Source: an uncultured Solibacteraceae bacterium (GTDB taxonomy: Bacteria > Acidobacteriota > Vicinamibacteria > Vicinamibacterales > SCN-69-37). Taken from it: a stretch of DNA of 64,000 bases. The stretch spans positions 1,232 through 65,231 of the forward strand of contig CAZNMF010000049.1 of NCBI GenBank assembly GCA_964573795.1, read 5' to 3'. Below, one piece after another: positions 1 through 64,000 of this stretch (position 1 is its first letter; every line of letters begins with the position of its first letter). The notes below the pieces were generated by a model. That model was not told where the DNA came from. It did not search any database and saw nothing but the letters and a program-made list of their open reading frames with translations. Made by a program: the position numbers and the translations under genes.

Positions 1-23
1 TCATCCCAGACGCTGGAAGCCAT
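1..23 (-). CDS. dnaA: Possible 5' end of dnaA (only 7 codons in window: MASSVWD...)
   Basis: The reverse complement of 1-23 reads ATG GCT TCC AGC GTC TGG GAT GA and runs off the left edge. It is divergent from rpmH, as in the canonical dnaA/rpmH arrangement, with DnaA boxes in between. Identity cannot be proven from 7 codons. Confidence 0.3.
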
Positions 24-209
24 GCTGATCAACCCCGGAATCGCCATTTTCAAGACCGGTCTGGCGCTGCCTCACCGATGTTACGCCGGTCCCGTCGCGC
101 GGGCAAAAAGAGCCTGAAAACGGCCGAAAACACGCAGGTCAGACCATCGAAATACGCTGTAAGTGCCGTATTTGCTATGTGTTGGCGGCTTCAGTCCCGT
201 GAAGATTGG

Positions 210-241
210 ATTTCCACAGGTTTTTCCACAGATGTGGAAAA
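210..241. promoter_or_regulatory. Cluster of three DnaA-box-like 9-mers
   Basis: ATTTCCACA (210-218), TTTTCCACA (222-230) and TGTGGAAAA (233-241, the reverse complement of TTTTCCACA). Each differs from the TTATCCACA consensus at 1-2 positions. They lie between the putative dnaA start and rpmH. Confidence 0.6.
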
Positions 242-369
242 CTACCCGCGCCGGATGCCCTGCTTCGCGGAAAGCTGGCGAATCTACCACAGCCGTCCGC
301 CCCGCACAATCCGTGAATGAAGAGATTGGCGGAAGCTATCGACACGGGGCGAAGGGCGGCCTTCGGACG

Positions 370-398
370 TTGACAGGCCAGCCACCGGCCGTTACGAT
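370..398 (+). promoter_or_regulatory. Putative sigma-70-type promoter of the rpmH operon
   Basis: TTGACA (370-375), a 17-nt spacer, then TACGAT (393-398). This sits about 40 nt upstream of the rpmH ATG. Confidence 0.45.
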
Positions 399-440
399 TC
401 ATGTTTCTCCAGTGTGTAAGGACACCTGGCCGGGAGCCCC

Positions 441-587
441 ATGAAGCGCACGTATCAGCCCAATCGCCGCCGTCGCCGCCGCACCCATGGTTTTCTCGTT
501 CGGATGCGGACCAAGAACGGCCGGATCGTGCTCAAGCGGCGCCGCGCCAAGGGCCGCAAGCGCCTCACCGTTTCGTCCGAGTCCTGA
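441..587 (+). CDS. rpmH: 50S ribosomal protein L34
   Basis: Hand translation gives [48 protein letters not shown], the typical L34 sequence. The ORF (48 aa) is absent from the supplied track. Confidence 0.95.
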
Positions 588-622
588 GCCCGCGTGGGCG
601 CGGCCCGCGCGCGGTGGTGCGC

Positions 623-991
623 ATGTCGCAGCGGTTTCCCACGTCTGTTCGCCTGCGCGTTCGCTCGGAGTTCACCTCGGTCCAGGAACGAGGCCGCCGC
701 GTGCCGTCGCGGTATCTGACGTTGCTCGCCATGCCCAACTCGCTCGATCGTGACCGCCTCGGCATCATCGCGTCGCGACGCATGGGCGGCGCGGTCGCGC
801 GCAATCGAGCCAAGCGCATGCTTCGCGACATCTTCCGCCGGCAGGAGCCCGGCACGGCCGCCGCGCGCGGCCTTCGCCCCCTCGATCTGGTGGTGATCCC
901 ACGCCGGGAGCTGGTCACGGCGCCTCTGGCGGCCGTCGAACAGGACTTCCGGATCGCGTTGCACCGCGTCGATCGAGCGAGACCACGATGA
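623..991 (+). CDS. rnpA: Ribonuclease P protein component
   Basis: Lies inside ORF 401..991 and follows rpmH. Basic protein with the ...ASRRMGGAVARNRAKRMLRDIFR... motif region. The ATG at 623 was chosen; in-frame GTGs at 614 and 617 are alternatives. Confidence 0.85.
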   Translation: MSQRFPTSVRLRVRSEFTSVQERGRRVPSRYLTLLAMPNSLDRDRLGIIASRRMGGAVARNRAKRMLRDIFRRQEPGTAAARGLRPLDLVVIPRRELVTAPLAAVEQDFRIALHRVDRARPR

Positions 992-1224
992 CGACGACGG
1001 CGCGTCTCGCGCACGTTGCAGTGCGGGCGTATCAACTCGTGCTGAGCCCGCTCGTGGGCGGCGCGTGCCGCTTCGAGCCTTCCTGCTCGGCGTACGCGCT
1101 CGAGGCGATAGAACGGCACGGCGCCGCCCGCGGCCTCTGGCTCGCGCTGCGGCGCATCAGCCGCTGCCATCCATTTGCGCGGCCGGGCATCGATCCCGTC
1201 CCGCCGCGGATGGATCACGTCTGA
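988..1224 (+). CDS. yidD: Membrane protein insertion efficiency factor YidD
   Basis: 78 aa with the CRFEPSCSAYALEAIERHG and RCHPF motifs. Has a 4-nt ATGA overlap with rnpA. Confidence 0.9.
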   Translation: MTTTARLAHVAVRAYQLVLSPLVGGACRFEPSCSAYALEAIERHGAARGLWLALRRISRCHPFARPGIDPVPPRMDHV

Positions 1225-1238
1225 GACGGTTGGCCTTC

Positions 1239-2936
1239 ATGGAAAAGCGCGTTTTTCTGGCAATCCTGCTGTGCTTCGCGGTGCTCGCGGTCTATCAGGT
1301 GATGTTTCCGCCCGCCAAGCCCGCGCCGGCGGCCGCCGCCGTGACGCCGAGCGCTGCGACTACGCCGCCAGCGACGAGCGATCAACCCGCATCTGCACCG
1401 GCATCCGCGCCGTCCGTCGCGGCTCCATCGGCTGCCCCGCTCGTCGCCGACGCCGCAGCGCGCGACATCGTCGTGGACACCGACGCGGTTCATGCGGTGT
1501 TCTCGACGGCCGGCGCCACGCTGAAGCAGTGGCAGCTCAAGCGGTATCTCGAGTCGGACGCGCCGCTCGAGCTCATCCCGCAGGACGTTCCCGCCAACTA
1601 TCCGCGCGCGTTTGCGATCACGACCGACGATGCGGCGCTGTCGAAGACGCTGGCCACGGCGCTCTTCAGGCCGAGCGCGGCGTCGCTGACGCTCGGCGCG
1701 ACGCCGGGACAGTTGACGTTCGAGTTCAAGGACGCCAGCGGCCTCAACGCACGCAAGACGTTCTACTTTCAGCCTGAAGGCAAATCGTACGTGCTGCGTG
1801 TGGAAGCGGCGATCGACGTGAACGGCGTCTCGAAGCCCGTGACGATCGCGTCGGGGCCGGCGCTTGGCCTCGGCTATCAGCCCGACGGCTCGCGTCACGT
1901 GCCGGTGCGCGCGATTCATCATCTCGACGGCAAGGTCACGCGACTGACCGCGAGCAATCTCCAGAAGCAGTCGCACTATCAAGGCGACATCAAGTTCGCG
2001 GGCGTCGAGGATCAGTACTTTCTGAATGCCGCCCTGCCCGGCGATCAGAAGGTCACGATCGACTACGAGCCGCTGACGCTGCCGGTGCCGGGCGCCGCGA
2101 GCACGGAGACGCGCGGCCTGATCGACTACCGCGTCTCGGTTCCCGGGGCGCTCGCGCTGCCGTTCTTCCTCGGCCCGAAGGACTTCGACACGCTGCAAAA
2201 CGTCGATCCGCGGCTGCAGCTCGTGCTGGCGATCGACTTCGGCATGTTCCGCGCGATCGTCGTCCCGCTGCTGATCGCGCTGAAGTGGATCAACGGCTAT
2301 CTCGGCAACTACGGCTGGTCGATCGTCGCGCTCACGGTGATCATCAACCTGATCATCTTCCCGCTCCGCCACCGCAGCATGGTGTCGATGAAGAAGATGC
2401 AGGCGGTCCAGCCTGAAGTGAAAGCGATCCAGGAGCGCTACGCGAAGTACAAGATCACGGACCCCGAGCGCCAGAAGATGAACCAGGAGATGATGGCGCT
2501 CTACAAGCAGAAAGGCGTCAATCCTGCGAGCGGCTGCTTGCCGATGCTGTTGACGCTGCCGATCCTCTACGCGTTCTACGCGCTGCTCGGCGCCGCGATC
2601 GAGCTGCGCGGCGCGCCGTTCGTCGGCTGGATTCACGACCTGTCGCGCCACGATCCGTTCTACGTCACGCCCGTGCTGATGGGCGTGTCGATGCTGTGGC
2701 AACAGCGGATGATGCCGACGACGGCCGACCCGATTCAGCAGAAGATGTTTCTGCTGATGCCGGTGATCTTCACCGTGTCGTTCCTGTGGGCGCCCTCGGG
2801 CCTCGTCATCTACTGGTTCGCGAGCAACGCCCTGGCCATCGGCCAGCAGTATTTGACGAATCGTATGATCGCCGCGCCGGCGCGTCCGGCGCCGGCGCGC
2901 CGCAGCGCAGGCAACGGCAAAGCGAAATCTTCGTAG
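1239..2936 (+). CDS. yidC: Membrane protein insertase YidC
   Basis: Inner ATG (MEKRVFLAILLCF...) of ORF 1065..2936. N-terminal TM segment, Ala/Pro-rich linker, and a conserved C-terminal 60-kDa insertase core (...PLRHRSMVSMKKMQAVQPEVKAIQERY...GCLPMLLTLPI...). Confidence 0.9.
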   Translation: MEKRVFLAILLCFAVLAVYQVMFPPAKPAPAAAAVTPSAATTPPATSDQPASAPASAPSVAAPSAAPLVADAAARDIVVDTDAVHAVFSTAGATLKQWQLKRYLESDAPLELIPQDVPANYPRAFAITTDDAALSKTLATALFRPSAASLTLGATPGQLTFEFKDASGLNARKTFYFQPEGKSYVLRVEAAIDVNGVSKPVTIASGPALGLGYQPDGSRHVPVRAIHHLDGKVTRLTASNLQKQSHYQGDIKFAGVEDQYFLNAALPGDQKVTIDYEPLTLPVPGAASTETRGLIDYRVSVPGALALPFFLGPKDFDTLQNVDPRLQLVLAIDFGMFRAIVVPLLIALKWINGYLGNYGWSIVALTVIINLIIFPLRHRSMVSMKKMQAVQPEVKAIQERYAKYKITDPERQKMNQEMMALYKQKGVNPASGCLPMLLTLPILYAFYALLGAAIELRGAPFVGWIHDLSRHDPFYVTPVLMGVSMLWQQRMMPTTADPIQQKMFLLMPVIFTVSFLWAPSGLVIYWFASNALAIGQQYLTNRMIAAPARPAPARRSAGNGKAKSS

Positions 2937-2946
2937 ACGGTGCACC

Positions 2947-3399
2947 ATGAGCAGCGACCTTGATACGCAGGTGATCGACTTCGTCCGTCGCGTGACGGCA
3001 GCGATGGGGCTCGACTTGACGGCCGACGTCGAAGAGACGGCGGACAACGTGCGCGTGAACCTGTCAGGCACCGGCGCAGAGGTCCTGTTGCGGCGCAAGG
3101 GCGAAGCGCTCGACGCGCTGCAGGTCATCGTCAACACCGCGTTTCGTCGCGACGCCCGCGGCGATCGCCACTACGTCGTCGACGCGCTCGGCTTTCGCAA
3201 GGACAAGGACTCCGAGCTCCGGCAGATGGCGCAGTACCTCATCGACAAGGCGAAGAGCTCGGGCACGCCGCAGGAGATCGGCCCGCTCAATCCCTATGCG
3301 CGCCGGATCGTGCATCTGGCCGTCTCGGAGGATTCGGGCGTCACGTCCGAGAGCATCGGCGACGCGTTTCTGAAGACCGTGATCATCTCGCCGAAGTAG
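2947..3399 (+). CDS. jag: Jag/KhpB-type RNA-binding protein (KH + R3H)
   Basis: 150 aa in the conserved position after yidC. C-terminal R3H-like segment ...LNPYARRIVHLAV... Confidence 0.8.
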   Translation: MSSDLDTQVIDFVRRVTAAMGLDLTADVEETADNVRVNLSGTGAEVLLRRKGEALDALQVIVNTAFRRDARGDRHYVVDALGFRKDKDSELRQMAQYLIDKAKSSGTPQEIGPLNPYARRIVHLAVSEDSGVTSESIGDAFLKTVIISPK

Positions 3400-3421
3400 C
3401 CGCGCGCGGCGGCGCAGGCCC

Positions 3422-4783
3422 GTGTTCAGCACGACCGACACCATCGTCGCAATCGCGACGCCCCCCGGACGCGGCGGCCTCGGCGTCGTGCGCGTGTCGG
3501 GCGCCGACGCCTGCCGAATCGCGCGCGCGCTGCTCCGGCGCGAGGCGCCGCTCGAGCCGCGATACGCCACATTCGGACGGATCGCCGAGGGGACCGGCGC
3601 GGACACGCGCGTCCTCGACGAAGTCGTCGTCACCTGGTTCGAGTCGCCGCGCTCGTACACGACAGAAGACGTCGTCGAAATCGCCGCGCATGGCAGCCCC
3701 GTGCTGCTCGCGCGCATCGTCCAGCTCGCGATGGCCGCGGGCGCGCGGCTGGCCGAGCCGGGCGAGTTCACGCTTCGCGCGTATCTGCACGGCCGTCTGG
3801 ATCTCGTGCAGGCCGAGGCCGTGGCCGATCTGATCGATGCGGTGACGCCGCTGCAGGCGCGGGCCGCCATGGATCAGCTCGAAGGGACGTTGACGTCCTC
3901 GGTGAAGGCGATTGACGCGGCGCTGTTCGATCTCGCCGCGCGCCTGGAGGCGTCGCTCGACTTCCCCGATGAGGGCTTTCACTTCATCACGCGCGGTGAG
4001 ACGGCGGCCGCGTTGGCGGACATCCGGGAAGGACTGGCGGCGCTGGCGCGTGACGGGCGCGCCGGCCGGCTGATCCGCGAAGGCGGGCTCGTCGTCATCG
4101 GCGGACGACCCAACGCGGGCAAGTCGAGTTTGTTCAATGCGCTGGCCGGGGCGTCGCGAGCCATTGTCACGGACGTTCCGGGCACGACGCGCGACGTGCT
4201 CACCGAGCGCGTGGATGTGGGCGGCGTGCCGCTGACGCTCGTTGACACGGCGGGCCTGCGCCGGACGGACGACGTGATCGAAGCGGAAGGTGTCGGCCGC
4301 GCACGCCAGGCGATGGCCATTGCGGCGCTTCGACTGCTCGTCGTGGATCGATCCCGTCCGATCGACGAGGACGATCGCGTCGAAGCGCCTGCCGAGCGCT
4401 CCATCCTCGTGCGGAGCAAGTCGGACCTGCCGCGCGATCCGTCGTGGCCAGCAATCGAGGAATGGTCCGTGCCGTCGGTCGACGTTTCGGTCGTGACCGG
4501 CGAGGGACTCGATCGTCTGCGCGCGCTGATTCTCGACGCGTTGGCGGATCGCGACGACTGGCGCGACACGCCGGTGATCTCGAACGTCCGTCATCTGAAG
4601 CACGTGCAGCGTGCGCTCGAGGCGCTCGATCGCGCGAGGGCGTCGCTCGACGCGGGGGCGACCGAGGAGCTGGCGCTGGCCGAGCTCGCCGCCGCGCGAC
4701 AGGCGCTCGAGGAGCTGACCGGCCGGCGAACCGCCGACGATTTGCTCGAGCGAATCTTCTCGCGCTTCTGCGTCGGGAAATGA
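3422..4783 (+). CDS. mnmE: tRNA modification GTPase MnmE
   Basis: 453 aa with TIVAIATPPGRGGLGVVRVSG at the N-terminus, G-domain GRPNAGKSSLFNAL, DTAG, and the C-terminal FCVGK. GTG start. Confidence 0.95.
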   Translation: MFSTTDTIVAIATPPGRGGLGVVRVSGADACRIARALLRREAPLEPRYATFGRIAEGTGADTRVLDEVVVTWFESPRSYTTEDVVEIAAHGSPVLLARIVQLAMAAGARLAEPGEFTLRAYLHGRLDLVQAEAVADLIDAVTPLQARAAMDQLEGTLTSSVKAIDAALFDLAARLEASLDFPDEGFHFITRGETAAALADIREGLAALARDGRAGRLIREGGLVVIGGRPNAGKSSLFNALAGASRAIVTDVPGTTRDVLTERVDVGGVPLTLVDTAGLRRTDDVIEAEGVGRARQAMAIAALRLLVVDRSRPIDEDDRVEAPAERSILVRSKSDLPRDPSWPAIEEWSVPSVDVSVVTGEGLDRLRALILDALADRDDWRDTPVISNVRHLKHVQRALEALDRARASLDAGATEELALAELAAARQALEELTGRRTADDLLERIFSRFCVGK

Positions 4784-6621
4784 TCGCGGACATGGATCGC
4801 GTCGACGTCATCGTGATCGGCGCCGGTCACGCCGGATGCGAGGCGGCATGGGCCGCCGCGCGCATGGGATGCCGCGTGGCGATCTGCACGCTGTCGATGG
4901 ACACCATCGCGCTGATGCCCTGCAACCCTGCGGTCGGCGGCACGGCGAAGGGCCATCTCGTGCGTGAGATCGACGCGCTGGGTGGCCTGATGGGCCACGC
5001 GATCGACGCGACGGGCATCCAGTTCAAGCTGCTCAATCGGAGCCGCGGACCCGCGGTGTGGTCGCCGCGCGCGCAGGCCGACAAGCGCCGGTATGGCGCG
5101 TGGGTGCGCGAGGCGCTGTCACGCGAGCCGAATGTGCGCTGGCTCATCGGCCGCGCGGGTCGGATCGTCGTCGATGACGGCCGCGTGACGGGGCTCGAGC
5201 TCGAGGATGGCTCGCGTATCGCGTGCCGCGCGCTCGTCATCACGACGGGCACGTTTCTGAACGGCCTGGTGCACGTCGGCGACGAGCAGCGGCCGTCGGG
5301 CCGCGCCGGCGAGCCGCCGACGCGCGCGCTCGCGGAGTCGCTGCGATCGATTGGCGTCGAGATGGGCCGGCTGAAGACGGGTACGCCGCCGCGGCTCGAT
5401 CGGCGCAGCATCGATTTCTCGCGCTTTCCCGAAGAACGGGGCGACGATCCGATCGTTCCCTTCTCGTTCATGTCGCCGCCGATCGCGCGCGAGCAGATCC
5501 CGTGTCATCTCGTCTACACGACCGAGCGGCTGCACGATCTCGTGCGCGACAACATCGGCCGATCGCCGCTCTACAACGGGCAGATCTCCGGCATCGGTCC
5601 GCGCTACTGCCCGTCGCTCGAGGACAAGGTGATGCGCTTCCCCGAGAAGGAGCGCCATCAGATCTTTCTCGAGCCGGAGGGCGTGGACGTCGACGAGATC
5701 TACGTGAACGGCCTGTCGATGAGCCTGCCGCGGGACGTGCAGGAGTCCATCGTGCACGCGCTGCCCGGCCTCGAGTCCGCGCGCGTGCTGCGGCATGCGT
5801 ACGCGGTCGAGTACGACTTCGTCCAGCCGACGGAGCTGCATCGATCGCTCGAGACCAAGCGTCTGCCAGGCTTGTTCCTCGCCGGCCAGATCAACGGCAC
5901 GTCCGGGTACGAGGAGGCCGCGGCGCAAGGGTTGATGGCCGGCATCAATGCGGCGCACGCGGTGCGCGGGGACGCGCCCGTCGTGCTCGGACGCGACCAG
6001 GCGTACATCGGGATCCTCGTCGACGATCTCGTCACGCGCGGATGTCTCGAGCCGTATCGCATGTTCACGTCACGCGCGGAGCATCGTCTGCGCCTGCGGA
6101 TCGACAACGCGGACCTGCGCCTGACGCCGATCGGCCGCGAGATCGGGCTCGTCGACGAAGCGCGGTGGCGATCGTTCGACGCGCGACGCGAGCGGCTCGC
6201 GCGCAATCTCGATCGCGCGGAGCAAACGCGCGTGGCGATCGACGGAGACACGACGACGGCCGCGCAGGCGCTGTCGCGGCCGCCGGTGACGCTGGAAGAC
6301 CTGCGCGCGGCGGGATTCGCGATCGAGCACGACGCGCGGCGTGGCGATCTGGACGCGGCGACGCTGACCGCGGAGCTGAAATATCGTGGCTATCTCAAGC
6401 GCCATGACGCACAGCTTGCGCGCACGCAGGCGGACGAGGCGCGACGGATTCCCGCGACGTTCTCTTACTCGGCGATTCCTGGGCTCTCGCGCGAAGTCGT
6501 GGAGCGGCTCACCCACGTGCGCCCGGAAACAATCGGCCAGGCCGCGCGGGTGCCGGGCGTCACGCCCGCCGCCATCGCCATCGTCGCCGCGCGCGTGTCG
6601 CGTTGGACGCCTGAGAGCTGA
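4780..6621 (+). CDS. mnmG: tRNA uridine 5-carboxymethylaminomethyl modification enzyme MnmG (GidA)
   Basis: Inner start MIADMDRVDVIVIGAGHAGCEAA... (FAD-binding GxGxxG). The rest of ORF 4444..6621 is typical GidA. ATGA overlap with mnmE. Confidence 0.95.
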   Translation: MIADMDRVDVIVIGAGHAGCEAAWAAARMGCRVAICTLSMDTIALMPCNPAVGGTAKGHLVREIDALGGLMGHAIDATGIQFKLLNRSRGPAVWSPRAQADKRRYGAWVREALSREPNVRWLIGRAGRIVVDDGRVTGLELEDGSRIACRALVITTGTFLNGLVHVGDEQRPSGRAGEPPTRALAESLRSIGVEMGRLKTGTPPRLDRRSIDFSRFPEERGDDPIVPFSFMSPPIAREQIPCHLVYTTERLHDLVRDNIGRSPLYNGQISGIGPRYCPSLEDKVMRFPEKERHQIFLEPEGVDVDEIYVNGLSMSLPRDVQESIVHALPGLESARVLRHAYAVEYDFVQPTELHRSLETKRLPGLFLAGQINGTSGYEEAAAQGLMAGINAAHAVRGDAPVVLGRDQAYIGILVDDLVTRGCLEPYRMFTSRAEHRLRLRIDNADLRLTPIGREIGLVDEARWRSFDARRERLARNLDRAEQTRVAIDGDTTTAAQALSRPPVTLEDLRAAGFAIEHDARRGDLDAATLTAELKYRGYLKRHDAQLARTQADEARRIPATFSYSAIPGLSREVVERLTHVRPETIGQAARVPGVTPAAIAIVAARVSRWTPES

Positions 6622-6627
6622 TCGCGC

Positions 6628-7239
6628 GTGTCGCCCTTCCCCGCTTTGATCCGCGCGCGCGTCGATGCATCCGGGCTGTCAGTCGCGGACGATCTCGTCG
6701 CGAGGCTCGGTGCGTATCTCGACGTGCTGGCGCGCTGGAATCGGCGGATCAATCTCACGTCGTTCGATCTCGACGCGCCTACTGACGCGGCGATCGATCG
6801 TCTGATCGTCGAGCCGCTGCGCGCCGCGGCGTTCGTCCGTGAGTCCGATCGCGTCGCTCTCGACATCGGATCCGGCGGCGGGTCGCCTGCGATTCCGATC
6901 GCGGTCGCGTGCCCGTGGCTGCGCATGACGCTCGTCGAGATCCGCGCGCGAAAGGCGGCGTTTCTGCGCGAAGCCGTGCGCACGGTTGATCTCGCCGGCG
7001 CGCGCGTCGAAGCCGTGGCGTTCCACCGGCTGGCTGCGGACCATTCACTTGCCAAGCAAGTGGATGTCGTCACGATGCGCGCGGTGCGTGCGGATGGGGA
7101 GATCTGGAAGGCGATCGAAGTGTTGCTTGCGCCTGGCGGGCGCGTGCTGTGGTTCGGCGGCGATCGAGGGGCGATTGAAGGTACATCGTTAGCGCCGGTC
7201 GCCAGTAATGACGTTGTCCTCGTGCTCGCACGTCGCTGA
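6628..7239 (+). CDS. rsmG: 16S rRNA (guanine527-N7)-methyltransferase RsmG (GidB)
   Basis: 203 aa following mnmG. Contains ...WNRRINLTS... and the SAM motif DIGSGGGSPAIPIA. GTG start. Confidence 0.9.
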   Translation: MSPFPALIRARVDASGLSVADDLVARLGAYLDVLARWNRRINLTSFDLDAPTDAAIDRLIVEPLRAAAFVRESDRVALDIGSGGGSPAIPIAVACPWLRMTLVEIRARKAAFLREAVRTVDLAGARVEAVAFHRLAADHSLAKQVDVVTMRAVRADGEIWKAIEVLLAPGGRVLWFGGDRGAIEGTSLAPVASNDVVLVLARR

Positions 7240-7353
7240 AGTCGTCGCATGGTTGTAATTGGGCCAAAAGACCAAAACATGCAACCAGCGACCCCTATGA
7301 CATGGTGCCGGCCGGTCCAGACGGGACGCACGTTCCCTCGCGCAAAAGTGACG

Positions 7354-7369
7354 TGTTCCACGTGGAACA
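7354..7369. other. parS-like centromere site, perfect 16-bp palindrome TGTTCCACGTGGAACA
   Basis: Matches the established parS consensus TGTTNCACGTGAAACA at 15 of its 15 specified positions... one position (G for A in the right half) makes it perfectly symmetric. It lies about 800 bp upstream of parAB, in the origin-proximal region. Confidence 0.75.
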
Positions 7370-7404
7370 TGTCGGTCGTCTTCTCTTGTCGACGACGGTC
7401 GCTC

Positions 7405-7632
7405 CTACTTGCGTCGTTCCTTTGATGGATGGCCGCGCTCGGCCATGAAGCGATCGAAGTCGCCCCAATTCAGCTTCCTTGGCTTCTGTTTGCTTCGGCC
7501 GTACCAGACGATCGCGCCGCGCGATACTTTCAACGTATCGAACTTCACGCCGTCGCGGTACACATCAAACGACACATCCGTTGATCGCAGTTCCTGCCAC
7601 GGCACATTGAACTTTGCCCAATGCTCAGCCAT
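7405..7632 (-). CDS. Hypothetical 75-aa protein (family not recognised)
   Basis: ORF MAEHWAKFNVPWQELRSTDVSF...ERRK. It is the only minus-strand ORF in the first 24 kb that does not overlap a recognised gene. It sits in locally lower-GC DNA and has a purine-rich stretch before the ATG. Confidence 0.5.
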   Translation of the reverse strand: MAEHWAKFNVPWQELRSTDVSFDVYRDGVKFDTLKVSRGAIVWYGRSKQKPRKLNWGDFDRFMAERGHPSKERRK

Positions 7633-8166
7633 TTAGTCCCTGCCTTGAAGTGAGAAAGCGTGTCACGCGTCGCCTGGGCTCCACGTCAGGCTTACGCTCA
7701 GGTCGCACGCGAATCCTACTTCGCCTTGAAGGGAAGAACAGCCCGTTGTTTCCAGACATCACGACCACGAGCTGCCTGCGGGTCAGGTCATCGCGGCGCA
7801 GTCATCTCTCCCAGCGTCTCCAATTTTCGCGGCGTGCAACGACATGCGTGGCCGGCTCGCCGCCTGGTCTGTGCCAACTCACAACTTTCCCTCGAGCGTG
7901 ACGCCCAGACGCGACAAACATCACGCGCTCGGCGAGCCGAATGGCCACGGATTCGCCTCGCATGCTCTTCCCTGTCGCTGCCCTACCAATCTCGTCAGCC
8001 AGACGCCGCGCCATCAAGGCTTGGACTTCGGCGCCACACTTTCACGCGCTCGACCATCGCCCGTGCGTCCCGTTCGAAAACCTGACTTGACGGAAGGCGC
8101 GCTCAACGTCGACAATTTCGCCTGTCGCGTCAGAGCCTAGCCAGAAGATATTTGGTCATATAACAT

Positions 8167-9015
8167 ATGAGCGAGCGCGCCCGCATCATTGCCGTCGCCA
8201 ACCAAAAAGGCGGCGTCGCCAAGACGACCACGGCCATCAATCTCGGTGCGTCGCTGGCCATGGCCAATCAGCGTGTGCTGCTCGTCGACCTCGACCCGCA
8301 GGGCAACCTGACGAGCGGCGTCGGACGAAAGGGAAGTCCGGGGCCCGGCGGCACCGCCTATGAGGCGCTCACCGGCGACGACGATCCGCGTGGGTTCGTC
8401 ATTCCGACGGGGGTCGACCACCTGTCGCTCATCCCGGCGGACCGCGACCTCACGGGCGCCGAAATCGAGCTCGTCGGTCTCGATGCCCGCGAGCGCCGGC
8501 TGGAGCGCGTGCTCGCCTCGCTCGCGCCGGACTTCGACTACATCTTCGTGGACTCGCCGCCGTCGCTCGGCCTGCTCACCCTCAACGCGCTCGTCGCCGC
8601 CGACGCGGTGCTGATTCCCCTCAACTGCGAGTACTTCGCGCTCGAGGGCATCGCCGAGCTGATGGCGACGATCGACCGCGTGCGCGCCGCGCTCAACCCG
8701 CGCCTCGCCGTCGAAGGCGTGCTGCTGACGATGTACGACGACCGGACGAACCTGGGTCAGCAGGTGAGCGCCAACATCCGTGAGTTCTTCGGCGACCAGG
8801 TCTACCGCACCGTGATCCCGCGCAACATCCGGCTCGGTGAGGCGCCGAGCCACGGCGTGCCGGTCATCCTCTACGACGCGCGCTCGCGCGGCGCAGAGGC
8901 TTATGTGGCATTCGCACATGAGTTCATGGCGCGCACACGCCGGCCCGCGCCCGACGCCGATGCCGCTGGCACGCCGCCGCCGGACCAGGCGCCGCCGCAC
9001 TCGGAGCAGGAATAG
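8167..9015 (+). CDS. parA: Chromosome partitioning ATPase ParA/Soj
   Basis: Deviant Walker A motif AVANQKGGVAKTTTAINL, plus LLVDLDPQGN. Has a Pro/Ala-rich C-terminal tail. Confidence 0.95.
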   Translation: MSERARIIAVANQKGGVAKTTTAINLGASLAMANQRVLLVDLDPQGNLTSGVGRKGSPGPGGTAYEALTGDDDPRGFVIPTGVDHLSLIPADRDLTGAEIELVGLDARERRLERVLASLAPDFDYIFVDSPPSLGLLTLNALVAADAVLIPLNCEYFALEGIAELMATIDRVRAALNPRLAVEGVLLTMYDDRTNLGQQVSANIREFFGDQVYRTVIPRNIRLGEAPSHGVPVILYDARSRGAEAYVAFAHEFMARTRRPAPDADAAGTPPPDQAPPHSEQE

Positions 9016-9025
9016 GAGCCCGCAC

Positions 9026-9910
9026 ATGGCCGAGAAACGACCCGCGCTCGGACGAGGCCTGAGCGCGCTGATTCCACCCGCGCCGCCACCACAGCCGGCC
9101 GCCGCGCCTGCGCCGCCCGCGCCCGGCGCGCCGGCCCGCCCCACGGAAATCGACATCGATCTGCTGACGCCGAATCCGCGCCAGCCGCGCACGAGCATCG
9201 ACGAGGGCACCCTCGAGGAGCTGGCCCAGTCGATCCGCAGCAACGGCGTGATCCAGCCGATTCTCGTGCGGCCGTCGGGCGGCCGGTACGAGATCGTCGC
9301 CGGCGAGCGGCGATGGCGCGCCGCACAGCGCGCGGGCCTGCTCAAGGTCCCCGTCACGATCCGCGAGATCGACGATGCGAGCCTCCTGCAGGTCGCGCTG
9401 ATCGAGAACATCCAGCGCGAGGATCTGAATCCAATCGAGGAGGCGCAGGCCTATCGCCGGCTGGCCGACGAGCTGAAGCTCTCGCAGGAATCGATCGCCG
9501 GCGCGGTCGGCAAGGACCGCGCGACCGTCGCCAACTACGTGCGCCTGCTCCGGCTGCCGGCCGAAGTGCGGAACGACTTGGCGTCGAACGCGCTCAGCAT
9601 GGGGCACGCGCGCGCGCTGCTCGGCCTGGCCGACGAAGCGGCCCAACGGAGGCTGGCGCGCGAGGTCGTCTCGCGGCAGCTGTCCGTGCGAGAGACGGAA
9701 GCCCTCGTCCGCCGCGAAACGACGCCGGCACCGGTGCCCGCGCCCAAACCGGTCGACCCCAACACGCGTGCCGCCGAAGAACAGTTGAAGCTGGCGCTCG
9801 GCACGCGCACGCGCATCATCCGCAAGGGCCGGGGCGGCCGAATCGAGATCGACTTCACCTCCGAGGACGAGCTCCACCGGCTGTTCGAGCGGTTGACCGA
9901 AACGCGATAG
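9026..9910 (+). CDS. parB: Chromosome partitioning protein ParB/Spo0J
   Basis: Inner start MAEKRPALGRGLSALIP. Contains the ParB box ...IQPILVRP...YEIVAGERRWRAAQRAG... and the HTH ...SQESIAGAVGKDRATVANYVRLL... Confidence 0.95.
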   Translation: MAEKRPALGRGLSALIPPAPPPQPAAAPAPPAPGAPARPTEIDIDLLTPNPRQPRTSIDEGTLEELAQSIRSNGVIQPILVRPSGGRYEIVAGERRWRAAQRAGLLKVPVTIREIDDASLLQVALIENIQREDLNPIEEAQAYRRLADELKLSQESIAGAVGKDRATVANYVRLLRLPAEVRNDLASNALSMGHARALLGLADEAAQRRLAREVVSRQLSVRETEALVRRETTPAPVPAPKPVDPNTRAAEEQLKLALGTRTRIIRKGRGGRIEIDFTSEDELHRLFERLTETR

Positions 9911-9967
9911 CTCTCGACGTCGGCCATGACCGGACATCGACGCGGATGTCGCCAGCGCCGCGTCGAG

Positions 9968-9997
9968 TTGCCCGTATTTGGCGCCGAATGGTATAAA
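9968..9997 (+). promoter_or_regulatory. Putative sigma-70-type promoter upstream of atpH
   Basis: TTGCCC (9968-9973), an 18-nt spacer, then TATAAA (9992-9997). This is an AT-rich patch in otherwise GC-rich DNA, about 190 nt before atpH. Confidence 0.35.
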
Positions 9998-10183
9998 TTT
10001 ACGTTTTGCCGAAGGGCAGTGCGACCGGCCTATGGGCCTCGACTTCCCGCGGCCAACGCCGTTGGGGATGCTGCCCGGTCGTGCGTGCGCCACACAAGTC
10101 ACGGGCGCGGCACGAAGACCGGCCGAATGCCGCCTCCTCGCCGGCCGGCGAAGGATTCACGAGAGAGCGATCGAGCGCCGTTC

Positions 10184-10732
10184 ATGAGCGATCAGTCTGT
10201 CGCCCGTCAATACGCGAATGCCTTGTTCGACGTCGCGGCCCCGCGCGAGCGCGTCGACGTCGTGCGTCGCGATCTGTCGGCCGTGACTGCGCTCGTCGCC
10301 GATCATGCCGAGCTCTCGACGGTGTTCGCGGCACCCTTGATCGTGCCGCGGAAGAAGCGCGCGCTCGTCGAGGCGCTGCTGGTGCAGGTCGGCGATCTCG
10401 CCGACGAAGTGCGGCGGCTGCTGCTGTTTCTGGCGGATCGCGATCGGCTCCGGTTGCTGGCCGCGATTCGGGACGCGTTCGAGGCGCGCGTGATGGACGC
10501 GTCCAAGGTCGCATCCGCCGACGTGGTCACGGCCGTGCCGCTGCCGGCCGGTGACGAAGCGGCGTTGGCCGCGGCGCTCGGCAAGGTGACCGGCCGGCAG
10601 GTGACGATTCAGTCGCGCGTCGACCCGTCGATCGTCGGCGGTCTCGTCGCGCGCGTCGGCAGCCTCGTCATCGACGGCAGCGTCGTGCGGCAGATGGCGC
10701 GGCTGCGCGAGCGGCTGCTCGGCGAGGCATAG
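10184..10732 (+). CDS. atpH: F0F1 ATP synthase subunit delta (OSCP)
   Basis: Inner start [18 protein letters not shown]..., with C-terminal ...[21 protein letters not shown]... Directly precedes atpA. Confidence 0.9.
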
Positions 10733-10805
10733 CAGCGCATCGCCCGGCGCGTGTGAGACGCCCGGGCACGAAGCGGGCCCCGAGACGCGCCCGCGAAGGA
10801 CGGCA

Positions 10806-12329
<1,524 letters not shown>

Positions 12330-12352
12330 CGCCGGCGACACGCGAGACCCAC

Positions 12353-13219
12353 GTGCCATCTCTCATCGACATGCGGCGGCGCATCCGCGCCGTGAAATCG
12401 ACGCAGCAGATCACCAAGGCCATGAAGATGGTCGCGGCGTCCAAGCTGCGCCGCGCGCAGGAGCGCGTGATCGCGACGCGGCCGTTCGCGCGCCAGGCGC
12501 GCCACGTGCTGGCCAGCGTCGCGTCGCGCATCGATCCGCACGCCCATCCGCTGCTGCAGCGGCGGCACGGCGCGCAGGTCGGCCCGACGCTCGTGATCGC
12601 GATCACGGCCGATCGCGGCCTGTGCGGCAGCTTCAACACGAACGTCATCAAGGCGGTCGGCGCGTTCCTGCGCGAGAACGCGGGCCGCGCGGTCTCCCTC
12701 GGGCTCGTCGGCCGCAAGAGCCGCGACTTCCTCGGACGCCGCGGCCTGCCCGTGCGGTTCGACTACGTCAACCTGCCGAAGGTGATCACGTTCGCGGAAG
12801 CGGAAGCGATCGCCGCGCCGGCCGTTGCGGACTTCATCGAGGGCAAGGTCGACAGCGTCTATCTGATTTACAACGAGTTCAAGTCCGTCATTCAGCAGAA
12901 GGTCGTCGTCGAGCCGCTGCTGCCGCTCGCGCCGATCGCCGACGAGCCGGCCAGCGCCGATGCGACGGAATATCTGTTCGAGCCGTCGCCCGAGCGGATC
13001 CTCGACGTGCTGTTGCACCGGCTCGTGGTCGCGCAGGTCCTGCGCGCGCTGCTCGAGTCGAACGCCGCGTTCTTCGCGGCGCAGATGACGGCGATGGACG
13101 CGGCAACGCGCAACTCGTCGGAGATGATCGACAGCCTGACGCTCTACATGAACAAGCTGCGCCAGGCGGCGATCACGCGCGAGATCATCGAAGTGGTGTC
13201 GGGCGCGCAGGCGCTGTGA
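12353..13219 (+). CDS. atpG: F0F1 ATP synthase subunit gamma
   Basis: GTG start gives (M)PSLIDMRRRIRAVKSTQQITKAMKMVAASKLRRAQ, a classic gamma N-terminus. C-terminus is ...ITREIIEVVSGAQAL. Confidence 0.9.
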   Translation: MPSLIDMRRRIRAVKSTQQITKAMKMVAASKLRRAQERVIATRPFARQARHVLASVASRIDPHAHPLLQRRHGAQVGPTLVIAITADRGLCGSFNTNVIKAVGAFLRENAGRAVSLGLVGRKSRDFLGRRGLPVRFDYVNLPKVITFAEAEAIAAPAVADFIEGKVDSVYLIYNEFKSVIQQKVVVEPLLPLAPIADEPASADATEYLFEPSPERILDVLLHRLVVAQVLRALLESNAAFFAAQMTAMDAATRNSSEMIDSLTLYMNKLRQAAITREIIEVVSGAQAL

Positions 13220-14725
<1,506 letters not shown>

Positions 14726-14728
14726 ATC

Positions 14729-15154
14729 ATGGCGATTCCCGCTCATCTGACGCTGGAGTTCGTGACGCCCGAGCGCGCCGTCTACCACGAGCAGGTCGAC
14801 GAGGTGGAGCTGCCGGGCGAAGCGGGCTATTTCGGCGTGCTGCCCGGCCATGCGCCGCTGCTCGCGGCGCTGCAGACCGGCGAGATGTGGTATCGCCAGG
14901 GCTCGGTGAAGGTCTACGCGTTCATCGACGGCGGCTTCGCGGAGGTCCTGCCGGATCGCGTGTCGATTCTCGCGCAGGTGGCGGAGCGGGCCGAGGACAT
15001 CGACACCCAGCGCGCGGAGGCCTCGAAGCGCCGGGCCGAAGAGCGGCTCTCGCGTCCGACGACGACCGACTTCGATGCCGAGCGGGCGCGCATCGCGCTG
15101 CTGCGCGCGATCACGCGTCTCAACGTGTCGCGCCAGGGCCGGCCCCGCGCGTAA
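14729..15154 (+). CDS. atpC: F0F1 ATP synthase subunit epsilon
   Basis: 141 aa following atpD. Typical N-terminal beta-sandwich sequence ...LEFVTPERAVYHEQVDEVELPGEAGYFGVLPGHAPLL... Confidence 0.9.
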   Translation: MAIPAHLTLEFVTPERAVYHEQVDEVELPGEAGYFGVLPGHAPLLAALQTGEMWYRQGSVKVYAFIDGGFAEVLPDRVSILAQVAERAEDIDTQRAEASKRRAEERLSRPTTTDFDAERARIALLRAITRLNVSRQGRPRA

Positions 15155-15160
15155 TCGCTC

Positions 15161-15931
15161 ATGCTGCGCATCACCTCGGCGGTGGCGTCCCATCCGGGTT
15201 TGCGCCGGGAGGAGAACGAGGACTCGTACTGCGTGCGGCCCGACCTCGGCCTCTTCCTCGTGGCCGACGGCATGGGCGGGCACGCGGCCGGTGAGATCGC
15301 GTCGAAGCTCGCCGTCGACGCGATCGAGGCCTTCGTCGCCGACACGAAGAACGCCGACGTCAATCGGACGTGGCCGTTTCCCTTCGATCGCTCGCTGTCG
15401 CTCGACGGCAATCGTCTGAAGGCGGCGTTCCGGCTCGCGAATCGACGCATCGCCGACGCCATGGACGGCAACGAGGCGCTGCGCGGCATGGCGACGACGG
15501 CGGCCGCGCTGCTCGTGGGCCGGGAGCAGCCGGTGGCCGCGCACGTCGGCGACAGCCGCATCTATCGCTGGCGCAAGAGCCAGCTCGAGCAGCTGACGCA
15601 GGATCACTCCTGGGTGAGCGAGCAGGTGCGCGCCGGAATCATCTCGGAGTCGGACGCGCGGCGCCATCCCTGGCGCAACGTCGTCACGCGCGCGCTCGCT
15701 GGCGGCGACGATCCGGACATCGACGTCGCCGTCGTGCCGGTCGAGCCCGGCGATCGGTTCCTGATCTGCTCCGACGGCCTCTCGAGCGTCGTCGGCAAGC
15801 CGGTCATCGAGCGGATCCTCGCGACGAACGCGGATCTCGAGTCGATCTGCCAGGCGCTCATCAACGCGGCCAACGACGGCGGCGGACCGGACAACATCAC
15901 CGTCGCGATGCTGCAGGTCGATGTGGACTAA
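15161..15931 (+). CDS. PP2C-family Ser/Thr protein phosphatase
   Basis: Contains NEDSY, VADGMGGHAAGEIAS, and a C-terminal ...DGGGPDNITV... Confidence 0.85.
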   Translation: MLRITSAVASHPGLRREENEDSYCVRPDLGLFLVADGMGGHAAGEIASKLAVDAIEAFVADTKNADVNRTWPFPFDRSLSLDGNRLKAAFRLANRRIADAMDGNEALRGMATTAAALLVGREQPVAAHVGDSRIYRWRKSQLEQLTQDHSWVSEQVRAGIISESDARRHPWRNVVTRALAGGDDPDIDVAVVPVEPGDRFLICSDGLSSVVGKPVIERILATNADLESICQALINAANDGGGPDNITVAMLQVDVD

Positions 15932-16736
15932 CCTCGCCAGCCTGCTGCGTCATCGCGGCCTGATCCAGAGCCTGGTCGTTCGCGAGCTGAAAGCGCGCTA
16001 TCGCGGATCGGTGCTCGGCTTCTTCTGGTCGTTCGTCAACCCGCTGCTGCTGCTGTCGGTCTACACGTTCGTGTTCGCCTACATCATGCCGAACGAGGAG
16101 GAGCGCACGCGGCCGTACTCGGTGTTCATGTTCTGCGCGCTGCTGCCCTGGACGTGGTTCCAGACATCGATCAACGAAGCGGCGGGCTCGCTGATTTCCG
16201 GCGGGAACCTCATCAAGAAAGTGCTGTTTCCAGCCGAAGTGCTGCCGATCGTCACCGTGCTTGCGAACATGGTGCACTTCCTGCTGGGCCTCCCGATCCT
16301 CGCGGCGTTCATGGTGGGCAGGCACCACTACCCGTATCCGGCCAATTTGCCGTGGTTTCCGCTGGTGGTGCTGATTCAGCTGATCTTCACGATTGCGTTG
16401 GCGCTCATCGTGTCGTCGCTGACCGTGCACTTTCGCGATCTGCGGGATCTCGTCTCGAACCTGTTGACGTTCTGGTTCTTCGCGACGCCAATCATCTACG
16501 ACTACCAGGCGAAGAACGTCCAGGCGCTGAAGTGGCTGTTCAACATCAATCCGTTCTTCCATCTGTCCGTGTCGTATCAGGAGATCCTGTTCTTCCATCC
16601 CGAACATCCTGGCGACACGTTCATGAACGGGCATCTGATGTGGCTGCTGGTCATGGGAGCCGCGTCCTGCCTGCTGTTTCTCGTGGCGTACTGGCTCTTC
16701 GACCGCCTGCGTGACTCGTTCGCGGAGGTCGTATGA
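15921..16736 (+). CDS. ABC-2 type polysaccharide/O-antigen exporter permease (Wzm/TagG-like)
   Basis: 271 aa and multi-TM, with N-terminal ...LIQSLVVRELKARYRGSVLGFFWSFVNPLL... typical of ABC-2 permeases. Overlaps the PP2C stop by 11 nt. Confidence 0.85.
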   Translation: MWTNLASLLRHRGLIQSLVVRELKARYRGSVLGFFWSFVNPLLLLSVYTFVFAYIMPNEEERTRPYSVFMFCALLPWTWFQTSINEAAGSLISGGNLIKKVLFPAEVLPIVTVLANMVHFLLGLPILAAFMVGRHHYPYPANLPWFPLVVLIQLIFTIALALIVSSLTVHFRDLRDLVSNLLTFWFFATPIIYDYQAKNVQALKWLFNINPFFHLSVSYQEILFFHPEHPGDTFMNGHLMWLLVMGAASCLLFLVAYWLFDRLRDSFAEVV

Positions 16737-18052
16737 CGCCCGCCATCGAGCTCGATCGCGCCACGAAGATCTATCGTCGCTACGGCGGCCGGCAGTTCGC
16801 CACGCTGAAAAGCGCGCTGCTGCAGCGCAGCGTCATGCGCGATCTGCAGCCGCGCGAGACGTTCACCGCGGTGCAGAACCTGAGCTGTCAGGTCGCCCAG
16901 GGCCAGACGCTCGGCGTGATTGGCCGGAACGGATCGGGCAAGAGCACGACGCTGAAGCTCGTGGCCGGCATCACGAAGCCAACGAGCGGCACGGTGCGCG
17001 TGCGCGGCCGCATCTCGGCCCTCATCGAGCTGGGCGCGGGCTTTCATCCGGAGATCTCCGGGCGCGAGAACGTCTTCATCAACGGCATCATGCTCGGGCT
17101 CTCGCGGCACGAGATTCAGCAGCGCTTCGACGAGATCGTCGAGTTCGCGGAGCTGCGGGAGTTCATCGACGCGCCCGTCAAGACGTACTCGTCCGGCATG
17201 TACATGCGGCTGGGGTTCGCCGTCGCGATCCACGTCGACCCGGACGTGCTGCTCGTGGACGAGGTCCTCGCCGTCGGCGACGAGGGCTTCACGCACAAGT
17301 GCCTCGACAAGTTCGGCGAGTTCAAGCGCCGCAACAAGACCATCCTGCTCGTGACGCACTCGCTCGGCCTCGTCGAGCGCTTCTGCGACGAAGCGCTGTG
17401 GCTCGATCACGGCCAGAAGCGCGAGCAGGGCGATCCCAAGCGCGTCATCGGCGCGTACATGACCGACGTCGAGCGGCAGGAAGAACACGAGCTCGCGGCG
17501 GCCGACGCGAAGCATCAGCAGGAAGCGGATGCCGCCGACGCGTCGCCGCAAGGCGCGATCGAAGCGCACGGCATCGTCGAGGACATGACGCGCGCGACCG
17601 AGGGCCGGTGGGGCATCGGCGGCGCGCAGATCTCCGACGTGACGCTGTTCGGCGATCACGGCCAGCCGACGCAGATCTTTCACACCGGCGAGCCGGTGAC
17701 GATTCAGTTCACCGTCTCGACGCCGAAGCCGATCGCGGACTTCGCCTTCGGCATCGGCGTCTTCAACGCCGAAGGCGTCTGCGTCTACGGCACGAACACG
17801 GACATCGAAGAGTACGAGCCGGCGGAGCTGGCCGGATCGTCGAACGTGCGGCTGGAGATCGACGCGCTCGATCTGGTCGAAGGGACGTACAAGCTCGACG
17901 TCGCAGTCCACCGGCGCGACGGCACGCCGTACGACTATCATCGTCTTCTGCACACGTTTCGTGTGAAGTCGCGGCTCAAGGACATCGGCATCTACCGGCC
18001 GAAGCATCGCTGGACGTTCTCGCCGACGGTGACCTTCCGGCTGAAGCCCTGA
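16733..18052 (+). CDS. ABC exporter ATP-binding protein with Wzt-like C-terminal domain
   Basis: Walker A GRNGSGKST, signature YSSGMYMRL, Walker B LLVDEVLAVGD. An extra beta-rich C-terminal domain of about 170 aa resembles Wzt carbohydrate-binding domains. ATGA overlap with the permease. Confidence 0.9.
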   Translation: MTPAIELDRATKIYRRYGGRQFATLKSALLQRSVMRDLQPRETFTAVQNLSCQVAQGQTLGVIGRNGSGKSTTLKLVAGITKPTSGTVRVRGRISALIELGAGFHPEISGRENVFINGIMLGLSRHEIQQRFDEIVEFAELREFIDAPVKTYSSGMYMRLGFAVAIHVDPDVLLVDEVLAVGDEGFTHKCLDKFGEFKRRNKTILLVTHSLGLVERFCDEALWLDHGQKREQGDPKRVIGAYMTDVERQEEHELAAADAKHQQEADAADASPQGAIEAHGIVEDMTRATEGRWGIGGAQISDVTLFGDHGQPTQIFHTGEPVTIQFTVSTPKPIADFAFGIGVFNAEGVCVYGTNTDIEEYEPAELAGSSNVRLEIDALDLVEGTYKLDVAVHRRDGTPYDYHRLLHTFRVKSRLKDIGIYRPKHRWTFSPTVTFRLKP

Positions 18053-18073
18053 TCGCCCGCGGCCGTCTTCGCG

Positions 18074-18559
18074 GTGCCCGTCATGCCTGTGCTCGATCGC
18101 TCGTCCGCTCGCACGCTCGTCGAGTCGTGGCGCCACGCCGGCCGCCGCGTCGTGTTCACGAATGGCGTGTTCGATCTGCTGCACCCGGGGCACGTCCGCT
18201 ACCTGCAGGCCGCGCGGGCCCAGGGCGACGCGCTCATCGTCGCGGTGAACTCCGATCGATCGGCGCGCGGCAACAAGGGGCCGGAGCGGCCGGTCACACC
18301 GGAACGGGAGCGCGCCGAGATCGTCGCGGCACTCGACTGCGTCGACGCCGCCGTCATCTTCGACGAGCCGACGCCCGACGCGATCGTGAAAGCCATTCAG
18401 CCTGACGTGCTGGTCAAAGGCGCGGACTGGGCGGCGGATCAGATTGTCGGCCGCGACACGGTCGAGGCTCGCGGCGGCATCGTCGTCCGCGTGCCGATCG
18501 AGCCGGGCTGGTCGACGACTTCGATCCTCCAGAAGATTCAACGTACCTCGCAGCCGTGA
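18074..18559 (+). CDS. D-glycero-beta-D-manno-heptose 1-phosphate adenylyltransferase (RfaE/HldE domain II-like cytidylyltransferase fold)
   Basis: Contains [35 protein letters not shown] (HxGH nucleotidyltransferase motif). The start is GTG at 18074 or ATG at 18083. Confidence 0.8.
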
Positions 18560-21500
18560 TCGGTTCGTCCTCGTCTCTCGCGTTTCGCTCGCTGCTGAAG
18601 TCCGCGGCGCATCGTGCCGGTCTGGATCGGTCCGCCCCCGAGACGACGGGCCTCACGCCGCAGGCGCTCGCCTGGCATGCCGCCGTCCTCGCGCAGGAGA
18701 CGCCGATCCTGCTCGTCGTGCCGACGGACGCCGATGTCGAGCAGGTGGTCGCCGATGCGCGGCTGTTTCTCAGCGTCCTCCTGGGCCTGTCCGATCGCGA
18801 CGTGGAGGACGCCGTCCTCGGGTGCCCATCGCAGGAAGTCGATCCCTATCGCGGGCTCGCGCCACACCTCGAGGTCGCGTCAGCGCGCGCGCGCGCGTTG
18901 TTCGCGCTCGCCTCCGGCAGCGCGAAGCTCGTGGTCGTCTCGGCGCGCGCGTTGCTGCCGAAGCTCAGCGATCCCGAACGTTTCGCCCGCGCCGGCATCT
19001 CGCTGCATGCCGGCGTGGAGATCGCACCGCAGGACCTGGGCGATCGGCTGGCCGTCGCGGGCTTTGCGCCGGAAGATCCCGTCGACGAGCACGGCGAGCT
19101 CTGCGTGCGCGGCGGCGTCGTCGATTTCTATCCCGCGTCCGAGACGACGCCGATCCGCCTCGAGTTCATCGGCGACATCGTCGAGTCGATCCGCCGCTTC
19201 GACAGCGCGACACAGCGATCGCTCGCGGCAATCGATCGCGTCACGATCGCGCCGCAGCGCGAGCTGTTGCCGGATCCCGTGCGGCCGGACGATCCGGCGG
19301 CCGCGGATCGATCCGCCACGATCGTCGACTACGCGCGCCGCGCTCGCGCGCAGGTCATCGTCTTCGAGCCAGACGACGTCGCCGAGCGTGGAAGCAGCCT
19401 CGAGCGCCAGTGGCGGCAGTCGGCCGAGGACGCCGCGGCCCGTCATCCGTCGGCCCTGCCGTACGAGTCGATCGCGGCGGATTGGGAGCTCGTCACGACG
19501 TGGCTGTCGCGCGCGCATCGCGTGAGCGCGCTGGCCATCGACGAGTCGCGGGAGTCGGCGCACATCGCCAGCGTGCCGGCGCTGGAATATCGCGGCCGGA
19601 TCGGCGATTGGGCCGCCGAGATCCGCCAGGCGCGCGAGCGCGGCGAGACGGTCGTGTTCGTCTCCGCCACGCCCGGGCGCGCCGAGCGCATCATCGAGAT
19701 TCTCGCCGACTACGAAGTGCGGGCGCGCGCGGTGCGCGAGGCCGACGATCTCGCCAATGCGGCCGTGCTCGTCGCCACGGGCCGTCTGTCGCGCGGCTTC
19801 CACCTGCCGTCGGGCGGGATTCTCTTCTTTGCCGAGACCGATCTCTTCGAGGAAGAGCGCCGCGTGCACGAGCGCCGCCGCGCGTCGACGCGCAGCTTTT
19901 TCTCCGACTTCCGCGATCTGAAGATCGGCGATCTCGTCGTCCACGTCGACAACGGCATCGGACGATTCGTCGGCCTCAAACGGCTGACGGTCACGCCCGG
20001 CCAGCCGCCGCAGGAGTTCATGGAGCTGCGGTACGCCGGCGAGGACAAGCTCTTCGTTCCGCTCGAGCGGCTCGATCTCGTCCAGAAGTACACGGGCGGC
20101 GCGGCGCCGGCGCTCGACAAGCTCGGCGGCACGACGTGGGAGAAGGCGAAGACGCGCGTCAAGAAGGCGATGCGCGACATGGCCGAAGAGCTGCTGAAGC
20201 TCTACGCGGCGCGCAAGGCCGTGGCGGGACACGCCTTCAGCCCGGACTCGCACTGGCAGCAGGAGTTCGCCGACGCCTTCGAGTACGACCTCACGTCCGA
20301 TCAGCAATCGGCGATCGCCGACATCACGCGCGACATGGAGTCGACGACGCCGATGGACCGGCTGCTGTGCGGCGACGTCGGCTATGGCAAGACCGAGGTC
20401 GCGATGCGCGCGGCGTTCAAGGCCGTCATCGACGGCAAGCAGGTCGCGTTCCTCGCGCCGACCACGGTGCTCGCGTTTCAGCACGCGCGGACGTTGAAGG
20501 AGCGGTTCGCCGGTTTTCCCGTGCGGATCGACATGGTCAGCCGCTTCAGATCGAAACAGGAGCAGCAGGAGATCCTCGAGCAGGTCTCGCGTGGCCAGAT
20601 CGACATCATCGTCGGCACGCACCGGCTGCTGTCGAAGGACGTCGCGTTCCGCGATCTCGGCCTGCTGGTCGTCGACGAAGAGCAGCGATTCGGCGTCGCG
20701 CACAAGGAGCGCATCAAGCAGCTCCGCAAGCGCGTCGACGTGCTGACGATGACGGCGACGCCCATTCCGCGCACGCTGAACATGTCGCTCGTCGGCATTC
20801 GCGACATGTCCGTGATCGAGACGCCGCCGCGCGATCGGCTGGCGATCCAGACGCAGGTCGCCAAGTTCGACACGGAGGTCATCACGCGCGCGATCCGCAC
20901 CGAGCTCGAGCGCGGCGGACAGGTGTACTTCGTCCACAACCGCGTCGAGTCGATCTACTCGATGGCGAACCTCGTCGGCCGGCTCGTGCCCGAGGCGCGG
21001 CTCGTCGTCGGCCACGGGCAGATGGGCGACGACGCCCTCGAGAAGGTGATGGTCGACTTCGTCTCGCACCAGTTCGACGTGCTGATTGCGACGACCATCG
21101 TCGAAAACGGGCTCGACATCCCGAACGCGAACACGATCGTCATCAATCGCGCGGATCGCTACGGCCTCGCGCAGCTCTATCAGCTTCGCGGCCGCGTCGG
21201 CCGCGCCGATCGCCGGGCGTACGCGTATCTGCTGATTCCGGCGGAGCAGACGTTGTCGCCGATCGCGCGCCGGCGGCTGGCGGCGATTCGCGAGTTCAGC
21301 GATCTCGGCAGCGGGTTCCGCATCGCGGCGCTGGATTTGGAGATCCGCGGCGCGGGTAATCTGCTCGGCGGACAGCAGAGCGGCCACATCGAGGCCGTCG
21401 GCTTCGACATGTACACGAAGCTCCTCGATCAGACGATCCGCGAGCTGAAGGGCGAGGACCTGGAAGACGAGCGCCGCGCGGCCGTCAATCTGCGGCTCGA

Positions 21501-22119
21501 CCTGCGCGTCGACGAGCACTACGTGCCGGACACGAACCAGCGCCTCATGGTCTACCGGCGGCTGGCGAGCGCGAGGACGCTCGACGAGGTGTCGAGTGCC
21601 GTCGACGAGACGCGCGACCGCTACGGCCCGCCGCCGGCGTCGGTGCAGCATCTCGCGGAGTACGCGCGCGTGCGCGTGCTGGCCGATCGCATCGGCGTCG
21701 AGACCCTCGACCGCGAGGGCCAGATCGTGACCATGAGATTCAGGCCGGACGCGAAGGTCGAGCCGGGCGTGCTGGCGCGGCTGCTGCAGACGCGCGGCGA
21801 CCTCGCCCTTGTGCCTCCTGTCGTGCTCCGACTCGATCTGTCGAAGCCCGCTGCGGCGCCGTCAGGGCCGCCCAGTCGTCCGAGGGTGCCGACGGCCGGA
21901 CGGCTCGTCCCCGCGTCGAAGACACCGAAGAGCCGCGAGCCCGAGACCATCCCGGCCGAGTCCTGGTGGGCGACTCGCGCGACGGCGAAGGTCGAGCCAG
22001 GCTTCACGCGCGGAGAAATTCTCGCGGAGGCGCCGCCCGATCCGGCAGCCCCAGGCGGGCTCTTCGAGCGGCTGGGTGACGTGCTGAATCAGTTGAGCCA
22101 GGCGCTCGTTACGGGCTAA
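18556..22119 (+). CDS. mfd: Transcription-repair coupling factor Mfd
   Basis: 1187 aa with helicase motifs [14 protein letters not shown] and [10 protein letters not shown]. The TRG motif region and CarD-like domain are recognisable. GTGA overlap with the previous gene. Confidence 0.95.
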
Positions 22120-22168
22120 GATCTTGATTCTGCGTCAGTTGTCGACGCGGCAGTGGAGTAGGGATCCA

Positions 22169-23413
22169 ATGAGAACGTGGCCGGCACTCGTCGTCACCGC
22201 CGTCTTCGCGAGCGCCGTGTCGCTGGCCGCGCAGGCGCCTGCTCAGACGCCGTCGACTCCGCCGGCCGCACCGCCGCCTGCGTCGCCCGCGCCAACACCG
22301 GCGCCCGAGGCACCGTCGTCCACGGCAGCGCCGAGCGCAGAGCCTGCGGCGAGCACGGCCGCGGCGTCGACCTCGTCGGCGCCGAAGAGCGCGATCGTCG
22401 AGCGCGTCCTCGTGCGCGTGAACGGCGAGATCCTCACGCAGTCGCAGCTCACGCAGCGGCAGATTCAGGCCCTTCGCGACATGGATCCTGCCAAGCGCAA
22501 CGACGCCAACCTCGAGGCGACGGTCGCCGAGATCACGCCCGACCTGCTCGTGACGGCCGTCGACGAGCTCCTGCTCGTCCAGCGCGGCCGCGAGATGGGC
22601 GTGAAGTTCACCGACGATCAGTTCAAGGACGCGCTCGACAACATCAAGAAGGACAACAAGCTCGACGATGAGGCGTTCAAGGCAGCGTTGAAACAGGAGG
22701 GGCTGACGCTCGACGAGCTGCGGCAGCAGCTCGAGAAGACGTTCCTGATCCGCGCCGTCCAGCAGCGCGAGATCGGCCCGAGCATGTCCGTCACGCAGGA
22801 AGAGCAGCGCCAGTACTACGAGAAGCACAAGGCCGATTTCATGACGCCGCTCACGGTGACGCTGCGCGAGATTCTCGTCACCGTGCCGACCGCCAACCAG
22901 CGCGGCCAGACCGTGTTCAGCGTGGCGTCCGACAACGCCGCCAAGGCCAAGATCGAGGCGCTGCGCGCGCGCGCCGTCGCGGGCGAGGACTTCGTCGCGC
23001 TCGTGAACGAGGCATCCGAGTCGTCGACGAAGGCGTCGGGCGGGCTCATCGGTCCCGTGAATTTCGCCGATCTCACGACCGCGCTGCAGGACGCGGTGAA
23101 CGCCCTGCAGCCCGGCGGCGTCACGCCGCCGCTGCGCGGGACGCGCGGCTATCAGATCTTCAAGCTGGAGACGCGATCGACGCCGGAGCTGCGGCCGTTC
23201 GACGCCGTCCGCCCGGAGATCGAGCGCGCGATTCGCGACGAGCGGATCGATCCCGAGACGCAGAAGATGCTGGCGCGCCTGCGCACGCAGGCGGTCATCG
23301 AGTGGAAGGACGACAGCTTCAAGGCGATGTACGAGAAGCAGATCGCCAAGCAGGCCGCGTCGGCCGCGACGCCGTCGTCATCGTCATCGGCGCCGGCTCC
23401 GGTCGACAAGTGA
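22169..23413 (+). CDS. SurA-like periplasmic chaperone / parvulin-type peptidyl-prolyl isomerase
   Basis: Inner start MRTWPALVVTAVFASAVSLAAQ (signal peptide), then a Pro/Ala/Ser-rich linker. Has a SurA_N-like region and a rotamase-like segment (...GGLIGPVNFADL...RGYQIFKLE...). Confidence 0.75.
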   Translation: MRTWPALVVTAVFASAVSLAAQAPAQTPSTPPAAPPPASPAPTPAPEAPSSTAAPSAEPAASTAAASTSSAPKSAIVERVLVRVNGEILTQSQLTQRQIQALRDMDPAKRNDANLEATVAEITPDLLVTAVDELLLVQRGREMGVKFTDDQFKDALDNIKKDNKLDDEAFKAALKQEGLTLDELRQQLEKTFLIRAVQQREIGPSMSVTQEEQRQYYEKHKADFMTPLTVTLREILVTVPTANQRGQTVFSVASDNAAKAKIEALRARAVAGEDFVALVNEASESSTKASGGLIGPVNFADLTTALQDAVNALQPGGVTPPLRGTRGYQIFKLETRSTPELRPFDAVRPEIERAIRDERIDPETQKMLARLRTQAVIEWKDDSFKAMYEKQIAKQAASAATPSSSSSAPAPVDK

Positions 23414-24453
23414 AGATCGGCGCCGTCTCGATCGAACATCCCGTCGCGCTGGCGCCGATGGCCGGCATGACGGACACCGCGTTCCGCCGCCTCGTCAAGC
23501 GCAAGGGCGGATGCGGTCTCGTCGTGACCGAAATGGTCAGCTCCGAGGGCCTCGTGCGCGGGATCGATCGCACGCTCGAGTACGCGGAGTACACCGAGGA
23601 AGAGCGCCCAGTCTCGATCCAGATCTTCGGCGGCGATCCCGCCGTGATGGCCGACGCCGCGCAGGTCGTCGAAGGCATGGGCGCGGACATCGTCGACATC
23701 AACATGGGATGTCCGGTCCCGAAGATCGCCAAGCACAACGCCGGATGCAGTCTGATGCGCGAGCCAGAGCACGCGGCGAGTGTCGTGCGCGCGATGGCCA
23801 AGGCGGTCAAGATTCCCGTGACCGTCAAGATGCGTGCGGGCTGGAACGAGCACGAGATCAACGCGCCCACGCTGGCGCGCATGGCGCAGGACGCCGGCGC
23901 CGCCGCGCTCGCCGTCCACGGACGCACGGCCGCCCAGTCGTACACGGGCGAGTCGGACTGGACGCTGATCGAACGCGTCGCGGCCGCGGTGTCGATTCCG
24001 GTGTTCGGATCGGGCGATTGCGTCCTGCCCGACGACGTCGTTTCGCGCCTCGCGAGCGGACGCGTGGCAGGGGTGCTCGTCGGCCGCGGTGCGCTCCGCA
24101 ATCCCTGGATCTTCAGCCAGGCCGCAAGCGCGATCGACGGCGGCCTGCCCTCGGCGGTTTCGCTCGCGGAGCGAGGCCGGTTCCTGCTCGACTATGTCGA
24201 CCTGCTGCTCGCCGAGCGCGTTGCCGAGAGCGACGGGTTCAGGCACTCGGCTCCAGGGCATGCACCGGCGCCGCCGGCGGCGGCCAGGGGCCGCGAACGC
24301 TGGGTGATCAACAAGCTCCGTGCGTTGGGATCCTGGTATACGAAGGGGCTCGACGGCGGAAGCCAGCTTCGGGTCGCCATCAACAGCGCCGAGTCAATCG
24401 AGGCGCTGCGCTCGATCATCGGCAGCTTCTTCATGAACGAAGCCGCTGCATAG
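23410..24453 (+). CDS. tRNA-dihydrouridine synthase (Dus family)
   Basis: GTG start overlaps the previous stop. Contains LAPMAGMTDTAFRRL, INMGCPVPKI, and HGRTAAQSYTG. Confidence 0.9.
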   Translation: MKIGAVSIEHPVALAPMAGMTDTAFRRLVKRKGGCGLVVTEMVSSEGLVRGIDRTLEYAEYTEEERPVSIQIFGGDPAVMADAAQVVEGMGADIVDINMGCPVPKIAKHNAGCSLMREPEHAASVVRAMAKAVKIPVTVKMRAGWNEHEINAPTLARMAQDAGAAALAVHGRTAAQSYTGESDWTLIERVAAAVSIPVFGSGDCVLPDDVVSRLASGRVAGVLVGRGALRNPWIFSQAASAIDGGLPSAVSLAERGRFLLDYVDLLLAERVAESDGFRHSAPGHAPAPPAAARGRERWVINKLRALGSWYTKGLDGGSQLRVAINSAESIEALRSIIGSFFMNEAAA

Positions 24454-24454
24454 G

Positions 24455-24811
24455 TCAAAAGGCCAATTTGTTGGCCGCGTCAGCGGCATCAACGTCGACC
24501 CACTCGACTTCAGAGACGATGGCGCGCTCGCAGTACTCCCAAAACAATCGTCCCAGCACTTCGTGCTTGGGGTCGTTCAGGTAGCCGACAAGTCCTTCGG
24601 CGCCATCAAATTCGAGCACGGCTGCGTATTTGTAGGTCGTGTCACCAAGCGACCTGCCATATCCAGGATCGATCTCGACTCTGCGTCCAACCGAGAGCCG
24701 CCTGACCGTCTCGATAGACCTGCACGTCTCAATCACGGATTGGGCAAATGCCAATTTCTGAGACTGATCCAGTCCGGCCTTTGGCTCGAAGAGCACGATG
24801 TGCGCAATCAT
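24455..24811 (-). CDS. Dabb (stress-responsive alpha/beta-barrel) domain protein
   Basis: 118 aa with MIAHIVLFEPKAG... and ...YKYAAVLEFDGAEGLVGYLNDPKH..., the typical Dabb pattern. Last gene of the EBP operon. Confidence 0.7.
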   Translation of the reverse strand: MIAHIVLFEPKAGLDQSQKLAFAQSVIETCRSIETVRRLSVGRRVEIDPGYGRSLGDTTYKYAAVLEFDGAEGLVGYLNDPKHEVLGRLFWEYCERAIVSEVEWVDVDAADAANKLAF

Positions 24812-25209
24812 CGGGATCGCTTGGGGCCGCGCGACTGCGGCGGGCGACGGGGAGGCCGGCGCTGGCCGTCACCAGCGTCACTGGTCTTCGCGGAGATCAG
24901 GCGGCGTTTGAAGCGCGCGCGCTTCTCGTCGCGCGTGAGTTTGTACTTGGCTCGTGGATCGACATGAGCGCCGCCTGGCCGCCATTCGCGATCCCGCGCC
25001 GCGCTCGCCCGTCGTCGTGCCGCGAACGCGTCGTCGGCTGCCTGCGGCGAGTCCCAGAATCGCCCGCGATCGAACCACTTGAGTGCCACGTTCGGCTGCG
25101 TGCGCTGGAGCTGACGGAGCGTCGGCAGCAGATCCTCGGCCCGTCTCGCGCGAAAAGCCGTCGGCTGCGCGCCCGCGACGATCACCCAGCAGCAGAATCG
25201 CTTCGTCAT
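24808..25209 (-). CDS. Hypothetical 133-aa protein with strongly basic C-terminal tail (family not recognised)
   Basis: ORF MTKRFCCWVIVAGAQPTAFRARRAEDLLPTLRQLQRTQPNVALKWFDRGRFWDSPQAA..., then an Arg/Lys/Pro-rich tail. The ATG lies 3 nt after the EBP stop, and there is an ATGA overlap with the Dabb gene. Confidence 0.55.
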   Translation of the reverse strand: MTKRFCCWVIVAGAQPTAFRARRAEDLLPTLRQLQRTQPNVALKWFDRGRFWDSPQAADDAFAARRRASAARDREWRPGGAHVDPRAKYKLTRDEKRARFKRRLISAKTSDAGDGQRRPPRRPPQSRGPKRSR

Positions 25210-25212
25210 CGC

Positions 25213-26598
<1,386 letters not shown>

Positions 26599-26778
26599 GA
26601 AAGCGACGGTATCTTGACACGAAGCGCGGGCCGAATCGAGGGTGAGGCCTGCGGCGGAGTCGCCGCCAGGAGGCAGCCAGTTAAAGTCACCGTCGAACGT
26701 CGCCGATATTGTGGGTGAACGCGCCCTCGGGCGCGCGGCCGAGTGCACAACCTCCCTCGGCCGCTGGATGGGTGAGCG

Positions 26779-27000
26779 ATGCTGCTAGAACGAAAGACCG
26801 TATCGATTCCGCGGGCGTGCGAGCTGGTCGGTGTCAGCCGCCGCACCATTTACAACTGGATCGCCGGGGGCAAGGTGCAGTACGTCCGGACAGCCGGCGG
26901 TTCCGTCCGTATTTTCGAGGACACGCTCTGGCGTAATCCGGACGCCTCGAACGACGAGCAGGGAGCGGCCTGGACGCAGCGACTCAGTCGTGGCGCCTGA
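26779..27000 (+). CDS. Small excisionase/MerR-superfamily HTH DNA-binding protein
   Basis: 73 aa with ...SIPRACELVGVSRRTIYNWIAGGKVQYVRTAGGSVRIF..., the pattern of HTH_17 / excisionase-family domains. Confidence 0.7.
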   Translation: MLLERKTVSIPRACELVGVSRRTIYNWIAGGKVQYVRTAGGSVRIFEDTLWRNPDASNDEQGAAWTQRLSRGA

Positions 27001-27235
27001 CCCATCGACGGCACCGCCATCGCCTCTCGATCCCGCTGCGCTGTCGCAGGTCTTTCACCGGCTGAACAACCAGCTCGGTGTGATCCTCGCGAACGCCGAG
27101 CTGCTCGAAGCTCGTCTGACCGAAGACACCCAGCGCGCCAGGGCCAGCCAAGTGGTCTCCGGCGCGCTGGAAGCGATCTCGGCGATTCAGGATCTCCGAC
27201 GGATCGTCGGCCTGAACAACCCGGCCAACCGCTAG
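26990..27235 (+). CDS. Stand-alone DHp-like (HisKA helix-hairpin only) small protein, about 81 aa
   Basis: C-terminal part of track ORF 26831..27235. GTG at 26990 overlaps the HTH gene's end by 11 nt. The sequence ...QVFHRLNNQLGVILANAELLEARL...RARASQVVSGALEAISAIQDLRRI... resembles the H-box helix (HDFNNLLTVILGxAELL type) plus a second helix of histidine-kinase dimerisation domains. No ATPase domain follows. High GC3 from the H-box onward. Start codon uncertain. Confidence 0.5.
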   Translation: MAPDPSTAPPSPLDPAALSQVFHRLNNQLGVILANAELLEARLTEDTQRARASQVVSGALEAISAIQDLRRIVGLNNPANR

Positions 27236-27261
27236 CGCCCATGTCGGCGCGATGACAACCC

Positions 27262-27275
27262 TGACAGCCCTGTCA
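27262..27275. promoter_or_regulatory. Perfect inverted repeat TGACAG-CC-CTGTCA (candidate enhancer/UAS)
   Basis: 6-2-6 palindrome, with an extra direct TGACA at 27253-27257. Centred about 150 bp upstream of the -24/-12 promoter at 27420-27435. Confidence 0.4.
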
Positions 27276-27419
27276 ATCGGCCGACACCAAACGGCCGGGA
27301 TGTTCGCGCCGCTTCACGGCAATTCACAGTCCATCAGCAGACGCTAACTGACGCTCGGAAAGCGATTTAGGGGCACTTGATTCCTCGCGTGGCTTCCGGC
27401 GCCTCACCCGATTTTCACA

Positions 27420-27435
27420 TGGCATCGCTGTTGCC
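27420..27435 (+). promoter_or_regulatory. Sigma-54 (-24/-12) type promoter TGGCAT-N5-TTGCC
   Basis: The sequence tGGcatcgctgttGCc has exact GG-N10-GC spacing and matches TGGCAC-N5-TTGCW at all but one position. It lies 40 nt upstream of the sigma-factor ATG and is followed by the RBS GGAGGAGG (27462-27469). Confidence 0.65.
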
Positions 27436-27474
27436 TTGGTGACTGGTCCCGGCCGTGTGCCGGAGGAGGTCTCA

Positions 27475-28290
27475 ATGCAACGCGTGCCCTTGGCGGCATC
27501 TGAACAGCGGCGGGTCGAAGCGGGTCTCCCGTTCGTCGAGTCGCTGGCCCGACGCATGGCGTCGACCATGCCGCACTCGATCGACCTGGGCGATCTCGTG
27601 CAGGACGGCGTGCTCGGGCTGATCGACGCCGCGCACCGCTTCGACGAGGCGCGCGGGATCAAGTTCGAGACGTTCGCCGAGCGCCGCGTCCGCGGGGCGA
27701 TGATCGACGCGCTGCGCCGGGACGCGTGGCCGCGCGGCGTCCGCCGCGTCCGCCGCGAGCTCGAGGCCGCGCGCGAGCAGTTGCGTCGCGAGCTCGGCGC
27801 CGAGCCGACGATTGCCGACCTCGCGCGCCGCGTCGGCGCCGACGAGGCGCAGTTGGAGCGCACGATCGTCCGCATCAGCACCATCGAGTCCACCTCACCG
27901 CTGGCCAATCTCGAGACGATGGACAGCTCGACGCTGCCGCCGGTGCTCGTGCCGAGCGAGCCCGTGTCGCCGGAACGGCTGTTCGAGCAGAGTCAGACGC
28001 GCGAGCGCGTCCGCGCCGCGCTGGTGCAGCTTCCCCCGCGCGAGCGGCGGATCCTGTCGCTCTACTATTTCGGCGATGCGACGATGAAGCAGATCGGCCA
28101 GGAGATCGGCGTCAACGAATCGCGCGTCTCGCAGCTGCACGCGCGCGCCATTCAGCGCCTGCGCCGCCTGCTGACCGCGCCGGCGCGCACCGAGCCCGTC
28201 AAGGGGCCGCGCCTGGTCGCGAAGACGACGCGGCAGAAGTATCCGGTCGCGCGCCCGCGTCCGGCCGTGCTGCCGAGCCGCGCCGCGTAG
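27475..28290 (+). CDS. FliA/WhiG-family (sigma-28-like) RNA polymerase sigma factor
   Basis: Inner ATG after a strong RBS. Region 2 is DLVQDGVLGLIDAAHRFDEARGIKFETFAERRVRGAMIDALRRDAWPRGVRR (the D-W-x-P-R hallmark of FliA-type sigmas). Region 4 is ...RERRILSLYYFGDATMKQIGQEIGVNESRVSQLHARAIQRLR... Confidence 0.85.
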   Translation: MQRVPLAASEQRRVEAGLPFVESLARRMASTMPHSIDLGDLVQDGVLGLIDAAHRFDEARGIKFETFAERRVRGAMIDALRRDAWPRGVRRVRRELEAAREQLRRELGAEPTIADLARRVGADEAQLERTIVRISTIESTSPLANLETMDSSTLPPVLVPSEPVSPERLFEQSQTRERVRAALVQLPPRERRILSLYYFGDATMKQIGQEIGVNESRVSQLHARAIQRLRRLLTAPARTEPVKGPRLVAKTTRQKYPVARPRPAVLPSRAA

Positions 28291-28351
28291 GGCCGCGCGA
28301 CCGGCGTCCAACATCGAACACGACCGCCGAGGCGGATCGGTCGAATCGACG

Positions 28352-29905
28352 CTATCGCAGCGTTTCGCGCGCGACGCGCACCAGGTCGCGAAGACGGAAC
28401 GGCTTGGGCACCCAGCGGCAGCCGCTCTCTTCGAGGAAGCGCTCCGCCTCCGTGCCCGCGACGTCACCGGTCACGAAAATCAGCCGGCGCGCGATGTGCG
28501 GCATCTTGGCCGAGACTTCGCGGAAGAACGCCATGCCGTCGACCTTCGGCATCTTCAAGTCGCAGATGATTACGTCGTAGTGCGTCTCGCGCACTTTCTT
28601 CAGCGCCGCTTCGCCGTTCTCCGCGCGATCCGTCCGGAACCCTTCATCGGCCAGCGCCGCCGCCACCGCGTCGCCGAGCGCGGGCTCGTCCTCCACGACC
28701 AGCGCGCGCGTGCCCTTTGGCACGTCCGGCAGCGGCTGCGCGGGCGCCGGCTCCTGCGTGCGCAGTGACGCGCCGCTCACCGGCAGCTCGAGCAGAAACG
28801 ACGCGCCGCCTTCCGGCAGCGACGACACGCTGATGCGGCCACCGTGCTCCTGCGCGATCGCGTACGCGACGGTCAGCCCGAGTCCTGTGCCCTTGCCGAC
28901 GGGCTTCGTCGTGAAGAACGGCTCGAAGACCTTGTCCTGCACCTGATCCGGCACGCCAGGACCGTCGTCGGCGACTTCGAGGACGACGGCGTCGCTCTCG
29001 GCGTCGTGCCAGGAGCGCAACGTGAGCGTGCCGCGGCCGTGTGCCTCGAGCATCGCCTGCTCGGCGTTGATCACCAGATTGAGGACGATCTGCTGGATCT
29101 GGTGCGGATCGACGAAGACCGGCGGCAGCGACGAGGCGAGCGAGTCGGCGATGGCGATCTGGCTGCCACGCTGGTCGTAGGCGCGCAAGGCGAGCGTCTC
29201 GCGCACGACCTGATTGATGTCGACGGTCATGCGCGTCGTGTGACGCTTGCGCGCGAACGTCTGCAGGTTGCGGACGATGCGCGCGGCGCGCTCGGCGGCG
29301 TTGTGGATGGCGTCGAGATCGCGCCGCGTGACGTCGTCGACGCGCTGGCCCGTGAGCCGCTCGGCGCACGCCAGGATCGTGGCCAGCGGAGTGTTCAGCT
29401 CGTGCGCCACGCCCGACATCGTCTGGCCGAGGGAGGCCATCTTCTCGGATTGCGACAACTGATGGGCGAGCTCGCGGCCCTGATCCTGCAGCTTCTTGCG
29501 ATCCGTCACGTCGCGCATGATCGCTTCGACGCGCAGCGTCGCGCCGGATGCGAGCGTCTCGGCGCGCGCGGTGACCTCGATCCACATCGCCGTGCCGTCG
29601 AGGCGCCGCACGCGCACGAGCGTGTCGCGGGCCGCGCCGTCGCGCGCGAGCTGACGCAGGAGCTCGGCGCGCGCCAGCTCGTCGACGAAGCGATTGGGAT
29701 CGAACGGGCGCACCTCGGCGGCCGGGGCATCGTCGGGCCAGCCGAACATGACGCGCAGGTGGCGATTGGCCGCGAGCGTCGCCGTCTCCGCCGGTCCGAT
29801 CAGGCCGATGTAGACGCCCTCGGGAAGGTTGTCGAAGAAGTGGGCGAACGCGTCGAGCGAGAGCGCCGACGAATCGCGGCGGCGAGCGGGGGAACGCGGC
29901 GTCAC
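28352..29905 (-). CDS. Soluble hybrid sensor histidine kinase (PAS-HisKA-HATPase-REC)
   Basis: PAS-like segment (...GTAMWIEVTARAE...IMRDVTDRKK...), H-box SGVAHELNTPLATI, N and G boxes (LVINAEQAM, DDGPGV, GKGTGLGL), and C-terminal REC (ALVVEDEP...DVIICDLKMPKVDG). No TM segment. The start is set at a GTG 2 nt after the upstream stop; the track ORF's N-terminal extension overlaps the PCYCGC gene and is rejected. Confidence 0.85.
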   Translation of the reverse strand: MTPRSPARRRDSSALSLDAFAHFFDNLPEGVYIGLIGPAETATLAANRHLRVMFGWPDDAPAAEVRPFDPNRFVDELARAELLRQLARDGAARDTLVRVRRLDGTAMWIEVTARAETLASGATLRVEAIMRDVTDRKKLQDQGRELAHQLSQSEKMASLGQTMSGVAHELNTPLATILACAERLTGQRVDDVTRRDLDAIHNAAERAARIVRNLQTFARKRHTTRMTVDINQVVRETLALRAYDQRGSQIAIADSLASSLPPVFVDPHQIQQIVLNLVINAEQAMLEAHGRGTLTLRSWHDAESDAVVLEVADDGPGVPDQVQDKVFEPFFTTKPVGKGTGLGLTVAYAIAQEHGGRISVSSLPEGGASFLLELPVSGASLRTQEPAPAQPLPDVPKGTRALVVEDEPALGDAVAAALADEGFRTDRAENGEAALKKVRETHYDVIICDLKMPKVDGMAFFREVSAKMPHIARRLIFVTGDVAGTEAERFLEESGCRWVPKPFRLRDLVRVARETLR

Positions 29906-29907
29906 GC

Positions 29908-30426
29908 TCAGCCGCCGGCGGGCGGTTGCGGCGTCGGCGTGTGACCCATGTGGCGCCCGCCGAAGCGCTGTTCGACCGCAGCGCGGATTTGCGCCACCGA
30001 CGCGCCCGCGTCGTGCATCTGCATCGCCATCTGCGCGACGTCCACGCACACTTCGCAGCCGATGCCGTGCTCGTCCCATTCGACGACATGGCCCTGGCTG
30101 TCTCGACGCTTGACGTAGCAATCGTGGTTCGCCTGATGCCCGCCGCGCTCGCAGCCGCAGAAGCACGGCACGTAGCGCAGGACTTCCGGATGCCGCGCGG
30201 CGAACGCGTACGCGCTCTTCACGACGGGCACCGGACGGACGGCGTACGACAAGCTCGACGGCAGCGGCGGCAAGTCGCTCGCGACGATGTTGAAGCCGGA
30301 AGACGCGCCGCTCGCCGGCGCGCTGGAGGCGCTCGACGACGAGGACGCGCCCGGCGAGCACGAGCCCGCCGCGATCGCAGCGGCCAGGACGGCCGCGGCC
30401 GTCGACGCGCGAGTCGATGTGCGCAC
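29908..30426 (-). CDS. PCYCGC-motif (lipo)protein
   Basis: 172 aa with a GTG start. Signal/lipobox-like N-terminus ...AAAIAAGSC, a Ser-rich linker, then ...VLRYVPCFCGCERGGHQANHDCY...CEVCVDVA... matching the PCYCGC-motif domain pattern. Confidence 0.75.
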   Translation of the reverse strand: MRTSTRASTAAAVLAAAIAAGSCSPGASSSSSASSAPASGASSGFNIVASDLPPLPSSLSYAVRPVPVVKSAYAFAARHPEVLRYVPCFCGCERGGHQANHDCYVKRRDSQGHVVEWDEHGIGCEVCVDVAQMAMQMHDAGASVAQIRAAVEQRFGGRHMGHTPTPQPPAGG

Positions 30427-30462
30427 GCGGGAATCTTATCATCCGCTGTAGACTGGCCGGAC

Positions 30463-31416
30463 ATGGCGCGACTCCCCAGAATCAGCGAGATCACCGGCAC
30501 ATCGGCTGGCACCGGCTTCTTCCTGTGCGCGAAAAAGGAGCGGCGGACGGGGCGATCCGGCGCGTTCCTCGTGCTCGTGCTGCAGGACGCCAGCGGCAGC
30601 ATCGACGCGAAGATCTTTCAGGACGTCGACATCGCTCAGGCGCAGTTCGAGACGGGTGAGTTCGTCGCGGTCCAGGCCAAGGGCAATCTCTTCAACCAGC
30701 GGCTCGAGCTCATCGTCGACAAGATCCGGCGCGTGATTCCCGAGGACGAGAAGAACGGGTTCCGGCCGGAGGACTGCATTCCGTGCTCGCCGCGGCCCCT
30801 CGACGAGATGTGGGCCGAGCTGACCTCGCGCGTGGCGAGCGTCGAGTCGCCGGCGATCCGCGATCTGCTGGAGCGGTTCGTGGCGCGCTACGGCGATCGG
30901 CTGCGCGTCTGGCCCGCCGCGCGACAGGTGCATCATGCGTATCGCAGCGGCCTGCTCGAGCACGTGCTGAAAATCATGGACGTGGCCGTGTTCATGGCCG
31001 ACACGTACGGCCTGCGGCGCGATCTCGTGATCGCCGGCGCGCTGCTGCACGACATCGGCAAGCTCCAGGAGCTGACGTACGACGTCGCGATCGACTACTC
31101 GGTCGAAGGCAACCTCGTCGGCCACATCGTGATCGGCGTCGGGATGCTGAAGGAGATCCTGCGGGAGACGCCGGAATTTCCTGAAGAGACGGCGCTCGAG
31201 ATCGAGCACCTGATCCTGTCGCACCACGGCTCGAAGGATCTCGGATCGCCGGTGCCGCCGATGACGCCGGAAGCCTTCGTGCTTGCCGCGGCCGACGACA
31301 TCGACGCGAAGATGCACCAGATTCGCCGGCACCTCGCCGAGGATGGATCAGACGGCCGGTTCACGACCTATCACCGCTATCTCGAGCGCGTGCTGCTGAA
31401 GCCCGCGAAGTCCTGA
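30463..31416 (+). CDS. YhaM-like 3'-5' exoribonuclease (OB-fold + HD domain)
   Basis: Inner start MARLPRISEI. N-terminal OB-fold (...FLVLVLQDASGSIDAKIF...) and HD domain (HHAYRSGLLEHVLK...GALLHDIGK...ILSHHG). Confidence 0.8.
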   Translation: MARLPRISEITGTSAGTGFFLCAKKERRTGRSGAFLVLVLQDASGSIDAKIFQDVDIAQAQFETGEFVAVQAKGNLFNQRLELIVDKIRRVIPEDEKNGFRPEDCIPCSPRPLDEMWAELTSRVASVESPAIRDLLERFVARYGDRLRVWPAARQVHHAYRSGLLEHVLKIMDVAVFMADTYGLRRDLVIAGALLHDIGKLQELTYDVAIDYSVEGNLVGHIVIGVGMLKEILRETPEFPEETALEIEHLILSHHGSKDLGSPVPPMTPEAFVLAAADDIDAKMHQIRRHLAEDGSDGRFTTYHRYLERVLLKPAKS

Positions 31417-31899
31417 TCAGGACGCCGCGGCCGTTTCGCTGCTGCTCGCGCTCGTCTTCGGACCGAGCGCAAACGTCATCGTGCCGTCGCAGACGACGAC
31501 GCCGTTGACGCGCGCCGCTCCGCTCAGGATGCCCATCCGGCTGCGCAGACGCTTGACGATGGCCTCGATCTCGACGGTATCGCCGGGATGGACTGGACGC
31601 CGGTAGCGGACGCGCTCGATGCCCATGAAGAGCGGAATCCGTTCCCGGTTTTCGGGCTTGGCCAGAATGAGGATGGCGCCCACCTGCGCGATCGCTTCCG
31701 TCAGGATCGTCGGCGGCAGCACTGCGCGATCGCCGCCGACGCCGTGCCAGAGATAGCGATCGTTCTGGGACACGTTCTTGATCCCGATGATGCGGCGATC
31801 GGCTTCCAACTCCGTCACGCGATCGACGAGCAGGAACGGATAGCGATGGGGAAGAATGCGTTCGATCGCGGCGTAGTCGAGCGGAAGCTGTAAACTCAT
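31417..31899 (-). CDS. fabZ: 3-hydroxyacyl-ACP dehydratase FabZ
   Basis: Contains ...ILPHRYPFLLVDRV...IGIKNVS...GHF-equivalent region and PGDTV. 160 aa. Confidence 0.93.
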   Translation of the reverse strand: MSLQLPLDYAAIERILPHRYPFLLVDRVTELEADRRIIGIKNVSQNDRYLWHGVGGDRAVLPPTILTEAIAQVGAILILAKPENRERIPLFMGIERVRYRRPVHPGDTVEIEAIVKRLRSRMGILSGAARVNGVVVCDGTMTFALGPKTSASSSETAAAS

Positions 31900-31943
31900 T
31901 TTTCTGCCAGTATAATTCCAGTTGCCGTCCTCCCCGTCCGTTC

Positions 31944-33725
31944 ATGCAACCGCCATCCGTTCAACCGCAGCCGACGACCCTGTCCGGGAACGAGCGTGAC
32001 ATCCTGCTGACGCTGTTCGATCTCGGCCGGAAGATCGCCTCGGTCATCGAGCTCGACGAGCTGCTGCCACGCATTCCTGAGCTGGTCGGCCGGTTGATTC
32101 CATTCGACGCGTTCGCGGTCTATCTCGTCAGCGAAAAGCGGCAGATGTTCAAGCTCGGCTACGCCATCGGGTATCCGGACGACGCCGCGCGCGCCGAGCT
32201 CAGCCTGTCGGACGGGGTGCTCGGACGCGTGGTGACGACGCAGCAGCCGCTCGTCATCGGCGACGTCACCGCCGACCCGAGTTACGTCAGCGTCGTGCCA
32301 GGCATGCACGCGACGCTCGCGGTGCCGCTGATCCACAAGTCGAAGGCGATCGGCGTCCTGAACGTGCTCAGCCGCGAGCGCGATCGCTATTCGGAGCGCG
32401 ACGTCGCCATCCTGCGCCAGTTCGCCGCGCACGTTGCCACCGCGCTCGTCAACGCGCGCCTGTTTGCGCAGGAACGTCACGACGCCGAAGCGTTCGAGAC
32501 GCTGGCGGAGGTCGGCCGCGAGATGGCCGGCCTGCTCGATCTCGATCGGCTGCTCGCGCGCATCGCGCAGCTCGGACGGCGGCTCGTCGACTATCGGACG
32601 TTCGGCATCCTGCTCCTGAACGAGGCGACCGGCGAGCTCGAGATCAAGGCCGCCGTGCAGTACGGCGAACAGGTCGTCCTGCCGAAGGTACCGGTCGGCG
32701 AAGGCCTCGTCGGGTACGCGGCCAAGTATCGCGAGCCGGTCTACGCGCCCGACGTCTCGAAGGATCCGCGCTATATCCAGGTGCTCGAGGACGTGCGCTC
32801 CGAGCTCGTCGTGCCGATGCTCGTCAAGGATCGCTGCGTCGGCGTGTTCGATCTCGAAAGCCCCGACCTCGACGCGTTCTCCAAGCGCGACATCGAGATC
32901 CTCAAGCTGCTGGCGAGCCAGGCGGCCGTGGCGATCGAGAACGCGCGGCTCTATGCCGAGCTGTCCGCCAACGAGGCGCGGCTCGAGCGGGAGCTGCGCT
33001 TCGCGCAGCGCGTGCAGACGGCGCTGCTGCCGACGCAATTGCCGAAAAAGGTCCGCGGCGTGGATCTGGCCGTCTCGTTCGCGCCGGCGCGCGAGCTCGG
33101 CGGCGACTTCCACGACCTGCTCGTCCCCGAGTCCAACACGCTCATCGTGGCGGTGGGCGACGTGTCGGGCAAGGGCGTGCCCGCCGCGCTGTATTCCGTG
33201 TTCGCCGGCGAGCTGGTGCGCGGCCGCACGTTCCGCCGCCGCTATCTGCCGGAGCGATCGTCGCCAGCCAAAGTGCTGATGTCGATCAACACGATCCTCC
33301 ACGAACGACAGTTGGAGGAGTACTACTGCACGCTGTGCTACGCGTTCTTCGATTTGAAACGGCGGACCGTGACGCTCGCGAATTCGGGCGTGCCGTATCC
33401 GATCCGCGTCACCCATGGCGTCGTCAGCCAGATCGAGCTGCCGGGCGTGCCGTTGGGATCGTTCTTCGGTGTGAGCTACGACGAGGTCACGCTGCCGCTG
33501 GAGATCGGCGACGTGTTCTTCTTCGGATCCGACGGCGTGTTCGAGGCGATGAACGCGGCAAGTGAGGAGTTCTCGTCCGCGCGCGTCATGGAGATCGTCC
33601 GCGACGCCCGCACGCAGTCCGCCGCCGAGATCGTCGATCGCGTCTCGCAGGCGATCGAAAGCCATCGCGCCGGCTTTCCTTCCAACGACGACACGACGAT
33701 GATCGCGCTCCGGATCACGGAGTAA
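31944..33725 (+). CDS. GAF-GAF-PP2C (SpoIIE/RsbU-type) serine phosphatase
   Basis: Two GAF-like modules (...GVLGRVVTTQQPLVIGDV...AVPL...; ...GLVGYAAKYREPVYAPDV...VVPM...), followed by ...RELGGDFHDLL...VAVGDVSGKGVPAAL...GSDGVFEA...NDDTTMIALRI. Confidence 0.85.
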   Translation: MQPPSVQPQPTTLSGNERDILLTLFDLGRKIASVIELDELLPRIPELVGRLIPFDAFAVYLVSEKRQMFKLGYAIGYPDDAARAELSLSDGVLGRVVTTQQPLVIGDVTADPSYVSVVPGMHATLAVPLIHKSKAIGVLNVLSRERDRYSERDVAILRQFAAHVATALVNARLFAQERHDAEAFETLAEVGREMAGLLDLDRLLARIAQLGRRLVDYRTFGILLLNEATGELEIKAAVQYGEQVVLPKVPVGEGLVGYAAKYREPVYAPDVSKDPRYIQVLEDVRSELVVPMLVKDRCVGVFDLESPDLDAFSKRDIEILKLLASQAAVAIENARLYAELSANEARLERELRFAQRVQTALLPTQLPKKVRGVDLAVSFAPARELGGDFHDLLVPESNTLIVAVGDVSGKGVPAALYSVFAGELVRGRTFRRRYLPERSSPAKVLMSINTILHERQLEEYYCTLCYAFFDLKRRTVTLANSGVPYPIRVTHGVVSQIELPGVPLGSFFGVSYDEVTLPLEIGDVFFFGSDGVFEAMNAASEEFSSARVMEIVRDARTQSAAEIVDRVSQAIESHRAGFPSNDDTTMIALRITE

Positions 33726-33731
33726 GCGATC

Positions 33732-33864
33732 GCCCGGGTCTGAAGACCGGGCTATATCGGGCTACGGGCTACAGGCTACGGGCTACAGGCGACGGGCGAC
33801 GGACATCAAGCCTCACCCGCGTGTCTGTCTGCGTACAGATGTAGGCCGGGTCTTCAGACCCGGC
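33732..33864. repeat. Pair of mutually inverted GC-rich hairpins about 113 bp apart (REPIN/BIME-like doublet)
   Basis: Left hairpin gcccgggtcTGAAgaccgggc (33732-33752, one bulge). Right hairpin gccgggtcTTCAgacccggc (33845-33864, perfect 8 bp), preceded by GTAG. The two are reverse complements of each other. Confidence 0.45.
33759..33802. repeat. 7-bp tandem array (GGGCTAC)n, 6 units
   Basis: GGGCTAC GGGCTAC AGGCTAC GGGCTAC AGGCGAC GGGCGAC, read directly. Located inside the hairpin doublet. Confidence 0.85.
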
Positions 33865-33874
33865 GATCAGAAGC

Positions 33875-33903
33875 CCCCGGACCGGAGATCAACCGGTCCG
33901 GGG
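33875..33903. other. Perfect 11-bp stem hairpin CCCCGGACCGG-agatcaa-CCGGTCCGGGG
   Basis: Read directly. Lies between convergent genes and has no U-tract on either strand, so it is not a canonical intrinsic terminator. Confidence 0.4.
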
Positions 33904-34201
33904 ATGGAGCGAGGTCGGAACGGGGAAACGTACACGAGAACGGAAAGAAGAGAACGCGGAAGTGAGCCGCCACTTGTCGGTGAACGAACGGCCGGAGTGC
34001 GACGATGCCAGCGCCTGCCTGTCGTTGTTGACGCACCCCGGTGACGCCTGACGGCTCGCGCCATTGGACTTCAAGACGCGTGCCGTACCGCGCGCGCGAA
34101 AACGCGCGCGTCGCGCCGGCAAAAATTGGTGATGTCCGCTTCAAAGGACCGCACGTGCGAGGCCAGTGCCCCGCGCCGGGGACAGCCGCCCCGGCCCGCG
34201 A

Positions 34202-35398
34202 TCAGGCCTGCGCGACGTGCGCGGCTGCCGTCGTCTCGCACGGATTGATCATCGTCGCGAACTGCGCGGCGATCAGGCGGGCGAGGGCGACGACGTCGCC
34301 CGACGGTTTGGTCTCGTAGACTTCGGCGGCCAGGACGCCGTTGCAGCCCTCGGCGGTGACGAGCGGGACTGCGATCGCGCTCGTGGTGCCTGGGCCGGTG
34401 CCCGGAACGGTCTGCGGGCGCACCGTGCGGTAGGACAGAGACGTCACGTTCTCCGCGTCGACATCCAGCGCGTTGAGCTTGAGGAGGACCCGCTCCGAAT
34501 AGCCGTGCGTGAGGACGGGAAGCAGGCTCGTCCGCTCCTGGTTCACGACCCAGAGAATGAGACCGCTGGCCTCGAGAACCTTCGCGGTGCGCTCGAGCAG
34601 CGTCTGCATGTCGCGTGCGTCCATCACGCGAGCCAGATCCACGCAGAGCTCGGCGGCTTCAGTCAGGTTGACCGGCGGCAGGGCTGGCGGTGCCGGAACG
34701 GTGAGCTTGATGGGCGCCGGTGTGGTCGCGCTCGTCGCGGCCGGCGACTTGACCGGCGGCGGCAGCTCACGAAGCATGTCGGCGATCGTCGCCGGAGTCG
34801 CTTCGGACGCGCGGCTGGCACGGCCGGCGGCGAACGACAGCACCAGCACGGCCAGAAGCGCGAGCGGCGCCATGACAAGCCGGACGATCGACTGCTTGTT
34901 CAGCGTGGCCGATGCGGTCTCGATCGCGGCCGTACGGGCGGCCGTGAGCTCGCTGGCGACGAGTTGGGCCGGCGCTGCGCTGTCGGTGAAGATGACGTCC
35001 GACGCGACGAATCGCTGATCGCTTTGCAGCGCCGTCCGCGCGCGCTTGTCCTGGCTCATCAGATCCGCGATCGCGGACGTCGCGGCTTCGACATGGCCTG
35101 CAGCCGCCGGGCTGCCGACCGCATCACGCAAGCGCATCAGGCCCGCATCGAACTGCTCGGACAGCTCCGTCGCGCGCCGCATCCAGAAGTCCGGGCTCTG
35201 GTTGGCGGCCAGATACGACGCCTGTGCCGCGCGCAGATCGGAGAGCGTCACGGACAGCGCGGCGGTCTCCGTCTCGACGGTCGAGAGGCGTGACTGTCCG
35301 GCAGTGATGGATTGATGGAGGCGGAAATCCTGGAGGGCGGTTCCGGCGGCAATCAGACAAGCAAGCGTCAGCAGAACACGAAAGCGGGTGCTCTTCAC
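34202..35398 (-). CDS. Membrane-anchored protein with helical N-terminal region and C-terminal GAF-like domain
   Basis: 398 aa with a GTG start. Signal/TM at the N-terminus and a second TM (...IVRLVMAPLALLAVLVLSFAAG...). The C-terminus (...LILWVVNQERTSLLPVLTHGYS...AIAVPLVTAEGCNGVLAAE...) looks GAF-like. Confidence 0.65.
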   Translation of the reverse strand: MKSTRFRVLLTLACLIAAGTALQDFRLHQSITAGQSRLSTVETETAALSVTLSDLRAAQASYLAANQSPDFWMRRATELSEQFDAGLMRLRDAVGSPAAAGHVEAATSAIADLMSQDKRARTALQSDQRFVASDVIFTDSAAPAQLVASELTAARTAAIETASATLNKQSIVRLVMAPLALLAVLVLSFAAGRASRASEATPATIADMLRELPPPVKSPAATSATTPAPIKLTVPAPPALPPVNLTEAAELCVDLARVMDARDMQTLLERTAKVLEASGLILWVVNQERTSLLPVLTHGYSERVLLKLNALDVDAENVTSLSYRTVRPQTVPGTGPGTTSAIAVPLVTAEGCNGVLAAEVYETKPSGDVVALARLIAAQFATMINPCETTAAAHVAQA

Positions 35399-35483
35399 CT
35401 GTTCGCCCTCATATATTGGGCGTTACTATAGCAGTCCCCTCTGGTCAGGTGATCCGAAAATCGTCAGTGTTCGCGCGGAAATG

Positions 35484-37247
35484 TCACGAGCGCGGGCGAA
35501 GGACGACGTACGCCGGCAGGCCAGCCGCACGGATGCGCTGCATCAATTCCCTGGCGGGAGAGACATCGGGGCTCTCCGCCTGGAACTTGATCTTCGTGTA
35601 GCTCTTCAACGCCGCCGTGACGGCGGGATCGGCGAGCGTCGTGCGATCCATCACGAAGCAGTTCTTGCACCACGTCGCCCAGAAGTCGACGAGCACCAGG
35701 GTGCGCTCGCGCTTGGCCGTCTCGAGGCCCTCGACCAGCGACGCGTGCCAGCCCTCTTTCAGCTTTTCCTGCACGCCTGCGGAGACGCTGGCGGGATCGA
35801 CCCAGCGGTTGGCGAAGCCTTCGTACGCGAGGTAGCCGTAATACGCCGCGGTCGCGAGGATGAAGACGCCCATCGCCTGCTTGACGCGGACCATCCACAT
35901 GCCCGGCTTCGGCAGCGCGGACAGGCCGGCACCGGCGATCGGCCACGGCAGCGCCATGCCCAGGCCGAGCACGAACGGCAACGCGAGCGCCGACGTGTGG
36001 CTGGCCGCGTACATGTCGCTCGCGAACACGACGACCTGAATGACGACGGGCGCGACGCAGGCGCCGGCGAGCAGCGCGGCGACCGCGCCCATGCCGAACG
36101 CAAGCATGGCCGTGCCGCGGCTTTCCTGCTTGAACTGAATCTTGCTCGAGTAGCGCGAGAAGTCGATGCTGATGACGTCGAACATCGCCAGCGCGAGCAC
36201 GACGAAGAGCAGCGCGATGCCGACGTTGAACCACGGCGACGCGTTGATCGTGCCGAACGTGCCGGCCGTGAGGATGACGACGAGCCCGAGCACGCCGTAG
36301 GTCAGCGCCATGGCCGCGCCGTAGACCGAGCCCAGGACGAAGCCGCGTCCGCGGCCCGCGCCGCCCTTGGCTCCGGCGCCGATGATCGCCAGGTTGATCG
36401 GAATCATCGGCAGGACGCACGGCGTCAGGTTGAGCGCCAGGCCGCCGAGAAAAACGATCGCGAGAATCGCCAGCGGCCCGCGGCCATCGAACATGCCCTG
36501 CTGTTTGACGCCGTTCTCCGCGTCGTGCAGGAACGTGAGGAACTCGGCGGACGTCATGTAGCCGCCGGTGGCGAGGATGTCGAACTGATCGAACAGCGCG
36601 ACGGTCTCTTCCGGCGTCGCGGCCGCGATCGTTGTCGATGCCGCAGGCGCCGGCGCTGCGGCCGGCGTCGCGTCCGCGCCTGGCGTCTCGCCTTTGCCGA
36701 ACGCAATCGTGCCGAACACGTCGCGGTGCTGCGCGGCCGGAAGCGCCCGCGTCGCCGGCGTGATCGTGAACGTCCACTGCGTGCCGACGTGCGTGGGACG
36801 GAAGCACGTCGTGTCGTTGCAGGCCTGGTAGTAGAGCTCGCCCGGTACCGTGACCGCGCCGGCCGGCGCGGCCTTGCCGATCTCGAATTGCACGCCGACG
36901 ATCATCGTCTTCTCGTACACGGCGAGTGGCTGGTCAAAGCCGGGCAGCGGAAGATCGATCGACGCGGGGAAGACGAGCTCGCGGACGGTGACGCCCGCCG
37001 GCGGGGTGAACGTCAGATTCGTCGGCTTCAGCGACGGGTCGCTCGGCCTGTGCGACTGGATGTGCAGGTCGTCGGGAATGACGACGCGCAGGGCGGCGCG
37101 CAGGGTCGTGCCCGGATGGGCTTCCGCGCGCTCGACGAGTCCCTCGCCGACCAGCGGCCCTGGACCCAACTGTCGCGCCCGCGGCACAGCCGCCGCGGCC
37201 GTCAGCAGCAGGGCGGCGCCGATGAGAACGAGTCGTCGTGGGCTCAT
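35484..37247 (-). CDS. dsbD: Thiol:disulfide interchange protein DsbD-type (N-terminal domain + CcdA-like TM core + C-terminal thioredoxin)
   Basis: Inner start MSPRRLVLIGAALLL (signal). TM core with ...LNLTPCVLPMIP... and ...AGACVAPVV..., and C-terminal thioredoxin fold DFWATWCKNC. The track ORF 35484..38234 extends spuriously upstream into nuoG. Confidence 0.85.
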   Translation of the reverse strand: MSPRRLVLIGAALLLTAAAAVPRARQLGPGPLVGEGLVERAEAHPGTTLRAALRVVIPDDLHIQSHRPSDPSLKPTNLTFTPPAGVTVRELVFPASIDLPLPGFDQPLAVYEKTMIVGVQFEIGKAAPAGAVTVPGELYYQACNDTTCFRPTHVGTQWTFTITPATRALPAAQHRDVFGTIAFGKGETPGADATPAAAPAPAASTTIAAATPEETVALFDQFDILATGGYMTSAEFLTFLHDAENGVKQQGMFDGRGPLAILAIVFLGGLALNLTPCVLPMIPINLAIIGAGAKGGAGRGRGFVLGSVYGAAMALTYGVLGLVVILTAGTFGTINASPWFNVGIALLFVVLALAMFDVISIDFSRYSSKIQFKQESRGTAMLAFGMGAVAALLAGACVAPVVIQVVVFASDMYAASHTSALALPFVLGLGMALPWPIAGAGLSALPKPGMWMVRVKQAMGVFILATAAYYGYLAYEGFANRWVDPASVSAGVQEKLKEGWHASLVEGLETAKRERTLVLVDFWATWCKNCFVMDRTTLADPAVTAALKSYTKIKFQAESPDVSPARELMQRIRAAGLPAYVVLRPRS

Positions 37248-37267
37248 GGCGCGCGGACGCGGTGGTC

Positions 37268-39043
37268 CTACTTCACTTCCTTGAGCGGAATCACTTCCGC
37301 GCGGGGCAGCGGGCCGAAGTCCTCGCCGAACTTGATTGGCGGCAGGTCCTGGAACATGAAGTCCCACTTCCAGCGCTCGGACGGATTCGAGGCCTGCAGC
37401 CAGTGCTTCGCAGAGACCGGGCGGTTGAACGTGACCGTCGCCAGAGCCGCGTAGCCTGGGACGTCCTTCAGCCGCTCCGCGATCGCGTGGCGGATCGCGT
37501 TCGCCGACGTGTAGCTGATCGTCGCGCCGAACACCGGGCCGAGCTTGCCGAGAATCTGCCAGTCTTCGATTGCGTCTCCCGGCGGCGTGATGACCATCGA
37601 CGCGGCCTGCACGTGACCCGTGACGTTCGTGTAGGTCGCGTCCTTCTCGACGAACGCGGAGCCCGGCAGCACGATGTCCGCGGCCTCGGCGAGCGGCGTG
37701 TGCAGCACGCCCTGGACGATGAGCGTCTGAATCTTGCCGGCAGCACGCGCCGCGAGGATCCAGTCGACGTCGCCGATCGAGCCGTCTGGGCCGGGATCGA
37801 GCACGTAGAGCACATTCGCCTGGCCGGATTCGACGACGGATTTGATGGCGGAGAGATCGGCGGGCGCGCTCTCGCGTCCGACGGGGAAGCCGAGATCGCG
37901 CGCGCCGCGCACGTTCGGCGCGTCGACGGCCGGGATGCGGAACTTCGTGTTGGCCGGCTGCGGCTTCTCGCGGTAGCGCCAGCCGAAGCTCACGCCGCCG
38001 GCCTGGCCGGCGATCTCCTGCAGGACGAACAGCTCTTCGAGCGACGCGTGACCCGAGACGAAGAAGTACACGTTCGACGGTCCGCCCGCGGCCGTGACGG
38101 CATCGCCAACGGCGGTCAGCGCGTCGCCCCAGGGCAGCGCGTCGGCCGTCGCGCCGCGCCGCACGTGCGGCTGCAGCAGGCGGCGGTTGCCTTCGACCCA
38201 GTGATAGTCGAAGCGGCCGATGTCGCACATCCAATAGCTGTTGATTTCAGGGTTCAGGCGCGGCGTCATGCGCACGAGGCGCGCGCCCTTGGCCCATTCC
38301 GGCTTGGCTTTGATCCACGCCGTCGTGTTGCAGCCGCGCTCGCACAGCGTGCAGATCGTGTCGACCGCGTGCGGGTTGTCCCACGGCCGCGACTTGAACC
38401 GGTAGTCGCGCGTCGTGATCGCGCCGACCGGGCAGACGTCCATCAGGTTGCCCGAGAGCAGCGACACGACGCCGTGCTCTTCGAACGTGGCGATTTCGCT
38501 GCCGTAGCCGCGATTCGCGATGGCGATCTGCGCGTCGCCGTCCACTTCGCGCATGAACCGCACGCAGCGCGTGCAGAGAATGCAGCGGTTGCGGTTGAGC
38601 ATCAGCGTCGGGCCGAAGTCGACGTCGGCCTTGACGCCCTCGCCGTCGAACACGCGGCGCGGGAACTCCATCCGGCTGCGCTCCGGTCCGAACGTGTACG
38701 AGAAGTCCTGGAGCGGACACTCGCCGCCTTTGTCGCAGACGGGGCAGTCGAGCGGATGATTGGCGAGGAGGAACTCGAACACGCTGGCGCGCGCGGCCTG
38801 GACCTCGGCCGAGCCCGTCGTGACGACCATGCCGTCCGTGCAGATCGTCGAGCACGACGTCTGCAGCTTCGGCATCTTCTCGATCTTCACGATGCAGACG
38901 CGGCAGGAGCCGTCGACGCCGAGGCCGGGGTGGTAGCAGTAGTACGGCACGGAGATGCCGCTCTTGATGGCGGCCTGAAGGACCGTCTGTCCCTTCTCTA
39001 CCGTGACTTCGCGGCCGTCGATTGTCAGCGTGACGGTATCCAT
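37268..39043 (-). CDS. nuoG: NADH-quinone oxidoreductase subunit G-like Fe-S protein (orphan, no other nuo genes nearby)
   Basis: Start MDTVTLTIDGREV. The 2Fe-2S region is CYHPGLGVDGSCRVCIV, with HPLDCPVCDKGGECPLQD, CILCTRCVRF, CPVGAIT and CTLCERGCN, followed by a truncated molybdopterin-oxidoreductase-like domain. Confidence 0.8.
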   Translation of the reverse strand: MDTVTLTIDGREVTVEKGQTVLQAAIKSGISVPYYCYHPGLGVDGSCRVCIVKIEKMPKLQTSCSTICTDGMVVTTGSAEVQAARASVFEFLLANHPLDCPVCDKGGECPLQDFSYTFGPERSRMEFPRRVFDGEGVKADVDFGPTLMLNRNRCILCTRCVRFMREVDGDAQIAIANRGYGSEIATFEEHGVVSLLSGNLMDVCPVGAITTRDYRFKSRPWDNPHAVDTICTLCERGCNTTAWIKAKPEWAKGARLVRMTPRLNPEINSYWMCDIGRFDYHWVEGNRRLLQPHVRRGATADALPWGDALTAVGDAVTAAGGPSNVYFFVSGHASLEELFVLQEIAGQAGGVSFGWRYREKPQPANTKFRIPAVDAPNVRGARDLGFPVGRESAPADLSAIKSVVESGQANVLYVLDPGPDGSIGDVDWILAARAAGKIQTLIVQGVLHTPLAEAADIVLPGSAFVEKDATYTNVTGHVQAASMVITPPGDAIEDWQILGKLGPVFGATISYTSANAIRHAIAERLKDVPGYAALATVTFNRPVSAKHWLQASNPSERWKWDFMFQDLPPIKFGEDFGPLPRAEVIPLKEVK

Positions 39044-39083
39044 AACGGGTCGATCATATCCCAAGGAAACGGGGGAGTTTCCG

Positions 39084-40112
39084 CTACCGCCCTTCGCGAT
39101 CCAGCAGCTCGTGCAGCAGCACCTGGATGATGGCCGCGGTGGGGACGGCGAGCAGCGCGCCGACGATGCCGAGCAGCTCGGAGCCGATGAGCAGGGCCGC
39201 GATGACCGTGACCGGGCTGACGCCGACCTGGCGCTCCATCACGCGCGGGACCAGGAAGTGGTTCTCGATGAACTGCTGTGTCGCGAAATAGATGATGGCG
39301 AAGACGCCCGTGTGGACCGACACCGTCATTGCCACGAGCACGGCCGGAATCGCGGCGAGGATCGGGCCCACGACGGGGATCAGCTCGCCGATCGCCGCGA
39401 GCAGCGCGAGCACGTAGAAGTACGGCACGCCCAGCAGCCAGAGGCCGAGCGCGGCCGTCGTGCCGATGATGCCCGACAGCAGCAGCTGGCCGCCGAGCCA
39501 CGCGCTGACCTTCACCGTCACGCTGTGAATCACCCGCGCCAGCATCGCGCGATGTTCGCGCGCGAAGAGACGGACGAACGCGACCTGCAGCGCCGGCGCT
39601 TCGAGCAGCAGGTAGGAGGGCAGCACGAGCACCGTGACGAGCGCGCCAATCACGCCGAGCACGCCCTGGAGCGCGCCGAGCACCCCCACCAGCGCGACGC
39701 CCGGGTTGGGCGTCTGCCGCAGCAGCTCGCTCCATGAGTACGTGTGCGCGATGAGGTGATTGCGCAGCAGCACGTCCTGGAACGTATCGACGTAGGCCGG
39801 CAGGTTCGTCCACAGCTCGCGGCCCTGCGTGATGAGCGGTGGGATCACGAGCGTAATCGCGAGCACGATCGCGGCGATCAGGCCGAGATAGATGATGAGG
39901 ATTGCGACCCAGCGCGGCATGCGCCGGCCGGCCGCGCGTCGCTCGAGCCAGCGCACGGCCGGGCTCATGCCGATCGCCAGCAAGCCCGCGACATAGAGCA
40001 GCAGCAGGACCTGCCGCAGCAGGAACGCCGCGTAGAGCAGCACGATGCCCGAGAGCGCCGTGAAGACGCCGAAGACGATCAGGCTGCGCGGGTTGCGGCG
40101 GGTCGCGTTCAC
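39084..40112 (-). CDS. AI-2E family transporter (PerM/YhhT, UPF0118)
   Basis: 342 aa and polytopic, with the typical C-terminal ...LIGSELLGIVGALLAVPTAAII... segment. Confidence 0.85.
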   Translation of the reverse strand: MNATRRNPRSLIVFGVFTALSGIVLLYAAFLLRQVLLLLYVAGLLAIGMSPAVRWLERRAAGRRMPRWVAILIIYLGLIAAIVLAITLVIPPLITQGRELWTNLPAYVDTFQDVLLRNHLIAHTYSWSELLRQTPNPGVALVGVLGALQGVLGVIGALVTVLVLPSYLLLEAPALQVAFVRLFAREHRAMLARVIHSVTVKVSAWLGGQLLLSGIIGTTAALGLWLLGVPYFYVLALLAAIGELIPVVGPILAAIPAVLVAMTVSVHTGVFAIIYFATQQFIENHFLVPRVMERQVGVSPVTVIAALLIGSELLGIVGALLAVPTAAIIQVLLHELLDREGR

Positions 40113-41317
40113 CGGCTCAGGAATCTGGCGGTGAAATCCGCCATGTCGTCGTAGATCGCGTCGAGCTCGTCAGGCGGCGCCAGATAGACGATGCGGAAGA
40201 AGCCGTCGGCCGGCGCGGTGCCGAACCCCGATCCGTACACGCACAGGATGCCCGTGTCGCGCAGCAGGGCGAGGATGTAGTCCTGATCCGTCGTGCCGCG
40301 CGGCAGCGTGACCTGCGGCATTGCGTAGAACGCTGCGCGCGGCATCACGCAGCGCATCCCCGGAATCGCCGACAGCCTTCTGGTCGTCAGCTCCGCGCGT
40401 ACGTGCAGGGCGTGCGCGAACGCGGCTTGATGGGCGCGATCGCCGTTGAGCGCCGGCTCGATCGCGTACTGCATCGGGCCAGGGCTGCACAGACGGCCGT
40501 CGGCCATCTTCCTGATGCCGGCGAGCACCTCATCGAGCCGACGGCAGTTGCTGACGACGAGCCATCCCGTCCGCCAGCCCGGCGCGAGATACGCCTTGGA
40601 CAGCGACGAGAAGGAGATGATTGGCGCGTCGGGCGCCAGCGATCCGATGAGCGGCGTGGGGCCGTCGAACGAGACGTCGCCGTACACCTCGTCGGCGAGG
40701 ATCGTCAGACCCGCGCGATCGGCGAAATCGATCACCGCGCGCCGCGTCGCTTCGGGATACACCGCGCCCGTCGGGTTGTTCGGATCGATGACGACGATCG
40801 CGCGCGTCGACGAGGTCGTGCGGCGGCGGATGTCGTCGAGATCGGGCTGCCAGCCGCGCTCGGGATCGGTGCGATAGTAGACGGCGCGCGCGCCGATCTT
40901 GGCCAGCACCGCGGTGTAGAGCGGATACGTCGGCGTCGGCACCAGCACTTCGTCGCCGGGATCGGCGAGCACGCTGAGCGCCAGCTCGATGCCCTCGGAC
41001 GTGCCTTGCGTGACGACGACGCGATCGGCGGGAACGGGCATGCCGCGGCGGGTGTACTCCTGCGCGACGGCGGCGCGCGCCGGCTCGATGCCGGCCGACG
41101 GCACGTAGCCGTTGTGGCCGTCCCGCATGGCGCGCTCGACCGCCTCAATCAGGTGCGGCGGCGTCCTGAACCCGAATTGGACGGGATCGCCGATGTTCAG
41201 ATAGCGCACCCGGCGGCCCGCCGCTTCGACCTTCTTCGCTTCGACGACGATGTTGCGGATCGCGTAGCTGAAGGCGTTCACGCGGGCAGAGACGTGGGCC
41301 GCGGCGCTCGTGGGCAT
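40109..41317 (-). CDS. Class I/II pyridoxal-phosphate aminotransferase (AlaA-like)
   Basis: 402 aa with ...YLNIGDP...GYVPSAGI..., ...VIDPNNPTGAVY..., and the PLP-lysine context SFSSLSKAYLAPGWRTGW. Confidence 0.9.
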   Translation of the reverse strand: MPTSAAAHVSARVNAFSYAIRNIVVEAKKVEAAGRRVRYLNIGDPVQFGFRTPPHLIEAVERAMRDGHNGYVPSAGIEPARAAVAQEYTRRGMPVPADRVVVTQGTSEGIELALSVLADPGDEVLVPTPTYPLYTAVLAKIGARAVYYRTDPERGWQPDLDDIRRRTTSSTRAIVVIDPNNPTGAVYPEATRRAVIDFADRAGLTILADEVYGDVSFDGPTPLIGSLAPDAPIISFSSLSKAYLAPGWRTGWLVVSNCRRLDEVLAGIRKMADGRLCSPGPMQYAIEPALNGDRAHQAAFAHALHVRAELTTRRLSAIPGMRCVMPRAAFYAMPQVTLPRGTTDQDYILALLRDTGILCVYGSGFGTAPADGFFRIVYLAPPDELDAIYDDMADFTARFLSR

Positions 41318-41415
41318 AGAGCCCTATCGTAGCGTAGTGGCCGGAAAATCCCGGCGCGCGTGCAGGTGCAGGCATCGAGGCGAGGGGCCGATAGATGGGG
41401 AAGAGAGCACGAGGC

Positions 41416-41550
41416 GGGCGGCCACGGGGGGCCGCCCCTACGCGGGCTGCCGTCGGCGGTCTGCGGTCCGAGGATCCGGTGGCCCTTGTGGCCGCCTCGC
41501 AGGTCACTGCGGATTGGCCGACGCTGCAGGGGCGGCCCCCGTGGCCGCCC
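41416..41550. repeat. Second pair of mutually inverted GC-rich hairpins about 114 bp apart (REPIN/BIME-like doublet)
   Basis: Left hairpin gggcggccACGGGGggccgccc (41416-41437), followed by CTAC, which reads GTAG on the other strand. Right hairpin gggcggccCCCGTggccgccc (41530-41550), preceded by GCAG. Same overall geometry as 33732-33864 but with different stem sequences. Confidence 0.45.
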
Positions 41551-41574
41551 GTCACCCGTCGCCCGTGGCCCGCT

Positions 41575-42189
41575 ATGTCCAAAAACTTCGCATCCACACT
41601 CCTCGTTCTCGCCGCGCTCGTCGCGGCGCCGCAGCTGGCCTCCGCGCAGGGCTTTGCGCTCGGGCCGCGTATGAGCTTCGTTCGCGGCGACGTGCCGTCC
41701 GGCACGCCGTCGACGCGCTTCCTTGGCGGGACGGTGCGGATGGGATCGTCGAAGCACGTCGCGTTCGAGCTGGCGCTCGACTATCGCAGCGAGACCAGCG
41801 TGGACGGCCTATCCCGGCTGCGCGAGCGGCCGTTCCAGGGATCGATGCTGCTGTTCCCCGTGCGATCGACCGTCGCGCCGTATCTGCTCGCGGGGTACGG
41901 CATCTATCAGCAGACCTACGACACCTTGGATCCGGCCAACGGTCTGGCGCTCTCGTCGACCGTCTCGCGCAAGAGCGGCGCGCACATCGGCTTCGGCGCG
42001 GAAGTGCTCGTCGTCCGTCACGCGGCCTTCTACATCGACTATCGTCTGCGTTTCGTCCGGTTCGGATCGCCGGAAGGCGACGAGGATCCCGTCGACATCC
42101 CGGGGCAGTCGGTCATCCCCGGCCTCAAGAACGTGCAGTTGTCGCATCAGGGGTCGATGATCACGAGCGGCGTGGCATTTTATTTCTGA
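41575..42189 (+). CDS. Outer-membrane beta-barrel protein (OmpW/porin-like small barrel)
   Basis: Inner start MSKNFASTLLVLAALVAAPQLASAQG (signal peptide). Alternating-hydrophobic beta-strand pattern and a C-terminal ...GVAFYF. Confidence 0.65.
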   Translation: MSKNFASTLLVLAALVAAPQLASAQGFALGPRMSFVRGDVPSGTPSTRFLGGTVRMGSSKHVAFELALDYRSETSVDGLSRLRERPFQGSMLLFPVRSTVAPYLLAGYGIYQQTYDTLDPANGLALSSTVSRKSGAHIGFGAEVLVVRHAAFYIDYRLRFVRFGSPEGDEDPVDIPGQSVIPGLKNVQLSHQGSMITSGVAFYF

Positions 42190-42215
42190 GATTCAGTGTC
42201 ACAATCTGCCGGACG

Positions 42216-42701
42216 ATGATCGGTCCCGGACTGCTCGTGTTGCGGCTCGCGCTGGCGACCGTGCTGGTGGCGCATGGCAGCCACGAGTTGTTCGGGCTGT
42301 TCGGCGGGCCCGGCGCAGGGCCCGGCGGGCTGGCGCAGACCGCCGCGCACTTTGCGAGCATCGGCCTCTCGCCCGGGATCTTCTTTGCGGTGTTGATCGG
42401 CCTGGTCCGGCTCGCAGGCGGCGCGTTGATCGGTGTCGGATACTTCGCGCGCTGGGCCGCGCTCGCGGTCGCCATCCTCGAAGGCCTCGAGACCTGGAAG
42501 GACTTCGCGCGCTGGGGCCTCTTCCTCAACTGGACGCTCGATCCCACCCGCGGCCACGGCATGGAATACGCCATCGTCACGATCGCGGCGCTCGTGTGTG
42601 TGACGCTGGCCGGATCGGGCGAGTGGTCGATCGACGGCGTGCGCGCGCGGTCGGCGGCCTCGCGCGCGGCCGGGCGAGCCAGGCTCAGGGATAGAGTCTG
42701 A
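42216..42701 (+). CDS. DoxX-family membrane protein
   Basis: MIGPGLLVLRLALATVLVAHGSHELFGLFGG..., four hydrophobic segments, 161 aa. Confidence 0.75.
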   Translation: MIGPGLLVLRLALATVLVAHGSHELFGLFGGPGAGPGGLAQTAAHFASIGLSPGIFFAVLIGLVRLAGGALIGVGYFARWAALAVAILEGLETWKDFARWGLFLNWTLDPTRGHGMEYAIVTIAALVCVTLAGSGEWSIDGVRARSAASRAAGRARLRDRV

Positions 42702-42719
42702 TGACGCGTCCAGTGCGTG

Positions 42720-42783
42720 TATCTCGCTATCTCTCTATCTCCCTATCGCACTATCTGATCATCGAGCTATCGGGTTATCTGCC
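42720..42783. repeat. 8-bp tandem array, 8 units, consensus (C)TATCTCN
   Basis: TATC (or CATC) begins at 42720, 42728, 42736, 42744, 42752, 42760, 42768 and 42776, an exact 8-bp period read directly. Confidence 0.85.
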
Positions 42784-42786
42784 TCT

Positions 42787-42814
42787 TTCGAACTTCGTAC
42801 TTCGAACTTCGAAC
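42787..42814. repeat. 7-bp tandem array (TTCGAAC)n, 4 units
   Basis: TTCGAAC TTCGTAC TTCGAAC TTCGAAC, ending 9 nt before the SDR start codon. Confidence 0.85.
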
Positions 42815-42822
42815 GTCCGTCG

Positions 42823-43563
42823 ATGGATCTGACCTCTCGAGTCGTGTTGCTGACCGGCGGCCGCCGGATGGGCGTGACGATCGCGACGGCGTGCGCGCTG
42901 CGGGGCGCGGACGTCGCGGTGGTGTATCGCAAGTCGAAAGACGATGCGGAGGCGGTGCGCGACGCGGTGACGGCGCAGGGACGCCGGGCCGAGCTGGTGC
43001 AGGCCGATGTCTCCGATCCGGCGTCGGCGACGGCCATGATCGCCGCCGTCGATCGCGCGTTCGGCCGGCTCGACGTGCTCGTCAACATGGCGTCGATCTA
43101 CGAGTCCGTCCCGCTCGATCAGCTGACGGTCGATCATTGGCGCCGGCAGCTGTCCGTCGACTTGCACGGCACGTTTCATTCGTCGCTCGCGGCGATTCCG
43201 CTGCTGCGCCGCAGCGGCGGCGGCCGCATCATCAACTTCAGCGACTGGCTGGTCGCCAGCGAGCGGCCGCGCTACGCGGGATACGTGCCGTACTACGTCG
43301 CGAAGGCCGGCGTGAAGGCGCTGACGGAAGCGCTCGCCCTCGAGCTCGCCTCCGATCGGATCCTCGTCAATGCGATCGCGCCGGGCCCGATTCTCGCGCC
43401 GCCGGGCACGACCGACGACGAGAGCGCGGCGGTCGCGCGCGCCACGCCGCTCGGCCAGTGGGGCGGGCCGGGCGAGATCGCGAAAGCCATCCTCGCGCTG
43501 ATCGACTCCGACTTCATCACGGGCGAGACGATCCGCGTCGACGGCGGACGCCACATCGCGTGA
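42823..43563 (+). CDS. Short-chain dehydrogenase/reductase (SDR) family oxidoreductase
   Basis: Contains VVLLTGGRRMGVTIA, NMASI, the active-site YxxxK (YYVAKAGVKAL) and PGPI. Confidence 0.9.
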   Translation: MDLTSRVVLLTGGRRMGVTIATACALRGADVAVVYRKSKDDAEAVRDAVTAQGRRAELVQADVSDPASATAMIAAVDRAFGRLDVLVNMASIYESVPLDQLTVDHWRRQLSVDLHGTFHSSLAAIPLLRRSGGGRIINFSDWLVASERPRYAGYVPYYVAKAGVKALTEALALELASDRILVNAIAPGPILAPPGTTDDESAAVARATPLGQWGGPGEIAKAILALIDSDFITGETIRVDGGRHIA

Positions 43564-43573
43564 GAAGACCCCT

Positions 43574-43629
43574 GACAACTCAGACCTGAGAACCCAGAAC
43601 TGAGAACCGAGAACCGAGAACCCAGAATC
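43574..43629. repeat. 7-bp tandem array (GAGAACC)n, 8 units
   Basis: GACAACT CAGACCT GAGAACC CAGAACT GAGAACC GAGAACC GAGAACC CAGAATC. Fills the SDR-nitroreductase spacer. Confidence 0.85.
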
Positions 43630-43634
43630 GCATC

Positions 43635-44261
43635 ATGAGTGACGACGAGCATCCGAAGGTCGCGGCGGCGGATCACGCGATCCTCGACGTCATTCGGCAT
43701 CGCTGGAGCCCGCGCGCGTTCGACGCGGCGGCCGACGTCAGCGATGCGGAGCTGCGGCAGCTCTTCGAAGCCGCGCGCTGGGCGCCTTCGTCGGCCAACG
43801 AGCAGCCGTGGCGGTTCGTCGTGGCGACGTCGCGGCGGAATCCGCGCGCGTTCGCGGCGCTGCTCGACACGCTCGAGCCGCGAAACCAGGCGTGGGCGAG
43901 GCACGCGCCGGCGCTGGTGCTCGTCGCCATCCGGCTCACGTTCGAGCGAAACGGCGCGCCGAACGCGATGGCGTGGTGGGACGCCGGGCAGGCCGTGGGG
44001 TTTCTGTCGCTTCAGGCGACGGCCATGGGCCTCGCGACGCGGCAGATGGCCGGCTTCGACGTCGAGCGCATCCGAACGGCCTGCAACGTGCCGTCGCTCT
44101 TCGAGCCCGCGATCGTGATGGCCATCGGCTATGCGGGAGATCCCGACCGTCTCGAGGTCGAGAAACATCGCGCCGCCGAGCTCCAGCCGCGCCAGCGCCG
44201 GCCGATCGACGAGTTCGTCTTCGACGGCACGTGGGGGATGGGGTTTGGAACGTCGAAGTAA
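43635..44261 (+). CDS. Nitroreductase-family protein
   Basis: Contains ...RHRWSPRAFD...EAARWAPSSANEQPWRFVV... 208 aa. Confidence 0.85.
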   Translation: MSDDEHPKVAAADHAILDVIRHRWSPRAFDAAADVSDAELRQLFEAARWAPSSANEQPWRFVVATSRRNPRAFAALLDTLEPRNQAWARHAPALVLVAIRLTFERNGAPNAMAWWDAGQAVGFLSLQATAMGLATRQMAGFDVERIRTACNVPSLFEPAIVMAIGYAGDPDRLEVEKHRAAELQPRQRRPIDEFVFDGTWGMGFGTSK

Positions 44262-44287
44262 GAATCCGATCGGGAAACGCGACGTCC

Positions 44288-45133
44288 TTACCCCTCCGCC
44301 AGCGCCAGCACGCGCTCCAGCGTCTTCCTCGCGCTCTTGACCGGCAGATTCGACACGTAGAAGTGACGCACGCCGCACGCGCGCAGCGTGCGGATCGTCT
44401 GCGCGCATACCTCATCCGGCGTCGCACCCGCGGAGAACTCGCGCGTGAGCTCGTCGACGGGCACAGGCAGGAAATGGCGCAGCGTCTCGAGCGTCTTCGA
44501 GCTCGCGCTGCGGTAGTAGAACACGCCGAACACGCCGGGCAGCGCGATGCGCTGCCGCTCGTACTCCGTCTGGAAGCGCTCGATCGCGGCGCGATGATGA
44601 TGCGAGACGATCTGCGTCAGGAAGTACTCGCCGTTGAACGTGCCGTCGGTGAGATAGCCGATCTGCCGCGCGGTGTCGGCGTGCGGGTTGGCCCAGCCGC
44701 CGAGCGACAGGCCCGGCACGTGCGCCGCGATGTGGCGGCGCAGCTCCCACGCGTGACTCACGCAACGCGGCGGCCCGACGGTGCGATCGCCGCCGAGCAC
44801 CACGAGCGATCGAAACCCTTCCTGCCAGGCGCGCTCGGCGTAGCTCAGACAGAAGTCCAGCGAATGCTTCGTCGTCAGAAACGGCACGACGTGATCGCGC
44901 GGCACGTCGGTGCCGAGGTTGATCACGAGATGCCGCAAGTTGTGCTCTTCACGCGCGCCGACGGCGCTGTCGGTGAGGAACACGAACGTGCCCGCGCGCA
45001 CGAGGCCGCGGACCGCGTGGTACGTGTCGATCCACGCGTCGCGGCCCGCCGCCGCATCGAGCTCGGCCCGCGGCGGCCGCAATTCGACGGACACGACGGG
45101 ATCCTTCAACAGGGCCTGCACGAGCGCGGACAT
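44288..45133 (-). CDS. Methylenetetrahydrofolate reductase (MTHFR/MetF) family protein
   Basis: Inner start MSALVQALLKDPVVSVELRPPR... (SxExxPP-type N-terminus). About 281 aa and TIM-barrel-like. Assignment to the family is by eye only. Confidence 0.6.
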   Translation of the reverse strand: MSALVQALLKDPVVSVELRPPRAELDAAAGRDAWIDTYHAVRGLVRAGTFVFLTDSAVGAREEHNLRHLVINLGTDVPRDHVVPFLTTKHSLDFCLSYAERAWQEGFRSLVVLGGDRTVGPPRCVSHAWELRRHIAAHVPGLSLGGWANPHADTARQIGYLTDGTFNGEYFLTQIVSHHHRAAIERFQTEYERQRIALPGVFGVFYYRSASSKTLETLRHFLPVPVDELTREFSAGATPDEVCAQTIRTLRACGVRHFYVSNLPVKSARKTLERVLALAEG

Positions 45134-45221
45134 CCCACGAAGTATAACGAGCGCGCGCCGAGCACCGCGCGGGTCCGCCGCCCACGCGCCGCTGAGATGA
45201 GGGCAGGTAGCTCGATGGCCA

Positions 45222-45295
45222 GATGATCCGCAGATAGTCCGATAGCCAGATGCGAGATAGTGCGTCAGCGCGATAGTGAGATAGCGCGATACAGC
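45222..45295. repeat. 8-bp-period array of GATAG-containing units (reverse complement of the 42720 array)
   Basis: GATAG, GATGC or GATAC begins at 45233, 45241, 45249, 45256, 45272, 45280 and 45288. This is an 8-bp period with one 1-nt slip. Units such as GAGATAGT and GCGATAGT are the reverse complement of CTATCTCN. Confidence 0.7.
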
Positions 45296-45327
45296 GGCTC
45301 TCGTCCTCCTTGCCATAACATGGACCG

Positions 45328-46299
45328 TTGATGGCCACCGCTCTCGCCGCGCTGATGGCGCTGCCCGCCGTCGAGCTGGCGCCGCATCGCACGCCGGTCG
45401 ATCGGCTGGCGCGTCTCGAGCGCGCGCTCGGGCCCGAGTGCCCGCGCCTGCTGATCAAGCGCGACGATCTGCTGTCGTTCGCGCTCGGCGGCAACAAGGT
45501 GCGCAAGCTGCAGCTGCTCGCGGCCGAGGCGCAGCGCGCCGGCGCCGACACGCTCATCACCTGCGGTGCGGTGCAGTCGAATCACGCACGCGTGACGGCC
45601 GCGACGGGCGCGGTGCTCGGCTGGCGCGTCGTCCTCGTGCTCAGCGGCGACCCGCCGGCGCAGCCGACGGGCAATCTCTCGCGCGATCGGGTCTTCGGCG
45701 CCGACGTACGCATCGTGGGGGATCGCAGGGCACGCGCCGCGATGATGGAAGACGTCGCGGAGGAGATGCGCCGCGCCGGCCGACGTCCGTTCGTGATTCC
45801 GCTCGGCGGATCGACGCCGATCGGCGCCGCCGGCATGGCGCGCGCGATCGCGGAGCTCGGGGCCGACCGCATCAGACCCGACGTCATCGTTCACGCGTCG
45901 TCGTCCGCGGGCACGCAGGCCGGGCTGACGATGGGGTGCGCGTTGTTCGGTCTGAAGACGACGGTGCTCGGCATCAGCGTCGACGAGCCGGCAGACGTCC
46001 TGCGCGCGAACGTCGAGTCGCTCGTCGGGCGCATGGCGGAGGCGCTCGGCGCGCGCGCGGAGACGGTCCTGCGATCGCATCCGACCGACGTCGACGACAG
46101 TCAGATCGGCGATGGCTATGGCATCGCGACGCCCGCGTCGGAGGAGGCGTTGACGCTCGTGGCGCGAACCGAGGGCATCATCCTCGATCGGGTGTACGAG
46201 TCGAAGGCGATGGCCGGTCTGATGGCGCGCATCCGCGACGGACGTTTCACCAGGGATCAGACCGTGTTGTTCTGGCACACAGGGGGGTTGAGTGAGTAA
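45328..46299 (+). CDS. PLP-dependent ACC deaminase / D-cysteine desulfhydrase family protein
   Basis: Contains ...LLIKRDDLLSFALGGNKVRKLQLL... (PLP lysine motif GGNKxRKL) and ...GAVQSNHARV... Confidence 0.85.
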   Translation: MMATALAALMALPAVELAPHRTPVDRLARLERALGPECPRLLIKRDDLLSFALGGNKVRKLQLLAAEAQRAGADTLITCGAVQSNHARVTAATGAVLGWRVVLVLSGDPPAQPTGNLSRDRVFGADVRIVGDRRARAAMMEDVAEEMRRAGRRPFVIPLGGSTPIGAAGMARAIAELGADRIRPDVIVHASSSAGTQAGLTMGCALFGLKTTVLGISVDEPADVLRANVESLVGRMAEALGARAETVLRSHPTDVDDSQIGDGYGIATPASEEALTLVARTEGIILDRVYESKAMAGLMARIRDGRFTRDQTVLFWHTGGLSE

Positions 46300-47716
46300 C
46301 GACGCGAACGGGTTGTCGCTGACGTGTCTCGGCGCCGCGCGAACGGTGACCGGATCGAAGCATCTGTTGCAGGTGGACGGTCATCGCATCCTCGTCGATT
46401 GCGGGCTGTTTCAGGGGCTGAAAGCGCTTCGCGAGCGCAACTGGCAGGCGCTGCCGGTCCGCGCGGACTCGATCGAAGCGGTCGTGCTCACGCACGCGCA
46501 CCTCGATCACTGCGGATATCTGCCTCGACTCGTCGCCCAGGGCTTCCACGGCCGCATCTTCTGCACGCCCGCGACGGCCGAGCTCACGCGCATCGTGCTC
46601 GCCGACGCCGCGCACCTGCAGGAAGAAGACGCCGAGCGCGCGAATCGCAAGGGCTACACGAAGCACCATCCCGCGCTGCCGCTCTTCACGACGCAGGACG
46701 CCGAGCGCGCGATGACGATGCTGCAGCCGGTTGGCTACGACCGCGTCGTGCCCGTCGCGCCCGGCATCTCCGCATCGTTCATGAACGCCGGGCATCTGCT
46801 CGGCTCGGCCTACGCGCGCGTGCATCTCGACTCGCGCGGCAAGACGATCCTGTTCGGCGGCGATCTCGGCCGGTACAGCCGGCCGGTGCTGCCCGATCCG
46901 ACGCCCGTGACGGAAGCGGACGTGCTGCTCGTCGAATCCACGTACGGCAACCGTCTGCACGAGGCGGACGACGACGGATCGCGGATCGCGGCGATCGTCA
47001 CGCAGACGGCCGCGCGCGGCGGCAAGGTCATCATTCCGGCGTTCGCGCTGGGCCGCGTCGAGGAGCTGCTCTATTGGGTACGGCGGCTCGAGGACGAGAA
47101 GCGCATTCCCGTGCTGCCCGTGTACGTCGACAGCCCGATGGCGTCGGCCGTGCTCCAGGCGTATCGCCAACGTCTGGACGAGCTCGACCCCGAGATCGCG
47201 CGCACGCCGGCCAATGCCGCGCACGCCCGCGCCGAGCGCAATCTGTGCACGTTCTGCACGGCGCGGCTGAAGGTCGTGTCGACGATTCCCGAATCGCGCG
47301 CCGTGCAGGAATCGACCGATCCGGCGATCGTCATCTCGGCGAGCGGCATGGCGACGGGCGGGCGCGTGCTGCACCATCTCGCGCGCGCGCTGCCCGACGC
47401 GAAGAACACGGTGCTGTTCGCGGGCTACCAGGCGGCGGGGACGCGCGGCCGCCAGATGCTCGACGGCGTGCGCACGACGGTCATTCACGGCCAGGAGGTG
47501 CGCGTCGCCGCGCACATCGAGGCGATCGACTCGATGTCGGCCCACGCCGACGCGAACGAGATCATGCGCTGGCTGAAGAACTTCGCGAAGCCGCCGGCGC
47601 TGACGTGCCTCGTGCACGGGGATCCCGAGCCGATGGACGCGCTGAAGGCGCGCATCGAGAAAGAGCTGGCGTGGACCGTCCGCACGCCCAATCACTTCGA
47701 ACGCATCGATCTCTGA
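46292..47716 (+). CDS. MBL-fold beta-CASP family hydrolase (putative RNA-processing nuclease)
   Basis: HAHLDHCG motif, later ESTYG, and a C-terminal ...SAHAD... (beta-CASP motif C context). GTG start overlaps the previous gene by 8 nt. Confidence 0.8.
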   Translation: MSNDANGLSLTCLGAARTVTGSKHLLQVDGHRILVDCGLFQGLKALRERNWQALPVRADSIEAVVLTHAHLDHCGYLPRLVAQGFHGRIFCTPATAELTRIVLADAAHLQEEDAERANRKGYTKHHPALPLFTTQDAERAMTMLQPVGYDRVVPVAPGISASFMNAGHLLGSAYARVHLDSRGKTILFGGDLGRYSRPVLPDPTPVTEADVLLVESTYGNRLHEADDDGSRIAAIVTQTAARGGKVIIPAFALGRVEELLYWVRRLEDEKRIPVLPVYVDSPMASAVLQAYRQRLDELDPEIARTPANAAHARAERNLCTFCTARLKVVSTIPESRAVQESTDPAIVISASGMATGGRVLHHLARALPDAKNTVLFAGYQAAGTRGRQMLDGVRTTVIHGQEVRVAAHIEAIDSMSAHADANEIMRWLKNFAKPPALTCLVHGDPEPMDALKARIEKELAWTVRTPNHFERIDL

Positions 47717-47726
47717 GGCTGACGCG

Positions 47727-49688
47727 GTGACGCCCATGTCCCGACGCTATCTGCTCGAGCAAATCGACGACGCGGCCGTCGTCCAGTACTACGCGGACGG
47801 TTTCGACGCGCTGCCGCCGGATCAGAAGATCCTCGCGTGGCATCTCTATCAGGCGGCGCTGGCGGGCCGCGACATCTACTACGACCAGCGGTATCGTCAC
47901 GCGCTGGCGATGCGCGACGTGCTCGAGGCGATCCTCACGCACGTCCGCGCCGACGAGCCCGGGCTCGCGGAGACGATCGCCGAGATCCGCCGGTACACGA
48001 AGCTGTTCTGGATCAACTCCGGGCCGCACAACAACATGACCGCGCGCAAGCTCGTGCTGGCGTGCGGCCGCGACGCGTTCCGCCGGGCCGCGCACCTCGC
48101 GCACGGGCGCGGCGCCGCGTTTCCGACTGGCGACGACGAGCCGCTCGACGCGCTGCTCGATCGGCTCGACGGTCCCTTCTTCGATCCGGACGTCGATCCG
48201 ATGGTGACGTCGAAGTCGCCGGAGGCGGGGCAGGACATTCTGTCGGCCAGCGCGAACAATCTGTACGACGGCGTCGCCATGGCCGATCTCGAGGGCTTCC
48301 AGGAGCGCTTCGGTCTGAACTCGCGTCTCGTCAAACGCGACGGCGCGCTCGTCGAAGAGGTCTACCGCGCCGGCGGCCGCTACGGCGACCAGATCACGCG
48401 CATCGTCGAGCACCTGCGATCGGCGCTGGCCTACGCGCCGCCGCCGACGCGCAAGGCGCTCGAGGCGCTGATCCGCTTCTATCTGTCGGGCGAGGACGCC
48501 GATCGCGTCGAGTACGACATCGCGTGGGTGGCCGACAAGGACGCGCCAATCGACACGATCAACGGCTTCATCGAGAACTACCTCGACGCGCGCGGCGTGA
48601 AGGGCGCGTGGGAAGCGCTCGTGTTCTACGTCAACGCTGCGAAGACGGAAAGCCTGCAGCGGCTGGCCGAGGCCGCCGCGTGGTTCGAGGAGCGGATGCC
48701 GTGGGACCCGCAGTGGCGCCGCACCGACGTGGTCGGCGTGACGGCGTGCGCGATCGACGTGATCGTCGAGACCGGCGAGGCGGGCCCGACGACGGCGATC
48801 GGGATCAACCTGCCGAACGATCAGCGGATTCGCGAGCAGTTCGGCAGCAAGTCCGTGTCGCTCGCGAACATCAACGAGGCGTACGAGCAGTCGCTGCCGC
48901 CGAGCTATCGGCGCGAGTTCTGCTGGTCGGAGGAAGAAGTCGCGCGGGCCGAGCGGTGGGGCGCGCTCGCGAGCGAGGTCACGACCGCGATTCACGAAGT
49001 GCTCGGCCATGGCTCGGGCCGCGTCGCCGAACGGCTCGAGGGGCAGCCGCAGCTCGCGCTGAAGGAGACGTACTCGTCCATCGAGGAGTCACGCGCGGAT
49101 CTCGTCGCGCTCTACTTCATGCCCGAGCCGAAGATCGCGGAGATCGGCCTGCTCCCGGCCGAGCACCAGGCGGAGATCGTCCAAGCCGAATATGAAGCTT
49201 ACGCGCGCAACGCGCTCGTGCAGCTCCGGCGCGTCCGGCAGGGGACGACGATCGAGGAGGATCACATGCGCAACCGCCAGATGATCGTGCGGTGGCTGCT
49301 GGCGAACACCGACGCGATCGACGTCCGCGAGCGCGACGGCAAGACGTACTACGTGATGGTGGATGCGGCGGCGTTTCGCGAGGGCGTCGGGCGCCTGCTC
49401 GCCGACGTGCAGCGCATCAAGTCCGAAGGCGACTACGACGCGGCCATGGCGCTCGTCGAAGAGCACGGCACGCGCTTCGATCCGGCGCTGCGCGACGAGA
49501 TCGTGCGCCGCGTCGATCGCCTGAACCTGCCGTCGTACACGGGCTTCGTGCAGCCGCGCCTGGAGGCGGTGATCGACGATGGCCGCATCGTCGACGTGCA
49601 CATCTCGTATCCCCAGGACCTCGAGACCCAGATGCTCGAATATTCCGGCCGGCGTCCGGCGATCGCGGCGGCGATGGATCGACAATAG
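47727..49688 (+). CDS. Peptidase family M49 (dipeptidyl-peptidase III-like) zinc metallopeptidase
   Basis: HEVLGHGSG (HExxGH) and IEESRADLVALY (EExRA[ED]), the two M49 zinc-binding motifs. Alternative ATG start at 47736. Confidence 0.75.
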   Translation: MTPMSRRYLLEQIDDAAVVQYYADGFDALPPDQKILAWHLYQAALAGRDIYYDQRYRHALAMRDVLEAILTHVRADEPGLAETIAEIRRYTKLFWINSGPHNNMTARKLVLACGRDAFRRAAHLAHGRGAAFPTGDDEPLDALLDRLDGPFFDPDVDPMVTSKSPEAGQDILSASANNLYDGVAMADLEGFQERFGLNSRLVKRDGALVEEVYRAGGRYGDQITRIVEHLRSALAYAPPPTRKALEALIRFYLSGEDADRVEYDIAWVADKDAPIDTINGFIENYLDARGVKGAWEALVFYVNAAKTESLQRLAEAAAWFEERMPWDPQWRRTDVVGVTACAIDVIVETGEAGPTTAIGINLPNDQRIREQFGSKSVSLANINEAYEQSLPPSYRREFCWSEEEVARAERWGALASEVTTAIHEVLGHGSGRVAERLEGQPQLALKETYSSIEESRADLVALYFMPEPKIAEIGLLPAEHQAEIVQAEYEAYARNALVQLRRVRQGTTIEEDHMRNRQMIVRWLLANTDAIDVRERDGKTYYVMVDAAAFREGVGRLLADVQRIKSEGDYDAAMALVEEHGTRFDPALRDEIVRRVDRLNLPSYTGFVQPRLEAVIDDGRIVDVHISYPQDLETQMLEYSGRRPAIAAAMDRQ

Positions 49689-49693
49689 ATCGC

Positions 49694-50863
49694 ATGCTCG
49701 TCGTTCGCCGCGCGCTCGTCGCCTGGCTGCTCGTCGTCAGCGCGTGCGGCCCGCGCTCACCACAGTCCTGGCTCGGCACCGCCGAGACGATTGCGCCGGG
49801 CGTCGAGCTGTACCGCAGCGCGGACGAGACGCTCGTCGAGAACAACGGGCCGATCGCCCTCTGCCTGTTGAAGCTCGACCTCACGAAGGTCCGGCTGTCG
49901 AGCGCGCTGTCGAACGACGAAGTCCTCGACGCGGAGTCCGTCGCCGACATCGCGAAGCGCCACGCCGCGATCGCCGCCGTCAACGGCGGCTTCTTCAATC
50001 GCGCGAACGGCGAGCCGCTGGGGCTGTTGAAGGTGGGCGGCGAGCTCGTCAGCGACAGCGCCGCGCTCAAGGGCGTCGTCATCATTCCGCCGCCGGGCCA
50101 GCCGCCGCCGGCGCTGATCTTCGATCGGCTCGCGGCCAAGATGACGCTGACCTTCACGGCCGAGGGGCAGGCCTGGTCCGTCCCGATCGACGGCGTCGAC
50201 ACGACGCGCGAGCGCGGGAAGCTCATGCTCTACACCCCCGCGTACCATGCCGATACCGACACGGCGCCGACGGGCACGGAATGGGTGCTCGACGGGCGGC
50301 CGCTTCGCGTGACGACGATGAGGCCGGGCGCCGGCCGCACGGGGATTCCGCGATCGGGCGCCGTGCTGTCGTTCGGCGGGACGACGCTGCCGCCGGCACT
50401 GACCGCGCTCACCGAGGACGTGACCGTCACCCTGACGACGACGTGGCGCAGCATGAGGGGATTGCCCGCCGCGGCGCTAGAGACGGCCCGCGACATCATC
50501 GGCGGCGCCGGCCTGCTCCGGCACGACGGCGCGCCCGTCAGCGACTGGAAGGCGGAAGCGCTCAGCAGCGACGCCTTCACGGGCGTCCGGCATCCCCGGA
50601 CGATGATTGGCGTCGACGTGCAGGGCCGCGCGTGGCTCGTGACGGTCGACGGCCGGCTGCCGAATTACAGCGTCGGCATGACCTTCGACGACCTGCAGCG
50701 GCTCGCGGCCCGGCTGGAGCTGACGGACGCGCTCAATCTGGACGGCGGCGGATCGACGACGATGGTCGTCGGCGGCGAGGTCGTCAACAAGCCCTCGGAT
50801 CCGGGCGGCGTGCGTCCCGTGAGCGACGCGCTGATCGTCACGAGCGCGGGACGGGTAGAATGA
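49694..50863 (+). CDS. Phosphodiester glycosidase (DUF2233/NAGPA-like) family protein, secreted
   Basis: Inner start MLVVRRALVAWLLVVSACG (lipoprotein-like signal). Contains ...AAVNGGFF... and ...ALNLDGGGSTTMVV... Confidence 0.7.
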   Translation: MLVVRRALVAWLLVVSACGPRSPQSWLGTAETIAPGVELYRSADETLVENNGPIALCLLKLDLTKVRLSSALSNDEVLDAESVADIAKRHAAIAAVNGGFFNRANGEPLGLLKVGGELVSDSAALKGVVIIPPPGQPPPALIFDRLAAKMTLTFTAEGQAWSVPIDGVDTTRERGKLMLYTPAYHADTDTAPTGTEWVLDGRPLRVTTMRPGAGRTGIPRSGAVLSFGGTTLPPALTALTEDVTVTLTTTWRSMRGLPAAALETARDIIGGAGLLRHDGAPVSDWKAEALSSDAFTGVRHPRTMIGVDVQGRAWLVTVDGRLPNYSVGMTFDDLQRLAARLELTDALNLDGGGSTTMVVGGEVVNKPSDPGGVRPVSDALIVTSAGRVE

Positions 50864-50870
50864 ACGCCGC

Positions 50871-51827
50871 ATGAACGCGTTGTATGCACAGTTGTGTCGC
50901 CATGACGCCCAGGCGTGGCGGAAGGCGATCGACACGCTCGCCGCAGAAATCCATCCCATCGACCGCAACGCGACGCGCATCTGGTTCGCGTTCTATCCGC
51001 TGGATCTGTTCCTCGCGCTCGAGGCGTCCGAGGATCCGGCGGCGGCTGCGCGCACGCTCGGCCTGATGGGGAACTGGCGCCTGTCGGAGCAGATCGACAC
51101 GTCGCACCGTTTCCTGTACGCGCATCGCTACTGGCCGCAGGTCAAGTCGGCCGTGCAGCACGCGCCGGCGGCGCTGCCCGACGATCTCGCGGCGCTCGTC
51201 AGCGCGGTGGCGGAGTCGGCCGCGCGGACCGCGCGCGTCGATCGCGAGTTCCTGCTCGGCATGGGCGCCGTCGCGCTGATGACGCTCCGGCAGGCCGGTC
51301 CGGAGGCGTTCGCGGCCGCCCCGGGAAAGATTCATCTGTCCGAGCGCGCCCGCGCGATGTCGCCGCACCAGGTGATGACGCAGCGTGCGCGCGACGACTG
51401 GCAGGGCCTCTTCGGTTTCCTCCGCGGCCTGAAGAAGCGGTGGACGATCAGATTCGACGAAGGCGATCCGGAGGCGGCGTTCGCGCTGATCGACGGCCAG
51501 GAGATTGCGACCGCGGCGCAGACCGACAAGCGCGACTATCACTCGCGCGATCCGCGCTGCACGCCGAACGAAGGGCCGATTCCCGTCGAGTGCCGCGCGG
51601 CGTCGTGCGGCACGTGCTGGGTGGGCGTCATCGCCGGCGCCGAGAAGCTCTCGCCCGTCGTCGATCGCGACGAGCGCCGGCGGATGAAGGTATTCGGCTA
51701 TCTCGATTCGCCGGAAGAGCGTCCGCTGATTCGCCTCGCGTGCCAGGCGCGCGCGCACGGCGCGGTGACGATCGTCATTCCGCCGTGGAACGGCGTCTTC
51801 GCTAGTTGCTGCCGTCGGGAGGCCTGA
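50871..51827 (+). CDS. Two-domain protein: unrecognised about 200-aa N-terminal domain + C-terminal plant-type 2Fe-2S ferredoxin-like domain
   Basis: C-terminal ...ECRAASCGTCWVGV... (C-x4-C-x2-C) plus ...RLACQA..., spaced as in 2Fe-2S ferredoxins. The N-terminal part is not recognised. Confidence 0.6.
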   Translation: MNALYAQLCRHDAQAWRKAIDTLAAEIHPIDRNATRIWFAFYPLDLFLALEASEDPAAAARTLGLMGNWRLSEQIDTSHRFLYAHRYWPQVKSAVQHAPAALPDDLAALVSAVAESAARTARVDREFLLGMGAVALMTLRQAGPEAFAAAPGKIHLSERARAMSPHQVMTQRARDDWQGLFGFLRGLKKRWTIRFDEGDPEAAFALIDGQEIATAAQTDKRDYHSRDPRCTPNEGPIPVECRAASCGTCWVGVIAGAEKLSPVVDRDERRRMKVFGYLDSPEERPLIRLACQARAHGAVTIVIPPWNGVFASCCRREA

Positions 51828-52395
51828 GCGACGCGAGCTCGCGATCGATACGATCGCGAATTTCCTGAATCTCGTGCTCGCTCCTGGCGTTGCGCAGATC
51901 CTCGATCGCCTTCTTGATCAGCGACTGGCCCAGCCAGTTGGTGAACGCGAACTGCAGCGTCTCGATCGCGGTGATGCCGCCGGAGCTGTTCATCTCCTTC
52001 GGGGTCACCATGCTCAGGAACTCCGAGTGCGTCATCGGATTGCCGCGGCGCGTCGGGCCGTTGATGAAGTCGTAGCCGTTCATGAAGTCCCGGAAGTCGG
52101 TCTGCTTCGCGAGAATCTTCACGTAGTACCGCAACTGGCTGTCGTCGAGCTTGAGCGTCGGCGAGGAGTCGAGCGCCCGCTTGATGCGCGTGAGATCGGC
52201 CATCGTGACGGTCGGCGGGGGCGTAGCCGGCGTCGCCCGTGGAGCCGCCGGAGGCTCGGCCTGGACGGGAGGCGGCTGTCCCGATGCGGCCGGATTCTGC
52301 TCACGGGCCGAAGCGGGCGCGGTCAGGAGCGTCGCGGCCACGGCCACCGCCGTGACCAGGGCCGTGCCGCGCGCGTCAGTCTTCATCACGATCAT
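51802..52395 (-). CDS. Secreted hypothetical protein (family not recognised)
   Basis: Signal peptide MKTDARGTALVTAVAVAATLLTAPASA, a Pro/Ala-rich linker, then a structured C-terminal half. The start is one of the Met codons at 52395 or 52386. The 3' end overlaps the convergent gene by 26 nt. Confidence 0.5.
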   Translation of the reverse strand: MIVMKTDARGTALVTAVAVAATLLTAPASAREQNPAASGQPPPVQAEPPAAPRATPATPPPTVTMADLTRIKRALDSSPTLKLDDSQLRYYVKILAKQTDFRDFMNGYDFINGPTRRGNPMTHSEFLSMVTPKEMNSSGGITAIETLQFAFTNWLGQSLIKKAIEDLRNARSEHEIQEIRDRIDRELASLRPPDGSN

Positions 52396-52458
52396 AGGAC
52401 GCCTTTTCGAGGCACGCAGTCGACCGAGCAAGGGATGTGCCACGCCGTTCAGCGCCGA

Positions 52459-52956
52459 TCAGTTCGCCGGCTGCAGCAGGGGCGTCAGATTGGCCCACGT
52501 CTCGCCGTCGAGCGCCGCCAGCGTCCGGAGATACAGATCGACGTCGCCGGCATCGAACGACGATCGCACCGTCTCGGCCGCAGCAGCGATGCGATCGGCC
52601 GACGGGGCGGCGAGGGACTCGTCGGCGATCAGACCGTTCTCGTGCGCGATGCCCAGCGCATCGAGAAAGGCGCCCATCAGCGGGCGCTGCGCCGCGAAGT
52701 GGTAGGCGATGAGCGCGCGCGTGGCGATCGCGTCCGAGACGTCGCCGACCTGCGCGAGATGCCTGGCGCGACGGTCGATTGACAGGCTCTGCAGCGTCTT
52801 CGGCCGGAAGTTCAGACGCCGCGCCAGCATCAGCAGGGCTTCGGCGTGCTGCGCCTGGATCTCGGCGGACTCCGTGTCGCGCCAGAACGCTTCGGCGGCC
52901 ATCACGCGCTTTTCGACGGGCATGTCCTTCCACAAACGAGACGGACGATCGGACAT
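52459..52956 (-). CDS. Hypothetical 165-aa cytoplasmic protein (family not recognised)
   Basis: Inner start MSDRPSRLWKDMPVEKRVMAAEAFW... Helical-looking with coding-like GC3. Confidence 0.5.
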   Translation of the reverse strand: MSDRPSRLWKDMPVEKRVMAAEAFWRDTESAEIQAQHAEALLMLARRLNFRPKTLQSLSIDRRARHLAQVGDVSDAIATRALIAYHFAAQRPLMGAFLDALGIAHENGLIADESLAAPSADRIAAAAETVRSSFDAGDVDLYLRTLAALDGETWANLTPLLQPAN

Positions 52957-53017
52957 AGGCAGGATCTTAGAGCAAAACGGCGGGCGACCCGGCGCATTTT
53001 CATATACTTGCCTACCC

Positions 53018-54226
53018 ATGTCGGATCGCCCGCCAGACCGGCTGTTCACGCCGCGATTCTTCATCATGTTCGGCTACACCTTCACGGTGTTCGCCTCCGT
53101 GTTCCAACTGCTGCCCACGGCCCCGTACCGCGTGCTCGCCATCGGCGGATCGACGGCCGTCGCGGGTCTGTTTCACGGCTTCCTGACGTTCTCGTCGGCC
53201 AGCTCCGGGCCGATCACGGGCGTGCTGAGCGATCGCATCGGCCATCGGCCCGTGCTGATCACGGTGTCGCTGATTCTCTCCGTGTTCTCCGTCAGCTATG
53301 CCTTCATCAGCGAGTACCGCATCATGCTCGCGGTCGTCGTGGTCCACGGGATGATCTGGTCGGCGCTGCTGGCGGCCTCGGGCGCCTACATGACGGCGAC
53401 GATTCCCGAGACGCGCCGCGCCGAAGGCCTGAGTTACTGGGGGCTCGCGACCATCCTGGCGACGGGCACGGCGCCCATCCTGGGCTTCTGGGTCTACCGC
53501 CACGGGTGGGCCGCCCTGTGCTTCGAGATGGCCGGTCTGAACATCCTGATGGCGGTCATCGCGTGGATGCTGCCCGACGATCGCCGCGAAGCGAGCCAGC
53601 AGCCGGGCCCGTGGACCGAGCTGTCGCTGCGGCCCGCGAACGTCCACGCGTTCGTGCGCGCGCACGTCGAATGGCGCGTCTTCTGGCTGTCGATCACGAC
53701 CGGCGCGATCACATTCGGCTACGGCGCGCTGACGAGCTTCTCCGCGCTGTTTGCCGACGAGCTCGGCGTCTCGCCTCGCAGCCTGTTTCTGTCCGTGATG
53801 GCGATTGCCGTGATCGTCGGCCGTCTGGCGATCGGCCGCGGCCTCGACAGCCGCGGCCCGCGCCGCGTCCTGCTGCCGTGTCTGGTCGTGCCGTCGATCG
53901 GGCTGTTCGTGCTCGCGGCCGCGAACGGCGCATGGACGATTGGGGCGGCTGCGCTGATCTTCGGCGCGGGTTTCGGCCTGATGCAGCCGTCCTACACGTC
54001 GTACGTCCTGGCGCACGTCGCGCCCCACCGGCGAGGCGCGGCGTTCGGCGCGATGCTCGCGGCGTTCGACACGGGGATCGGATCGGGCGCATCGCTGTTC
54101 GGCGTCATGAGCCAGGCGTTCGGATCGCGTGTGGCGTTCGCGGCCGCGGGTGTCCTGGCTGCGTTGTCGATGCCGTATTTCGTGCTGGCGGAGCGGCGCC
54201 TCGGATTCCTCGCGCCGCCGAGATAA
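53018..54226 (+). CDS. MFS transporter
   Basis: Inner start MSDRPPDRLFTPRFFIMFGYTF... 12 hydrophobic segments and the loop motif ...GVLSDRIGHRPVL... Confidence 0.85.
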   Translation: MSDRPPDRLFTPRFFIMFGYTFTVFASVFQLLPTAPYRVLAIGGSTAVAGLFHGFLTFSSASSGPITGVLSDRIGHRPVLITVSLILSVFSVSYAFISEYRIMLAVVVVHGMIWSALLAASGAYMTATIPETRRAEGLSYWGLATILATGTAPILGFWVYRHGWAALCFEMAGLNILMAVIAWMLPDDRREASQQPGPWTELSLRPANVHAFVRAHVEWRVFWLSITTGAITFGYGALTSFSALFADELGVSPRSLFLSVMAIAVIVGRLAIGRGLDSRGPRRVLLPCLVVPSIGLFVLAAANGAWTIGAAALIFGAGFGLMQPSYTSYVLAHVAPHRRGAAFGAMLAAFDTGIGSGASLFGVMSQAFGSRVAFAAAGVLAALSMPYFVLAERRLGFLAPPR

Positions 54227-54230
54227 GAGT

Positions 54231-54277
54231 CCGGAAAAACAAAACCGGGTTTCCCCGACGAGCGTGGAAACCCGGTT
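54231..54277 (-). terminator. Intrinsic terminator for the DUF349 gene (12-bp stem followed by TTGTTTTT on the minus strand)
   Basis: aaCCGGGTTTCC-N11-GGAAACCCGGtt (54243-54277). The minus-sense downstream sequence is TTGTTTTTCCGG. Confidence 0.55.
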
Positions 54278-54286
54278 CCTTCGTGA

Positions 54287-54321
54287 GACCGGGCTTCCTC
54301 GACGCCTCGAGAAGCCCGGTC
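54287..54321. other. Second strong hairpin, gACCGGGCTTC-N13-GAAGCCCGGTc
   Basis: 11-bp perfect stem between convergent genes. It shares the CCGGGYTTC core with the neighbouring hairpin and with 33845-33864. Confidence 0.45.
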
Positions 54322-54335
54322 CGAGAGCAACGTGC

Positions 54336-57287
54336 CTAGACGACAGCCGCTTCCGGCCTCTGGTGCGGCGCCTGAGACTGGCGGCGCGGCTGGCCCTGGT
54401 CGTGCGACGACGACCCATGGTGACGGCGCGTCCGGTCCGTCACGCGGCGGCAGGCCTCGCGGAACCGGACGGCATAGCCGTGCGCTTCCGGGCTGTCGAT
54501 CGGCGGCAGGCGCTGCCACGCGCCTTGCGCATCGCGGACGGCATCGGCCGCGGCACGCGACTTCGACTCCTCGGCGCCGCGTCCACCCATGGCATTGCTG
54601 GCAAAGGCCGACCGCAGCTTCGCCGCGAGCAGCTCCGCTTGCGACTGGTGCGCGACCTGCGGCTCGTCGACGTCGGCCGCGAGCCCTTCGACCCGCAACA
54701 CGAGCTTCTCCATCTTGTGGAGCACGGTGGCGGGGTCGAGGTCGGTTCCGGCGAACGACTCGGGGCGCTTGGACAGCAGCTGTCCGAGCGCATGCTGCCA
54801 ACGCTCGACGAGCACCTTCATGCCGGGCACGGGCACCGGCACGCTCTGGCTCCACGTCGCGCGCACGCGCTTGACCTGATCGCCGAGATCCGCCGGCACC
54901 TCTTCCAGTGCCGCCAGCGATTCGAGCTCGACGACGATGGCCTCGCGCTCGGCGAGCTTGGTGGCCAGGCCGATCTCATGACGATGGTGATAGCGCTCGA
55001 AGAAGCGATCGGCGGCGGCGCGGAAGCGCGTCCAGATCGCCTCGGACTTGTTCTTGCGCACTGGACCGATCGTCTTCCATTCGGCCTGCAGGCGTTTCAT
55101 CTCCGCGGCAGCGGCATCCCAATCGGTGGACTCGGCCAGCGCTTCGGCGCGCTCGCAGAGCGCTTCCTTGCGCGCCAGGTTGTCGGTCCAGACCTTCTTG
55201 CGATCGATGAGATCTTCGCGGCGGCGGGTGAAGAACGTGTTGCACGCCGCACGGAACCGCTGCGCCAGCGCGCGATCCTGATCGCCCGCGACGCGCCCGA
55301 GCGCCTGCCACGCGGCCTGCAGCTCCTGGAAGCGCGCGGCCGTCTTCGCCCAATCCGTGGACGAGACGAGCTGTTCGGCTTCTTCGACGATCGACGTCCG
55401 CTTCGAGGCGGATTCGGCACGCTCGGCGCGGCGCGCGGCGAAGTAGACCTCGCACCGCGCGCGGATGAAGTCGGTCGCCGTGCGGAAGCGATCCCAGAGA
55501 CGCTGCGCGCTCTGGCGCGGGGCCTCGGCGACCTGCTGCCATTCGGCGTGCAGCTCGCGCAGCGCGCGAGCCGTCGCCGCGAGATCCGACGCCTTGCCGG
55601 CCTCTTCTTCGACCTTGAGCGAGGCGACGATGGCCTCGGCCATCGAGATCAGTTGTTCCTGACGCTGCGCGTTGGCGAAGCGGCGCCATTCGTCGAGCTC
55701 GCGGAGCTCGTGGACGCGCGGGGCGATCGTCTCCTGCAGCGTGCGAAGTGCCGACGCGGCGCGATCGACATCGTGGCTCGCGCCGGTCTGCGCCGCGGCA
55801 TCGAGTCCCGCGGTGATGTCGCGCATCAACCGCTCGCCTTCGCGGAGCGTGATCGTCTCGGCCTCGGACACGCGGCGGGCGCGCTCCGTGAGACGGTGCA
55901 GGTGCGCGAGCGCCTCCTCGCGCGCTTTGGCCGCGTCGGCCTCGTGCGCGGCGTCGTGCTCCAGCCACACGGCCTCGACGGCCCGCAGGCGCGCAATGAG
56001 ATCCGTGGCCGGGCGCGAGGCCGTCTCGAGCGTGGCGGCAAGGCCGCGTGCCTCACGGCTGAGCGTCGTCCAGCGGGCGCGCGCCGCGGCGGCATCCTCG
56101 AGGGACGTCAAGCCTTCGGCCTCGACGACCAGCGCGTCGAGCAACGCGCGGGTCTGCTCCACCTGGGCGCCCAGCTCATGCCGCTTCCGGCACGCGGTCA
56201 CCGCCTTGGCGAATCGCTCTGCCAATCGGTCAGCCTCCGGGCCGTTGCCGACGAGCGGAAGCAGCGATCGCCACTCTTCTTCGATCGGAACCAACTGCGC
56301 AAGCACGTCGTCGCCGTCGAGCGTCTCGACGCGCTCGCAGAGCGCGATGCGCGTCGCGATGGCCTCGGCGCGGAGGCGCTGGCGATCGGCGAGCTCCTCG
56401 GCCTCGCGATCGCGGCGGACGAACGCCGCCTCGGCTGCGGCCGTGGCGCGCGAGAAACGATCGACGGCCGCTTCGTCGGAGACGCCGAGCGCGCGCCACG
56501 CGTCGATCAGGCGCGCCAGCTCGGCGCGTCCGACCGCGGCGTCGGTCAGCTCCGGCAGATGTTCGACGGCTTCGATCAGCGTGCTCTCACGGCGCTGGCG
56601 CTCGAGCGCGGCGGTCTGGCGCGCGGCTTCGGCGGCCTCCCGCTCCTGGATGATGGCGCGCGCGCGGCGGCTGACGGCTTTCTGATGGGCGCGGACTTCG
56701 ATCGACCGAAGCTGCGCGAGGTCGGTTTCCGGCGTCGCCACGCGCTCGAAGGCCGCCAGGGCCACGTCGCGATGCTCGCCGTGGAGGGCGACGTCGAGCA
56801 GCTCGTTGGCGTCGTTGACCCGCGCCAGCGCGGCGGCGGCCGTCGCCTCGTGCTTCGCGTGACGCGCGATGCTGCCGAGCGCGCGCTCGTCGGTGATCCG
56901 GGAGAGGGCTTCGGCGCGGACGGCCTCGCTGGCCTCGCTCTTGGCGATCGTCGACAGCCGGCGGCCGTCGGTGAGCGCGCGGACGGCCTCGAGCGGAAGG
57001 GCCAGGTCTCCGGTCTCGGCGCTTGCCGGCCGCGACGCGAGCGTCACGAGCCGATCGGCGGCTCGATCTCTGACCTCGGCGTCGGCGTCGCCGGCCGCGA
57101 TCCGCCCGAGCGACGCGGCGTCGCTCACCATGACGACGGCCGCACGCCTGACCTTGGCGTCCGGATCGGCCTCGGCGAGCGCGGTCAGCTCGGCGGGATC
57201 GTCGAGCTCCCGGATCGCCTCGAGGCGAACGGCAGGATCAGCGTGCTTCCAGCGGGGTTGCGGTTTGAGTTTGTCGAGGAGGCCCAT
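54336..57287 (-). CDS. Large DUF349-repeat protein with N-terminal HEAT-like repeats
   Basis: 983 aa. The N-terminus has repeated ...DPAVRLEAI...DPDAKVRRAAV...DAEVRDRAA... The body has about 9 repeats of the pattern ...EALCERAEAL...TDW...A..E...LQAEWK.IGPV......W.RF..A.D.FF.R., as in DUF349. Confidence 0.8.
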   Translation of the reverse strand: MGLLDKLKPQPRWKHADPAVRLEAIRELDDPAELTALAEADPDAKVRRAAVVMVSDAASLGRIAAGDADAEVRDRAADRLVTLASRPASAETGDLALPLEAVRALTDGRRLSTIAKSEASEAVRAEALSRITDERALGSIARHAKHEATAAAALARVNDANELLDVALHGEHRDVALAAFERVATPETDLAQLRSIEVRAHQKAVSRRARAIIQEREAAEAARQTAALERQRRESTLIEAVEHLPELTDAAVGRAELARLIDAWRALGVSDEAAVDRFSRATAAAEAAFVRRDREAEELADRQRLRAEAIATRIALCERVETLDGDDVLAQLVPIEEEWRSLLPLVGNGPEADRLAERFAKAVTACRKRHELGAQVEQTRALLDALVVEAEGLTSLEDAAAARARWTTLSREARGLAATLETASRPATDLIARLRAVEAVWLEHDAAHEADAAKAREEALAHLHRLTERARRVSEAETITLREGERLMRDITAGLDAAAQTGASHDVDRAASALRTLQETIAPRVHELRELDEWRRFANAQRQEQLISMAEAIVASLKVEEEAGKASDLAATARALRELHAEWQQVAEAPRQSAQRLWDRFRTATDFIRARCEVYFAARRAERAESASKRTSIVEEAEQLVSSTDWAKTAARFQELQAAWQALGRVAGDQDRALAQRFRAACNTFFTRRREDLIDRKKVWTDNLARKEALCERAEALAESTDWDAAAAEMKRLQAEWKTIGPVRKNKSEAIWTRFRAAADRFFERYHHRHEIGLATKLAEREAIVVELESLAALEEVPADLGDQVKRVRATWSQSVPVPVPGMKVLVERWQHALGQLLSKRPESFAGTDLDPATVLHKMEKLVLRVEGLAADVDEPQVAHQSQAELLAAKLRSAFASNAMGGRGAEESKSRAAADAVRDAQGAWQRLPPIDSPEAHGYAVRFREACRRVTDRTRRHHGSSSHDQGQPRRQSQAPHQRPEAAVV

Positions 57288-57357
57288 AAGGTCCGGGCCG
57301 CATATAAGAAAAGGCCGTGCCGTACCGCGAACGTCCGGGCAGGTGATCCATGAAACC

Positions 57358-57382
57358 GACTATCTGATAGTCCTGGCAGGAC
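57358..57382. promoter_or_regulatory. Two abutting perfect palindromes, GACTATC-T-GATAGTC and GTCCTG-G-CAGGAC
   Basis: Read directly, 70-95 nt upstream of the DUF349 start codon. Their 1-nt centres make RNA hairpins unlikely, so they look like DNA operator sites. Confidence 0.35.
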
Positions 57383-57639
57383 TTGTACCGGTTTCAGGCG
57401 TTCGGCCTCGACGACGACCGCGTAACCGAAATCCGGTCTTCTGAATCCCGAATCCAACGGACGGGAGCGGTACGTAGCACGCCGATGTGAAGGCCCTGTT
57501 GCGTCTACCGTCCGGCCGGGGGGAGAGCGGTTTCGAGCGCTGAAGCGCTCCGTTGCCCACGGGCGCGGGGTCACGCGAACAGCGCCCGGCGGTTGGGGCG
57601 GGAGTCCCTAGGGCCAAATGCTGGAAGCGCGGTGGGGGT

Positions 57640-59454
57640 CTACAGCAGCGCCTCGAGCCGCGTGACCAGCGCATCCAGCTGATCGATGACCGCCTGGACC
57701 GTCTCGGGCGAGCTGAGATCGACGCCCGCCGCCTTGAGCAAGGTCATCGGGTGATCGCTGCCGCCCGCCGACAGCAGATCGAGGTAGCGGCCGAGCGCCG
57801 CGTCGCGTGCGCCGGTGATCTCGGCGGCCAACTTCGCCGCCGACGCGAAGCACGTCGCGTACTGATAGACGTAGTACGGCGAGTTGAAGAAGTGCGGGAT
57901 GCGCGCCCACGTGATGGGCGTGAGGTCCTCGAGATCGACGGCGTCGCCGTAGTAGGCCTCGAAGCGCTCCTTGTAGAGCGCGTTCAGGACCTCGGAGGTG
58001 ATCGGCTCGTCGCGCTCGACGCGCGCGTGCGCCGCCAGCTCGAAGTCGGCGAACAGGACCTGCGTGTAGAACGTGCTCGTGATGTTGTCGATGGCGTGCT
58101 GCAGCAGGACGATCTGCTCGACCCGATCGGTCGCGCGCGCGAGCAGGTGCTCGAGCAGCAGCACCTCGCTCAGCGTCGACGGCACTTCGGCGACGAAGAT
58201 CGTGTAGTCCGAGTACACGAACGGCTGGCGCTCCTGCGACAGCATCGTGTGCATCGAGTGGCCCATCTCGTGCGCCAGTGTGAACACGTCGTCGAGCGTG
58301 TCGGCCCAGTTGAGCAGCATGTATGGATGGACGCCGTAGACCGGCGCCGAGTACGCGCCGCTGCGCTTGCCGTCGTTCTCGTAGACGTCGATCCAGCGCT
58401 CGCGGAAGCCGCGCCACATGCGGCCCTGATAGTCCGCGCCCAGCGGCGAGACCGACGCGACGATCGGCTCGAGGACGTCGGCGTACGCGTACCGGCGATC
58501 CCATTCGACGAGCGGGATCGAGAAGTCGTACGGATAGTAGCGATCGAGCCGCAGCGCGCGTCGGCGCAGGCGGTGATAGCGCCGCAGCGGCTCGGCGCCG
58601 GCTCGCGTCGTCGCGATGAGGTTGTCGACGACCGATCGCGGGATGTCGTTGCCGTGCAGCGCGGCTTCCAGCGTCGTCGCATAGCCGCGGGCGCGCGCGT
58701 GAAACCAGTCGCGCTGGCAGAGGCCGTGGTAGAGCGTGGCGTAAGTGTTCAGCGTCGCGGCGTACGGGCCGTAGTGGCCGAGAAACGCGGCGCGCCGGTC
58801 GGCCTGATTGCGGTTCGTCGCCAGCACGGCGCGGTACTGGCCGTAGGACATCGTCACGCGATCGCCCGTGCTCAGGGTGACCTCGGGGAATTTCGCGTCG
58901 GCCGTCGAGAGCGCGAGATACGCCTCGCCGGGCGCGTCCGACAGCCGCGCGGACAGCGACAGCAGGCGCTCGCCGCGCTCGTCGAGCACGTGCTCCTGCT
59001 GGCGGAACACTTCCTCGATCGCGAAGCGATAGACGGCCAGGCCGGCGTCCGACGCCATCCATGCGCGGACGGTCTCGAGCCCCAGCGCCAGCAACTCCGG
59101 GCTGAACCACGACGTCGCCTGCTGCCACCGCGCCATCAGCGCCTGAACCTGCTGCTTCCGCGCGTTGACGTCGTTGTCGCGCTGGTCCTCGTCGTACTTG
59201 AGCGACGGGTAGAAATAGACCTTGTACGCGAGCTGACCGAGGCGATCGCTCAGCTCGAACGCCTCGCGCAGCCGCGCGGCGCCCTGGGCCAACGTGCCCT
59301 TGAAGGCCGCGTAGCGATCGATGAGCGCGTCCAGCTCGGCGCGCGCGAGATCCCACGCGTCCCAGCTCGCGTAGATGTCGGAGAGGTCCCACTTGTCGGC
59401 GTCGCGGATGTCCGCGCGTGCGCGAGGACGCGTCGTTTCTGGTGCGGCCATCAC
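57640..59454 (-). CDS. pepF: Oligoendopeptidase F (M3B family)
   Basis: 604 aa with the zinc motif TLAHEMGHSMH and a downstream ...EVPS... glutamate. Confidence 0.9.
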   Translation of the reverse strand: MMAAPETTRPRARADIRDADKWDLSDIYASWDAWDLARAELDALIDRYAAFKGTLAQGAARLREAFELSDRLGQLAYKVYFYPSLKYDEDQRDNDVNARKQQVQALMARWQQATSWFSPELLALGLETVRAWMASDAGLAVYRFAIEEVFRQQEHVLDERGERLLSLSARLSDAPGEAYLALSTADAKFPEVTLSTGDRVTMSYGQYRAVLATNRNQADRRAAFLGHYGPYAATLNTYATLYHGLCQRDWFHARARGYATTLEAALHGNDIPRSVVDNLIATTRAGAEPLRRYHRLRRRALRLDRYYPYDFSIPLVEWDRRYAYADVLEPIVASVSPLGADYQGRMWRGFRERWIDVYENDGKRSGAYSAPVYGVHPYMLLNWADTLDDVFTLAHEMGHSMHTMLSQERQPFVYSDYTIFVAEVPSTLSEVLLLEHLLARATDRVEQIVLLQHAIDNITSTFYTQVLFADFELAAHARVERDEPITSEVLNALYKERFEAYYGDAVDLEDLTPITWARIPHFFNSPYYVYQYATCFASAAKLAAEITGARDAALGRYLDLLSAGGSDHPMTLLKAAGVDLSSPETVQAVIDQLDALVTRLEALL

Positions 59455-59501
59455 GCGATCATATGCGCGTCACCGGCAGCACGCGAACCCGGCGCGGGCG
59501 G

Positions 59502-60137
59502 CTACGTCGCGGCTGCCGTCGTGCGGCGAATCCACTGGGCCGCGGTGTCGAGCACGCGCTCGAAGGCGCGGCCATCCGGATCCTGACGCGCGGGCAGCGC
59601 CAGCGAATGGTCGCCGCCGTCGACGAGCGACAGCGTCGCCTGCGGCAACCACGTCATGAGCTCGGTCATCTCGTCCGGCCCGCCGAACGGATCGCGCGAG
59701 CCGTGCAGGAACAGGATCGGGCGCCCAACCGACGGCAGGTGCCGATCGCGGCGCTGCGCCGGGCGGCCGGGCGGATGGAGCGGATAGCCGAAACAGACGA
59801 GCGCAGCAGGCGCCGGTGTCAGCGCGCCGCCGGCGGTCACCTGTGTGGCGATGCGGCCGCCCATCGACTTGCCGCCGATGCAGAACGCCGCCGCGCCGGC
59901 GTGGGCGGCCGTGATCGTCCGCCACGCCTCGAGATAGGCCGCCTCGAGCACGGGATTGCGGTCGGGCAGCCGGCGTCCCGCGAGGCGATAGGGAAAATCG
60001 AACGTGACGATCGTCACGCCGCGCGCCGCGAGGCCGCGGCCGGCCCGCTGCATCCACGGATGGTCTTCGCCGGCTCCCGCGCCCGGTGCGAGCGTGAGCA
60101 GGGGGGCGCCCGCGTCTGCGGCCCGGTACGTGCGCAT
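59502..60137 (-). CDS. Alpha/beta hydrolase (dienelactone-hydrolase / KANL3-Tex30-like fold)
   Basis: 211 aa with nucleophile elbow GGKSMGG, ...FLHGSRDPFG... and ...GGDHSL... Confidence 0.7.
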   Translation of the reverse strand: MRTYRAADAGAPLLTLAPGAGAGEDHPWMQRAGRGLAARGVTIVTFDFPYRLAGRRLPDRNPVLEAAYLEAWRTITAAHAGAAAFCIGGKSMGGRIATQVTAGGALTPAPAALVCFGYPLHPPGRPAQRRDRHLPSVGRPILFLHGSRDPFGGPDEMTELMTWLPQATLSLVDGGDHSLALPARQDPDGRAFERVLDTAAQWIRRTTAAAT

Positions 60138-60163
60138 GCGCCGATTCTATCGGCTTGATCACG

Positions 60164-60181
60164 CTACATCTATGAATGTAG
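60164..60181. promoter_or_regulatory. AT-rich inverted repeat CTACAT-ctatga-ATGTAG (candidate ArsR-type operator)
   Basis: 6-bp perfect arms, ending 5 nt before the ATG of the ArsR-family gene. It sits inside a 48-bp divergent spacer that is unusually AT-rich for this genome. Confidence 0.35.
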
Positions 60182-60185
60182 ATTT

Positions 60186-61180
60186 ATGGATGTGACTGGC
60201 GTCTCGGCGTTGCTCCGGCTGCTCGGCGACGACACGCGGCTGCGGCTGCTTCGCCTGCTGTCGCTGGAGGCGCTGAACGTATCGGAGCTCACCGCCGTGC
60301 TCGGCGTGGCGCAGTCGGGCGTCTCGCGCCATCTCGGGCTGCTGCGCGACGCGGGCCTGGTCGCCGAAGAGCGCACGGGCGGGTACACGTGGTACCGCCT
60401 CGCGCCGGCCTTCGGCATGCCCGACGAGACGCGCGCGCCGCTCTGGACCTGGCTCCGCGACGAGTTCACCAAGGTCACGCCCGCGACGACGGCCGACGAT
60501 GCGCGGCTGCAGGAGGTGCGGCGGCTGCGGAAGGAAAGCTTTGCGGACCACGGCGCAGGCCAGGAGCGGGGACAGCTCGTTCCCGGCCGGAGCTGGGCCG
60601 CGTGGTCGCGCGCGCTCGCGCTGCTGCTGCCCGCCGTCGACGTCGCCGATCTCGGCTGCGGCGAAGGCTATCTGACCGTCGAGATGGCGCACTGGGCGCG
60701 TCGCGTGGTCGCCGTCGATCGCTCCACGTCCGCCCTTGCGCACGCCCGCGCGCTCGCGGCGCGCCGCAAGGCGCGCAACATCACGTGGAAGCGCGGCGAG
60801 CTGGAGCGGCTGCCCGTCGACGACGCCGCGATCGACGTGGCGCTGCTGTCGCAGGCGCTGCACCACGCCGAGCGTCCCGAGGCCGCGCTGGCCGAGGCGC
60901 ACCGCATCCTGCGTCCCGGCGGCCGCGTGCTCGTGCTCGATCTTCGGGAGCACGACGAGTCGTGGGTACGCGCGAAGCTGGGCGATCGATGGCTCGGTTT
61001 CTCCGAGGCGCGGCTGCACGAGCTGCTCGCCGGCGCGGGCTTCGAACGCGTCGTCGTCCGCGTGGGCGCGCGGACGCCTGGCGATGCGTTCACGGTGTTG
61101 ATCGCCGCCGGCACGAAGGCGCCAGCGGTGCCGGCGGATCGACGCGCCGGCGCCGGAACGAAGAGGAAGGAACGACACGA

Positions 61181-61184
<4 letters not shown>
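60186..61184 (+). CDS. ArsR/SmtB-family winged-HTH fused to a class I SAM-dependent methyltransferase domain
   Basis: N-terminus is ...[48 protein letters not shown]... The C-terminus has SAM motif [12 protein letters not shown] and ...[11 protein letters not shown]... Confidence 0.85.

Positions 61185-64000
<2,816 letters not shown>

Follow-up and report, generated by a model that had tools for sequence, protein, structure and literature searches.

A conserved stand-alone DHp-like hairpin gene in a sigma-54/sigma-28-type cassette of Vicinamibacteria: a possible minimal phosphotransferase

What can the helical hairpin (DHp) of a histidine kinase do as a protein of its own, with no catalytic domain attached? 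The question is raised by an 81-aa open reading frame in the window, a 64-kb stretch of DNA from an uncultured member of the Vicinamibacteria, a class abundant in soils. The first-pass annotation of this DNA had described an overlapping pair here, an excisionase-type helix-turn-helix (HTH) gene and a gene for a DHp hairpin, and had offered for the latter a phosphotransferase, a kinase inhibitor or a fragment of a decayed kinase. To our knowledge, the histidine carriers of phosphorelays are of two kinds, monomeric HPt bundles and the kinase-derived Spo0B/ChpT proteins with a dead catalytic domain, and almost no regulation has been worked out in the host phylum.

The layout described for the pair proved exact: the HTH gene (73 aa, 26779-27000) and the 81-aa ORF share 11 nt (26990-27000), and the core sequence quoted for the second protein is found in its translation. 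Two in-frame starts, GTG 26831 and GTG 26990, precede the codon for His23 (27056-27058), and there are no others. We place the start at 26990, since the composition of 26831-26989 is non-coding in the DHp frame (GC by codon position 0.55/0.79/0.60). The core of the ORF has a GC3 of 0.81, and comparison of the window with 86 related loci gave 1387/730/2698 differences at codon positions 1/2/3 in the plus-strand frame. An antisense ORF (26850-27242) was rejected as non-coding, because in its frame the variation would peak at codon position 2.

Could the ORF nonetheless be the remnant of a decayed histidine kinase, or a frameshift artefact that is properly fused to the HTH gene? All that speaks for this is how a kinase piece lacking a catalytic domain looks at first sight, and we consider it refuted. 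The DHp-only family comprises at least 7,994 protein clusters at 90% identity and occurs in 520 species genomes of Vicinamibacteria, where its members are annotated as hypothetical or not at all. Every relative among the matches listed is 53-182 aa long, and no HATPase_c domain follows the DHp in the 150 best representatives, all of 182 aa or less. Such family size and conservation exclude the decayed-fragment option, and the substitution pattern, dominated by the third codon position, also stands against it. Across loci the HTH and DHp genes occur in every relative frame (38/29/14), so that no frameshift is implicated; the DHp His codon comes 53-117 nt after the HTH stop at nearly every locus, and the two genes overlap by 1-11 nt in some loci and are 28 nt apart in others. 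Downstream, the claimed absence of an ATP-binding domain was borne out: the ORF stops at 27235 and is followed by a conserved promoter-bearing spacer, not by degraded coding sequence, and then by a sigma factor gene. Judged by its composition and conservation, the 81-aa ORF is thus a real gene and neither a decayed fragment nor a frameshift product. Our literature search returned nothing relevant on stand-alone or DHp-only proteins or on the Vicinamibacteria cassette described below; the class is apparently undescribed, the searched literature holding no account of it.

The pair belongs to a larger arrangement, with these features in the window:

25213-26598, minus strand: NtrC-type sigma-54 enhancer-binding response regulator (the activator), 461 aa, with REC, AAA+ sigma-54 activator and Fis-type HTH domains
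26614-26620, unstranded: TTGACAC element adjoining the activator start codon; ATTTTGACAC conserved in 24 aligned loci
26682-26708, plus strand: predicted FliA/WhiG (sigma-28)-type promoter, TAAAGTC-N13-GCCGATA, 71 nt 5' of the HTH start
26779-27000, plus strand: MerR-like winged-helix (excisionase/Xis/BldC-type) DNA-binding protein, 73 aa (Pfam HTH_17, TIGR01764)
26990-27235, plus strand: DHp-like stand-alone hairpin gene, 81 aa, GTG start at 26990
27252-27287, unstranded: TGACA/TGTCA repeats (ATGACA, TGACAG-CC-CTGTCA, GACAC), conserved blocks in 25 aligned spacers
27420-27434, plus strand: predicted sigma-54 (-24/-12) promoter, TGGCAT-N5-TTGC, ~40 nt 5' of the sigma gene start
27475-28290, plus strand: FliA/WhiG-family (group 3, sigma-28-like) sigma factor, 271 aa (Pfam Sigma70_r2, r3, r4)
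28352-29905, minus strand: cytoplasmic hybrid histidine kinase, PAS-HisKA-HATPase_c-REC by Pfam, no HPt; convergent with the sigma gene

The cassette, the sigma-54 promoter and the FliA/WhiG-type promoter were not part of the first-pass annotation.

The hairpin protein consists of a variable Pro-rich tail (residues 1-14), helix 1 (15-42), which holds the H-box FHRLNNQLGVILANAELL, and helix 2 (46-75), with the chain ending ~6-10 residues past helix 2. AlphaFold2 (AF2) models it as an antiparallel two-helix hairpin (pLDDT 86). Its match to Pfam HisKA (PF00512; 16.5 bits, E 0.009, profile positions 6-58 of 66) does not reach the gathering score of 26.9 bits; HisKA is the commonest weak Pfam match in the family (26/84 members, best E 8e-4). 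An hhalign comparison of the family profile with the DHp from orthologues of the neighbouring kinase gave a probability of 94.3% (P 1e-7), with His on His. An HMM search of all window ORFs matched, besides the 81-aa protein itself, the DHp of the adjacent kinase alone, spanning both helices, and the two proteins are identical at 10/17 H-box residues. HisKA profile similarity, the hhalign result and the AF2 hairpin together support the earlier identification of a stand-alone DHp/H-box hairpin with its His retained.

Conservation points the same way, with the His kept in 381/385 relatives. Asn at H+4 is found in 382/385 and Gly at H+7 in 377/385; H+1 is Arg in 347 of the sequences, Gln in 15, Lys in 9 and Thr in 7, with no Asp or Glu among the residues listed; in the 81-aa protein Arg takes the place of the acidic H+1 of kinases. 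Conservation in the family peaks at the H-box residues His, Asn-Asn-Gln and Gly, and helix 2 is far more variable than helix 1. A single position, H+12, is dimorphic for specificity (Asn or His). Covariation of this position with receiver residues was not used, as the His variant is essentially one clade. A broad hydrophobic stripe on both helices is compatible with a four-helix bundle, and judging from the sequence the protein may form such a bundle as a homodimer.

Solved structures, searched with the single sequence and with the family profile, returned chance coiled-coil matches and nothing else. Foldseek against the PDB found no significant match for the hairpin, hairpins being too generic; DHp domains (ERS1, GacS/RetS, CpxA) are among its best matches, none of them significant and suggestive at most. 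Residues 10-34 match NCBIfam XAC0095 with 17 bits, half the cut-off of 34, which was taken as chance. The protein and its family, with two helices, gave no match to HPt (PF01627) at E up to 10, and Pfam searches of the protein and family members gave no sequence match to the Spo0B/ChpT families.

The partner gene was rightly called excisionase-type, both family profiles being above cut-off (Pfam HTH_17, PF12728, 35.1 bits against 27; TIGR01764 'excise', 37.2 against 28.8) and the fold being a MerR-like winged helix. Its AF2 model has beta-alpha-alpha-beta-beta topology and matches Pukovnik Xis (E 1.3e-3), Streptomyces BldC (rmsd 1.2 Å over 45 residues) and MerR N-terminal domains. The likeness to BldC is structural only, with 22.7 bits against the BldC family NF033787 falling short of the cut-off of 77. 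BldC and phage Xis share with the HTH protein the winged-helix fold, a similar size and membership of the excisionase HTH family. Unlike phage Xis, its gene is chromosomal, without phage or integrase linkage, and unlike both BldC and Xis it has a conserved C-terminal tail overlapping the next gene. Its relatives form 3,687 clusters, of which the best 120 are 70-118 aa long.

In order, the cassette reads: NtrC-type activator (minus strand); HTH, DHp-only and FliA/WhiG-type sigma genes (plus); PAS-HisKA-CA-REC hybrid kinase (minus). All five genes recur in this arrangement at more than 80 loci, and a second subfamily has the cassette too. Every locus of sufficient length has the sigma gene after the DHp gene; where the contig reaches that far, the activator gene, divergent from the HTH-DHp pair, is in essentially every case encoded upstream on the other strand. 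The HTH-DHp-sigma trio stays together where the other neighbours differ. The activator (Pfam Response_reg 2.4e-23, Sigma54_activat 1.2e-72, HTH_8 1.6e-11; nearest NCBIfam AtoC/NtrC) has a canonical receiver with the DD, D, T and K residues kept. The sigma factor scores 188.3 bits against TIGR02479 FliA_WhiG, slightly below the cut-off of 189.6, and its gene has a conserved GGAGG ribosome-binding site 5' of the ATG. The kinase is nearest, by NCBIfam, to EspC/CckA-type hybrids. An alignment of its orthologues (77 rows, 2-3 of them gapped at the scored columns) keeps the H-box His in 75, Glu at H+1 in 74 and Asn at H+4 in 73, and in the receiver Asp in 74 (the other 3 gapped there), Thr in 74 and Lys in 73; no HPt tail or other C-terminal extension past the receiver was found in these 77 rows.

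Two predicted promoters link these genes. The FliA/WhiG consensus has TAAA at -35 and GCCGATAA at -10 (PMC8325347). The predicted sigma-28-type promoter carries these elements, with a spacer of N16 where ~15-16 nt are called for. The pattern TAAA-N14-17-GCCGATA has one match in the window (26682-26708; N16) with 0.00 expected, and the strict matches in 1.05 Mb of related loci all lie at the pre-HTH position (32/32). CCGATA occurs within 120 nt 5' of the HTH gene in 81/81 loci, against 0.024 expected, with a -35 TA[ACT]N in register in 77/81. The sigma-54 promoter pattern has 2 matches in the window against 0.12 expected. GG[CT]A[CT]-N5-TTGC lies within the DHp-to-sigma spacer in 80/81 loci; it is conserved in the spacer alignment and begins 32-168 nt (mostly 55-100 nt) before the sigma gene start. 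The predicted sigma-54 promoter fits the spacing of the GG/GC elements (TGGCAC-N5-TTGC) and is near an enhancer-binding protein gene.

The spacer itself (27236-27474, ~240 nt) is conserved and non-coding. Its TGACA/TGTCA repeats, ~135-170 nt 5' of the sigma-54 promoter, might be the upstream activating sequence on which the activator acts, or else a site for the HTH protein. They have a TGACA half-site in common with the TTGACAC element, which is possibly an operator. A scan of 26400-27600, the DHp-to-sigma interval included, gave neither a sigma-70-type promoter nor an intrinsic terminator, and 26300-27700 matched no Rfam RNA family. Apparent stem-loops in the HTH gene's 5' leader gained no support from RNAalifold (15 loci, 0 pairs).

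How might these parts work together? The analysis shows the genes and how they are related and conserved, together with an invariant His, a gene order that does not vary and both promoter motifs. Our preferred reading, to which we give a probability of roughly 40%, makes the 81-aa protein a Spo0B/ChpT-like phosphotransferase, minimal and dimeric, acting from the kinase receiver to the activator within a sigma-54/sigma-28 feedback circuit. Two hairpins would form a four-helix bundle with His23 exposed. As the catalytic domain is missing and the residue beside the His is Arg in place of the acidic kinase residue, the hairpin would not phosphorylate itself. His23 would instead be phosphorylated by the receiver of the adjacent hybrid kinase, which has no HPt, and would hand the phosphoryl group on, reversibly, to the receiver of the divergently encoded activator. 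The phosphorylated activator would fire the sigma-54 promoter at 27420-27434 and so raise the FliA/WhiG-type sigma factor, which would read the promoter at 26682-26708 to give more HTH and DHp protein and, by read-through, more sigma. The relay protein would thus belong to a feedback switch and at the same time be one of its products. In favour of a relay, the kinase orthologues keep a phosphorylatable receiver without an HPt tail, and the activator receiver is canonical. We infer dimerisation, every phosphotransfer step, the role of the HTH protein and the binder of the TGACA repeats.

Several observations count against such a relay. The HisKA match stays below the gathering score, and no solved structure was matched by sequence. 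Hybrid kinases sometimes do without a relay, as do EspA and EspC of Myxococcus, and EspC is the best NCBIfam match of the cassette's kinase, with EspA third; phosphate could also pass to the activator straight from the kinase's own DHp. The DHp gene, behind a sigma-28-type promoter and operon-like with the sigma gene, is in the classic position for an anti-sigma factor or negative feedback. Finally, Spo0B and ChpT, the DHp-type phosphotransferases known from the sporulation relay and the CckA-CtrA relay, are larger (~190-250 aa) and both retain an alpha/beta pseudo-ATP-binding domain at the C-terminus, whereas the 81-aa protein is the hairpin alone.

Like the HisKA DHp domains of the adjacent CckA/EspC-like kinase and of NtrB-type kinases, the protein is a two-helix hairpin with the His at the same position and Asn at H+4, with an H-x-L-N-N-x-L-x-x-I-L-A-x-A-E-x-L box and a helix-2 pattern near the HisKA consensus. 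Unlike them, it is a free-standing protein of ~70-85 aa in its family, without sensor or ATP-binding domain, with Arg and not Glu/Asp at H+1, Gln and not Pro at H+5, and its His just two turns from the start of helix 1. With Spo0B (Bacillus) and ChpT (Caulobacter) it would share the logic of a kinase-derived four-helix bundle, the presumed lack of autokinase activity and a place between a kinase-linked receiver and a terminal response regulator, proposed here from the genes alone. CckA, the partner of ChpT (PMC3433190, PMC9981736), is among the closest matches to the cassette's hybrid kinase. The proposed role, a His relay between two receivers, is also that of HPt proteins (Ypd1, LuxU, the ArcB C-terminus), but these are monomeric bundles of four or more helices and ~120 aa with a motif of their own, and the fold unit here is half that. 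The circuit as a whole resembles the sigma-54 to sigma-28 cascades of polar flagellates, such as that of Vibrio, where FlrA/sigma-54 drives fliA, in that an enhancer-binding protein and sigma-54 are predicted to drive a FliA-family sigma gene. Here, however, HTH and DHp-only genes stand under the second sigma's promoter, and no flagellar genes were found in the window or the inspected loci.

Because a sigma-28-type promoter precedes the HTH-DHp pair, we added readings in which the hairpin is an anti-sigma factor or a feedback element. One, which we hold to be unlikely though the strongest of the alternatives, is a feedback phosphatase or phosphate drain: docked on the phospho-receiver of the activator or the kinase, the hairpin would dephosphorylate it, so that the output of the sigma-28-type promoter would turn the sigma-54 input off once sigma had accumulated. 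In HisKA kinases T/N at H+4 is the phosphatase residue and E/D at H+1 the kinase residue, and isolated DHp domains can dephosphorylate receivers; the near-universal H+4 Asn (382/385), the loss of the acidic H+1 and the upstream promoter, which makes the hairpin a cascade output, all suit this reading, and the cassette is the same one that underlies the relay. Yet the phosphatase activity of HisKA proteins usually survives loss of the His, which here is nearly invariant (381/385), and reversible phosphotransfer through the hybrid kinase would already be a drain, so that the two readings overlap. Rather less likely in our judgement is that the hairpin, with or without the HTH protein, binds the co-encoded FliA/WhiG-type sigma, with release perhaps brought about by phosphorylation of His23. 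The DHp gene lies directly 5' of the sigma gene, behind a promoter of that sigma's type and with no terminator found between the two, a layout (regulator gene, own-sigma-type promoter) also seen in flgM and rsbV-rsbW-sigB, and the trio persists while other neighbours change. Like FlgM, RsiG and NepR, the protein is small and helical, encoded beside a sigma gene and predicted to be transcribed by the same sigma, and RsiG is a known small antiparallel helical anti-sigma for WhiG (PMC8325347). Its homology, however, points to kinases, and no sequence relationship to these proteins was found: Pfam and NCBIfam searches up to E 10 matched neither FlgM nor NepR nor any other anti-sigma family, and the c-di-GMP motif of RsiG, E(X)3S(X)2R(X)3Q(X)3D, occurs in 0/388 family members. 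The sigma gene moreover has its own promoter and a ~240-nt spacer, and a pure anti-sigma role would leave the kinase-DHp homology, with its phospho-acceptor His and H-box, unexplained.

Distinctly unlikely is a mixed case, in which the hairpin is a kinase-derived, His-phosphorylatable regulator acting directly on the transcription machinery, set by transfer from the kinase receiver to His23, as either an anti-sigma for the co-encoded sigma or a switchable dimerisation subunit of the BldC-like HTH protein; we know of no precedent for a partner switch by histidine phosphorylation of a DHp module. Two further possibilities seem to us improbable. The free hairpin might pair with the DHp of the hybrid kinase and block or redirect its autophosphorylation, much as RetS acts on GacS by direct helix-bundle association, although RetS is a full-length hybrid kinase-like protein and the hairpin here is free. 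The kinase's DHp is its closest detectable relative, complexes of the RetS and GacS DHp domains stand among the closest hits of the fold search, and the sigma-28-type promoter would suit negative feedback; an inhibitor of this kind, however, would depend on its packing face, whereas conservation is highest at exposed H-box residues that it would not need (His, Asn-Asn-Gln, Gly), and helix 2, half of any dimer interface, is the much more variable one. Alternatively, the hairpin might supply in trans the dimerisation module that the Xis/BldC-like MerR-type HTH protein, a DNA-binding domain only, is missing, the pair forming a two-chain transcription factor, possibly controlled by His23. Strict adjacency and translational coupling of the two genes fit this, as do occasional in-frame fusions (P0137, P0160, P0239, L045). 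The three listed fusion proteins are singleton clusters, though, two of them on assemblies of ~445 kb, and may be indel errors and so weak evidence for a complex; no populated fused cluster was found among the best 120 HTH and best 150 DHp relatives, and the kinase-type H-box would again go unexplained.

If the phosphotransferase reading is true, a relay would need no more than the bundle, formed by free DHp hairpins with ~60 structured residues each. Such a hairpin would be the smallest known His carrier of the Spo0B/ChpT type and a natural minimal scaffold on which to study or engineer the specificity between kinases and regulators. If one of the rival readings (anti-sigma factor, kinase inhibitor, HTH subunit) is true, the family would represent a new use of the DHp fold. 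The DHp-only family is not rare, with hundreds of species and thousands of sequence clusters. Its cassette forms a compact circuit of a kinase, an activator, a sigma-54 promoter, a sigma-28-type factor and that factor's promoter before the HTH and hairpin genes, which is probably a bistable switch.

The 81-aa protein encoded directly downstream of the excisionase-like HTH gene belongs to the DHp superfamily, as a divergent, free-standing offshoot that falls short of Pfam's threshold. Translation of the window gave the two genes below, which overlap by 11 nt (26990 versus 27000), as the first-pass annotation had claimed:

26779-27000, + strand: HTH gene, 73 aa
26990-27235, + strand: hairpin gene, GTG start, 81 aa

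The sole alternative in-frame start 5' of the hairpin His codon is GTG 26831. The intervening stretch (26831-26989) has a non-coding composition in the hairpin frame, with GC by codon position of 0.55/0.79/0.60; the hairpin core has 0.74/0.40/0.81. In a comparison with 86 related loci, the 57-codon core shows 1387/730/2698 nucleotide differences at codon positions 1/2/3. This pattern identifies the + strand ORF as protein-coding and subject to purifying selection, and leads us to reject as coding an antisense ORF (26850-27242), in which position 2 would be the most variable base in the same loci.

A sequencing frameshift that split one HTH-hairpin gene, a concern raised earlier, is excluded, since the hairpin gene stands in any of three frames relative to the HTH gene, depending on the locus (38, 29 and 14 loci), and their junction is a 28-nt gap in some loci and a 1-11-nt overlap in others. 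The HTH stop lies 53-117 nt 5' of the hairpin His codon in nearly all loci, a spacing that, at the sequence level, indicates translational coupling. Rare in-frame fusions occur as single ORFs (family members P0137, P0160 and P0239, and 7001-7210 of related locus L045). They may be real or indel errors; each of the first three is the only member of its cluster, and two of these three come from ~445-kb contigs. We take the fusions as weak evidence for physical association. At 26975-27003 the HTH C-terminus (QRLSRGA-stop) and the hairpin N-terminus (VAPD), both conserved, come from shared nucleotides read in two frames, and the longer calls made in other genomes carry GSAVAPE/D across this overlap.

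The hairpin protein matched Pfam HisKA, at a score below the Pfam threshold (E 0.009; 16.5 bits against 26.9; profile positions 6-58 of 66). When 84 diverse family members were scanned singly, 26 matched HisKA, and no other family recurred, low-complexity noise aside. Aligned with the DHp profile of the adjacent hybrid kinase orthologues, the family profile gave a probability of 94.3% (P 1e-7), with its His placed on the phospho-acceptor His of the kinase. The same kinase DHp was the sole match, besides the hairpin protein itself, in an HMM search of all window ORFs, with both helices covered; the H-boxes, HRLNNQLGVILANAELL in the hairpin protein versus HELN(T/N)PLATILACAERL in the kinase, are identical at 10 of 17 positions. 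AlphaFold2 (40-sequence alignment) modelled a confident hairpin of helices 15-42 and 46-75 (pLDDT 86). Our combined findings thus bear out the first-pass annotation's proposal of a stand-alone DHp hairpin with a conserved His. Foldseek returned no significant match with this model, as expected for a bare hairpin, the top non-significant matches including the DHp domains of ERS1, GacS/RetS and CpxA; sequence searches of solved structures gave no match.

The family is large. Among 5.8 billion proteins we found 2,473 relatives of the window protein and at least 7,994 of a second-subfamily member. Lengths in the combined list of 240 are 61-101 aa, and the few listed with a name from their source are almost all "hypothetical". 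Searched exhaustively with the family profile, 1.84 billion cluster representatives yielded 301 clusters at E <= 1e-3. Of these, the top 150 span 53-182 aa, the longer ones being mis-called starts, read-throughs or HTH-gene fusions, and no member of this set runs on into a kinase catalytic domain. With one genome scanned per species, the family is present in 520 genomes, and the 80 shown carry, with few exceptions, the labels Vicinamibacterales, Vicinamibacteria or Acidobacteriota; the few short contigs with other labels are probably binning errors. The window is 93-99% identical at the protein level to locus L005, from a metagenome-assembled Vicinamibacterales genome. A decayed kinase fragment, one option considered previously, is excluded by this breadth, by the lack of catalytic-domain relatives among those listed and by purifying selection on the core.

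Across 385 family sequences the H-box is nearly frozen; helix 2 and both tails vary far more. The His is kept in 381, Asn at H+3 (three residues after it) in 377, Asn at H+4 in 382, Gln at H+5 in 371, Gly at H+7 in 377 and Glu at H+14 in 383. H+1 is Arg (347), Gln (15), Lys (9) or Thr (7), and never acidic. Adjacent kinase orthologues have Glu at H+1 in 74 of 77 and keep Pro at H+5. In HisKA kinases an acidic H+1 is tied to autophosphorylation, and the His and H+4 Asn to phosphoryl transfer and phosphatase chemistry. Thus, the hairpin protein has lost the autophosphorylation residue and kept those for transfer or phosphatase activity.

Every locus of sufficient length carries one cassette: an NtrC-type enhancer-binding response regulator (the activator, -), the HTH, hairpin and sigma-70-family genes (+), and a PAS-HisKA-HATPase-REC hybrid kinase (-). 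The second subfamily differs by a 2-hydroxyacid dehydrogenase gene between the activator and HTH genes. The sigma factor is FliA/WhiG-like (TIGR02479, 188.3 bits versus a 189.6-bit cut-off). The kinase is closest to EspC and CckA-type hybrids; its orthologues retain a phosphorylatable receiver and have no HPt extension. The activator receiver is canonical. In locus L088 (10409-12114) the kinase is called as two genes, probably through an assembly frameshift: a 440-aa product that carries HisKA and HATPase, and a 126-aa one overlapping it, which has no match in Pfam and may be the receiver. For the HTH protein, the excisionase-type assignment held, with Pfam HTH_17 (35.1 bits) and TIGR01764 (37.2 bits) both over cut-off; it scored under the BldC family cut-off. 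Its AlphaFold2 model is a winged helix (beta-alpha-alpha-beta-beta), matching best mycobacteriophage Xis and Streptomyces BldC, then MerR N-terminal domains; its listed relatives (120) range from 70 to 118 aa.

Neighbours beyond the cassette also recur:

29908-30426, - strand: PCYCGC-motif protein (recurrence in the second subfamily only)
30463-31416: OB-fold plus HD protein (recurrence in the first subfamily only)
31417-31941, - strand: FabA-like dehydratase (both subfamilies)
31791-33725: GAF-GAF-SpoIIE (PP2C) phosphatase (both subfamilies)

Phosphatases of this last kind usually feed partner-switching pathways, but genes for a STAS protein or an anti-sigma kinase were not seen. The minus strand downstream of the activator (24455-25209) encodes a 133-aa protein that matched no family and a Dabb protein (stress-responsive alpha/beta barrel), the latter in about half of the listed loci.

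Two promoters that the first-pass annotation had not noted are predicted, both assigned by motif and conservation:

26682-26708, upstream of the HTH gene: sigma-28-type, TAAAGTC-N13-GCCGATA
27420-27434, in the 240-nt spacer after the hairpin gene: sigma-54 (-24/-12), TGGCATCGCTGTTGC

The former matches the flagellar/WhiG consensus (-35 TAAA, -10 GCCGATAA; PMC8325347) and occurs once in the window (0.00 expected). Related loci (1.05 Mb) contain 32 strict matches, each at this pre-HTH position. In 81/81 loci the 120 nt before the HTH gene contain CCGATA (0.024 expected), and 77 of these loci have an in-register -35 TA[ACT]N. The sigma-54 pattern (two in the window versus 0.12 expected) is found in 80/81 loci, starting mostly 55-100 nt (range 32-168 nt) before the sigma start codon. 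Conserved TGACA/TGTCA repeats (27252-27287), which resemble an upstream activating sequence, precede it. A similarly conserved TGACA half-site within TTGACAC (26614-26620) adjoins the activator start codon, and the repeats and this half-site may both be targets of one DNA-binding protein, the activator or the HTH protein. Between the hairpin gene and the sigma gene, no terminator was found. The window's second exact sigma-54 match (TGGCACATCCCTTGC; 52428-52442, -) precedes by ~30 nt an internal ATG (52395), the assumed start of a 197-aa ORF (51802-52395, -) with a signal-peptide-like N-terminus and no Pfam match, which may be a further sigma-54 target. Two GC-rich stem-loops (GCGCC-CTCG-GGCGC and GCGGCCGAG...CTCGGCCGC) are apparent in the HTH 5' leader (26709-26778), but RNAalifold, applied to 15 loci, showed no conserved pairing there.

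The two predicted promoters are most simply read as a feedback cascade, in which the activator and sigma-54 would turn on the FliA/WhiG-type sigma gene, whose product would transcribe the HTH and hairpin genes and, through read-through, itself. Since the hairpin protein has a kinase-type phospho-acceptor site but is not expected to autophosphorylate, the adjacent kinase ends in a receiver and lacks an HPt, and the activator needs phosphorylation, the best-supported model, at a probability of roughly 0.4, is a relay. The hairpin dimer would be a reversible histidine phosphotransferase, a minimal Spo0B/ChpT analogue (ChpT, PMC3433190), carrying phosphate from the kinase receiver to the activator receiver. 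Most of this evidence is common to a feedback phosphatase, which the sigma-28-type promoter also fits; however, such an enzyme would not need an invariant His, and we consider it unlikely. Gene position and promoter would fit an anti-sigma factor, for which RsiG is a structural precedent, but the RsiG motif is absent and the sequence lends no support, leaving this rather less probable. Kinase inhibition by DHp-DHp pairing, as in RetS-GacS, would leave the peak of conservation at the exposed H-box unexplained, and we regard it as very unlikely. The H-box is equally unaccounted for if the protein is a subunit of the HTH protein, a quite improbable arrangement even though it would explain the coupling of the two genes.

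Known DHp-type phosphotransferases, such as ChpT, retain a pseudo-kinase domain, whereas the hairpin protein is DHp-only. We found no relevant description in the literature of stand-alone DHp proteins or of this five-gene cassette in Vicinamibacteria. The family comprises lineage-wide DHp-only proteins with a putative function, within a well-defined, testable regulatory circuit.

Follow-up and report, generated by a model that had tools for sequence, protein, structure and literature searches.

A probable sigma-54 promoter for a FliA/WhiG-type sigma factor, in an operon preceded by a sigma-28-type promoter, in Vicinamibacterales

In Vibrio cholerae, the class II gene fliA is controlled by FlrA together with sigma-54, and sigma-28 then reads its promoters; flagellar and chemotaxis genes are expressed along with Vibrio fliA, which FlgM keeps in check (PMC6504787). 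The window analyzed here, a 64-kb stretch of DNA from a soil acidobacterium of the order Vicinamibacterales, appears to contain a related circuit, in which a sigma-54 promoter drives the gene of a FliA/WhiG-type sigma factor and the operon of this sigma factor also carries a canonical sigma-28 promoter. We put the probability of this reading, a regulatory module shared across the order, at roughly 0.7. Circuits with this logic have been described before, for Vibrio class II fliA and for the dual fliA promoters of enterobacteria; what is new is that the design is found in an undescribed setting, a Vicinamibacterales locus without flagellar genes nearby. As in Vibrio, a sigma-54 promoter with an AAA+ activator serves the gene of a sigma-28 factor, and the promoters of that factor are of the type TAAA-N15/16-GCCGATAA. 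The EBP encoded here has a phosphorylatable receiver domain, as does Vibrio FlrC (PMC6504787). Unlike in Vibrio, the surroundings are a housekeeping neighborhood with no flagellar gene or FlgM within reach, and the sigma gene shares its operon with the genes of a Xis-like HTH protein and a DHp-only protein.

Enterobacterial fliA has dual promoters, a class 2 promoter that depends on FlhDC and a class 3 promoter that depends on sigma-28. The present locus would likewise combine an activator-dependent promoter with a sigma-28 autoregulatory promoter, ignition being followed by positive feedback, but its ignition promoter is of the sigma-54 type. Because the autoregulatory promoter lies two genes upstream, the feedback would also raise the HTH and DHp proteins, unlike in enteric fliA.

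Streptomyces WhiG is a non-flagellar FliA-type sigma factor, and Streptomyces BldC is a small Xis/MerR-like protein that binds direct repeats. The corresponding parts here are a FliA/WhiG sigma factor (a non-flagellar use of which would match), a small excisionase-like HTH protein and phased direct repeats. Unlike in Streptomyces, no E-x3-S-x2-R-x3-Q-x3-D motif, the c-di-GMP signature of RsiG, was seen on reading the DHp-like sequence, the match of the HTH protein to BldC is weak (E 0.5), and the phylum is a different one. In addition, whiG is not known to depend on sigma-54.

NtrC/NifA-type promoters such as glnAp2 and nifH combine tandem upstream sites with IHF. The order of elements is similar here, with two dyad activator sites, an IHF-like bend site and then a -24/-12 core, and both sites of the window read TGT-N10-ACA, the known NifA-site pattern. 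Unlike at glnAp2 and nifH, the sites lie farther upstream (approximately -167 and -196), the consensus of the family is GTCA-N6-TGAC instead of TGT-N10-ACA, the loop region also holds three phased direct repeats, and the EBP has a receiver domain rather than a GAF domain. In Chlamydia, which is non-flagellate, sigma-54 and sigma-28 are the only alternative sigma factors. If the host of the present locus is without flagella, it would resemble Chlamydia in having both alternative sigma types and a two-component EBP, but the gene context is unrelated to that of Chlamydia, and no direct sigma-54 promoter is established for the chlamydial sigma-28 gene.

Bacteria of the order Vicinamibacterales (Acidobacteria subdivision 6) rank with the most abundant in soil and offer little experimental access; a literature search found no paper on transcriptional regulation in this order. 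The locus offers a fully specified and testable circuit. Its promoters of two classes, its enhancer, its phased repeats and its five proteins are all conserved among the species examined.

The sigma factor gene and its -24/-12 promoter

A relative of the sigma factor was encoded in 537 matching stretches of the genome collection, from which 80 loci were kept. All belong to Vicinamibacterales or other Acidobacteriota and to different species. The gene and the elements directly upstream of it are the following.

27475..28290, plus strand: FliA/WhiG-family sigma factor, 271 aa (Pfam, TIGR02479, PDB)
27420..27435, plus strand: predicted sigma-54 promoter TGGCAT-CGCTG-TTGCC, TGGCATCGCTGTTGCC (footprinting, geometry)
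27449..27463, plus strand: hairpin CCGGC-N5-GCCGG in the 5'-UTR (RNAfold)

The sequence-only reading had assigned the protein to the FliA/WhiG family, and its closest solved relatives are indeed FliA and WhiG. The best was E. coli FliA, and the PDB matches comprised FliA (6pmi, 1e-36), the sigma-factor chain of 6pfv (5e-34), Aquifex FliA (1rp3, 1e-27) and RpoS (5e-19). TIGR02479 was the top NCBIfam match, ahead of the SigB/F/G and RpoS models, with a borderline score of 188.3 bits, just under the cut-off of 189.6. Sigma70_r2 and Sigma70_r4 passed the Pfam cut-offs and region 3 remained below (20.9 vs. 25.3 bits); the architecture is that of group 3, with regions 2, 3 and 4 and without region 1.1. 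Aligned homologues support the start codon, and the protein carries a conserved, basic C-terminal tail of approximately 40 aa.

The GG-N10-GC geometry that had been described at 27420-27435 is exact (GG at 27421-22, GC at 27433-34). The element lies 39 nt 5' of the sigma ATG at 27475 and is oriented toward the gene, and the predicted transcription start is at approximately 27445-27447. Within the window the motif was not significant (2 matches with ≤1 mismatch vs. 1.39 expected), so that its significance in the window alone was dropped as evidence and the comparative analysis was used instead. When the pattern TGG[CT]A[CTG]-N5-[TA]TGC was searched ≤400 nt upstream of the sigma start, exactly one match was found in 78 of the 80 loci (79 of 81 counting the window). 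The background was 33 matches in 1.94 Mb, or 0.0073 per 430 nt, and the promoter is therefore highly significant. The mean column identity of the intergenic alignment was 40%, yet TGG.A and TTGC were invariant, and 8 of the 15 invariant columns fell within the sigma-54 element. Phylogenetic footprinting in 80 species thus strongly supports the earlier claim of a sigma-54-type promoter directly upstream of a FliA/WhiG-family gene.

Alternatively, the TGG-N-A...TTGC element could be the site of another protein or an RNA element of a read-through transcript. We consider this highly improbable. Neither the window nor the 80 loci yielded rpoN or an RpoN box, but the bases that sigma-54 contacts coincide exactly with the invariant positions, the 5-nt spacer between these varies, no Rfam family matched, and the element is accompanied by an EBP, an enhancer and an IHF-like site in the layout of a classical sigma-54 promoter. 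That the lineage uses the sigma-54 system is indicated by the GAFTGA motif of the EBP and by other -24/-12 promoters. One of these, a perfect TGGCAC-N5-TTGCT, was the second match in the window and lies 5' of another gene, and in 18 relatives a gene for a small membrane protein has another conserved -24/-12 promoter in front of it.

In the leader of the sigma gene, the Shine-Dalgarno sequence GGAGGAGG (27462-69) was present, as had been noted before, ahead of the ATG at 27475. The 3' arm of the leader hairpin overlaps the first bases of this Shine-Dalgarno sequence. RNAfold gave a GC-rich hairpin in most of the UTRs of the window and loci, with stem sequences that differed, and the leader matched no known RNA family in Rfam.

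Upstream sites and candidate regulators

The region between the operon's second gene and the -24/-12 promoter contains five further features.

27242..27257, unstranded: putative activator site 1, TGTCGGCGCGATGACA, of the GTCA-N6-TGAC type, centered at approximately -196 relative to the predicted transcription start (inverted-repeat pair, column counts)
27262..27275, unstranded: palindrome TGACAG-CC-CTGTCA of the sequence-only reading, of which the right arm alone is conserved, as the left half of site 2
27271..27286, unstranded: putative activator site 2, TGTCAATCGGCCGACA, with the family consensus cGTCAA-N4-TTGACg, centered at approximately -167 relative to the same start (alignment)
27303..27328, plus strand: three direct repeats, TTCGCG, TTCACG and TTCACA, with a 10-bp period (column counts)
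27345..27369, unstranded: A/T-rich element with an IHF-like core (alignment, column counts)

By alignment, the conserved units of the enhancer are the two GTCA-N6-TGAC repeats at 27242-57 and 27271-86. Among 76 sequences, the columns of site 1 were G72 T53 C72 A59 ... T65 G72 A57 C75. At site 2, G27272, C27274 and A27275 were invariant, and G27283 and C27285 were found in 75 of 76 sequences; the copy in the window has one mismatch in the right half. Of the 76 loci, 64 have GTCA-N6-TGAC between -260 and -100; the background rate of this motif is 0.03 per 100 nt. No copy was found at the other sigma-54 promoters examined or in the spacer between the EBP and HTH genes.

The enhancer had previously been placed at the perfect palindrome TGACAG-CC-CTGTCA. 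Both the palindrome (27262-27275) and an extra TGACA half-site (27253-57) are present in the window, but the proposed function did not stand and is now very unlikely. Although perfect and situated 158 bp before the promoter, the palindrome has no majority base in its left-arm columns (27262-67), and TGACAG-N0-4-CTGTCA was found in 0 of 75 relatives. The intergenic region holds 2 perfect inverted repeats with 6-nt arms, against a shuffle mean of 0.70, and 18% of shuffles reach 2. Lacking both conservation and statistical significance, the palindrome was rejected as an enhancer. The two conserved GTCA-N6-TGAC repeats that flank it include its right arm and the extra half-site.

The direct repeats have the family consensus T[TG]CAC and the alignment consensus CTTCACnnnnCTTCACAC. 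They were scored by alignment columns, since their spacing to the promoter varies among loci, and in the 76 sequences the counts were 72 for T27313, 76 for T27323, 70 for C27325 and 74 for C27327. In the A/T-rich element, TAA at 27345-47 and TT at 27367-68 were invariant or nearly so, and A27361 was found in 69 of 76 sequences. The IHF-like family consensus is AATCAA-N4-TTA at 27357-69, of which the copy in the window is degenerate. Neither the phased repeats nor the IHF-like site, both located between enhancer and promoter, had been noted in the sequence-only reading.

A sigma-54 promoter stays inactive as long as no EBP has remodeled the closed complex. Candidates for the upstream part of such a pathway, the EBP and the kinase, are encoded on either side of the sigma gene and are listed here with their neighbors.

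25213..26598, minus strand: NtrC-type sigma-54 EBP with receiver, AAA+ sigma-54 interaction and Fis-type HTH domains (Pfam)
24808..25209, minus strand: conserved 133-aa ORF (tblastn, 64 loci)
26608..26620, unstranded: conserved 13-mer GGTATCTTGACAC abutting the EBP start codon (intergenic comparison)
28352..30442, minus strand: convergent hybrid histidine kinase, PAS-HisKA-HATPase-receiver (Pfam)
29926-31416, plus strand: YhaM-like gene

The sequence-only reading had recognized a sigma-54 EBP 0.8 kb away, and Pfam agrees (Response_reg, Sigma54_activat with E 9.6e-73, AAA_lid_14 and HTH_8). The translation holds GAFTGA, a DILITD motif and the receiver Asp56. A syntenic, divergent NtrC-type neighbor with GAFTGA and 61-88% identity was present in every locus that extended far enough, and GGTATTTTGACAC was found in nearly all EBP-HTH intergenic regions. 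The 133-aa ORF is probably co-transcribed with the EBP gene, because it lies 3 nt downstream on the same strand; it had no Pfam or NCBIfam match. The true start of the kinase is probably near 29900. Its nearest NCBIfam models are EspC and CckA, and tblastn covered approximately 500-560 C-terminal residues in the loci. The surroundings of the sigma gene are conserved housekeeping genes (mfd, surA, the YhaM-like gene and a FabA-like gene), and the 15-kb neighborhood from mfd to GAF-SpoIIE is collinear across the compared genomes. Because this whole region is collinear, the adjacency of the EBP and kinase genes is weak evidence that their products act on the sigma-54 promoter.

It could therefore be argued that a genuine sigma-54 promoter responds here to an EBP encoded elsewhere, and that the neighboring EBP, kinase and DHp protein regulate something else. 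Sigma-54 bacteria often encode several EBPs, and adjacency within a 15-kb syntenic region is unspecific. We nevertheless regard this as decidedly unlikely, since the EBP gene diverges from the same regulatory region in every locus reaching far enough, the GTCA-N6-TGAC sites are specific to the sigma-gene promoter and missing from the other sigma-54 promoters examined, and there is one GAFTGA protein per locus.

The sigma-28-type promoter and flagellar linkage

The operon that ends with the sigma gene begins with two small genes and is preceded by a second promoter, which had been overlooked.

26682..26709, plus strand: sigma-28-type promoter TAAAGTC-N13-GCCGATAT (fixed-spacing conservation)
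26779..27000, plus strand: Xis/BldC-like (HTH_17, excisionase-family) putative DNA-binding protein, 73 aa (Pfam, NCBIfam, PDB)
26993..27235, plus strand: stand-alone DHp-like helical hairpin, 80 aa (H-box, weak HisKA, AlphaFold)

The predicted transcription start is at approximately 26716-26718. All 73 loci that hold both the EBP and the HTH gene contain cTAnAG-N16-CCGATA at fixed spacing, and a strict sigma-28 regular expression gave 68 matches at the operon position and none elsewhere in 1.94 Mb. The promoter fits the cognate type of FliA/WhiG sigma factors, TAAA-N15/16-GCCGATAA. Its position upstream of the sigma factor's own operon in 73 of 73 loci suggests that the sigma factor probably drives this operon, and positive autoregulation is thus probable. 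Recognition of the promoter by this sigma factor is what we infer, because the sigma-28-type motif turned up at no other target; further copies that could define a regulon were absent from the window and from 1 Mb of related loci.

When metagenomes were scanned for TAAAGTC-N13-GCCGATAGT, the matches were mostly flagellar and chemotaxis promoters of other bacteria, together with approximately 8 copies of the present locus. High-GC candidates were not assignable to Vicinamibacterales, and tetranucleotide similarity did not discriminate among them. Two candidate regulon members were rejected: a CheX locus (L098), which belongs to Opitutaceae (Verrucomicrobia), and a DtxR-like candidate (L104, L176), which had no conservation support.

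These data bear on the possibility that the protein is an ordinary flagellar FliA, with the flagellar and chemotaxis genes located elsewhere in the genome, and that the locus is the acidobacterial counterpart of the polar-flagellate hierarchy. The promoter of its operon is identical to canonical FliA promoters elsewhere, the same motif preceding genes for flagellin, MotA, FlgM, a flagellar rod-family protein, PilZ and CheX in metagenomes, and E. coli FliA is the best solved relative. However, the earlier observation that flagellar and chemotaxis genes are missing was corroborated: the scanned ORFs, which cover the 64 kb apart from a few short or unassigned stretches, contained no flagellar or chemotaxis domain, and no flagellar, chemotaxis or FlgM homologue was detected by tblastn within approximately 6 kb of the gene in 80 relatives (approximately 1 Mb). 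Pfam likewise gave no FlgM match, and hence no FlgM-like anti-sigma factor, among the neighbors. The gene lies in a housekeeping neighborhood rather than in a flagellar cluster, no other copy of the sigma-28 motif is present in 1.94 Mb of sequence, and the conserved C-terminal tail extends past the part matched by FliA models. In addition, the cultured members Vicinamibacter silvestris and Luteitalea pratensis were described as non-motile. An ordinary flagellar FliA is thus unlikely in our view.

If flagellar genes do exist elsewhere in these genomes, the finding is an acidobacterial version of the textbook hierarchy. If the regulon is non-flagellar, the protein would be another repurposed FliA-type sigma factor, after Streptomyces WhiG and Chlamydia sigma-28, and a case in which the upstream signal path is readable from DNA.

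Proposed mechanism and the two small proteins

For the reading that we prefer, a sigma-54 promoter that feeds an autoregulated FliA/WhiG-type sigma factor, the divergent NtrC-type EBP (25213-26598) is the most likely activator. After phosphorylation on Asp56, it would occupy the two GTCA-N6-TGAC repeats approximately 165 and 195 bp upstream and would contact the promoter through DNA looping across the IHF-like A/T-rich site. The sigma factor, once produced, would recognize the sigma-28 promoter at 26682-26709, 5' of the HTH-DHp-sigma operon. Because no terminator-like site was detected between the DHp gene and the sigma gene, read-through would raise the synthesis of the sigma factor, a positive feedback that would also yield both small proteins.

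The HTH protein passed the cut-offs of TIGR01764 (37.2 vs. 28.8) and Pfam HTH_17 (35.1 vs. 27), and residues 1-52 are highly conserved. Its best PDB match was mycobacteriophage Xis (4j2n, E 6e-4), and BldC was matched weakly (6ama/6amk, E 0.5); we do not consider it a BldC member, because the BldC model scored far below its cut-off (22.7 vs. 77). This Xis/BldC-like protein is the best candidate for binding the three phased T[TG]CAC repeats, and such binding would feed back architecturally on the sigma-54 promoter.

The GTG start of the DHp gene overlaps the stop codon of the HTH gene. The H-box of its product reads FHRLNNQLG(I/V)ILANAELLE, and His22 was invariant in an alignment of 41 database homologues and conserved in at least 95% of the 76 locus sequences. 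The match to Pfam HisKA was weak (E 0.009, 16.5 bits vs. a cut-off of 26.9). The AlphaFold model (pLDDT 86.5) has two helices, 14-41 and 45-74, and the top Foldseek matches were the DHp domains of GacS, ERS1, RetS and CpxA, with E values of 0.3-1 that are not statistically significant. The protein could relay phosphate from the neighboring hybrid kinase to the EBP through the invariant histidine or, alternatively, could heterodimerize with the kinase and inhibit it. In this model, the DNA elements with their conservation and geometry and the protein families are what the data show; the pairing of proteins with sites, the phosphorelay, the read-through and the regulon are inferences.

Taken further, these elements might form a lineage-specific, non-flagellar commitment switch of Vicinamibacterales, in which the kinase signals to the EBP through the DHp protein as a novel kind of stand-alone phosphotransferase, the EBP fires the sigma-54 promoter, the sigma factor locks itself on and the Xis-like protein reshapes the loop, with a developmental or survival regulon as output. 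We advance this as a tentative possibility. Such a regulon might govern, for example, dormancy, a change of the envelope or the production of exopolysaccharide, and not motility.

The 80-aa DHp-only proteins form a family of 1235 homologues without annotation, of which the 120 listed are 61-99 aa long and have no Pfam domain; the family merits separate study.

The -24/-12 promoter of the sigma factor gene

27420-27435, plus strand: -24/-12 element TGGCATCGCTGTTGCC, GG at 27421-27422 and GC at 27433-27434
27462-27469, plus strand: ribosome-binding site GGAGGAGG, preceding the ATG at 27475
27475-28290, plus strand: sigma factor gene (271 aa), ATG at 27475

These three features were found where the sequence-only reading had placed them, and the start at 27475 is supported because homologues in the alignment open MQR(A/V)PL. 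The proposed FliA/WhiG type was also borne out. The best NCBIfam model was FliA_WhiG (TIGR02479; 188.3 bits, 1.3 bits below the cut-off of 189.6), and the closest solved structures were E. coli FliA (6pmi, 1e-36), 6pfv (5e-34), which we take to be the WhiG-RsiG complex, and the FliA proteins of Pseudomonas and Aquifex, all far ahead of RpoS (5e-19). Domains were found for regions 2 and 4, with region 3 sub-threshold. The family shares a conserved basic, proline-rich C-terminal tail (PRLVAKTTRP...) of approximately 40 aa, usually ending RRAVA, which might act as a tag for degradation or interaction. The tail reaches past the region covered by FliA models; the window copy (residues ~235-271; 28180-28290) ends SRAA.

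Judged by the window alone, the -24/-12 element was no more than chance (two occurrences with at most one mismatch vs. 1.39 expected), and therefore 80 loci encoding relatives of the sigma factor (67-83% protein identity) were fetched from different genomes, all of them MAGs of Vicinamibacterales or other Acidobacteriota. In the window and in 78 of the 80 loci, the 400 nt preceding the sigma start contained exactly one TGG[CT]A[CTG]-N5-[TA]TGC, 44-168 nt ahead of the ATG, vs. a background of 0.0073 per equivalent stretch (33 elsewhere in 1.94 Mb, both strands). The exceptions were L002, in which TTGA replaces TTGC, and L056, in which the upstream region is truncated at the contig end. In the alignment of 76 upstream regions (mean column identity 40%), the element accounted for 8 of the 15 invariant columns (T, G, G, and A; T, T, G, and C), and its 5-nt spacer was variable. 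Invariant TGG-A and TTGC columns around a varying spacer are the signature of sigma-54 contacts. We regard the predicted sigma-54 promoter of the sigma gene, as first proposed from the sequence, as real.

A GC-rich hairpin in the 5′ leader (27449-27463), the 3′ arm of which overlaps the Shine-Dalgarno sequence in the window, recurs in most loci with differing stem sequences; it may make the 5′ end of the mRNA more stable or control its translation. An Rfam search of the leader matched no family. Directly upstream of -24, many relatives (e.g., L033, L041, L049, L054, and L070) carry a T-rich motif, TTCGCTTTTTGATCG, which is absent from the window, where the position reads just CCCGATTTTCAC.

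52427-52442, minus strand: perfect sigma-54 consensus TGGCAC-ATCCC-TTGCT, 32 nt ahead of an ORF ATG
51802-52395, minus strand: ORF of ~198 aa behind this promoter, N-terminus resembling a signal peptide

The first of these lies in the short gap following the stop codon of the upstream gene, and the ORF had no match in Pfam or NCBIfam. In 18 more distant loci (L029, L038, L048, L050-L052, L055, L056, L057, L061, L062, L067, L069, L071, L072, L074, L076, and L077), TGGCA[CT]-N5-GTTGCT was conserved on the minus strand, ~60-80 nt ahead of a gene for a small membrane protein (start MLETIAIILIILW) and, in the downstream direction, ~4.6-6.2 kb from the sigma start; it is predicted to be a conserved sigma-54-type promoter of this order, independent of the one before the sigma gene. 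Although rpoN was not found within the 64-kb window or the 80 loci, these two further promoters and the GAFTGA motif of the neighboring enhancer-binding protein (EBP) are indirect evidence that sigma-54 is used in the lineage.

Conserved elements upstream of the promoter

27242-27257: inverted repeat 1, GTCA-N6-TGAC type, TGTCGGCGCGATGACA, center at about -196 from the predicted start
27271-27286: inverted repeat 2, GTCA-N6-TGAC type, TGTCAATCGGCCGACA, center at about -167 from the predicted start
27303, 27313, 27323 (starts): three direct repeats T[TG]CAC, exact 10-bp period, conserved among loci
27345-27347 and 27367-27368: invariant TAA and TT of an A/T-rich block, conserved among loci

Together with the -24/-12 core, the GTCA-N6-TGAC pair, the direct repeats, and the A/T-rich block made up four conserved elements. 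The GTCA-N6-TGAC motif occurred at -260 to -100 in 64 of 76 loci (background, 0.03 per 100 nt), and no such site was found upstream of the 52427-52442 promoter or of the other sigma-54-type promoters found in the analysis; it is therefore specific to the sigma-gene promoter. The family consensus of the A/T-rich block, AATCAA-N4-TTA, matches the IHF consensus WATCAANNNNTTR, and the window copy is degenerate.

The palindrome TGACAG-CC-CTGTCA, which the sequence-only reading had taken for the enhancer, is present at 27262-27275 with an additional TGACA at 27253-27257, but was rejected as a functional unit. Its left arm (27262-27267) had no majority base among relatives, TGACAG-N0-4-CTGTCA occurred in none of 75 relatives, and 18% of intergenic shuffles reached an equal count of perfect inverted repeats with 6-nt arms. 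Except for the palindrome, the original observation was genuine.

The sigma-28-type promoter and the operon

26682-26709, plus strand: sigma-28 promoter TAAAGTC-N13-GCCGATAT, 70 nt ahead of the HTH gene
26779-27000, plus strand: excisionase-type (Xis-like) HTH protein, 73 aa, passing TIGR01764
26993-27235, plus strand: DHp-like protein, 80 aa, weak HisKA match

The promoter at 26682-26709 had been overlooked. The form cTAnAG-N16-CCGATA was present with invariant spacing in all 73 loci holding both the EBP and HTH genes, as TAAAGTC...GCCGATAGT in closer relatives and CTA[CT]AG...CCGATAAC in more distant ones. All 68 matches to the strict pattern fell at this site, with zero elsewhere in 1.94 Mb. 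When metagenome contigs were scanned with TAAAGTC-N13-GCCGATAGT (120 matches), the HTH gene of the present locus was recovered approximately eight times; in other bacteria, the motif preceded flagellin, MotA, FlgM, PilZ, CheX, flagellar rod-family, and MshEN/T2SSE ATPase genes. Sharing its motif with flagellin, MotA, and FlgM promoters elsewhere, the site is predicted to be a canonical sigma-28 promoter.

In the same scan, the exact motif lay directly before MshEN/T2SSE ATPases (L089, L159, and L197), PilZ proteins (L117, L146, and L178), and, in nine independent contigs (L108, L121, L122, L134, L164, L171, L177, L186, and L191), a family of ~185-200-aa proteins without Pfam domain and with signal-peptide-like N-termini (e.g., MSAIGRILLP...VEYVGGTVQSIP). 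A sigma-28-promoted chemotaxis locus was ruled out as a link to Vicinamibacterales, being from Opitutaceae.

The reading frame of the HTH protein runs into that of the DHp protein at 26993-27000 (GTGGCGCCTGA), the GTG start of the latter overlapping the final codons and stop of the former. This overlap, with the C-terminus SRGA of the HTH protein conserved in close relatives, suggests translational coupling. No terminator-like site was found between the DHp and sigma genes. On the simplest reading, the HTH-DHp-sigma operon would be transcribed by its own encoded sigma through the sigma-28 promoter, and the internal sigma-54 promoter would be able to ignite it. The original interpretation, a sigma-54 to sigma-28-like cascade, holds for the most part, with a probable autoregulatory loop to be added to it.

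A dual arrangement, with activator-dependent and sigma-28-dependent promoters, is found at enterobacterial fliA; activation of fliA by a sigma-54 activator is the textbook case in Vibrio, and tandem dyad sites with IHF recall classical NtrC/NifA promoters. The present locus differs from these systems in its non-flagellar genomic setting and phylum, its co-operonic Xis-like and DHp-only proteins, and the phased repeats within the loop. In the literature library searched, nothing was found on the HTH-DHp-sigma module.

Genomic setting and encoded regulators

897-9910: yidC, jag (R3H domain), mnmE, mnmG, rsmG, parA, parB, at the window opening
15155-15931, plus strand: second PP2C-type phosphatase, further upstream
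25213-26598, minus strand: EBP with receiver, AAA+ sigma-54-interaction, and Fis-HTH domains, GAFTGA, and Asp56
28352-30442, minus strand: hybrid kinase, PAS-HisKA-HATPase-receiver
31944-33725, plus strand: GAF-GAF-SpoIIE (PP2C) phosphatase, 3.6 kb downstream of the sigma gene

The genes at the window opening are typical of replication-origin regions, so the window probably adjoins the chromosomal origin; the remainder holds housekeeping genes. Because the whole stretch from mfd to the GAF-SpoIIE phosphatase was collinear across loci, adjacency alone tells little about function. As initially stated for the 64 kb, no flagellar or chemotaxis homologues were found, nor were any present in the 80 loci. 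The cultured strains have been described as non-motile. Both phosphatases are typical partner-switching inputs, but the neighborhood showed neither an anti-sigma nor an anti-anti-sigma gene.

The EBP has the domains expected of the sigma-54 activator claimed near the promoter. The best PDB match of the HTH protein was mycobacteriophage Xis (4j2n, E 6e-4), with a weak match to BldC. Since Xis/BldC-type proteins line up head-to-tail on phased direct repeats and bend the DNA, it is, by analogy, a natural candidate binder of the T[TG]CAC repeats.

The DHp-like protein has an invariant motif, FHRLNNQLG(I/V)ILANAELLE, and 1235 database homologues (61-99 aa and without Pfam domain among the 120 matches listed). 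It was modeled as a confident two-helix hairpin (pLDDT 86.5), the top fold matches being the DHp domains of GacS, ERS1, RetS, and CpxA, at non-significant E values (0.3-1). Given that its neighbors include a hybrid kinase and an EBP with a receiver domain, a His-Asp-His-Asp relay through this putative DHp protein is attractive; equally, it could be a RetS-like inhibitory heterodimer partner.

Adjoining the EBP start codon, a 13-mer, GGTAT(T/C)TTGACAC (26608-26620), was conserved in nearly all loci and could be a promoter element or have a role in EBP autoregulation; more distant loci carry GGTCAA ~13-15 nt beyond it.

Follow-up and report, generated by a model that had tools for sequence, protein, structure and literature searches.

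Two intergenic regions of a soil Vicinamibacterales genome each hold a pair of mutually inverted, GC-rich hairpins, which raises the question of what these pairs are and how they came to lie there. The whole stretch of DNA analyzed here, termed the window, comprises 64,000 nucleotides at 64-71% GC. Both pairs described in an original prediction are confirmed, the hairpins lying ~112 bp apart in each case, and we consider it highly probable that each locus is a tail-to-tail homodimer, with tags facing inward, of a GTAG-tagged REP, loci A and B being derived from different families. REPs are short (20-40 bp), GC-rich palindromic stem-loops with a GT[AG]G tetranucleotide 0-2 nt from the stem foot, dispersed through bacterial genomes by RAYT, a domesticated transposase. 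The parts of both loci are compiled in Table 1.

Locus A occupies the intergenic region between two convergent genes, a GAF-SpoIIE phosphatase gene on the plus strand (TAA stop at 33723-33725) and a GAF_3 protein gene on the minus strand (stop at 34202). Its two 19-nt arms (33734-33752 and 33845-33863) are 95% complementary and 92 nt apart, and the left REP-A copy begins 3 nt past the phosphatase stop codon. Complementarity runs past the hairpin itself, with GATCG on the outside and CTAYATC on the inside, so that the repeated unit measures ~33-36 nt. One contig of MAG GCA_035550115.1 and eight JGI metagenome contigs encode exactly this phosphatase protein, whose homologues are named Vicinamibacterales or Acidobacteria. 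At locus B, likewise intergenic, two 23-nt arms (41415-41437 and 41529-41551), 87% complementary and 91 nt apart, lie between divergent genes, an aminotransferase gene on the minus strand (start at 41317) and an outer-membrane beta-barrel gene on the plus strand, whose ATG (41575) is preceded at a distance of only 2 nt by the end of a CGCCCGT tract. With convergent genes at one locus and divergent genes at the other, the two dimers are placed in different transcriptional settings.

Tags are located directly at the inner stem foot of all four copies: CTAT at 33752-33755 (ATAG on the other strand) and GTAG at 33841-33844 in locus A, CTAC at 41438-41441 and GCAG at 41526-41529 in locus B. Only two of the four are canonical GTAG, the remaining ones being GCAG and ATAG, which weighs against the REP reading, and the distribution is as first described, with GTAG or GCAG at three copies and a deviant tag at the left copy of locus A. 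The proposed 8-bp stems apply to the right copy of locus A and to both copies of locus B, all of which are perfect and enclose loops of 4-6 nt; the left hairpin of locus A departs from this description, having a 7-bp stem plus one bulged base.

Table 1 Parts of the two REP dimers and adjoining repeats, in window coordinates
Feature	Position	Strand	Description
Left REP-A copy	33728..33759	-	Decayed: CCCGGGTC-TGAA-GACC_GGG, one bulge; ATAG instead of GTAG on the - strand
Heptamer microsatellite in dimer A spacer	33758..33802	+	GGGCTAC/AGGCTAC/GGGCGAC, 6.4 copies
Right REP-A copy	33835..33868	+	Canonical CAGAT-GTAG-GCCGGGTC-TTCA-GACCCGGC-GATC
Third hairpin	33875..33903	+	11-bp stem without GTAG; not part of the REP dimer
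Left REP-B copy	41416..41441	-	Canonical GTAG-GGGCGGCC-CCCCGT-GGCCGCCC on the - strand
Dimer B spacer	41442..41525		84 nt; weak period-7 tract 41442-41468; no match in the sequences compared
Right REP-B copy	41526..41550	+	Tag GCAG; conspecific contigs L001 and L003 have 1 nt more in the loop
Period-7 tract	41546..41572	+	CGCCCGT, 3.9 copies; overlaps the 3' arm of the right REP-B copy

A genome of 68% GC might offer such palindromes by chance, and the window indeed holds ~35 perfect hairpins with stems of at least 8 bp as well as 23 inverted pairs at loose thresholds. Accidental palindromes, or an assembly artefact, are nevertheless a negligible prospect as an account of the two doublets. Allowing at most three mismatches, the 20-mer of locus A has 3 matches in the window compared with 0.05 expected from window shuffles, and the 26-mer of locus B has 1 compared with 0.00. 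Folded as single-stranded DNA, locus A reaches -41.6 kcal/mol (z = -6.15) and locus B -59.4 kcal/mol (z = -5.15), each lower than all 200 shuffles. In both cases the doublet folds as one long hairpin in which ~30 bp pair the left arm with the right, as an inverted REP doublet, the term originally used, should be able to do. The same structures are found in eight independent assemblies, which excludes an artefact of assembly, and identical sequences occur in hundreds of other contigs. Within the 64-kb window, neither hairpin is found elsewhere, leaving one dimer per family, and GTAG is not enriched beside loosely defined hairpins, which speaks against the REP reading. The association with the tag was therefore tested at the level of the families.

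Hairpins A and B belong to dispersed, tag-bearing repeat families. The REP-A type, GCCSGGTCTKMAGACCSGGC, was searched for as exact matches to the tag-free 18-mer CCGGGTCTGAAGACCSGG in one genome per species, yielding at least 121 exact matches in at least 115 loci; with its tag, the hairpin reads GTAG-GCCGGGTC-TTCA-GACCCGGC. Ninety-five of the 115 listed loci are labelled Acidobacteriota, Acidobacteria, Vicinamibacterales, Terriglobia or Solibacteraceae; there are several matches per genome, and single MAGs contribute up to nine REP-A loci among the matches listed. The 3' flank of the 121 listed matches reads CTAC in 55, CTCC in 32, CTGC in 6 and CCAC in 5 cases; on the other strand, the palindrome is thus preceded by GTAG, GGAG or GTGG. 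Many listed matches form compact dimers with a second, related tagged hairpin. One contig (L045, 6820-7090) contains a head-to-tail tandem array of whole REP-A units with a 41-nt period and at least six copies.

The REP-B type, GGGCGGCC-N5-6-GGCCGCCC, was searched for in JGI metagenomes with the tag-free 22-mer GGGCGGCCACGGGGGGCCGCCC. The hairpin, which with its tag reads GTAG-GGGCGGCC-CCCCGT-GGCCGCCC, has at least 137 matches on at least 120 metagenome contigs, and CTAC follows directly in 122 of the 137 listed matches. Host contigs (L125-L244) range from 47 to 73% GC, indicating that REP-B resides in many taxa. The 26-mer is identical across contigs of this GC range and is often paired with sibling REPs, e.g., GTAGGGGCAGGCCCCTGTGCCTGCCC. 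REPs are usually termed species-specific, and the identity of REP-B across taxa is therefore unusual. Among the 115 listed, mostly acidobacterial REP-A loci, REP-B is present in only one, a Vicinamibacterales contig carrying both families (L027), which weighs against our reading. The family of locus A is found mainly in Acidobacteriota and that of locus B across many taxa, and the suggestion that the differing stems of the two loci reflect two REP families holds.

Members of both families adjoin genes for RAYT, the clearest associations being the REPtrons on contigs L111 and L252 and the in-frame REP-B on contig L205. L111 encodes an intact protein of 172 aa that passes the NCBIfam model NF047646, 'REP-associated tyrosine transposase', at 94.1 bits (cut-off 80), with a REP-A ~10 nt downstream of the gene and sibling REPs on both sides. 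On L252, an intact 167-aa Y1_Tnp gene is flanked on both sides by the exact hairpin GCCGGGTC-TGAA-GACCCGGC with a GTGG tag, and the right REP-A hairpin of the window is identical to the hairpin flanking the intact genes in L252 and L111. Directly upstream of the L252 gene, 3' halves of REP-A are repeated in tandem with a 24-nt period (~7 copies, 1690-1860). A third case is a frameshifted RAYT gene between REP-A copies on L047, part of a long-read MAG assembly; its translation, stitched by hand across frames, scores 114 bits with NF047646 and 34 bits with Pfam Y1_Tnp, and we regard it as sound because intact homologues at 73-80% identity exist, including that of L252.

RAYT-like genes adjoin or, in frame, enclose a REP-B match in 7 of the 120 listed contigs, namely L205 and six others. 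On L205 (519-1247, minus strand), REP-B doublets are read in frame within the gene itself, yielding the peptides VGAAPRGRP ... GQPQGGAPT, with one insert between the HUH motif (MPNHIHGI) and the C-terminal half and another at the C-terminus. Both types of RAYT have hundreds of database homologues named RayT by JGI. Neither of the two database searches returned a protein labelled Vicinamibacterales, a point against our reading, and phmmer, run with two RAYT queries on every stop-to-stop ORF, detected no RAYT in the 64-kb window or in contigs L001-L009. Given dispersed, tagged families that adjoin RAYT genes in other genomes, the identification of the hairpins as REP sequences with the GTAG signature is upheld. 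Following the published biochemistry of REP/RAYT systems (PMC3333891, PMC3479197, PMC8266576), a Y1 HUH enzyme, RAYT, would recognize the GTAG foot together with the hairpin on single-stranded DNA, and its cutting and rejoining would have brought REP copies to both sites. Once placed, the REPs would act, if at all, as stable stem-loops, which at locus A would lie in the 3' end of the phosphatase transcript and at locus B in the divergent promoter region.

The inverted arrangement invites another interpretation, in which each ~134-bp doublet is a non-autonomous mobile element of constrained size, REPIN- or MITE-like, that is copied whole and ends in the two REPs as terminal inverted repeats. 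In its favour, an inverted REP doublet is what defines a REPIN (PMC3116915, PMC3337134), both doublets fold into the long arm-to-arm hairpin described above, and loci A and B are nearly equal in length, at 133 and 135 bp. This near-identity, the feature that first attracted attention, is correct for the window but does not extend to conspecific contigs or the sister lineage. In conspecific contigs that are 99.6-99.8% identical to the window, locus A measures 119, 133 or 140 bp, being 7 bp longer in L001 and L003 and 14 bp shorter in L006, all within the heptamer array between the arms, to which this variation (-14, 0, +7 bp) is owed. Contig L245 of the sister lineage, with a 96% identical phosphatase, has both REP-A copies at ~79 bp from start to start, ~100 bp in total, around a different interior (GTAGTCC GTGGCCT GTAGCCT). 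A shared architecture of ~134 bp is accordingly contradicted by spacing that is polymorphic in 7-bp steps within the population and different in the sister lineage, and that loci A and B are almost equally long is a coincidence.

Locus B varies less conspicuously, L001 and L003 carrying one extra C in the right loop. In L002, at ~19430-19465 (corresponding to window position 41400), a 32-bp heptamer-like insertion, GGCTTAC GGCTCAT GGCTTGC GGCCTAC, is located directly outside the left REP-B copy, the loop of which is also altered.

Dimer gaps were determined by locating every GTAG-plus-hairpin in the fetched family loci and measuring the distance between neighbours. Inverted neighbours are mostly separated by 0-60 nt, with medians of 28-35 nt, and gaps of 80-100 nt are rare; a tabulation of pair spacing had been proposed as a check, and it does not support a ~134-bp unit. 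The gaps in the window, 85 nt in A and 84 nt in B, are themselves unusual by this measure and count to some extent against the dimer reading. An alignment of interiors had also been suggested, in search of MITE-like conservation. Compared with one another, with the remainder of the window and with ~1.7 Mb of related loci, the interiors gave no significant match, short heptamer-like stretches being the sole similarity, and a reading of the sequence revealed no target-site duplication or flanking direct repeat at either doublet. The loci consequently share with REPINs the inverted pair and the single hairpin, but the doublet is not what is repeated; as in MITEs, inverted termini are present, but without target-site duplication and around unique interiors. 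Taken together, spacers are not conserved, locus A changes its spacer length through a heptamer microsatellite, and a mobile unit of constrained size is an unlikely explanation. We therefore retain the tail-to-tail dimer of two separate REP copies.

Orthologous sites allow the insertions to be placed in time. Gene order around both loci is kept in relatives, yet among the relatives compared L245 alone shares the REP-A pair with the window lineage; REP-A is absent from the orthologous spacers of L247 (91% amino-acid identity), L248 (82%), L246 and L249 (both 79%), L251 (76%) and L250 (73%). The L246 spacer corresponding to locus B contains no REP-B, and this intergenic region measures 174 nt in relatives at 84-96% identity compared with 258 nt here. 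These comparisons show the REPs as apparent additions to conserved, syntenic intergenic regions, confined to the lineage that unites this organism with its closest relative. The left REP-A copy is decayed in the window and differently decayed in L245. As this copy is decayed and the site is common to L245, the REP-A copies appear old and not recently mobile, which points to an insertion that would predate the split between the window lineage and L245 and would have been inherited vertically since.

Position has been put to use in a further alternative, according to which the inverted hairpins are regulatory structures of the host that arose locally and have no link to RAYT: a bidirectional terminator or mRNA-stabilizing stem at locus A, operator-like palindromes in a divergent promoter at locus B. 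The left hairpin of locus A does lie a few nucleotides past a stop codon between convergent genes, and dimer B between divergent ones. Moreover, at the site of the REP-A dimer, L247 (91%) carries two inverted 8-mer arrays (2881-2985), ACATTNRG in five copies followed by CNAAATGT in four; since these arrays replace the dimer, the same post-stop spot has gained an inverted-repeat structure by another route, which hints at selection for a stem. Against a local origin, hundreds of unrelated sites in other genomes, some of them beside RAYT genes, carry these very 18-26-mers together with the GTAG tags. Scans detected no terminator-like site (GC stem plus T tract) in 33500-34400 or 41100-41800 and no consensus sigma-70 promoter at either locus. 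In relatives devoid of REPs, the conserved, untagged third hairpin already occupies the terminator position. We hence regard a purely local host origin as very unlikely. A host role acquired after insertion, for instance with the REPs forming a stable stem at the phosphatase mRNA 3' end, is possible and would be compatible with the REP dimer.

Because the third hairpin keeps its position in orthologous regions without REPs, it was probably present at the 3' end of the phosphatase gene ancestrally. Further downstream, at 33963-34090 on the plus strand, lies a strongly conserved intergenic block, shared by all eight species under comparison, whose phosphatases are 73-96% identical; it is present even in L250, which has another gene downstream. 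As both the hairpin and this block are conserved in relatives, the REP dimer appears to sit between the stop codon and older 3' structures. RNAalifold models the block as a ~100-nt hairpin on the plus strand with five compensatory pairs and several invariant G-U pairs, followed by the conserved motif TTCAAGAnGCGTGCCGT. It has no Rfam match, the best score being 21.6 bits compared with a gathering score of 88, and qualifies as a candidate structured RNA or 3'-UTR element of a type not yet described. Rfam likewise gave nothing at gathering thresholds across the whole window, and nothing credible at permissive E-values in 33700-34250; a scan for tRNA and tmRNA genes found none.

Heptamer repeats extend beyond the REP loci. 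Period-7 arrays are common in the intergenic regions of the window, with a unit sequence that differs from region to region, and period 7 accounts for 41 of 66 short tandem arrays in acidobacterial loci. Further arrays of 7 or 8 nt are found at 42720-42756, 42787-42814, 43572-43627 and 45240-45291, with units, one per region, TATCTCNC, TTCGAAC, GAGAACC and GATAGYGN; those at 42720 and 45240, 2.5 kb apart, are mutually reverse complementary. Arrays near REP-A often include the GTAG foot (the window, L245, L027, L020, L081 and L029). At locus A, the unit GGGCTAC adjoins ...GGGCTAT, and in L245 the units GTAGTCC/GTGGCCT/GTAGCCT adjoin GTAGGCC. This resemblance suggested that heptamer arrays may be built from the REP foot, seeded by RAYT nicking at the tag or by stalling of replication at the hairpin. 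A REP origin was tried and could not be established, with tetramer and proximity statistics that are weak: GTAG/CTAC is the top tetramer, present in 12 of 48 period-7 arrays, yet other tetramers reach 10, and arrays near REPs are ~2-fold more frequent than expected. Both the enrichment and the proximity could be explained by the fact that arrays and REPs are alike intergenic, and we consider such an origin quite improbable. If it were true, REP dimers of Vicinamibacterales would generate hypervariable spacers beside genes.

The length of heptamer tracts would change by replication slippage, the process offered for a general excess of heptamers in bacteria in work cited in PMC4692102 and PMC4679880. 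As those two articles present the intergenic heptamer microsatellites of Mrazek et al. 2007, with Xanthomonas GGGAATC as an instance, the arrays described here are alike in their period of 7, intergenic location, length variation among close relatives and occasional inverted arrays. They differ from that portrayal in that the unit changes with each intergenic region and that the locus A unit, GGGCTAC, resembles a REP foot.

One further GTAG-plus-hairpin of the window, at 222-245, was discarded as a possible fifth REP, as it falls in an AT-rich cluster of three DnaA-box-like 9-mers. These, ATTTCCACA, TTTTCCACA and TTTTCCACA on the minus strand, are contained within 32 nt (210-241) of AT-richer intergenic sequence. 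The only other DnaA-box match in the 64 kb, with one mismatch, is located inside the GAF-SpoIIE phosphatase coding sequence (32329-32337). The cluster may mark a promoter under DnaA control or belong to an origin.

Among described systems, the two loci most closely follow the tail-to-tail homodimers of the survey by Di Nocera, De Gregorio and Rocco 2013 (PMC3733652), where dimer partners are usually 20-100 bp apart and tail-to-tail spacers vary. Common to both are a short GC-rich stem-loop, an unpaired GTAG at one foot, the same REP used twice with tags inward, an extragenic location and a variable spacer within 20-100 bp; dimer A additionally shares the placement near a gene 3' end between convergent ORFs. 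The suggestion that the doublets might be something new is therefore not sustained, tail-to-tail REP homodimers with variable spacers of 20-100 bp having already been described there. Departures from that survey are the location of dimer B between divergent genes, a minority class in it, and the spacer of dimer A, which is largely a heptamer microsatellite. With the REPINs of Pseudomonas fluorescens SBW25 (Bertels and Rainey 2011, PMC3116915; PMC3337134), the loci share inverted doublets, a predicted single hairpin and an association of the family with single-copy RAYT genes. For SBW25, replication is ascribed to the doublet as a whole, which has a short spacer and exists in many near-identical copies in each genome; the loci here, in contrast, have long, polymorphic spacing and a unique interior, with one doublet per family in 64 kb.

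The E. coli REP/BIME and REPtron system (Ton-Hoang et al. 2012, PMC3333891; Messing et al. 2012, PMC3479197) likewise features the foot ...GGCCTAC, alternating orientation and RAYT genes flanked by their own REPs, as on L111, L252 and L047. E. coli BIMEs alternate REP types around conserved linker motifs and bind IHF, gyrase or Pol I; at the loci here no such linker motif was seen, each dimer repeats a single REP type, and no motif is common to the two spacers. The short, perfect 8-bp stems also differ from the long, bulged stems of E. coli REPs. Quentin et al. 2018 (PMC6006769) report REPs in frame inside the gene as a trait found in TnpA-REP subclass 2.4 alone, the members of this subclass being spread over scattered phyla. 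Genes of the L205 type share this trait, and the likeness is by that trait alone; no gene of the subclass 2.4 type was seen in the window.

Both loci are thus ordinary tail-to-tail REP dimers in a phylum where REPs have drawn little attention, a finding of modest importance that leaves the view of how REPs work unchanged. In practical terms, REP-B translates in frame and yields spurious or chimeric ORFs, which matters for annotation, and predicted proteomes will repeatedly contain its peptides, as inserts or as artefacts derived from REPs; the heptamer spacer, being polymorphic within one population, may serve strain typing. The series of orthologous sites cleanly illustrates the acquisition of REPs by a conserved intergenic region. 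Earlier descriptions of REP/RAYT systems concern mainly Proteobacteria, Cyanobacteria, Chloroflexi and the PVC group, and the GTAG REPs surveyed in PMC3733652 come from these same groups and not from Acidobacteriota. To these, the present analysis adds, for Acidobacteriota and among them the abundant and uncultured soil order Vicinamibacterales, two REP families complete with tags and cognate RAYT genes.

Follow-up and report, generated by a model that had tools for sequence, protein, structure and literature searches.

Our analysis indicates that the non-coding DNA of the Vicinamibacterales, an order of soil Acidobacteria, is probably pervaded by long simple-sequence repeats that have units of 7-9 bp and are driven by slippage. 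The order thus represents a new lineage for a known kind of intergenic heptamer repeat. The arrays behave as evolutionarily labile spacer modules and not as high-frequency on/off switches; they are probably tolerated in transcribed spacers and possibly used there as RNA hairpins or leaders.

Arrays and hairpins of the window

The DNA under study, a stretch of 64,000 nucleotides referred to as the window, derives from a Vicinamibacterales (Acidobacteriota) population and has its closest genomes among Vicinamibacterales/Acidobacteriota MAGs. A preliminary description had listed three intergenic heptamer arrays (arrays 1-3), and TRF as well as direct reading of the sequence recovered all three where it had placed them (Table 1). 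However, they are not the clean repeats it had described, as roughly half of the units are variants and the matches determined by TRF amount to 76-90%. Read directly, array 1 is composed of the units GGGCTAC GGGCTAC AGGCTAC GGGCTAC AGGCGAC GGGCGAC, and array 2 of the nearly palindromic unit TTCGAAC in the order TTCGAAC TTCGTAC TTCGAAC TTCGAAC. Array 3 has a 14-nt higher order with 76-85% matches and contains four exact GAGAACC units plus variants (TRF). Lag-autocorrelation over the whole window returned only arrays 1-3 together with array 4 and the stretch 42719-42755 (period 8). In 20 shuffles of the window we obtained 0 matches at a scan size of 35 nt and at most 0.1 per period at 20 nt. Shuffles also gave 0 arrays of the CTATC type with 8-bp period. 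None of arrays 1-3 is expected by chance. Array 4 and both 8-bp-period CTATC/GATAG arrays had been absent from the preliminary list.

Table 1 Tandem arrays and hairpins located in the window (positions counted from its first nucleotide).
Feature	Position	Strand	Evidence and details
Hairpin element around array 1, ~140 nt	33728-33868	+	Inverted-repeat search, RNA fold
Array 1, GGGCTAC/AGGCTAC/GGGCGAC	33758-33802	.	TRF: period 7, 6.4 copies, 86% matches
Second strong hairpin, CCCCGGACCGG...CCGGTCCGGGG	33875-33903	+	Fold, comparison with L019
Long hairpin, divergent aminotransferase/OMP spacer	41415-41551	+	Inverted-repeat search; arms 41415-41437 / 41529-41551
Array 4, CGCCCGT CACCCGT CGCCCGT GGCCCG	41546-41572	+	TRF: 3.9 copies, 85%; also autocorrelation (period 7)
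8-bp-period array, 8 units (C)TATCNNN(N), upstream of SDR gene	42720-42782	+	TRF
Array 2, TTCGAAC x4	42787-42814	+	TRF: period 7, 4.0 copies, 90% matches
Array 3, GAGAACC/CAGAACT, ~8 units	43572-43629	+	TRF span 43572-43627, period 7
Second 8-bp-period CTATC array (GATAG on + strand), ~9 units	45220-45295	-	TRF

Array 1, located between two convergent genes, lies 33 nt past the stop codon of a GAF-GAF-SpoIIE gene. The hairpin element surrounding it is bounded by inverted arms (33734-33752 / 33845-33863; core CCGGGTCTGAAGACCCGG; 19 nt, 95% complementary, arms of 19-24 nt) and its RNA is predicted to fold at -104 kcal/mol compared to -75 kcal/mol in shuffles (z -6.5). In the sister species L019 (93% amino acid identity), the whole element is swapped for an unrelated segment with a TTCGAAG array, the spacer being otherwise 95% identical and the flanking coding DNA 92% identical. 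The second strong hairpin of this spacer is kept in L019 along with the next 250 nt (95% identity) and is likely the spacer's ordinary 3'-end hairpin.

Array 4 runs out from the 3' base of the long hairpin in the divergent aminotransferase/OMP spacer (fold -123 versus -103 kcal/mol, z -4.8) and ends 2 nt before the ATG (41575) of the OMP_b-brl gene (gene calls of L001). Its reverse complement (GGGCGAC) belongs to the unit family of array 1. At the 5' base of the same hairpin (window ~41395-41412), the strains L005/L110 and L111 carry 30 extra nt, which include a further heptamer array, GGCTTAC GGCTCAT GGCTTGC GGCCTAC, and the L019 version of array 4 is longer (GCCCGTN x5.7). At least four unrelated units occur within 12 kb of the window genome.

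Upstream of the SDR gene, the 8-bp-period array keeps its TATC core while its other positions vary in strain L005 and in L019. Array 2 follows it and does lie just before a start codon as proposed, although at 8 nt from the SDR ATG (42823) and not at 9 nt. Array 3 accounts for 58 of the 71 nt between the SDR and nitroreductase genes (spacer 43564-43634), in agreement with the earlier view that it nearly makes up the whole spacer; it ends 5 nt before an ATG, and its predicted RNA is essentially unstructured. Shine-Dalgarno (SD) sites were found at 0 of 18 annotated starts and at essentially none in the lineage. The second CTATC array is located in the divergent spacer between the PALP gene and a gene (44288-45133, minus strand) for a 281-aa protein of no recognisable family. 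It is oriented towards this gene as its counterpart is towards the SDR gene, and in strain L103 it is largely replaced by other sequence. Genes adjoining the window arrays are mostly metabolic (SDR, nitroreductase), and only array 4 precedes an OMP gene. Consensus promoters were absent from the window arrays, and a consensus scan of 33600-45500 gave no terminator-like site at any of them.

Allele variation and distribution among relatives

Copy number among strains, a comparison proposed in the preliminary description, changes by whole units at arrays 1 and 3. Array 1 occurs in alleles of 4, 6 and 7 units (+7, -14 nt) on contigs encoding an identical 593-aa flanking protein, and array 3 in alleles of 8 and 10 units with a 100% identical flanking protein, the +14 nt allele being present in two contigs and a single allele in at least 18 of 20. 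The 30-bp block upstream of the OMP gene is likewise present or absent although the contigs encode a 100% identical flanking protein, and array 2 was unchanged in 13 near-identical contigs. Alleles of the window arrays differ between samples, with one dominant across ~20 samples; pattern scans of metagenomes gave no matches. Between species, turnover extends to entire arrays: array 3 is missing in L019 (spacer ~10 nt) and L020 (~21 nt), and the site of array 2 holds 5.3 copies of TTCNNAG in L019 and an unrelated AGCCTGT array in L020.

We ran TRF (arrays of at least 3.5 copies) on 1.42 Mb of DNA comprising the window and the orthologous loci of 80 related genomes (81 loci). This yielded 109 arrays of period 7, 35 of period 8 and 22 of period 9, and 3 each at periods 3 and 6. 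The arrays are not limited to the three spots first noted, with at least one period-7/8 array in 52 of the 81 loci and period 7 dominant. The enrichment in intergenic over coding DNA, for which the preliminary description had suggested a check, is evident, as 126 of the 144 period-7/8 arrays (~87%) are non-coding according to crude gene calls based on GC3, in which 83% of the DNA counts as coding; for period 9 the split between coding and non-coding is 11/11. Density per kb is 0.75 in tandem, 0.58 in convergent and 0.23 in divergent spacers. Across the 80 relatives and the window, arrays often abut stop or start codons; where an array end faces a stop codon, the distance is no more than 20 nt in 46% of cases. 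After stop codons, the sense strand of the arrays is G/purine-rich (p 0.005).

The units themselves are diverse, with 76 distinct heptamers among the 109 arrays, and tend to be shared between spacers of one genome. Of the array pairs at one locus that are separated by more than 300 bp, 18.7% have related units, versus 4.2% of between-genome pairs (OR 5.3, p 3.5e-10). Furthermore, genomes differ in whether they prefer period 7, 8 or 9, some having mainly 9-mers. In many species, arrays are present in the orthologous spacers on either side of the SDR gene, upstream and downstream, but with unrelated units; these sites may thus be hot spots, or the presence of an array may be selected.

Many arrays are inverted pairs that are predicted to fold into hairpins of 20-50 bp. 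All 17 close pairs of related arrays (at most 150 bp apart) are inverted, with predicted folds of -47 to -103 kcal/mol. Conversely, 18 of 28 long intergenic hairpins have repeat-built arms with a periodicity of 7-11 nt (17 of them at 7, 8 or 9). These periodic hairpins share the contexts of ordinary ones, with 6 in convergent, 7 in tandem and 1 in divergent spacers, and are often located 0-25 nt past a stop codon. They vary from site to site, and the loops between inverted arrays of one unit differ in sequence. No U-tracts follow the array hairpins of the relatives, and we rejected the intrinsic Rho-independent terminator as a candidate class for array hairpins, judging from the missing U-tracts and the consensus scan. 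Two tests able to support RNA-level selection on the arrays were both null.

Known repeats of the same kind

The STRR sequences of heterocystous cyanobacteria are reportedly dispersed intergenic tandem heptamers of several unit families, a description that goes back to Mazel and coworkers (1990). They are useful as strain fingerprints, and their canonical units are CCCCAGT, TTGGTCA and CAACAGT. The likeness to STRR sequences drawn in the preliminary description is apt in a descriptive sense, as our arrays, too, are tandem heptamers scattered over intergenic sites, and their units differ. However, phylum and GC content differ, and the window units GGGCTAC, CGCCCGT, TTCGAAC and GAGAACC are not STRR units; L083 alone among the relatives has CCCCAGT-type arrays. 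The window arrays and STRR sequences cannot be called homologous in any sense open to testing.

A closer match is found in the prokaryotic long simple-sequence repeats (LSSR) of Mrazek, Guo & Shah 2007, which, as summarized in two later papers, have units of 5-11 nt with 7 the commonest (PMC4679880, PMC4692102). According to the same summaries, non-coding DNA alone contains the units that are no multiple of 3 in length, LSSR abound in phylogenetically scattered lineages, and slippage was proposed as their origin (PMC4679880, PMC4692102). The window arrays are likewise head-to-tail units of 5-11 nt beyond chance (TRF, 20 shuffles), and the lineage shares the modal period of 7, the non-coding bias of period-7/8 arrays and the length change by whole units. 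The Vicinamibacterales arrays differ in that they are also often 8- and 9-mers and that many are paired into hairpins. The assumption that such repeats were undescribed for high-GC genomes proved incorrect, since heptamer-dominated long SSRs have been reported in Xanthomonas, Burkholderia and Actinobacteria (PMC4679880, PMC4692102). For Acidobacteria or Vicinamibacterales, we found no literature on such arrays.

Rehm et al. 2015 described hundreds of intergenic arrays of GGGAATC in Xanthomonas and of GGGGA(C/T)T in Nostoc PCC 7120 (PMC4692102). These are rarer between divergent genes, lie close to ORF ends and form inverted pairs able to adopt stem-loops; their G-rich strand is the coding strand downstream of genes and the non-coding strand upstream (PMC4692102). 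In sister species the same spacers are filled with arrays of different length and sequence, and the neighbouring genes belong to no functional class (PMC4692102). All these traits of placement, strand, stem-loops and turnover are also seen in the Vicinamibacterales arrays, and Xanthomonas, too, is high-GC. In contrast, the Xanthomonas and Nostoc arrays are built from one dominant unit capable of forming a G-quadruplex (G4), whereas here many units coexist (76 in 109 arrays, at least 4 in the window), periods 8 and 9 are frequent and most units are unable to form a G4 (by inspection in the window). The G4-forming heptamer type (GGGAATC-like), which needs four or more G3 tracts separated by short loops, was rejected for the window arrays by inspection: array 1 has GGG at 33759, 33766, 33780 and 33794 with non-canonical loops of 4, 11 and 11 nt, G-runs are absent from arrays 2 and 3, and those on the complementary strand of array 4 are loop-poor.

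Slippage and alternative explanations

In the explanation that we favor, slipped-strand mispairing would create and resize the arrays, with loops of at least 5 nt escaping MutS-type repair and slippage in many bacteria favouring heptamers. Units would be copied between nearby spacers and between palindrome arms by template switching or gene conversion, and selection would merely remove harmful arrays. Phenotypic effects, where there are any, would be exerted at the RNA level. Facing complementary arrays would give hairpins of 20-50 bp in terminator-like positions, which might serve in 3'-end formation or protection or as RNase III substrates, and array 1 would be placed inside such a structure. 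The single arrays 2, 3 and 4 would serve as variable-length leaders that lack an SD site or as variable-length spacers between cistrons. Plain slippage leaves unexplained the preference for units of 7-9 over 4-6, the recurrence of a unit in several spacers of one genome, and the existence of 9-mer genomes.

Such recurrence would be consistent with the arrays being reiterated binding sites of a sequence-specific nucleic-acid-binding protein and hence selected as a transcriptional or post-transcriptional regulon, which we consider unlikely. Candidates would be Csp-, S1- or CsrA-like proteins on RNA and a transcription factor for the CTATC 8-mers, whose invariant core among drifting positions looks like a recognition site; this core is constant across strains and a sister species, and the arrays that carry it precede two genes with matching orientation. 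A precedent comes from marine Beggiatoaceae, cyanobacteria and Bacteroidetes, in which MacGregor 2015 described direct TAACTGA repeats with a fixed unit and orientation and 2-6 copies (PMC4679880). These repeats lie a few nt from SD-less starts with no functional pattern downstream, and binding of S1/Csp/CsrA was proposed (PMC4679880). Arrays 4, 2 and 3 similarly end near SD-less ATGs, and periods of 7-9 nt, being off the helical repeat of DNA, would fit single-strand (RNA) recognition better than duplex DNA. However, the Vicinamibacterales units vary, with at least four unrelated ones in the window genome and 76 distinct heptamers in the survey, and many arrays stand after stop codons or in hairpins. 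Moreover, arrays are gained, lost and replaced between sister species while the genes remain unchanged, and no candidate binding protein was found, the adjacent 281-aa protein being assignable to no family. We regard it as a coincidence that CTGAGAA, the consensus given by TRF for array 3, differs at one position from a rotation of TAACTGA.

Quite unlikely, in our estimation, is that the arrays are the output or target of a dedicated, genome-specific trans-acting system and not passive products of slippage. This might be a repeat-writing activity, e.g. template-directed addition at hairpins or stalled forks, or alternatively a co-evolving repeat-reading protein or RNase that would process or terminate transcripts at the arrays. 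Pointing to such a system are the genome-specific unit 'dialect' common to neighbouring spacers (OR 5.3), the genome-specific preferred period, the refilling of orthologous spacers with unrelated units in different species, and the fact that about two-thirds of the long intergenic hairpins are unit-built.

The preliminary description had proposed contingency (phase-variable) loci, in which reversible, high-frequency 7-bp copy changes would re-space promoter, RBS or terminator and thereby switch or grade the adjacent genes. The whole-unit polymorphism among near-identical strains, the three arrays that end 2-8 nt before start codons (arrays 4, 2 and 3: 2, 8 and 5 nt) and the outer-membrane beta-barrel protein encoded next to one of them are consistent with this. 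In the 5'-UTRs of H. influenzae hmw1A/hmw2A, (ATCTTTC)n forms one arm of a long RNA hairpin cleaved by RNase III, and upstream of hmw1A more copies lead to less expression (PMC12721329). Phase variation is proven for this virulence locus, where the repeats are perfect, number at least 11 copies and change by slippage, with two loci per genome (PMC12721329). The likeness lies in a heptamer array, presumably transcribed, upstream of a gene, in its predicted part in a hairpin and in a copy number that probably changes by slippage; the Vicinamibacterales arrays, in contrast, are short, consist of imperfect units and occur throughout the genome beside housekeeping genes. Their imperfect units lower slippage rates, one allele dominates at array 3, and array 2 is invariant. 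Array 1 is located 3' of both of its convergent neighbours and can therefore not tune a promoter or RBS. Furthermore, arrays are depleted in divergent promoter spacers, and there are no SD sites to re-space. The same conclusion was drawn for the Xanthomonas and Nostoc arrays (PMC4692102). Contingency loci thus appear very unlikely, and promoter or RBS tuning in general is not supported by the sequences.

Still less probable, in our view, are footprints of mobile or templated elements, i.e. MITE-like palindromes with repeat arms or telomerase- or retroelement-like unit addition, followed by slippage. Whole blocks are indeed gained or lost (58 nt at array 3, 30 nt at the OMP gene, and the 140-nt array 1 element absent in L019), one unit can occur in several nearby spacers, arrays cluster within 12 kb of the window, and the period depends on the genome. 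Yet the array 1 element, tried as a MITE and rejected, has inverted arms but no target-site duplication visible on comparison with L019, and its arm motif CCGGGTCTGAAGACCCGG has no second copy in the window and a single copy (L026) in 1.4 Mb of relatives. The differing loops between inverted arrays of the same unit argue that the hairpins are not copies of one element, and no transposase or reverse transcriptase was noted among the Pfam calls of the flanking genes. The REP/BIME sequences of enterobacteria are extragenic palindromes that stand after stop codons and between convergent or co-directional genes, with a proposed role at mRNA 3' ends. All REPs derive from one conserved palindrome, which a RAYT transposase disseminates. 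The array 1 element and the hairpins of the relatives resemble them as extragenic hairpins in such positions, but are built locally from short tandem units of differing sequence and are not the many copies of a single conserved palindrome.

Chance similarity or an assembly artefact, for which only the general caution speaks that short-read assemblers can mis-size repeats, has practically no probability: shuffles gave near zero, each window array is shorter than a sequencing read, the arrays reappear in more than 20 JGI metagenome contigs from independent assemblies as well as in an NCBI MAG, their alleles differing by exact unit multiples, and relatives in contigs of 0.5-3 Mb carry arrays of up to 33 units.

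Tandem arrays of the window and their genes

Tandem Repeats Finder (TRF) on the whole window, together with direct reading of the sequence, confirmed the three heptamer arrays of the preliminary description (arrays 1 to 3). To call them clean was an overstatement, as some half of their units deviate from the consensus. The earlier list of three heptamer spots was correct in each entry, but overlooked a fourth heptamer array (array 4) and two arrays of 8-bp period (CTATC arrays). A lag-autocorrelation scan over the 64 kb returned the three named arrays, two more and nothing else, and essentially no arrays in shuffled window sequence.

Coordinates of repeat arrays and adjoining features (positions in the window)
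Feature	Position	Strand	Description
Array 1	33758-33802		Period 7, 6.4 copies; GGGCTAC GGGCTAC AGGCTAC GGGCTAC AGGCGAC GGGCGAC
Array 1 element, inverted arms	33734-33752 / 33845-33863		Palindromic motif CCCGGGTCTGAAGACCCGGG in both arms
Non-array part of convergent spacer	33869-34140
Array 4	41546-41572		CGCCCGT CACCCGT CGCCCGT GGCCCG; 2 nt 5' of the ATG of the outer-membrane beta-barrel (OMP) gene
First CTATC array	42720-42782	+	8-bp period, conserved (C)TATC core
Array 2	42787-42814		TTCGAAC TTCGTAC TTCGAAC TTCGAAC
Array 3	43572-43629		About 8 units GAGAACC/CAGAACT, 14-nt higher order
Gene of 281-aa protein	44288-45133	-
Second CTATC array	45220-45295	-	8-bp period, opposite strand to the first CTATC array

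Genes were assigned by Pfam and by the gene calls of matching public contigs. The stop codon of a GAF-GAF-SpoIIE phosphatase gene lies 33 nt 5' of array 1, whose spacer is 476 nt long and flanked by convergent genes. Both the first CTATC array and array 2 precede the SDR gene. As described earlier, array 3 makes up almost the entire 71-nt spacer between the SDR and nitroreductase genes. The six arrays occupy five spacers, all within 12 kb (33.7-45.3 kb), and the spacers in the remainder of the window, about 40 by a rough count, contain none. Local clusters with common units also occur in relatives, with at least five CCCTGAG arrays within 5 kb in locus L085 and four GTGAGTTG arrays in L083. 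This local clustering of arrays with common units suggests that they spread to adjoining spacers. Rfam gave no credible family for the whole window at the gathering threshold or for 33700-34250 in E-value mode, and a tRNA and tmRNA scan found none. Consensus promoters and terminators, searched for between 33.6 and 45.5 kb, did not coincide with the arrays and were no more frequent than in shuffles.

The two CTATC arrays have an invariant (C)TATC core in common, the remaining positions being free. They lie 5' of the SDR gene and of the 281-aa gene in like orientation, each gene reading away from its array, and thereby flank the SDR-nitroreductase-unknown cluster on both sides. The core is kept in the sister species L019, and this array type was not found in the other 79 loci of the census described below. 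As judged from this pattern, the CTATC arrays are closer in appearance to a reiterated recognition site than to a product of slippage. The 281-aa protein adjoins the SDR and nitroreductase genes in L019, L020 and L021 as well (71-94% identity). Considered as a candidate array-binding regulator, it had no sequence match in Pfam, NCBIfam or PDB.

Variation within the population and between sister species

Exact-protein look-ups recovered the region in the NCBI MAG GCA_035550115.1 and in upwards of 20 JGI metagenome contigs, all of a single sample series; the 398-aa GAF protein returned no record by this route. Against species-representative genomes, the SDR protein matched Vicinamibacterales/Acidobacteriota MAGs, with a top match of 93% amino-acid identity. 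Since the arrays recur in all these independent assemblies, an assembly artefact is ruled out.

Alleles were taken from the exact-protein look-ups, not from metagenome pattern scans, and compared only among contigs with a flanking protein 100% identical to that of the window. As the preliminary description had anticipated, copy numbers differ among strains: array 1 occurs with 4, 6 or 7 units, with one SNP inside a unit, and array 3 has a 10-unit allele (+14 nt) in two samples, whereas at least 18 contigs have 8 units. Two samples carry an extra 30 nt in the aminotransferase/OMP spacer, with a further heptamer array (GGCTTAC GGCTCAT GGCTTGC GGCCTAC). Length steps are exact multiples of the unit, which agrees with the prediction for slippage. 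Array 2 did not vary among 13 contigs. Changes in the CTATC arrays among strains are confined to positions outside the TATC core, and the second CTATC array is largely replaced in one strain. Two anchor-gap-anchor pattern scans of metagenome_contigs for array 1 alleles gave no matches, the population being evidently absent there.

The SDR-nitroreductase spacer is only about 10 nt long in the sister species L019 (93% amino-acid identity) and about 21 nt in L020, and lacks an array in both. In L019, the array 1 element has its place taken by an unrelated segment bearing a TTCGAAG x4 array. Identity is 95% over the 250 nt of spacer that follow and 92% in the flanking coding DNA. The OMP-proximal array is longer in L019 than in the window, and the pre-SDR heptamers have drifted to TTCNNAG in L019 and are replaced by AGCCTGT in L020. 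The arrays are thus the quickest-changing portions of otherwise conserved spacers. Outside its array, the convergent spacer is conserved relative to L019 at least as well as the flanking coding DNA and contains further hairpins. This part had no credible Rfam match and no convincing small ORF, and may represent a conserved element of the sRNA or 3'-UTR kind.

Distribution, folding and translation signals across the lineage

To place the arrays in their lineage, we ran TRF on the window and 80 related loci (1.42 Mb), counting arrays of at least 3.5 copies. This yielded 109 arrays of period 7, 35 of period 8 and 22 of period 9, versus three each of periods 3 and 6. At least one period-7/8 array is present in 52 of the 81 loci, at a density of 0.10 per kb and with a median of 4.7 copies (maximum 33); array occurrence did not correlate with GC content across the 81 loci. 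Two very long arrays, GTGCGGG x31 and x33, lie 10 kb apart in one MAG (L026, 2333-2546 and 12561-12790). Gene calls for the 80 loci were our own crude GC3-based calls with over-extended 5' ends, which makes census distances to start codons unreliable, while distances to stop codons and to homology-defined SDR starts are sound. Period-7/8 arrays are non-coding in 126 of 144 cases, although gene calls cover 83% of the DNA. Co-directional spacers hold 0.75 arrays per kb, convergent spacers 0.58 and divergent spacers 0.23, and 46% of stop-facing array ends lie within 20 nt of the stop codon. Arrays just 3' of stop codons have a G/purine-rich sense strand (p 0.005); a C-rich leaning of pre-start arrays was not significant.

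In many species, the spacers immediately 5' and 3' of the SDR orthologue carry arrays, whose units are unrelated and whose periods may differ as well. These arrays often end 1-15 nt from the start codon or start at the stop codon. Among the 109 heptamer arrays there are 76 distinct units. Related units were found in 18.7% of pairs from different spacers of one genome versus 4.2% of pairs between genomes (OR 5.3, p 3.5e-10). In the present genome, array 1 (GGGCTAC/GGGCGAC) forms one such family with array 4, which carries its reverse complement, and with the strain-specific GGCTTAC block. The units of the window matched none of the known heptamer families STRR1-3, TAACTGA, GGGAATC or hmw. A clade without arrays (L027, L029, L031, L037, L040, L044, L045, L054, L060, L063, L086) has a common motif about 30-90 nt 5' of the SDR start, TTACGG-N(4-8)-GAAA-N-CTTTCG, then (C)TAGACTGG(C)GCC directly before the start codon, a candidate operator or leader element with a -10 box.

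All 17 close array pairs with related units are inverted and fold to near-perfect stems of 25-50 bp. Of 28 long hairpins (ungapped, intergenic, with a stem of 20 bp or longer), 18 show a tandem periodicity in their arms, with periods of 7, 8, 9 and once 11. Repeat-built hairpins do not differ in setting from ordinary long ones (6 are convergent, 7 co-directional and 1 divergent), and often have a stop codon immediately 5'. Sense-strand mismatches, which could separate RNA-level from DNA-level selection on hairpins, are few: 4 G·U versus 5 A·C. Array 1 is enclosed by a 140-nt structure with inverted arms of 19-24 nt (z -6.5), followed 3' by a conserved second hairpin, and the OMP spacer is itself a long hairpin (z -4.8) with array 4 at its 3' base. 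The leaders containing arrays 2 and 3 have no significant predicted structure. That arrays provide unstructured leaders found no backing, as unit self-complementarity did not depart in either direction from that of composition-matched shuffles (mean percentile 0.52, Wilcoxon p 0.05). The array 1 element does not qualify as a MITE, having neither a TSD nor further copies. Its arm motif CCCGGGTCTGAAGACCCGGG has one copy elsewhere, in a distant Acidobacteriota MAG (L026, 5475-5494), and at the site of the replaced second CTATC array, strain L103 has similar hairpins, GGGCTTCAGCCC / GGGCTGAAGCCC. These hairpins may form a small REP-like family.

None of the 18 annotated starts near arrays (locus L001, corresponding to window 33-53 kb) has a Shine-Dalgarno site, and many have a TAnnnT (-10-like) box 6-12 nt 5' of the ATG. 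SDR orthologues of many species likewise lack a Shine-Dalgarno site and have the TAnnnT box. This pattern suggests that leaderless or very short-leader mRNAs are widespread in Vicinamibacterales. Genes preceded by arrays lack the box and must therefore have leaders. The earlier proposal that copy number tunes the RBS is implausible here: without Shine-Dalgarno sites, re-spacing of an RBS is not a plausible mode of action.

Origin of the arrays and relation to known repeats

The data accord with long simple-sequence repeats. Arrays would be born and resized by slippage, and their units copied locally, from spacer to spacer and between hairpin arms. Coding DNA and promoter-only DNA would be cleared of them, whereas transcribed spacers would tolerate or use them. 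Position and predicted folding lead us to infer a role at the RNA level, where arrays might act as SD-less leaders or through hairpins that form or protect 3' ends or serve as RNase III substrates. Slippage alone leaves the preference for 7-9 nt, the genome-specific unit dialects and the conserved CTATC core unexplained. Owing to these features, binding by a sequence-specific factor and a templated origin stay in play as minority readings beside slippage. The contingency loci proposed earlier are a weak explanation, as the repeats are imperfect, a single allele predominates, array 1 lies between convergent genes, arrays are depleted in divergent spacers and the adjoining genes are metabolic.

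The arrays are a new lineage of an already known repeat class rather than a new kind of element. STRR sequences provide a precedent from cyanobacteria. The preliminary description knew of none in high-GC genomes; however, Mrazek 2007, as cited in PMC4679880 and PMC4692102, reported heptamer-dominated long SSRs for a range of prokaryotes, with high-GC Burkholderia, Actinobacteria and Xanthomonas among them. Nearly all distributional features are shared with the GGGAATC arrays of Xanthomonas and the GGGGA(C/T)T arrays of Nostoc, for which Rehm et al. report an identical strand asymmetry (PMC4692102). This asymmetry and the avoidance of divergent spacers, as in Xanthomonas and Nostoc, argue for a common cause of the heptamer preference, which is now open to comparative study in an independent high-GC lineage. 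TAACTGA arrays of Beggiatoaceae adjoin SD-less start codons (PMC4679880), and the H. influenzae hmw 5'-UTR illustrates that a heptamer array can act at the RNA level (PMC12721329). Peculiar to the arrays here are a multiplicity of units, common 8- and 9-mers and hairpins built from repeats. We found no description of such arrays in the literature on Acidobacteria or Vicinamibacteria. Vicinamibacterales (Acidobacteria subdivision 6) rank with the most abundant bacteria of soil, and hardly any have been cultured. Annotation of intergenic regions, terminators and 5' leaders in their MAGs is affected, because about one in ten spacers carries a 7-9 bp array and about two thirds of long intergenic hairpins are repeat-built. 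Moreover, the arrays are usable as VNTR-type markers for strain tracking in metagenomes. In one relative (L083, 7252-7308 and 16159-16203), the unit AGTCCCC equals that of cyanobacterial STRR1 (CCCCAGT) and of Nostoc (GGGGACT).
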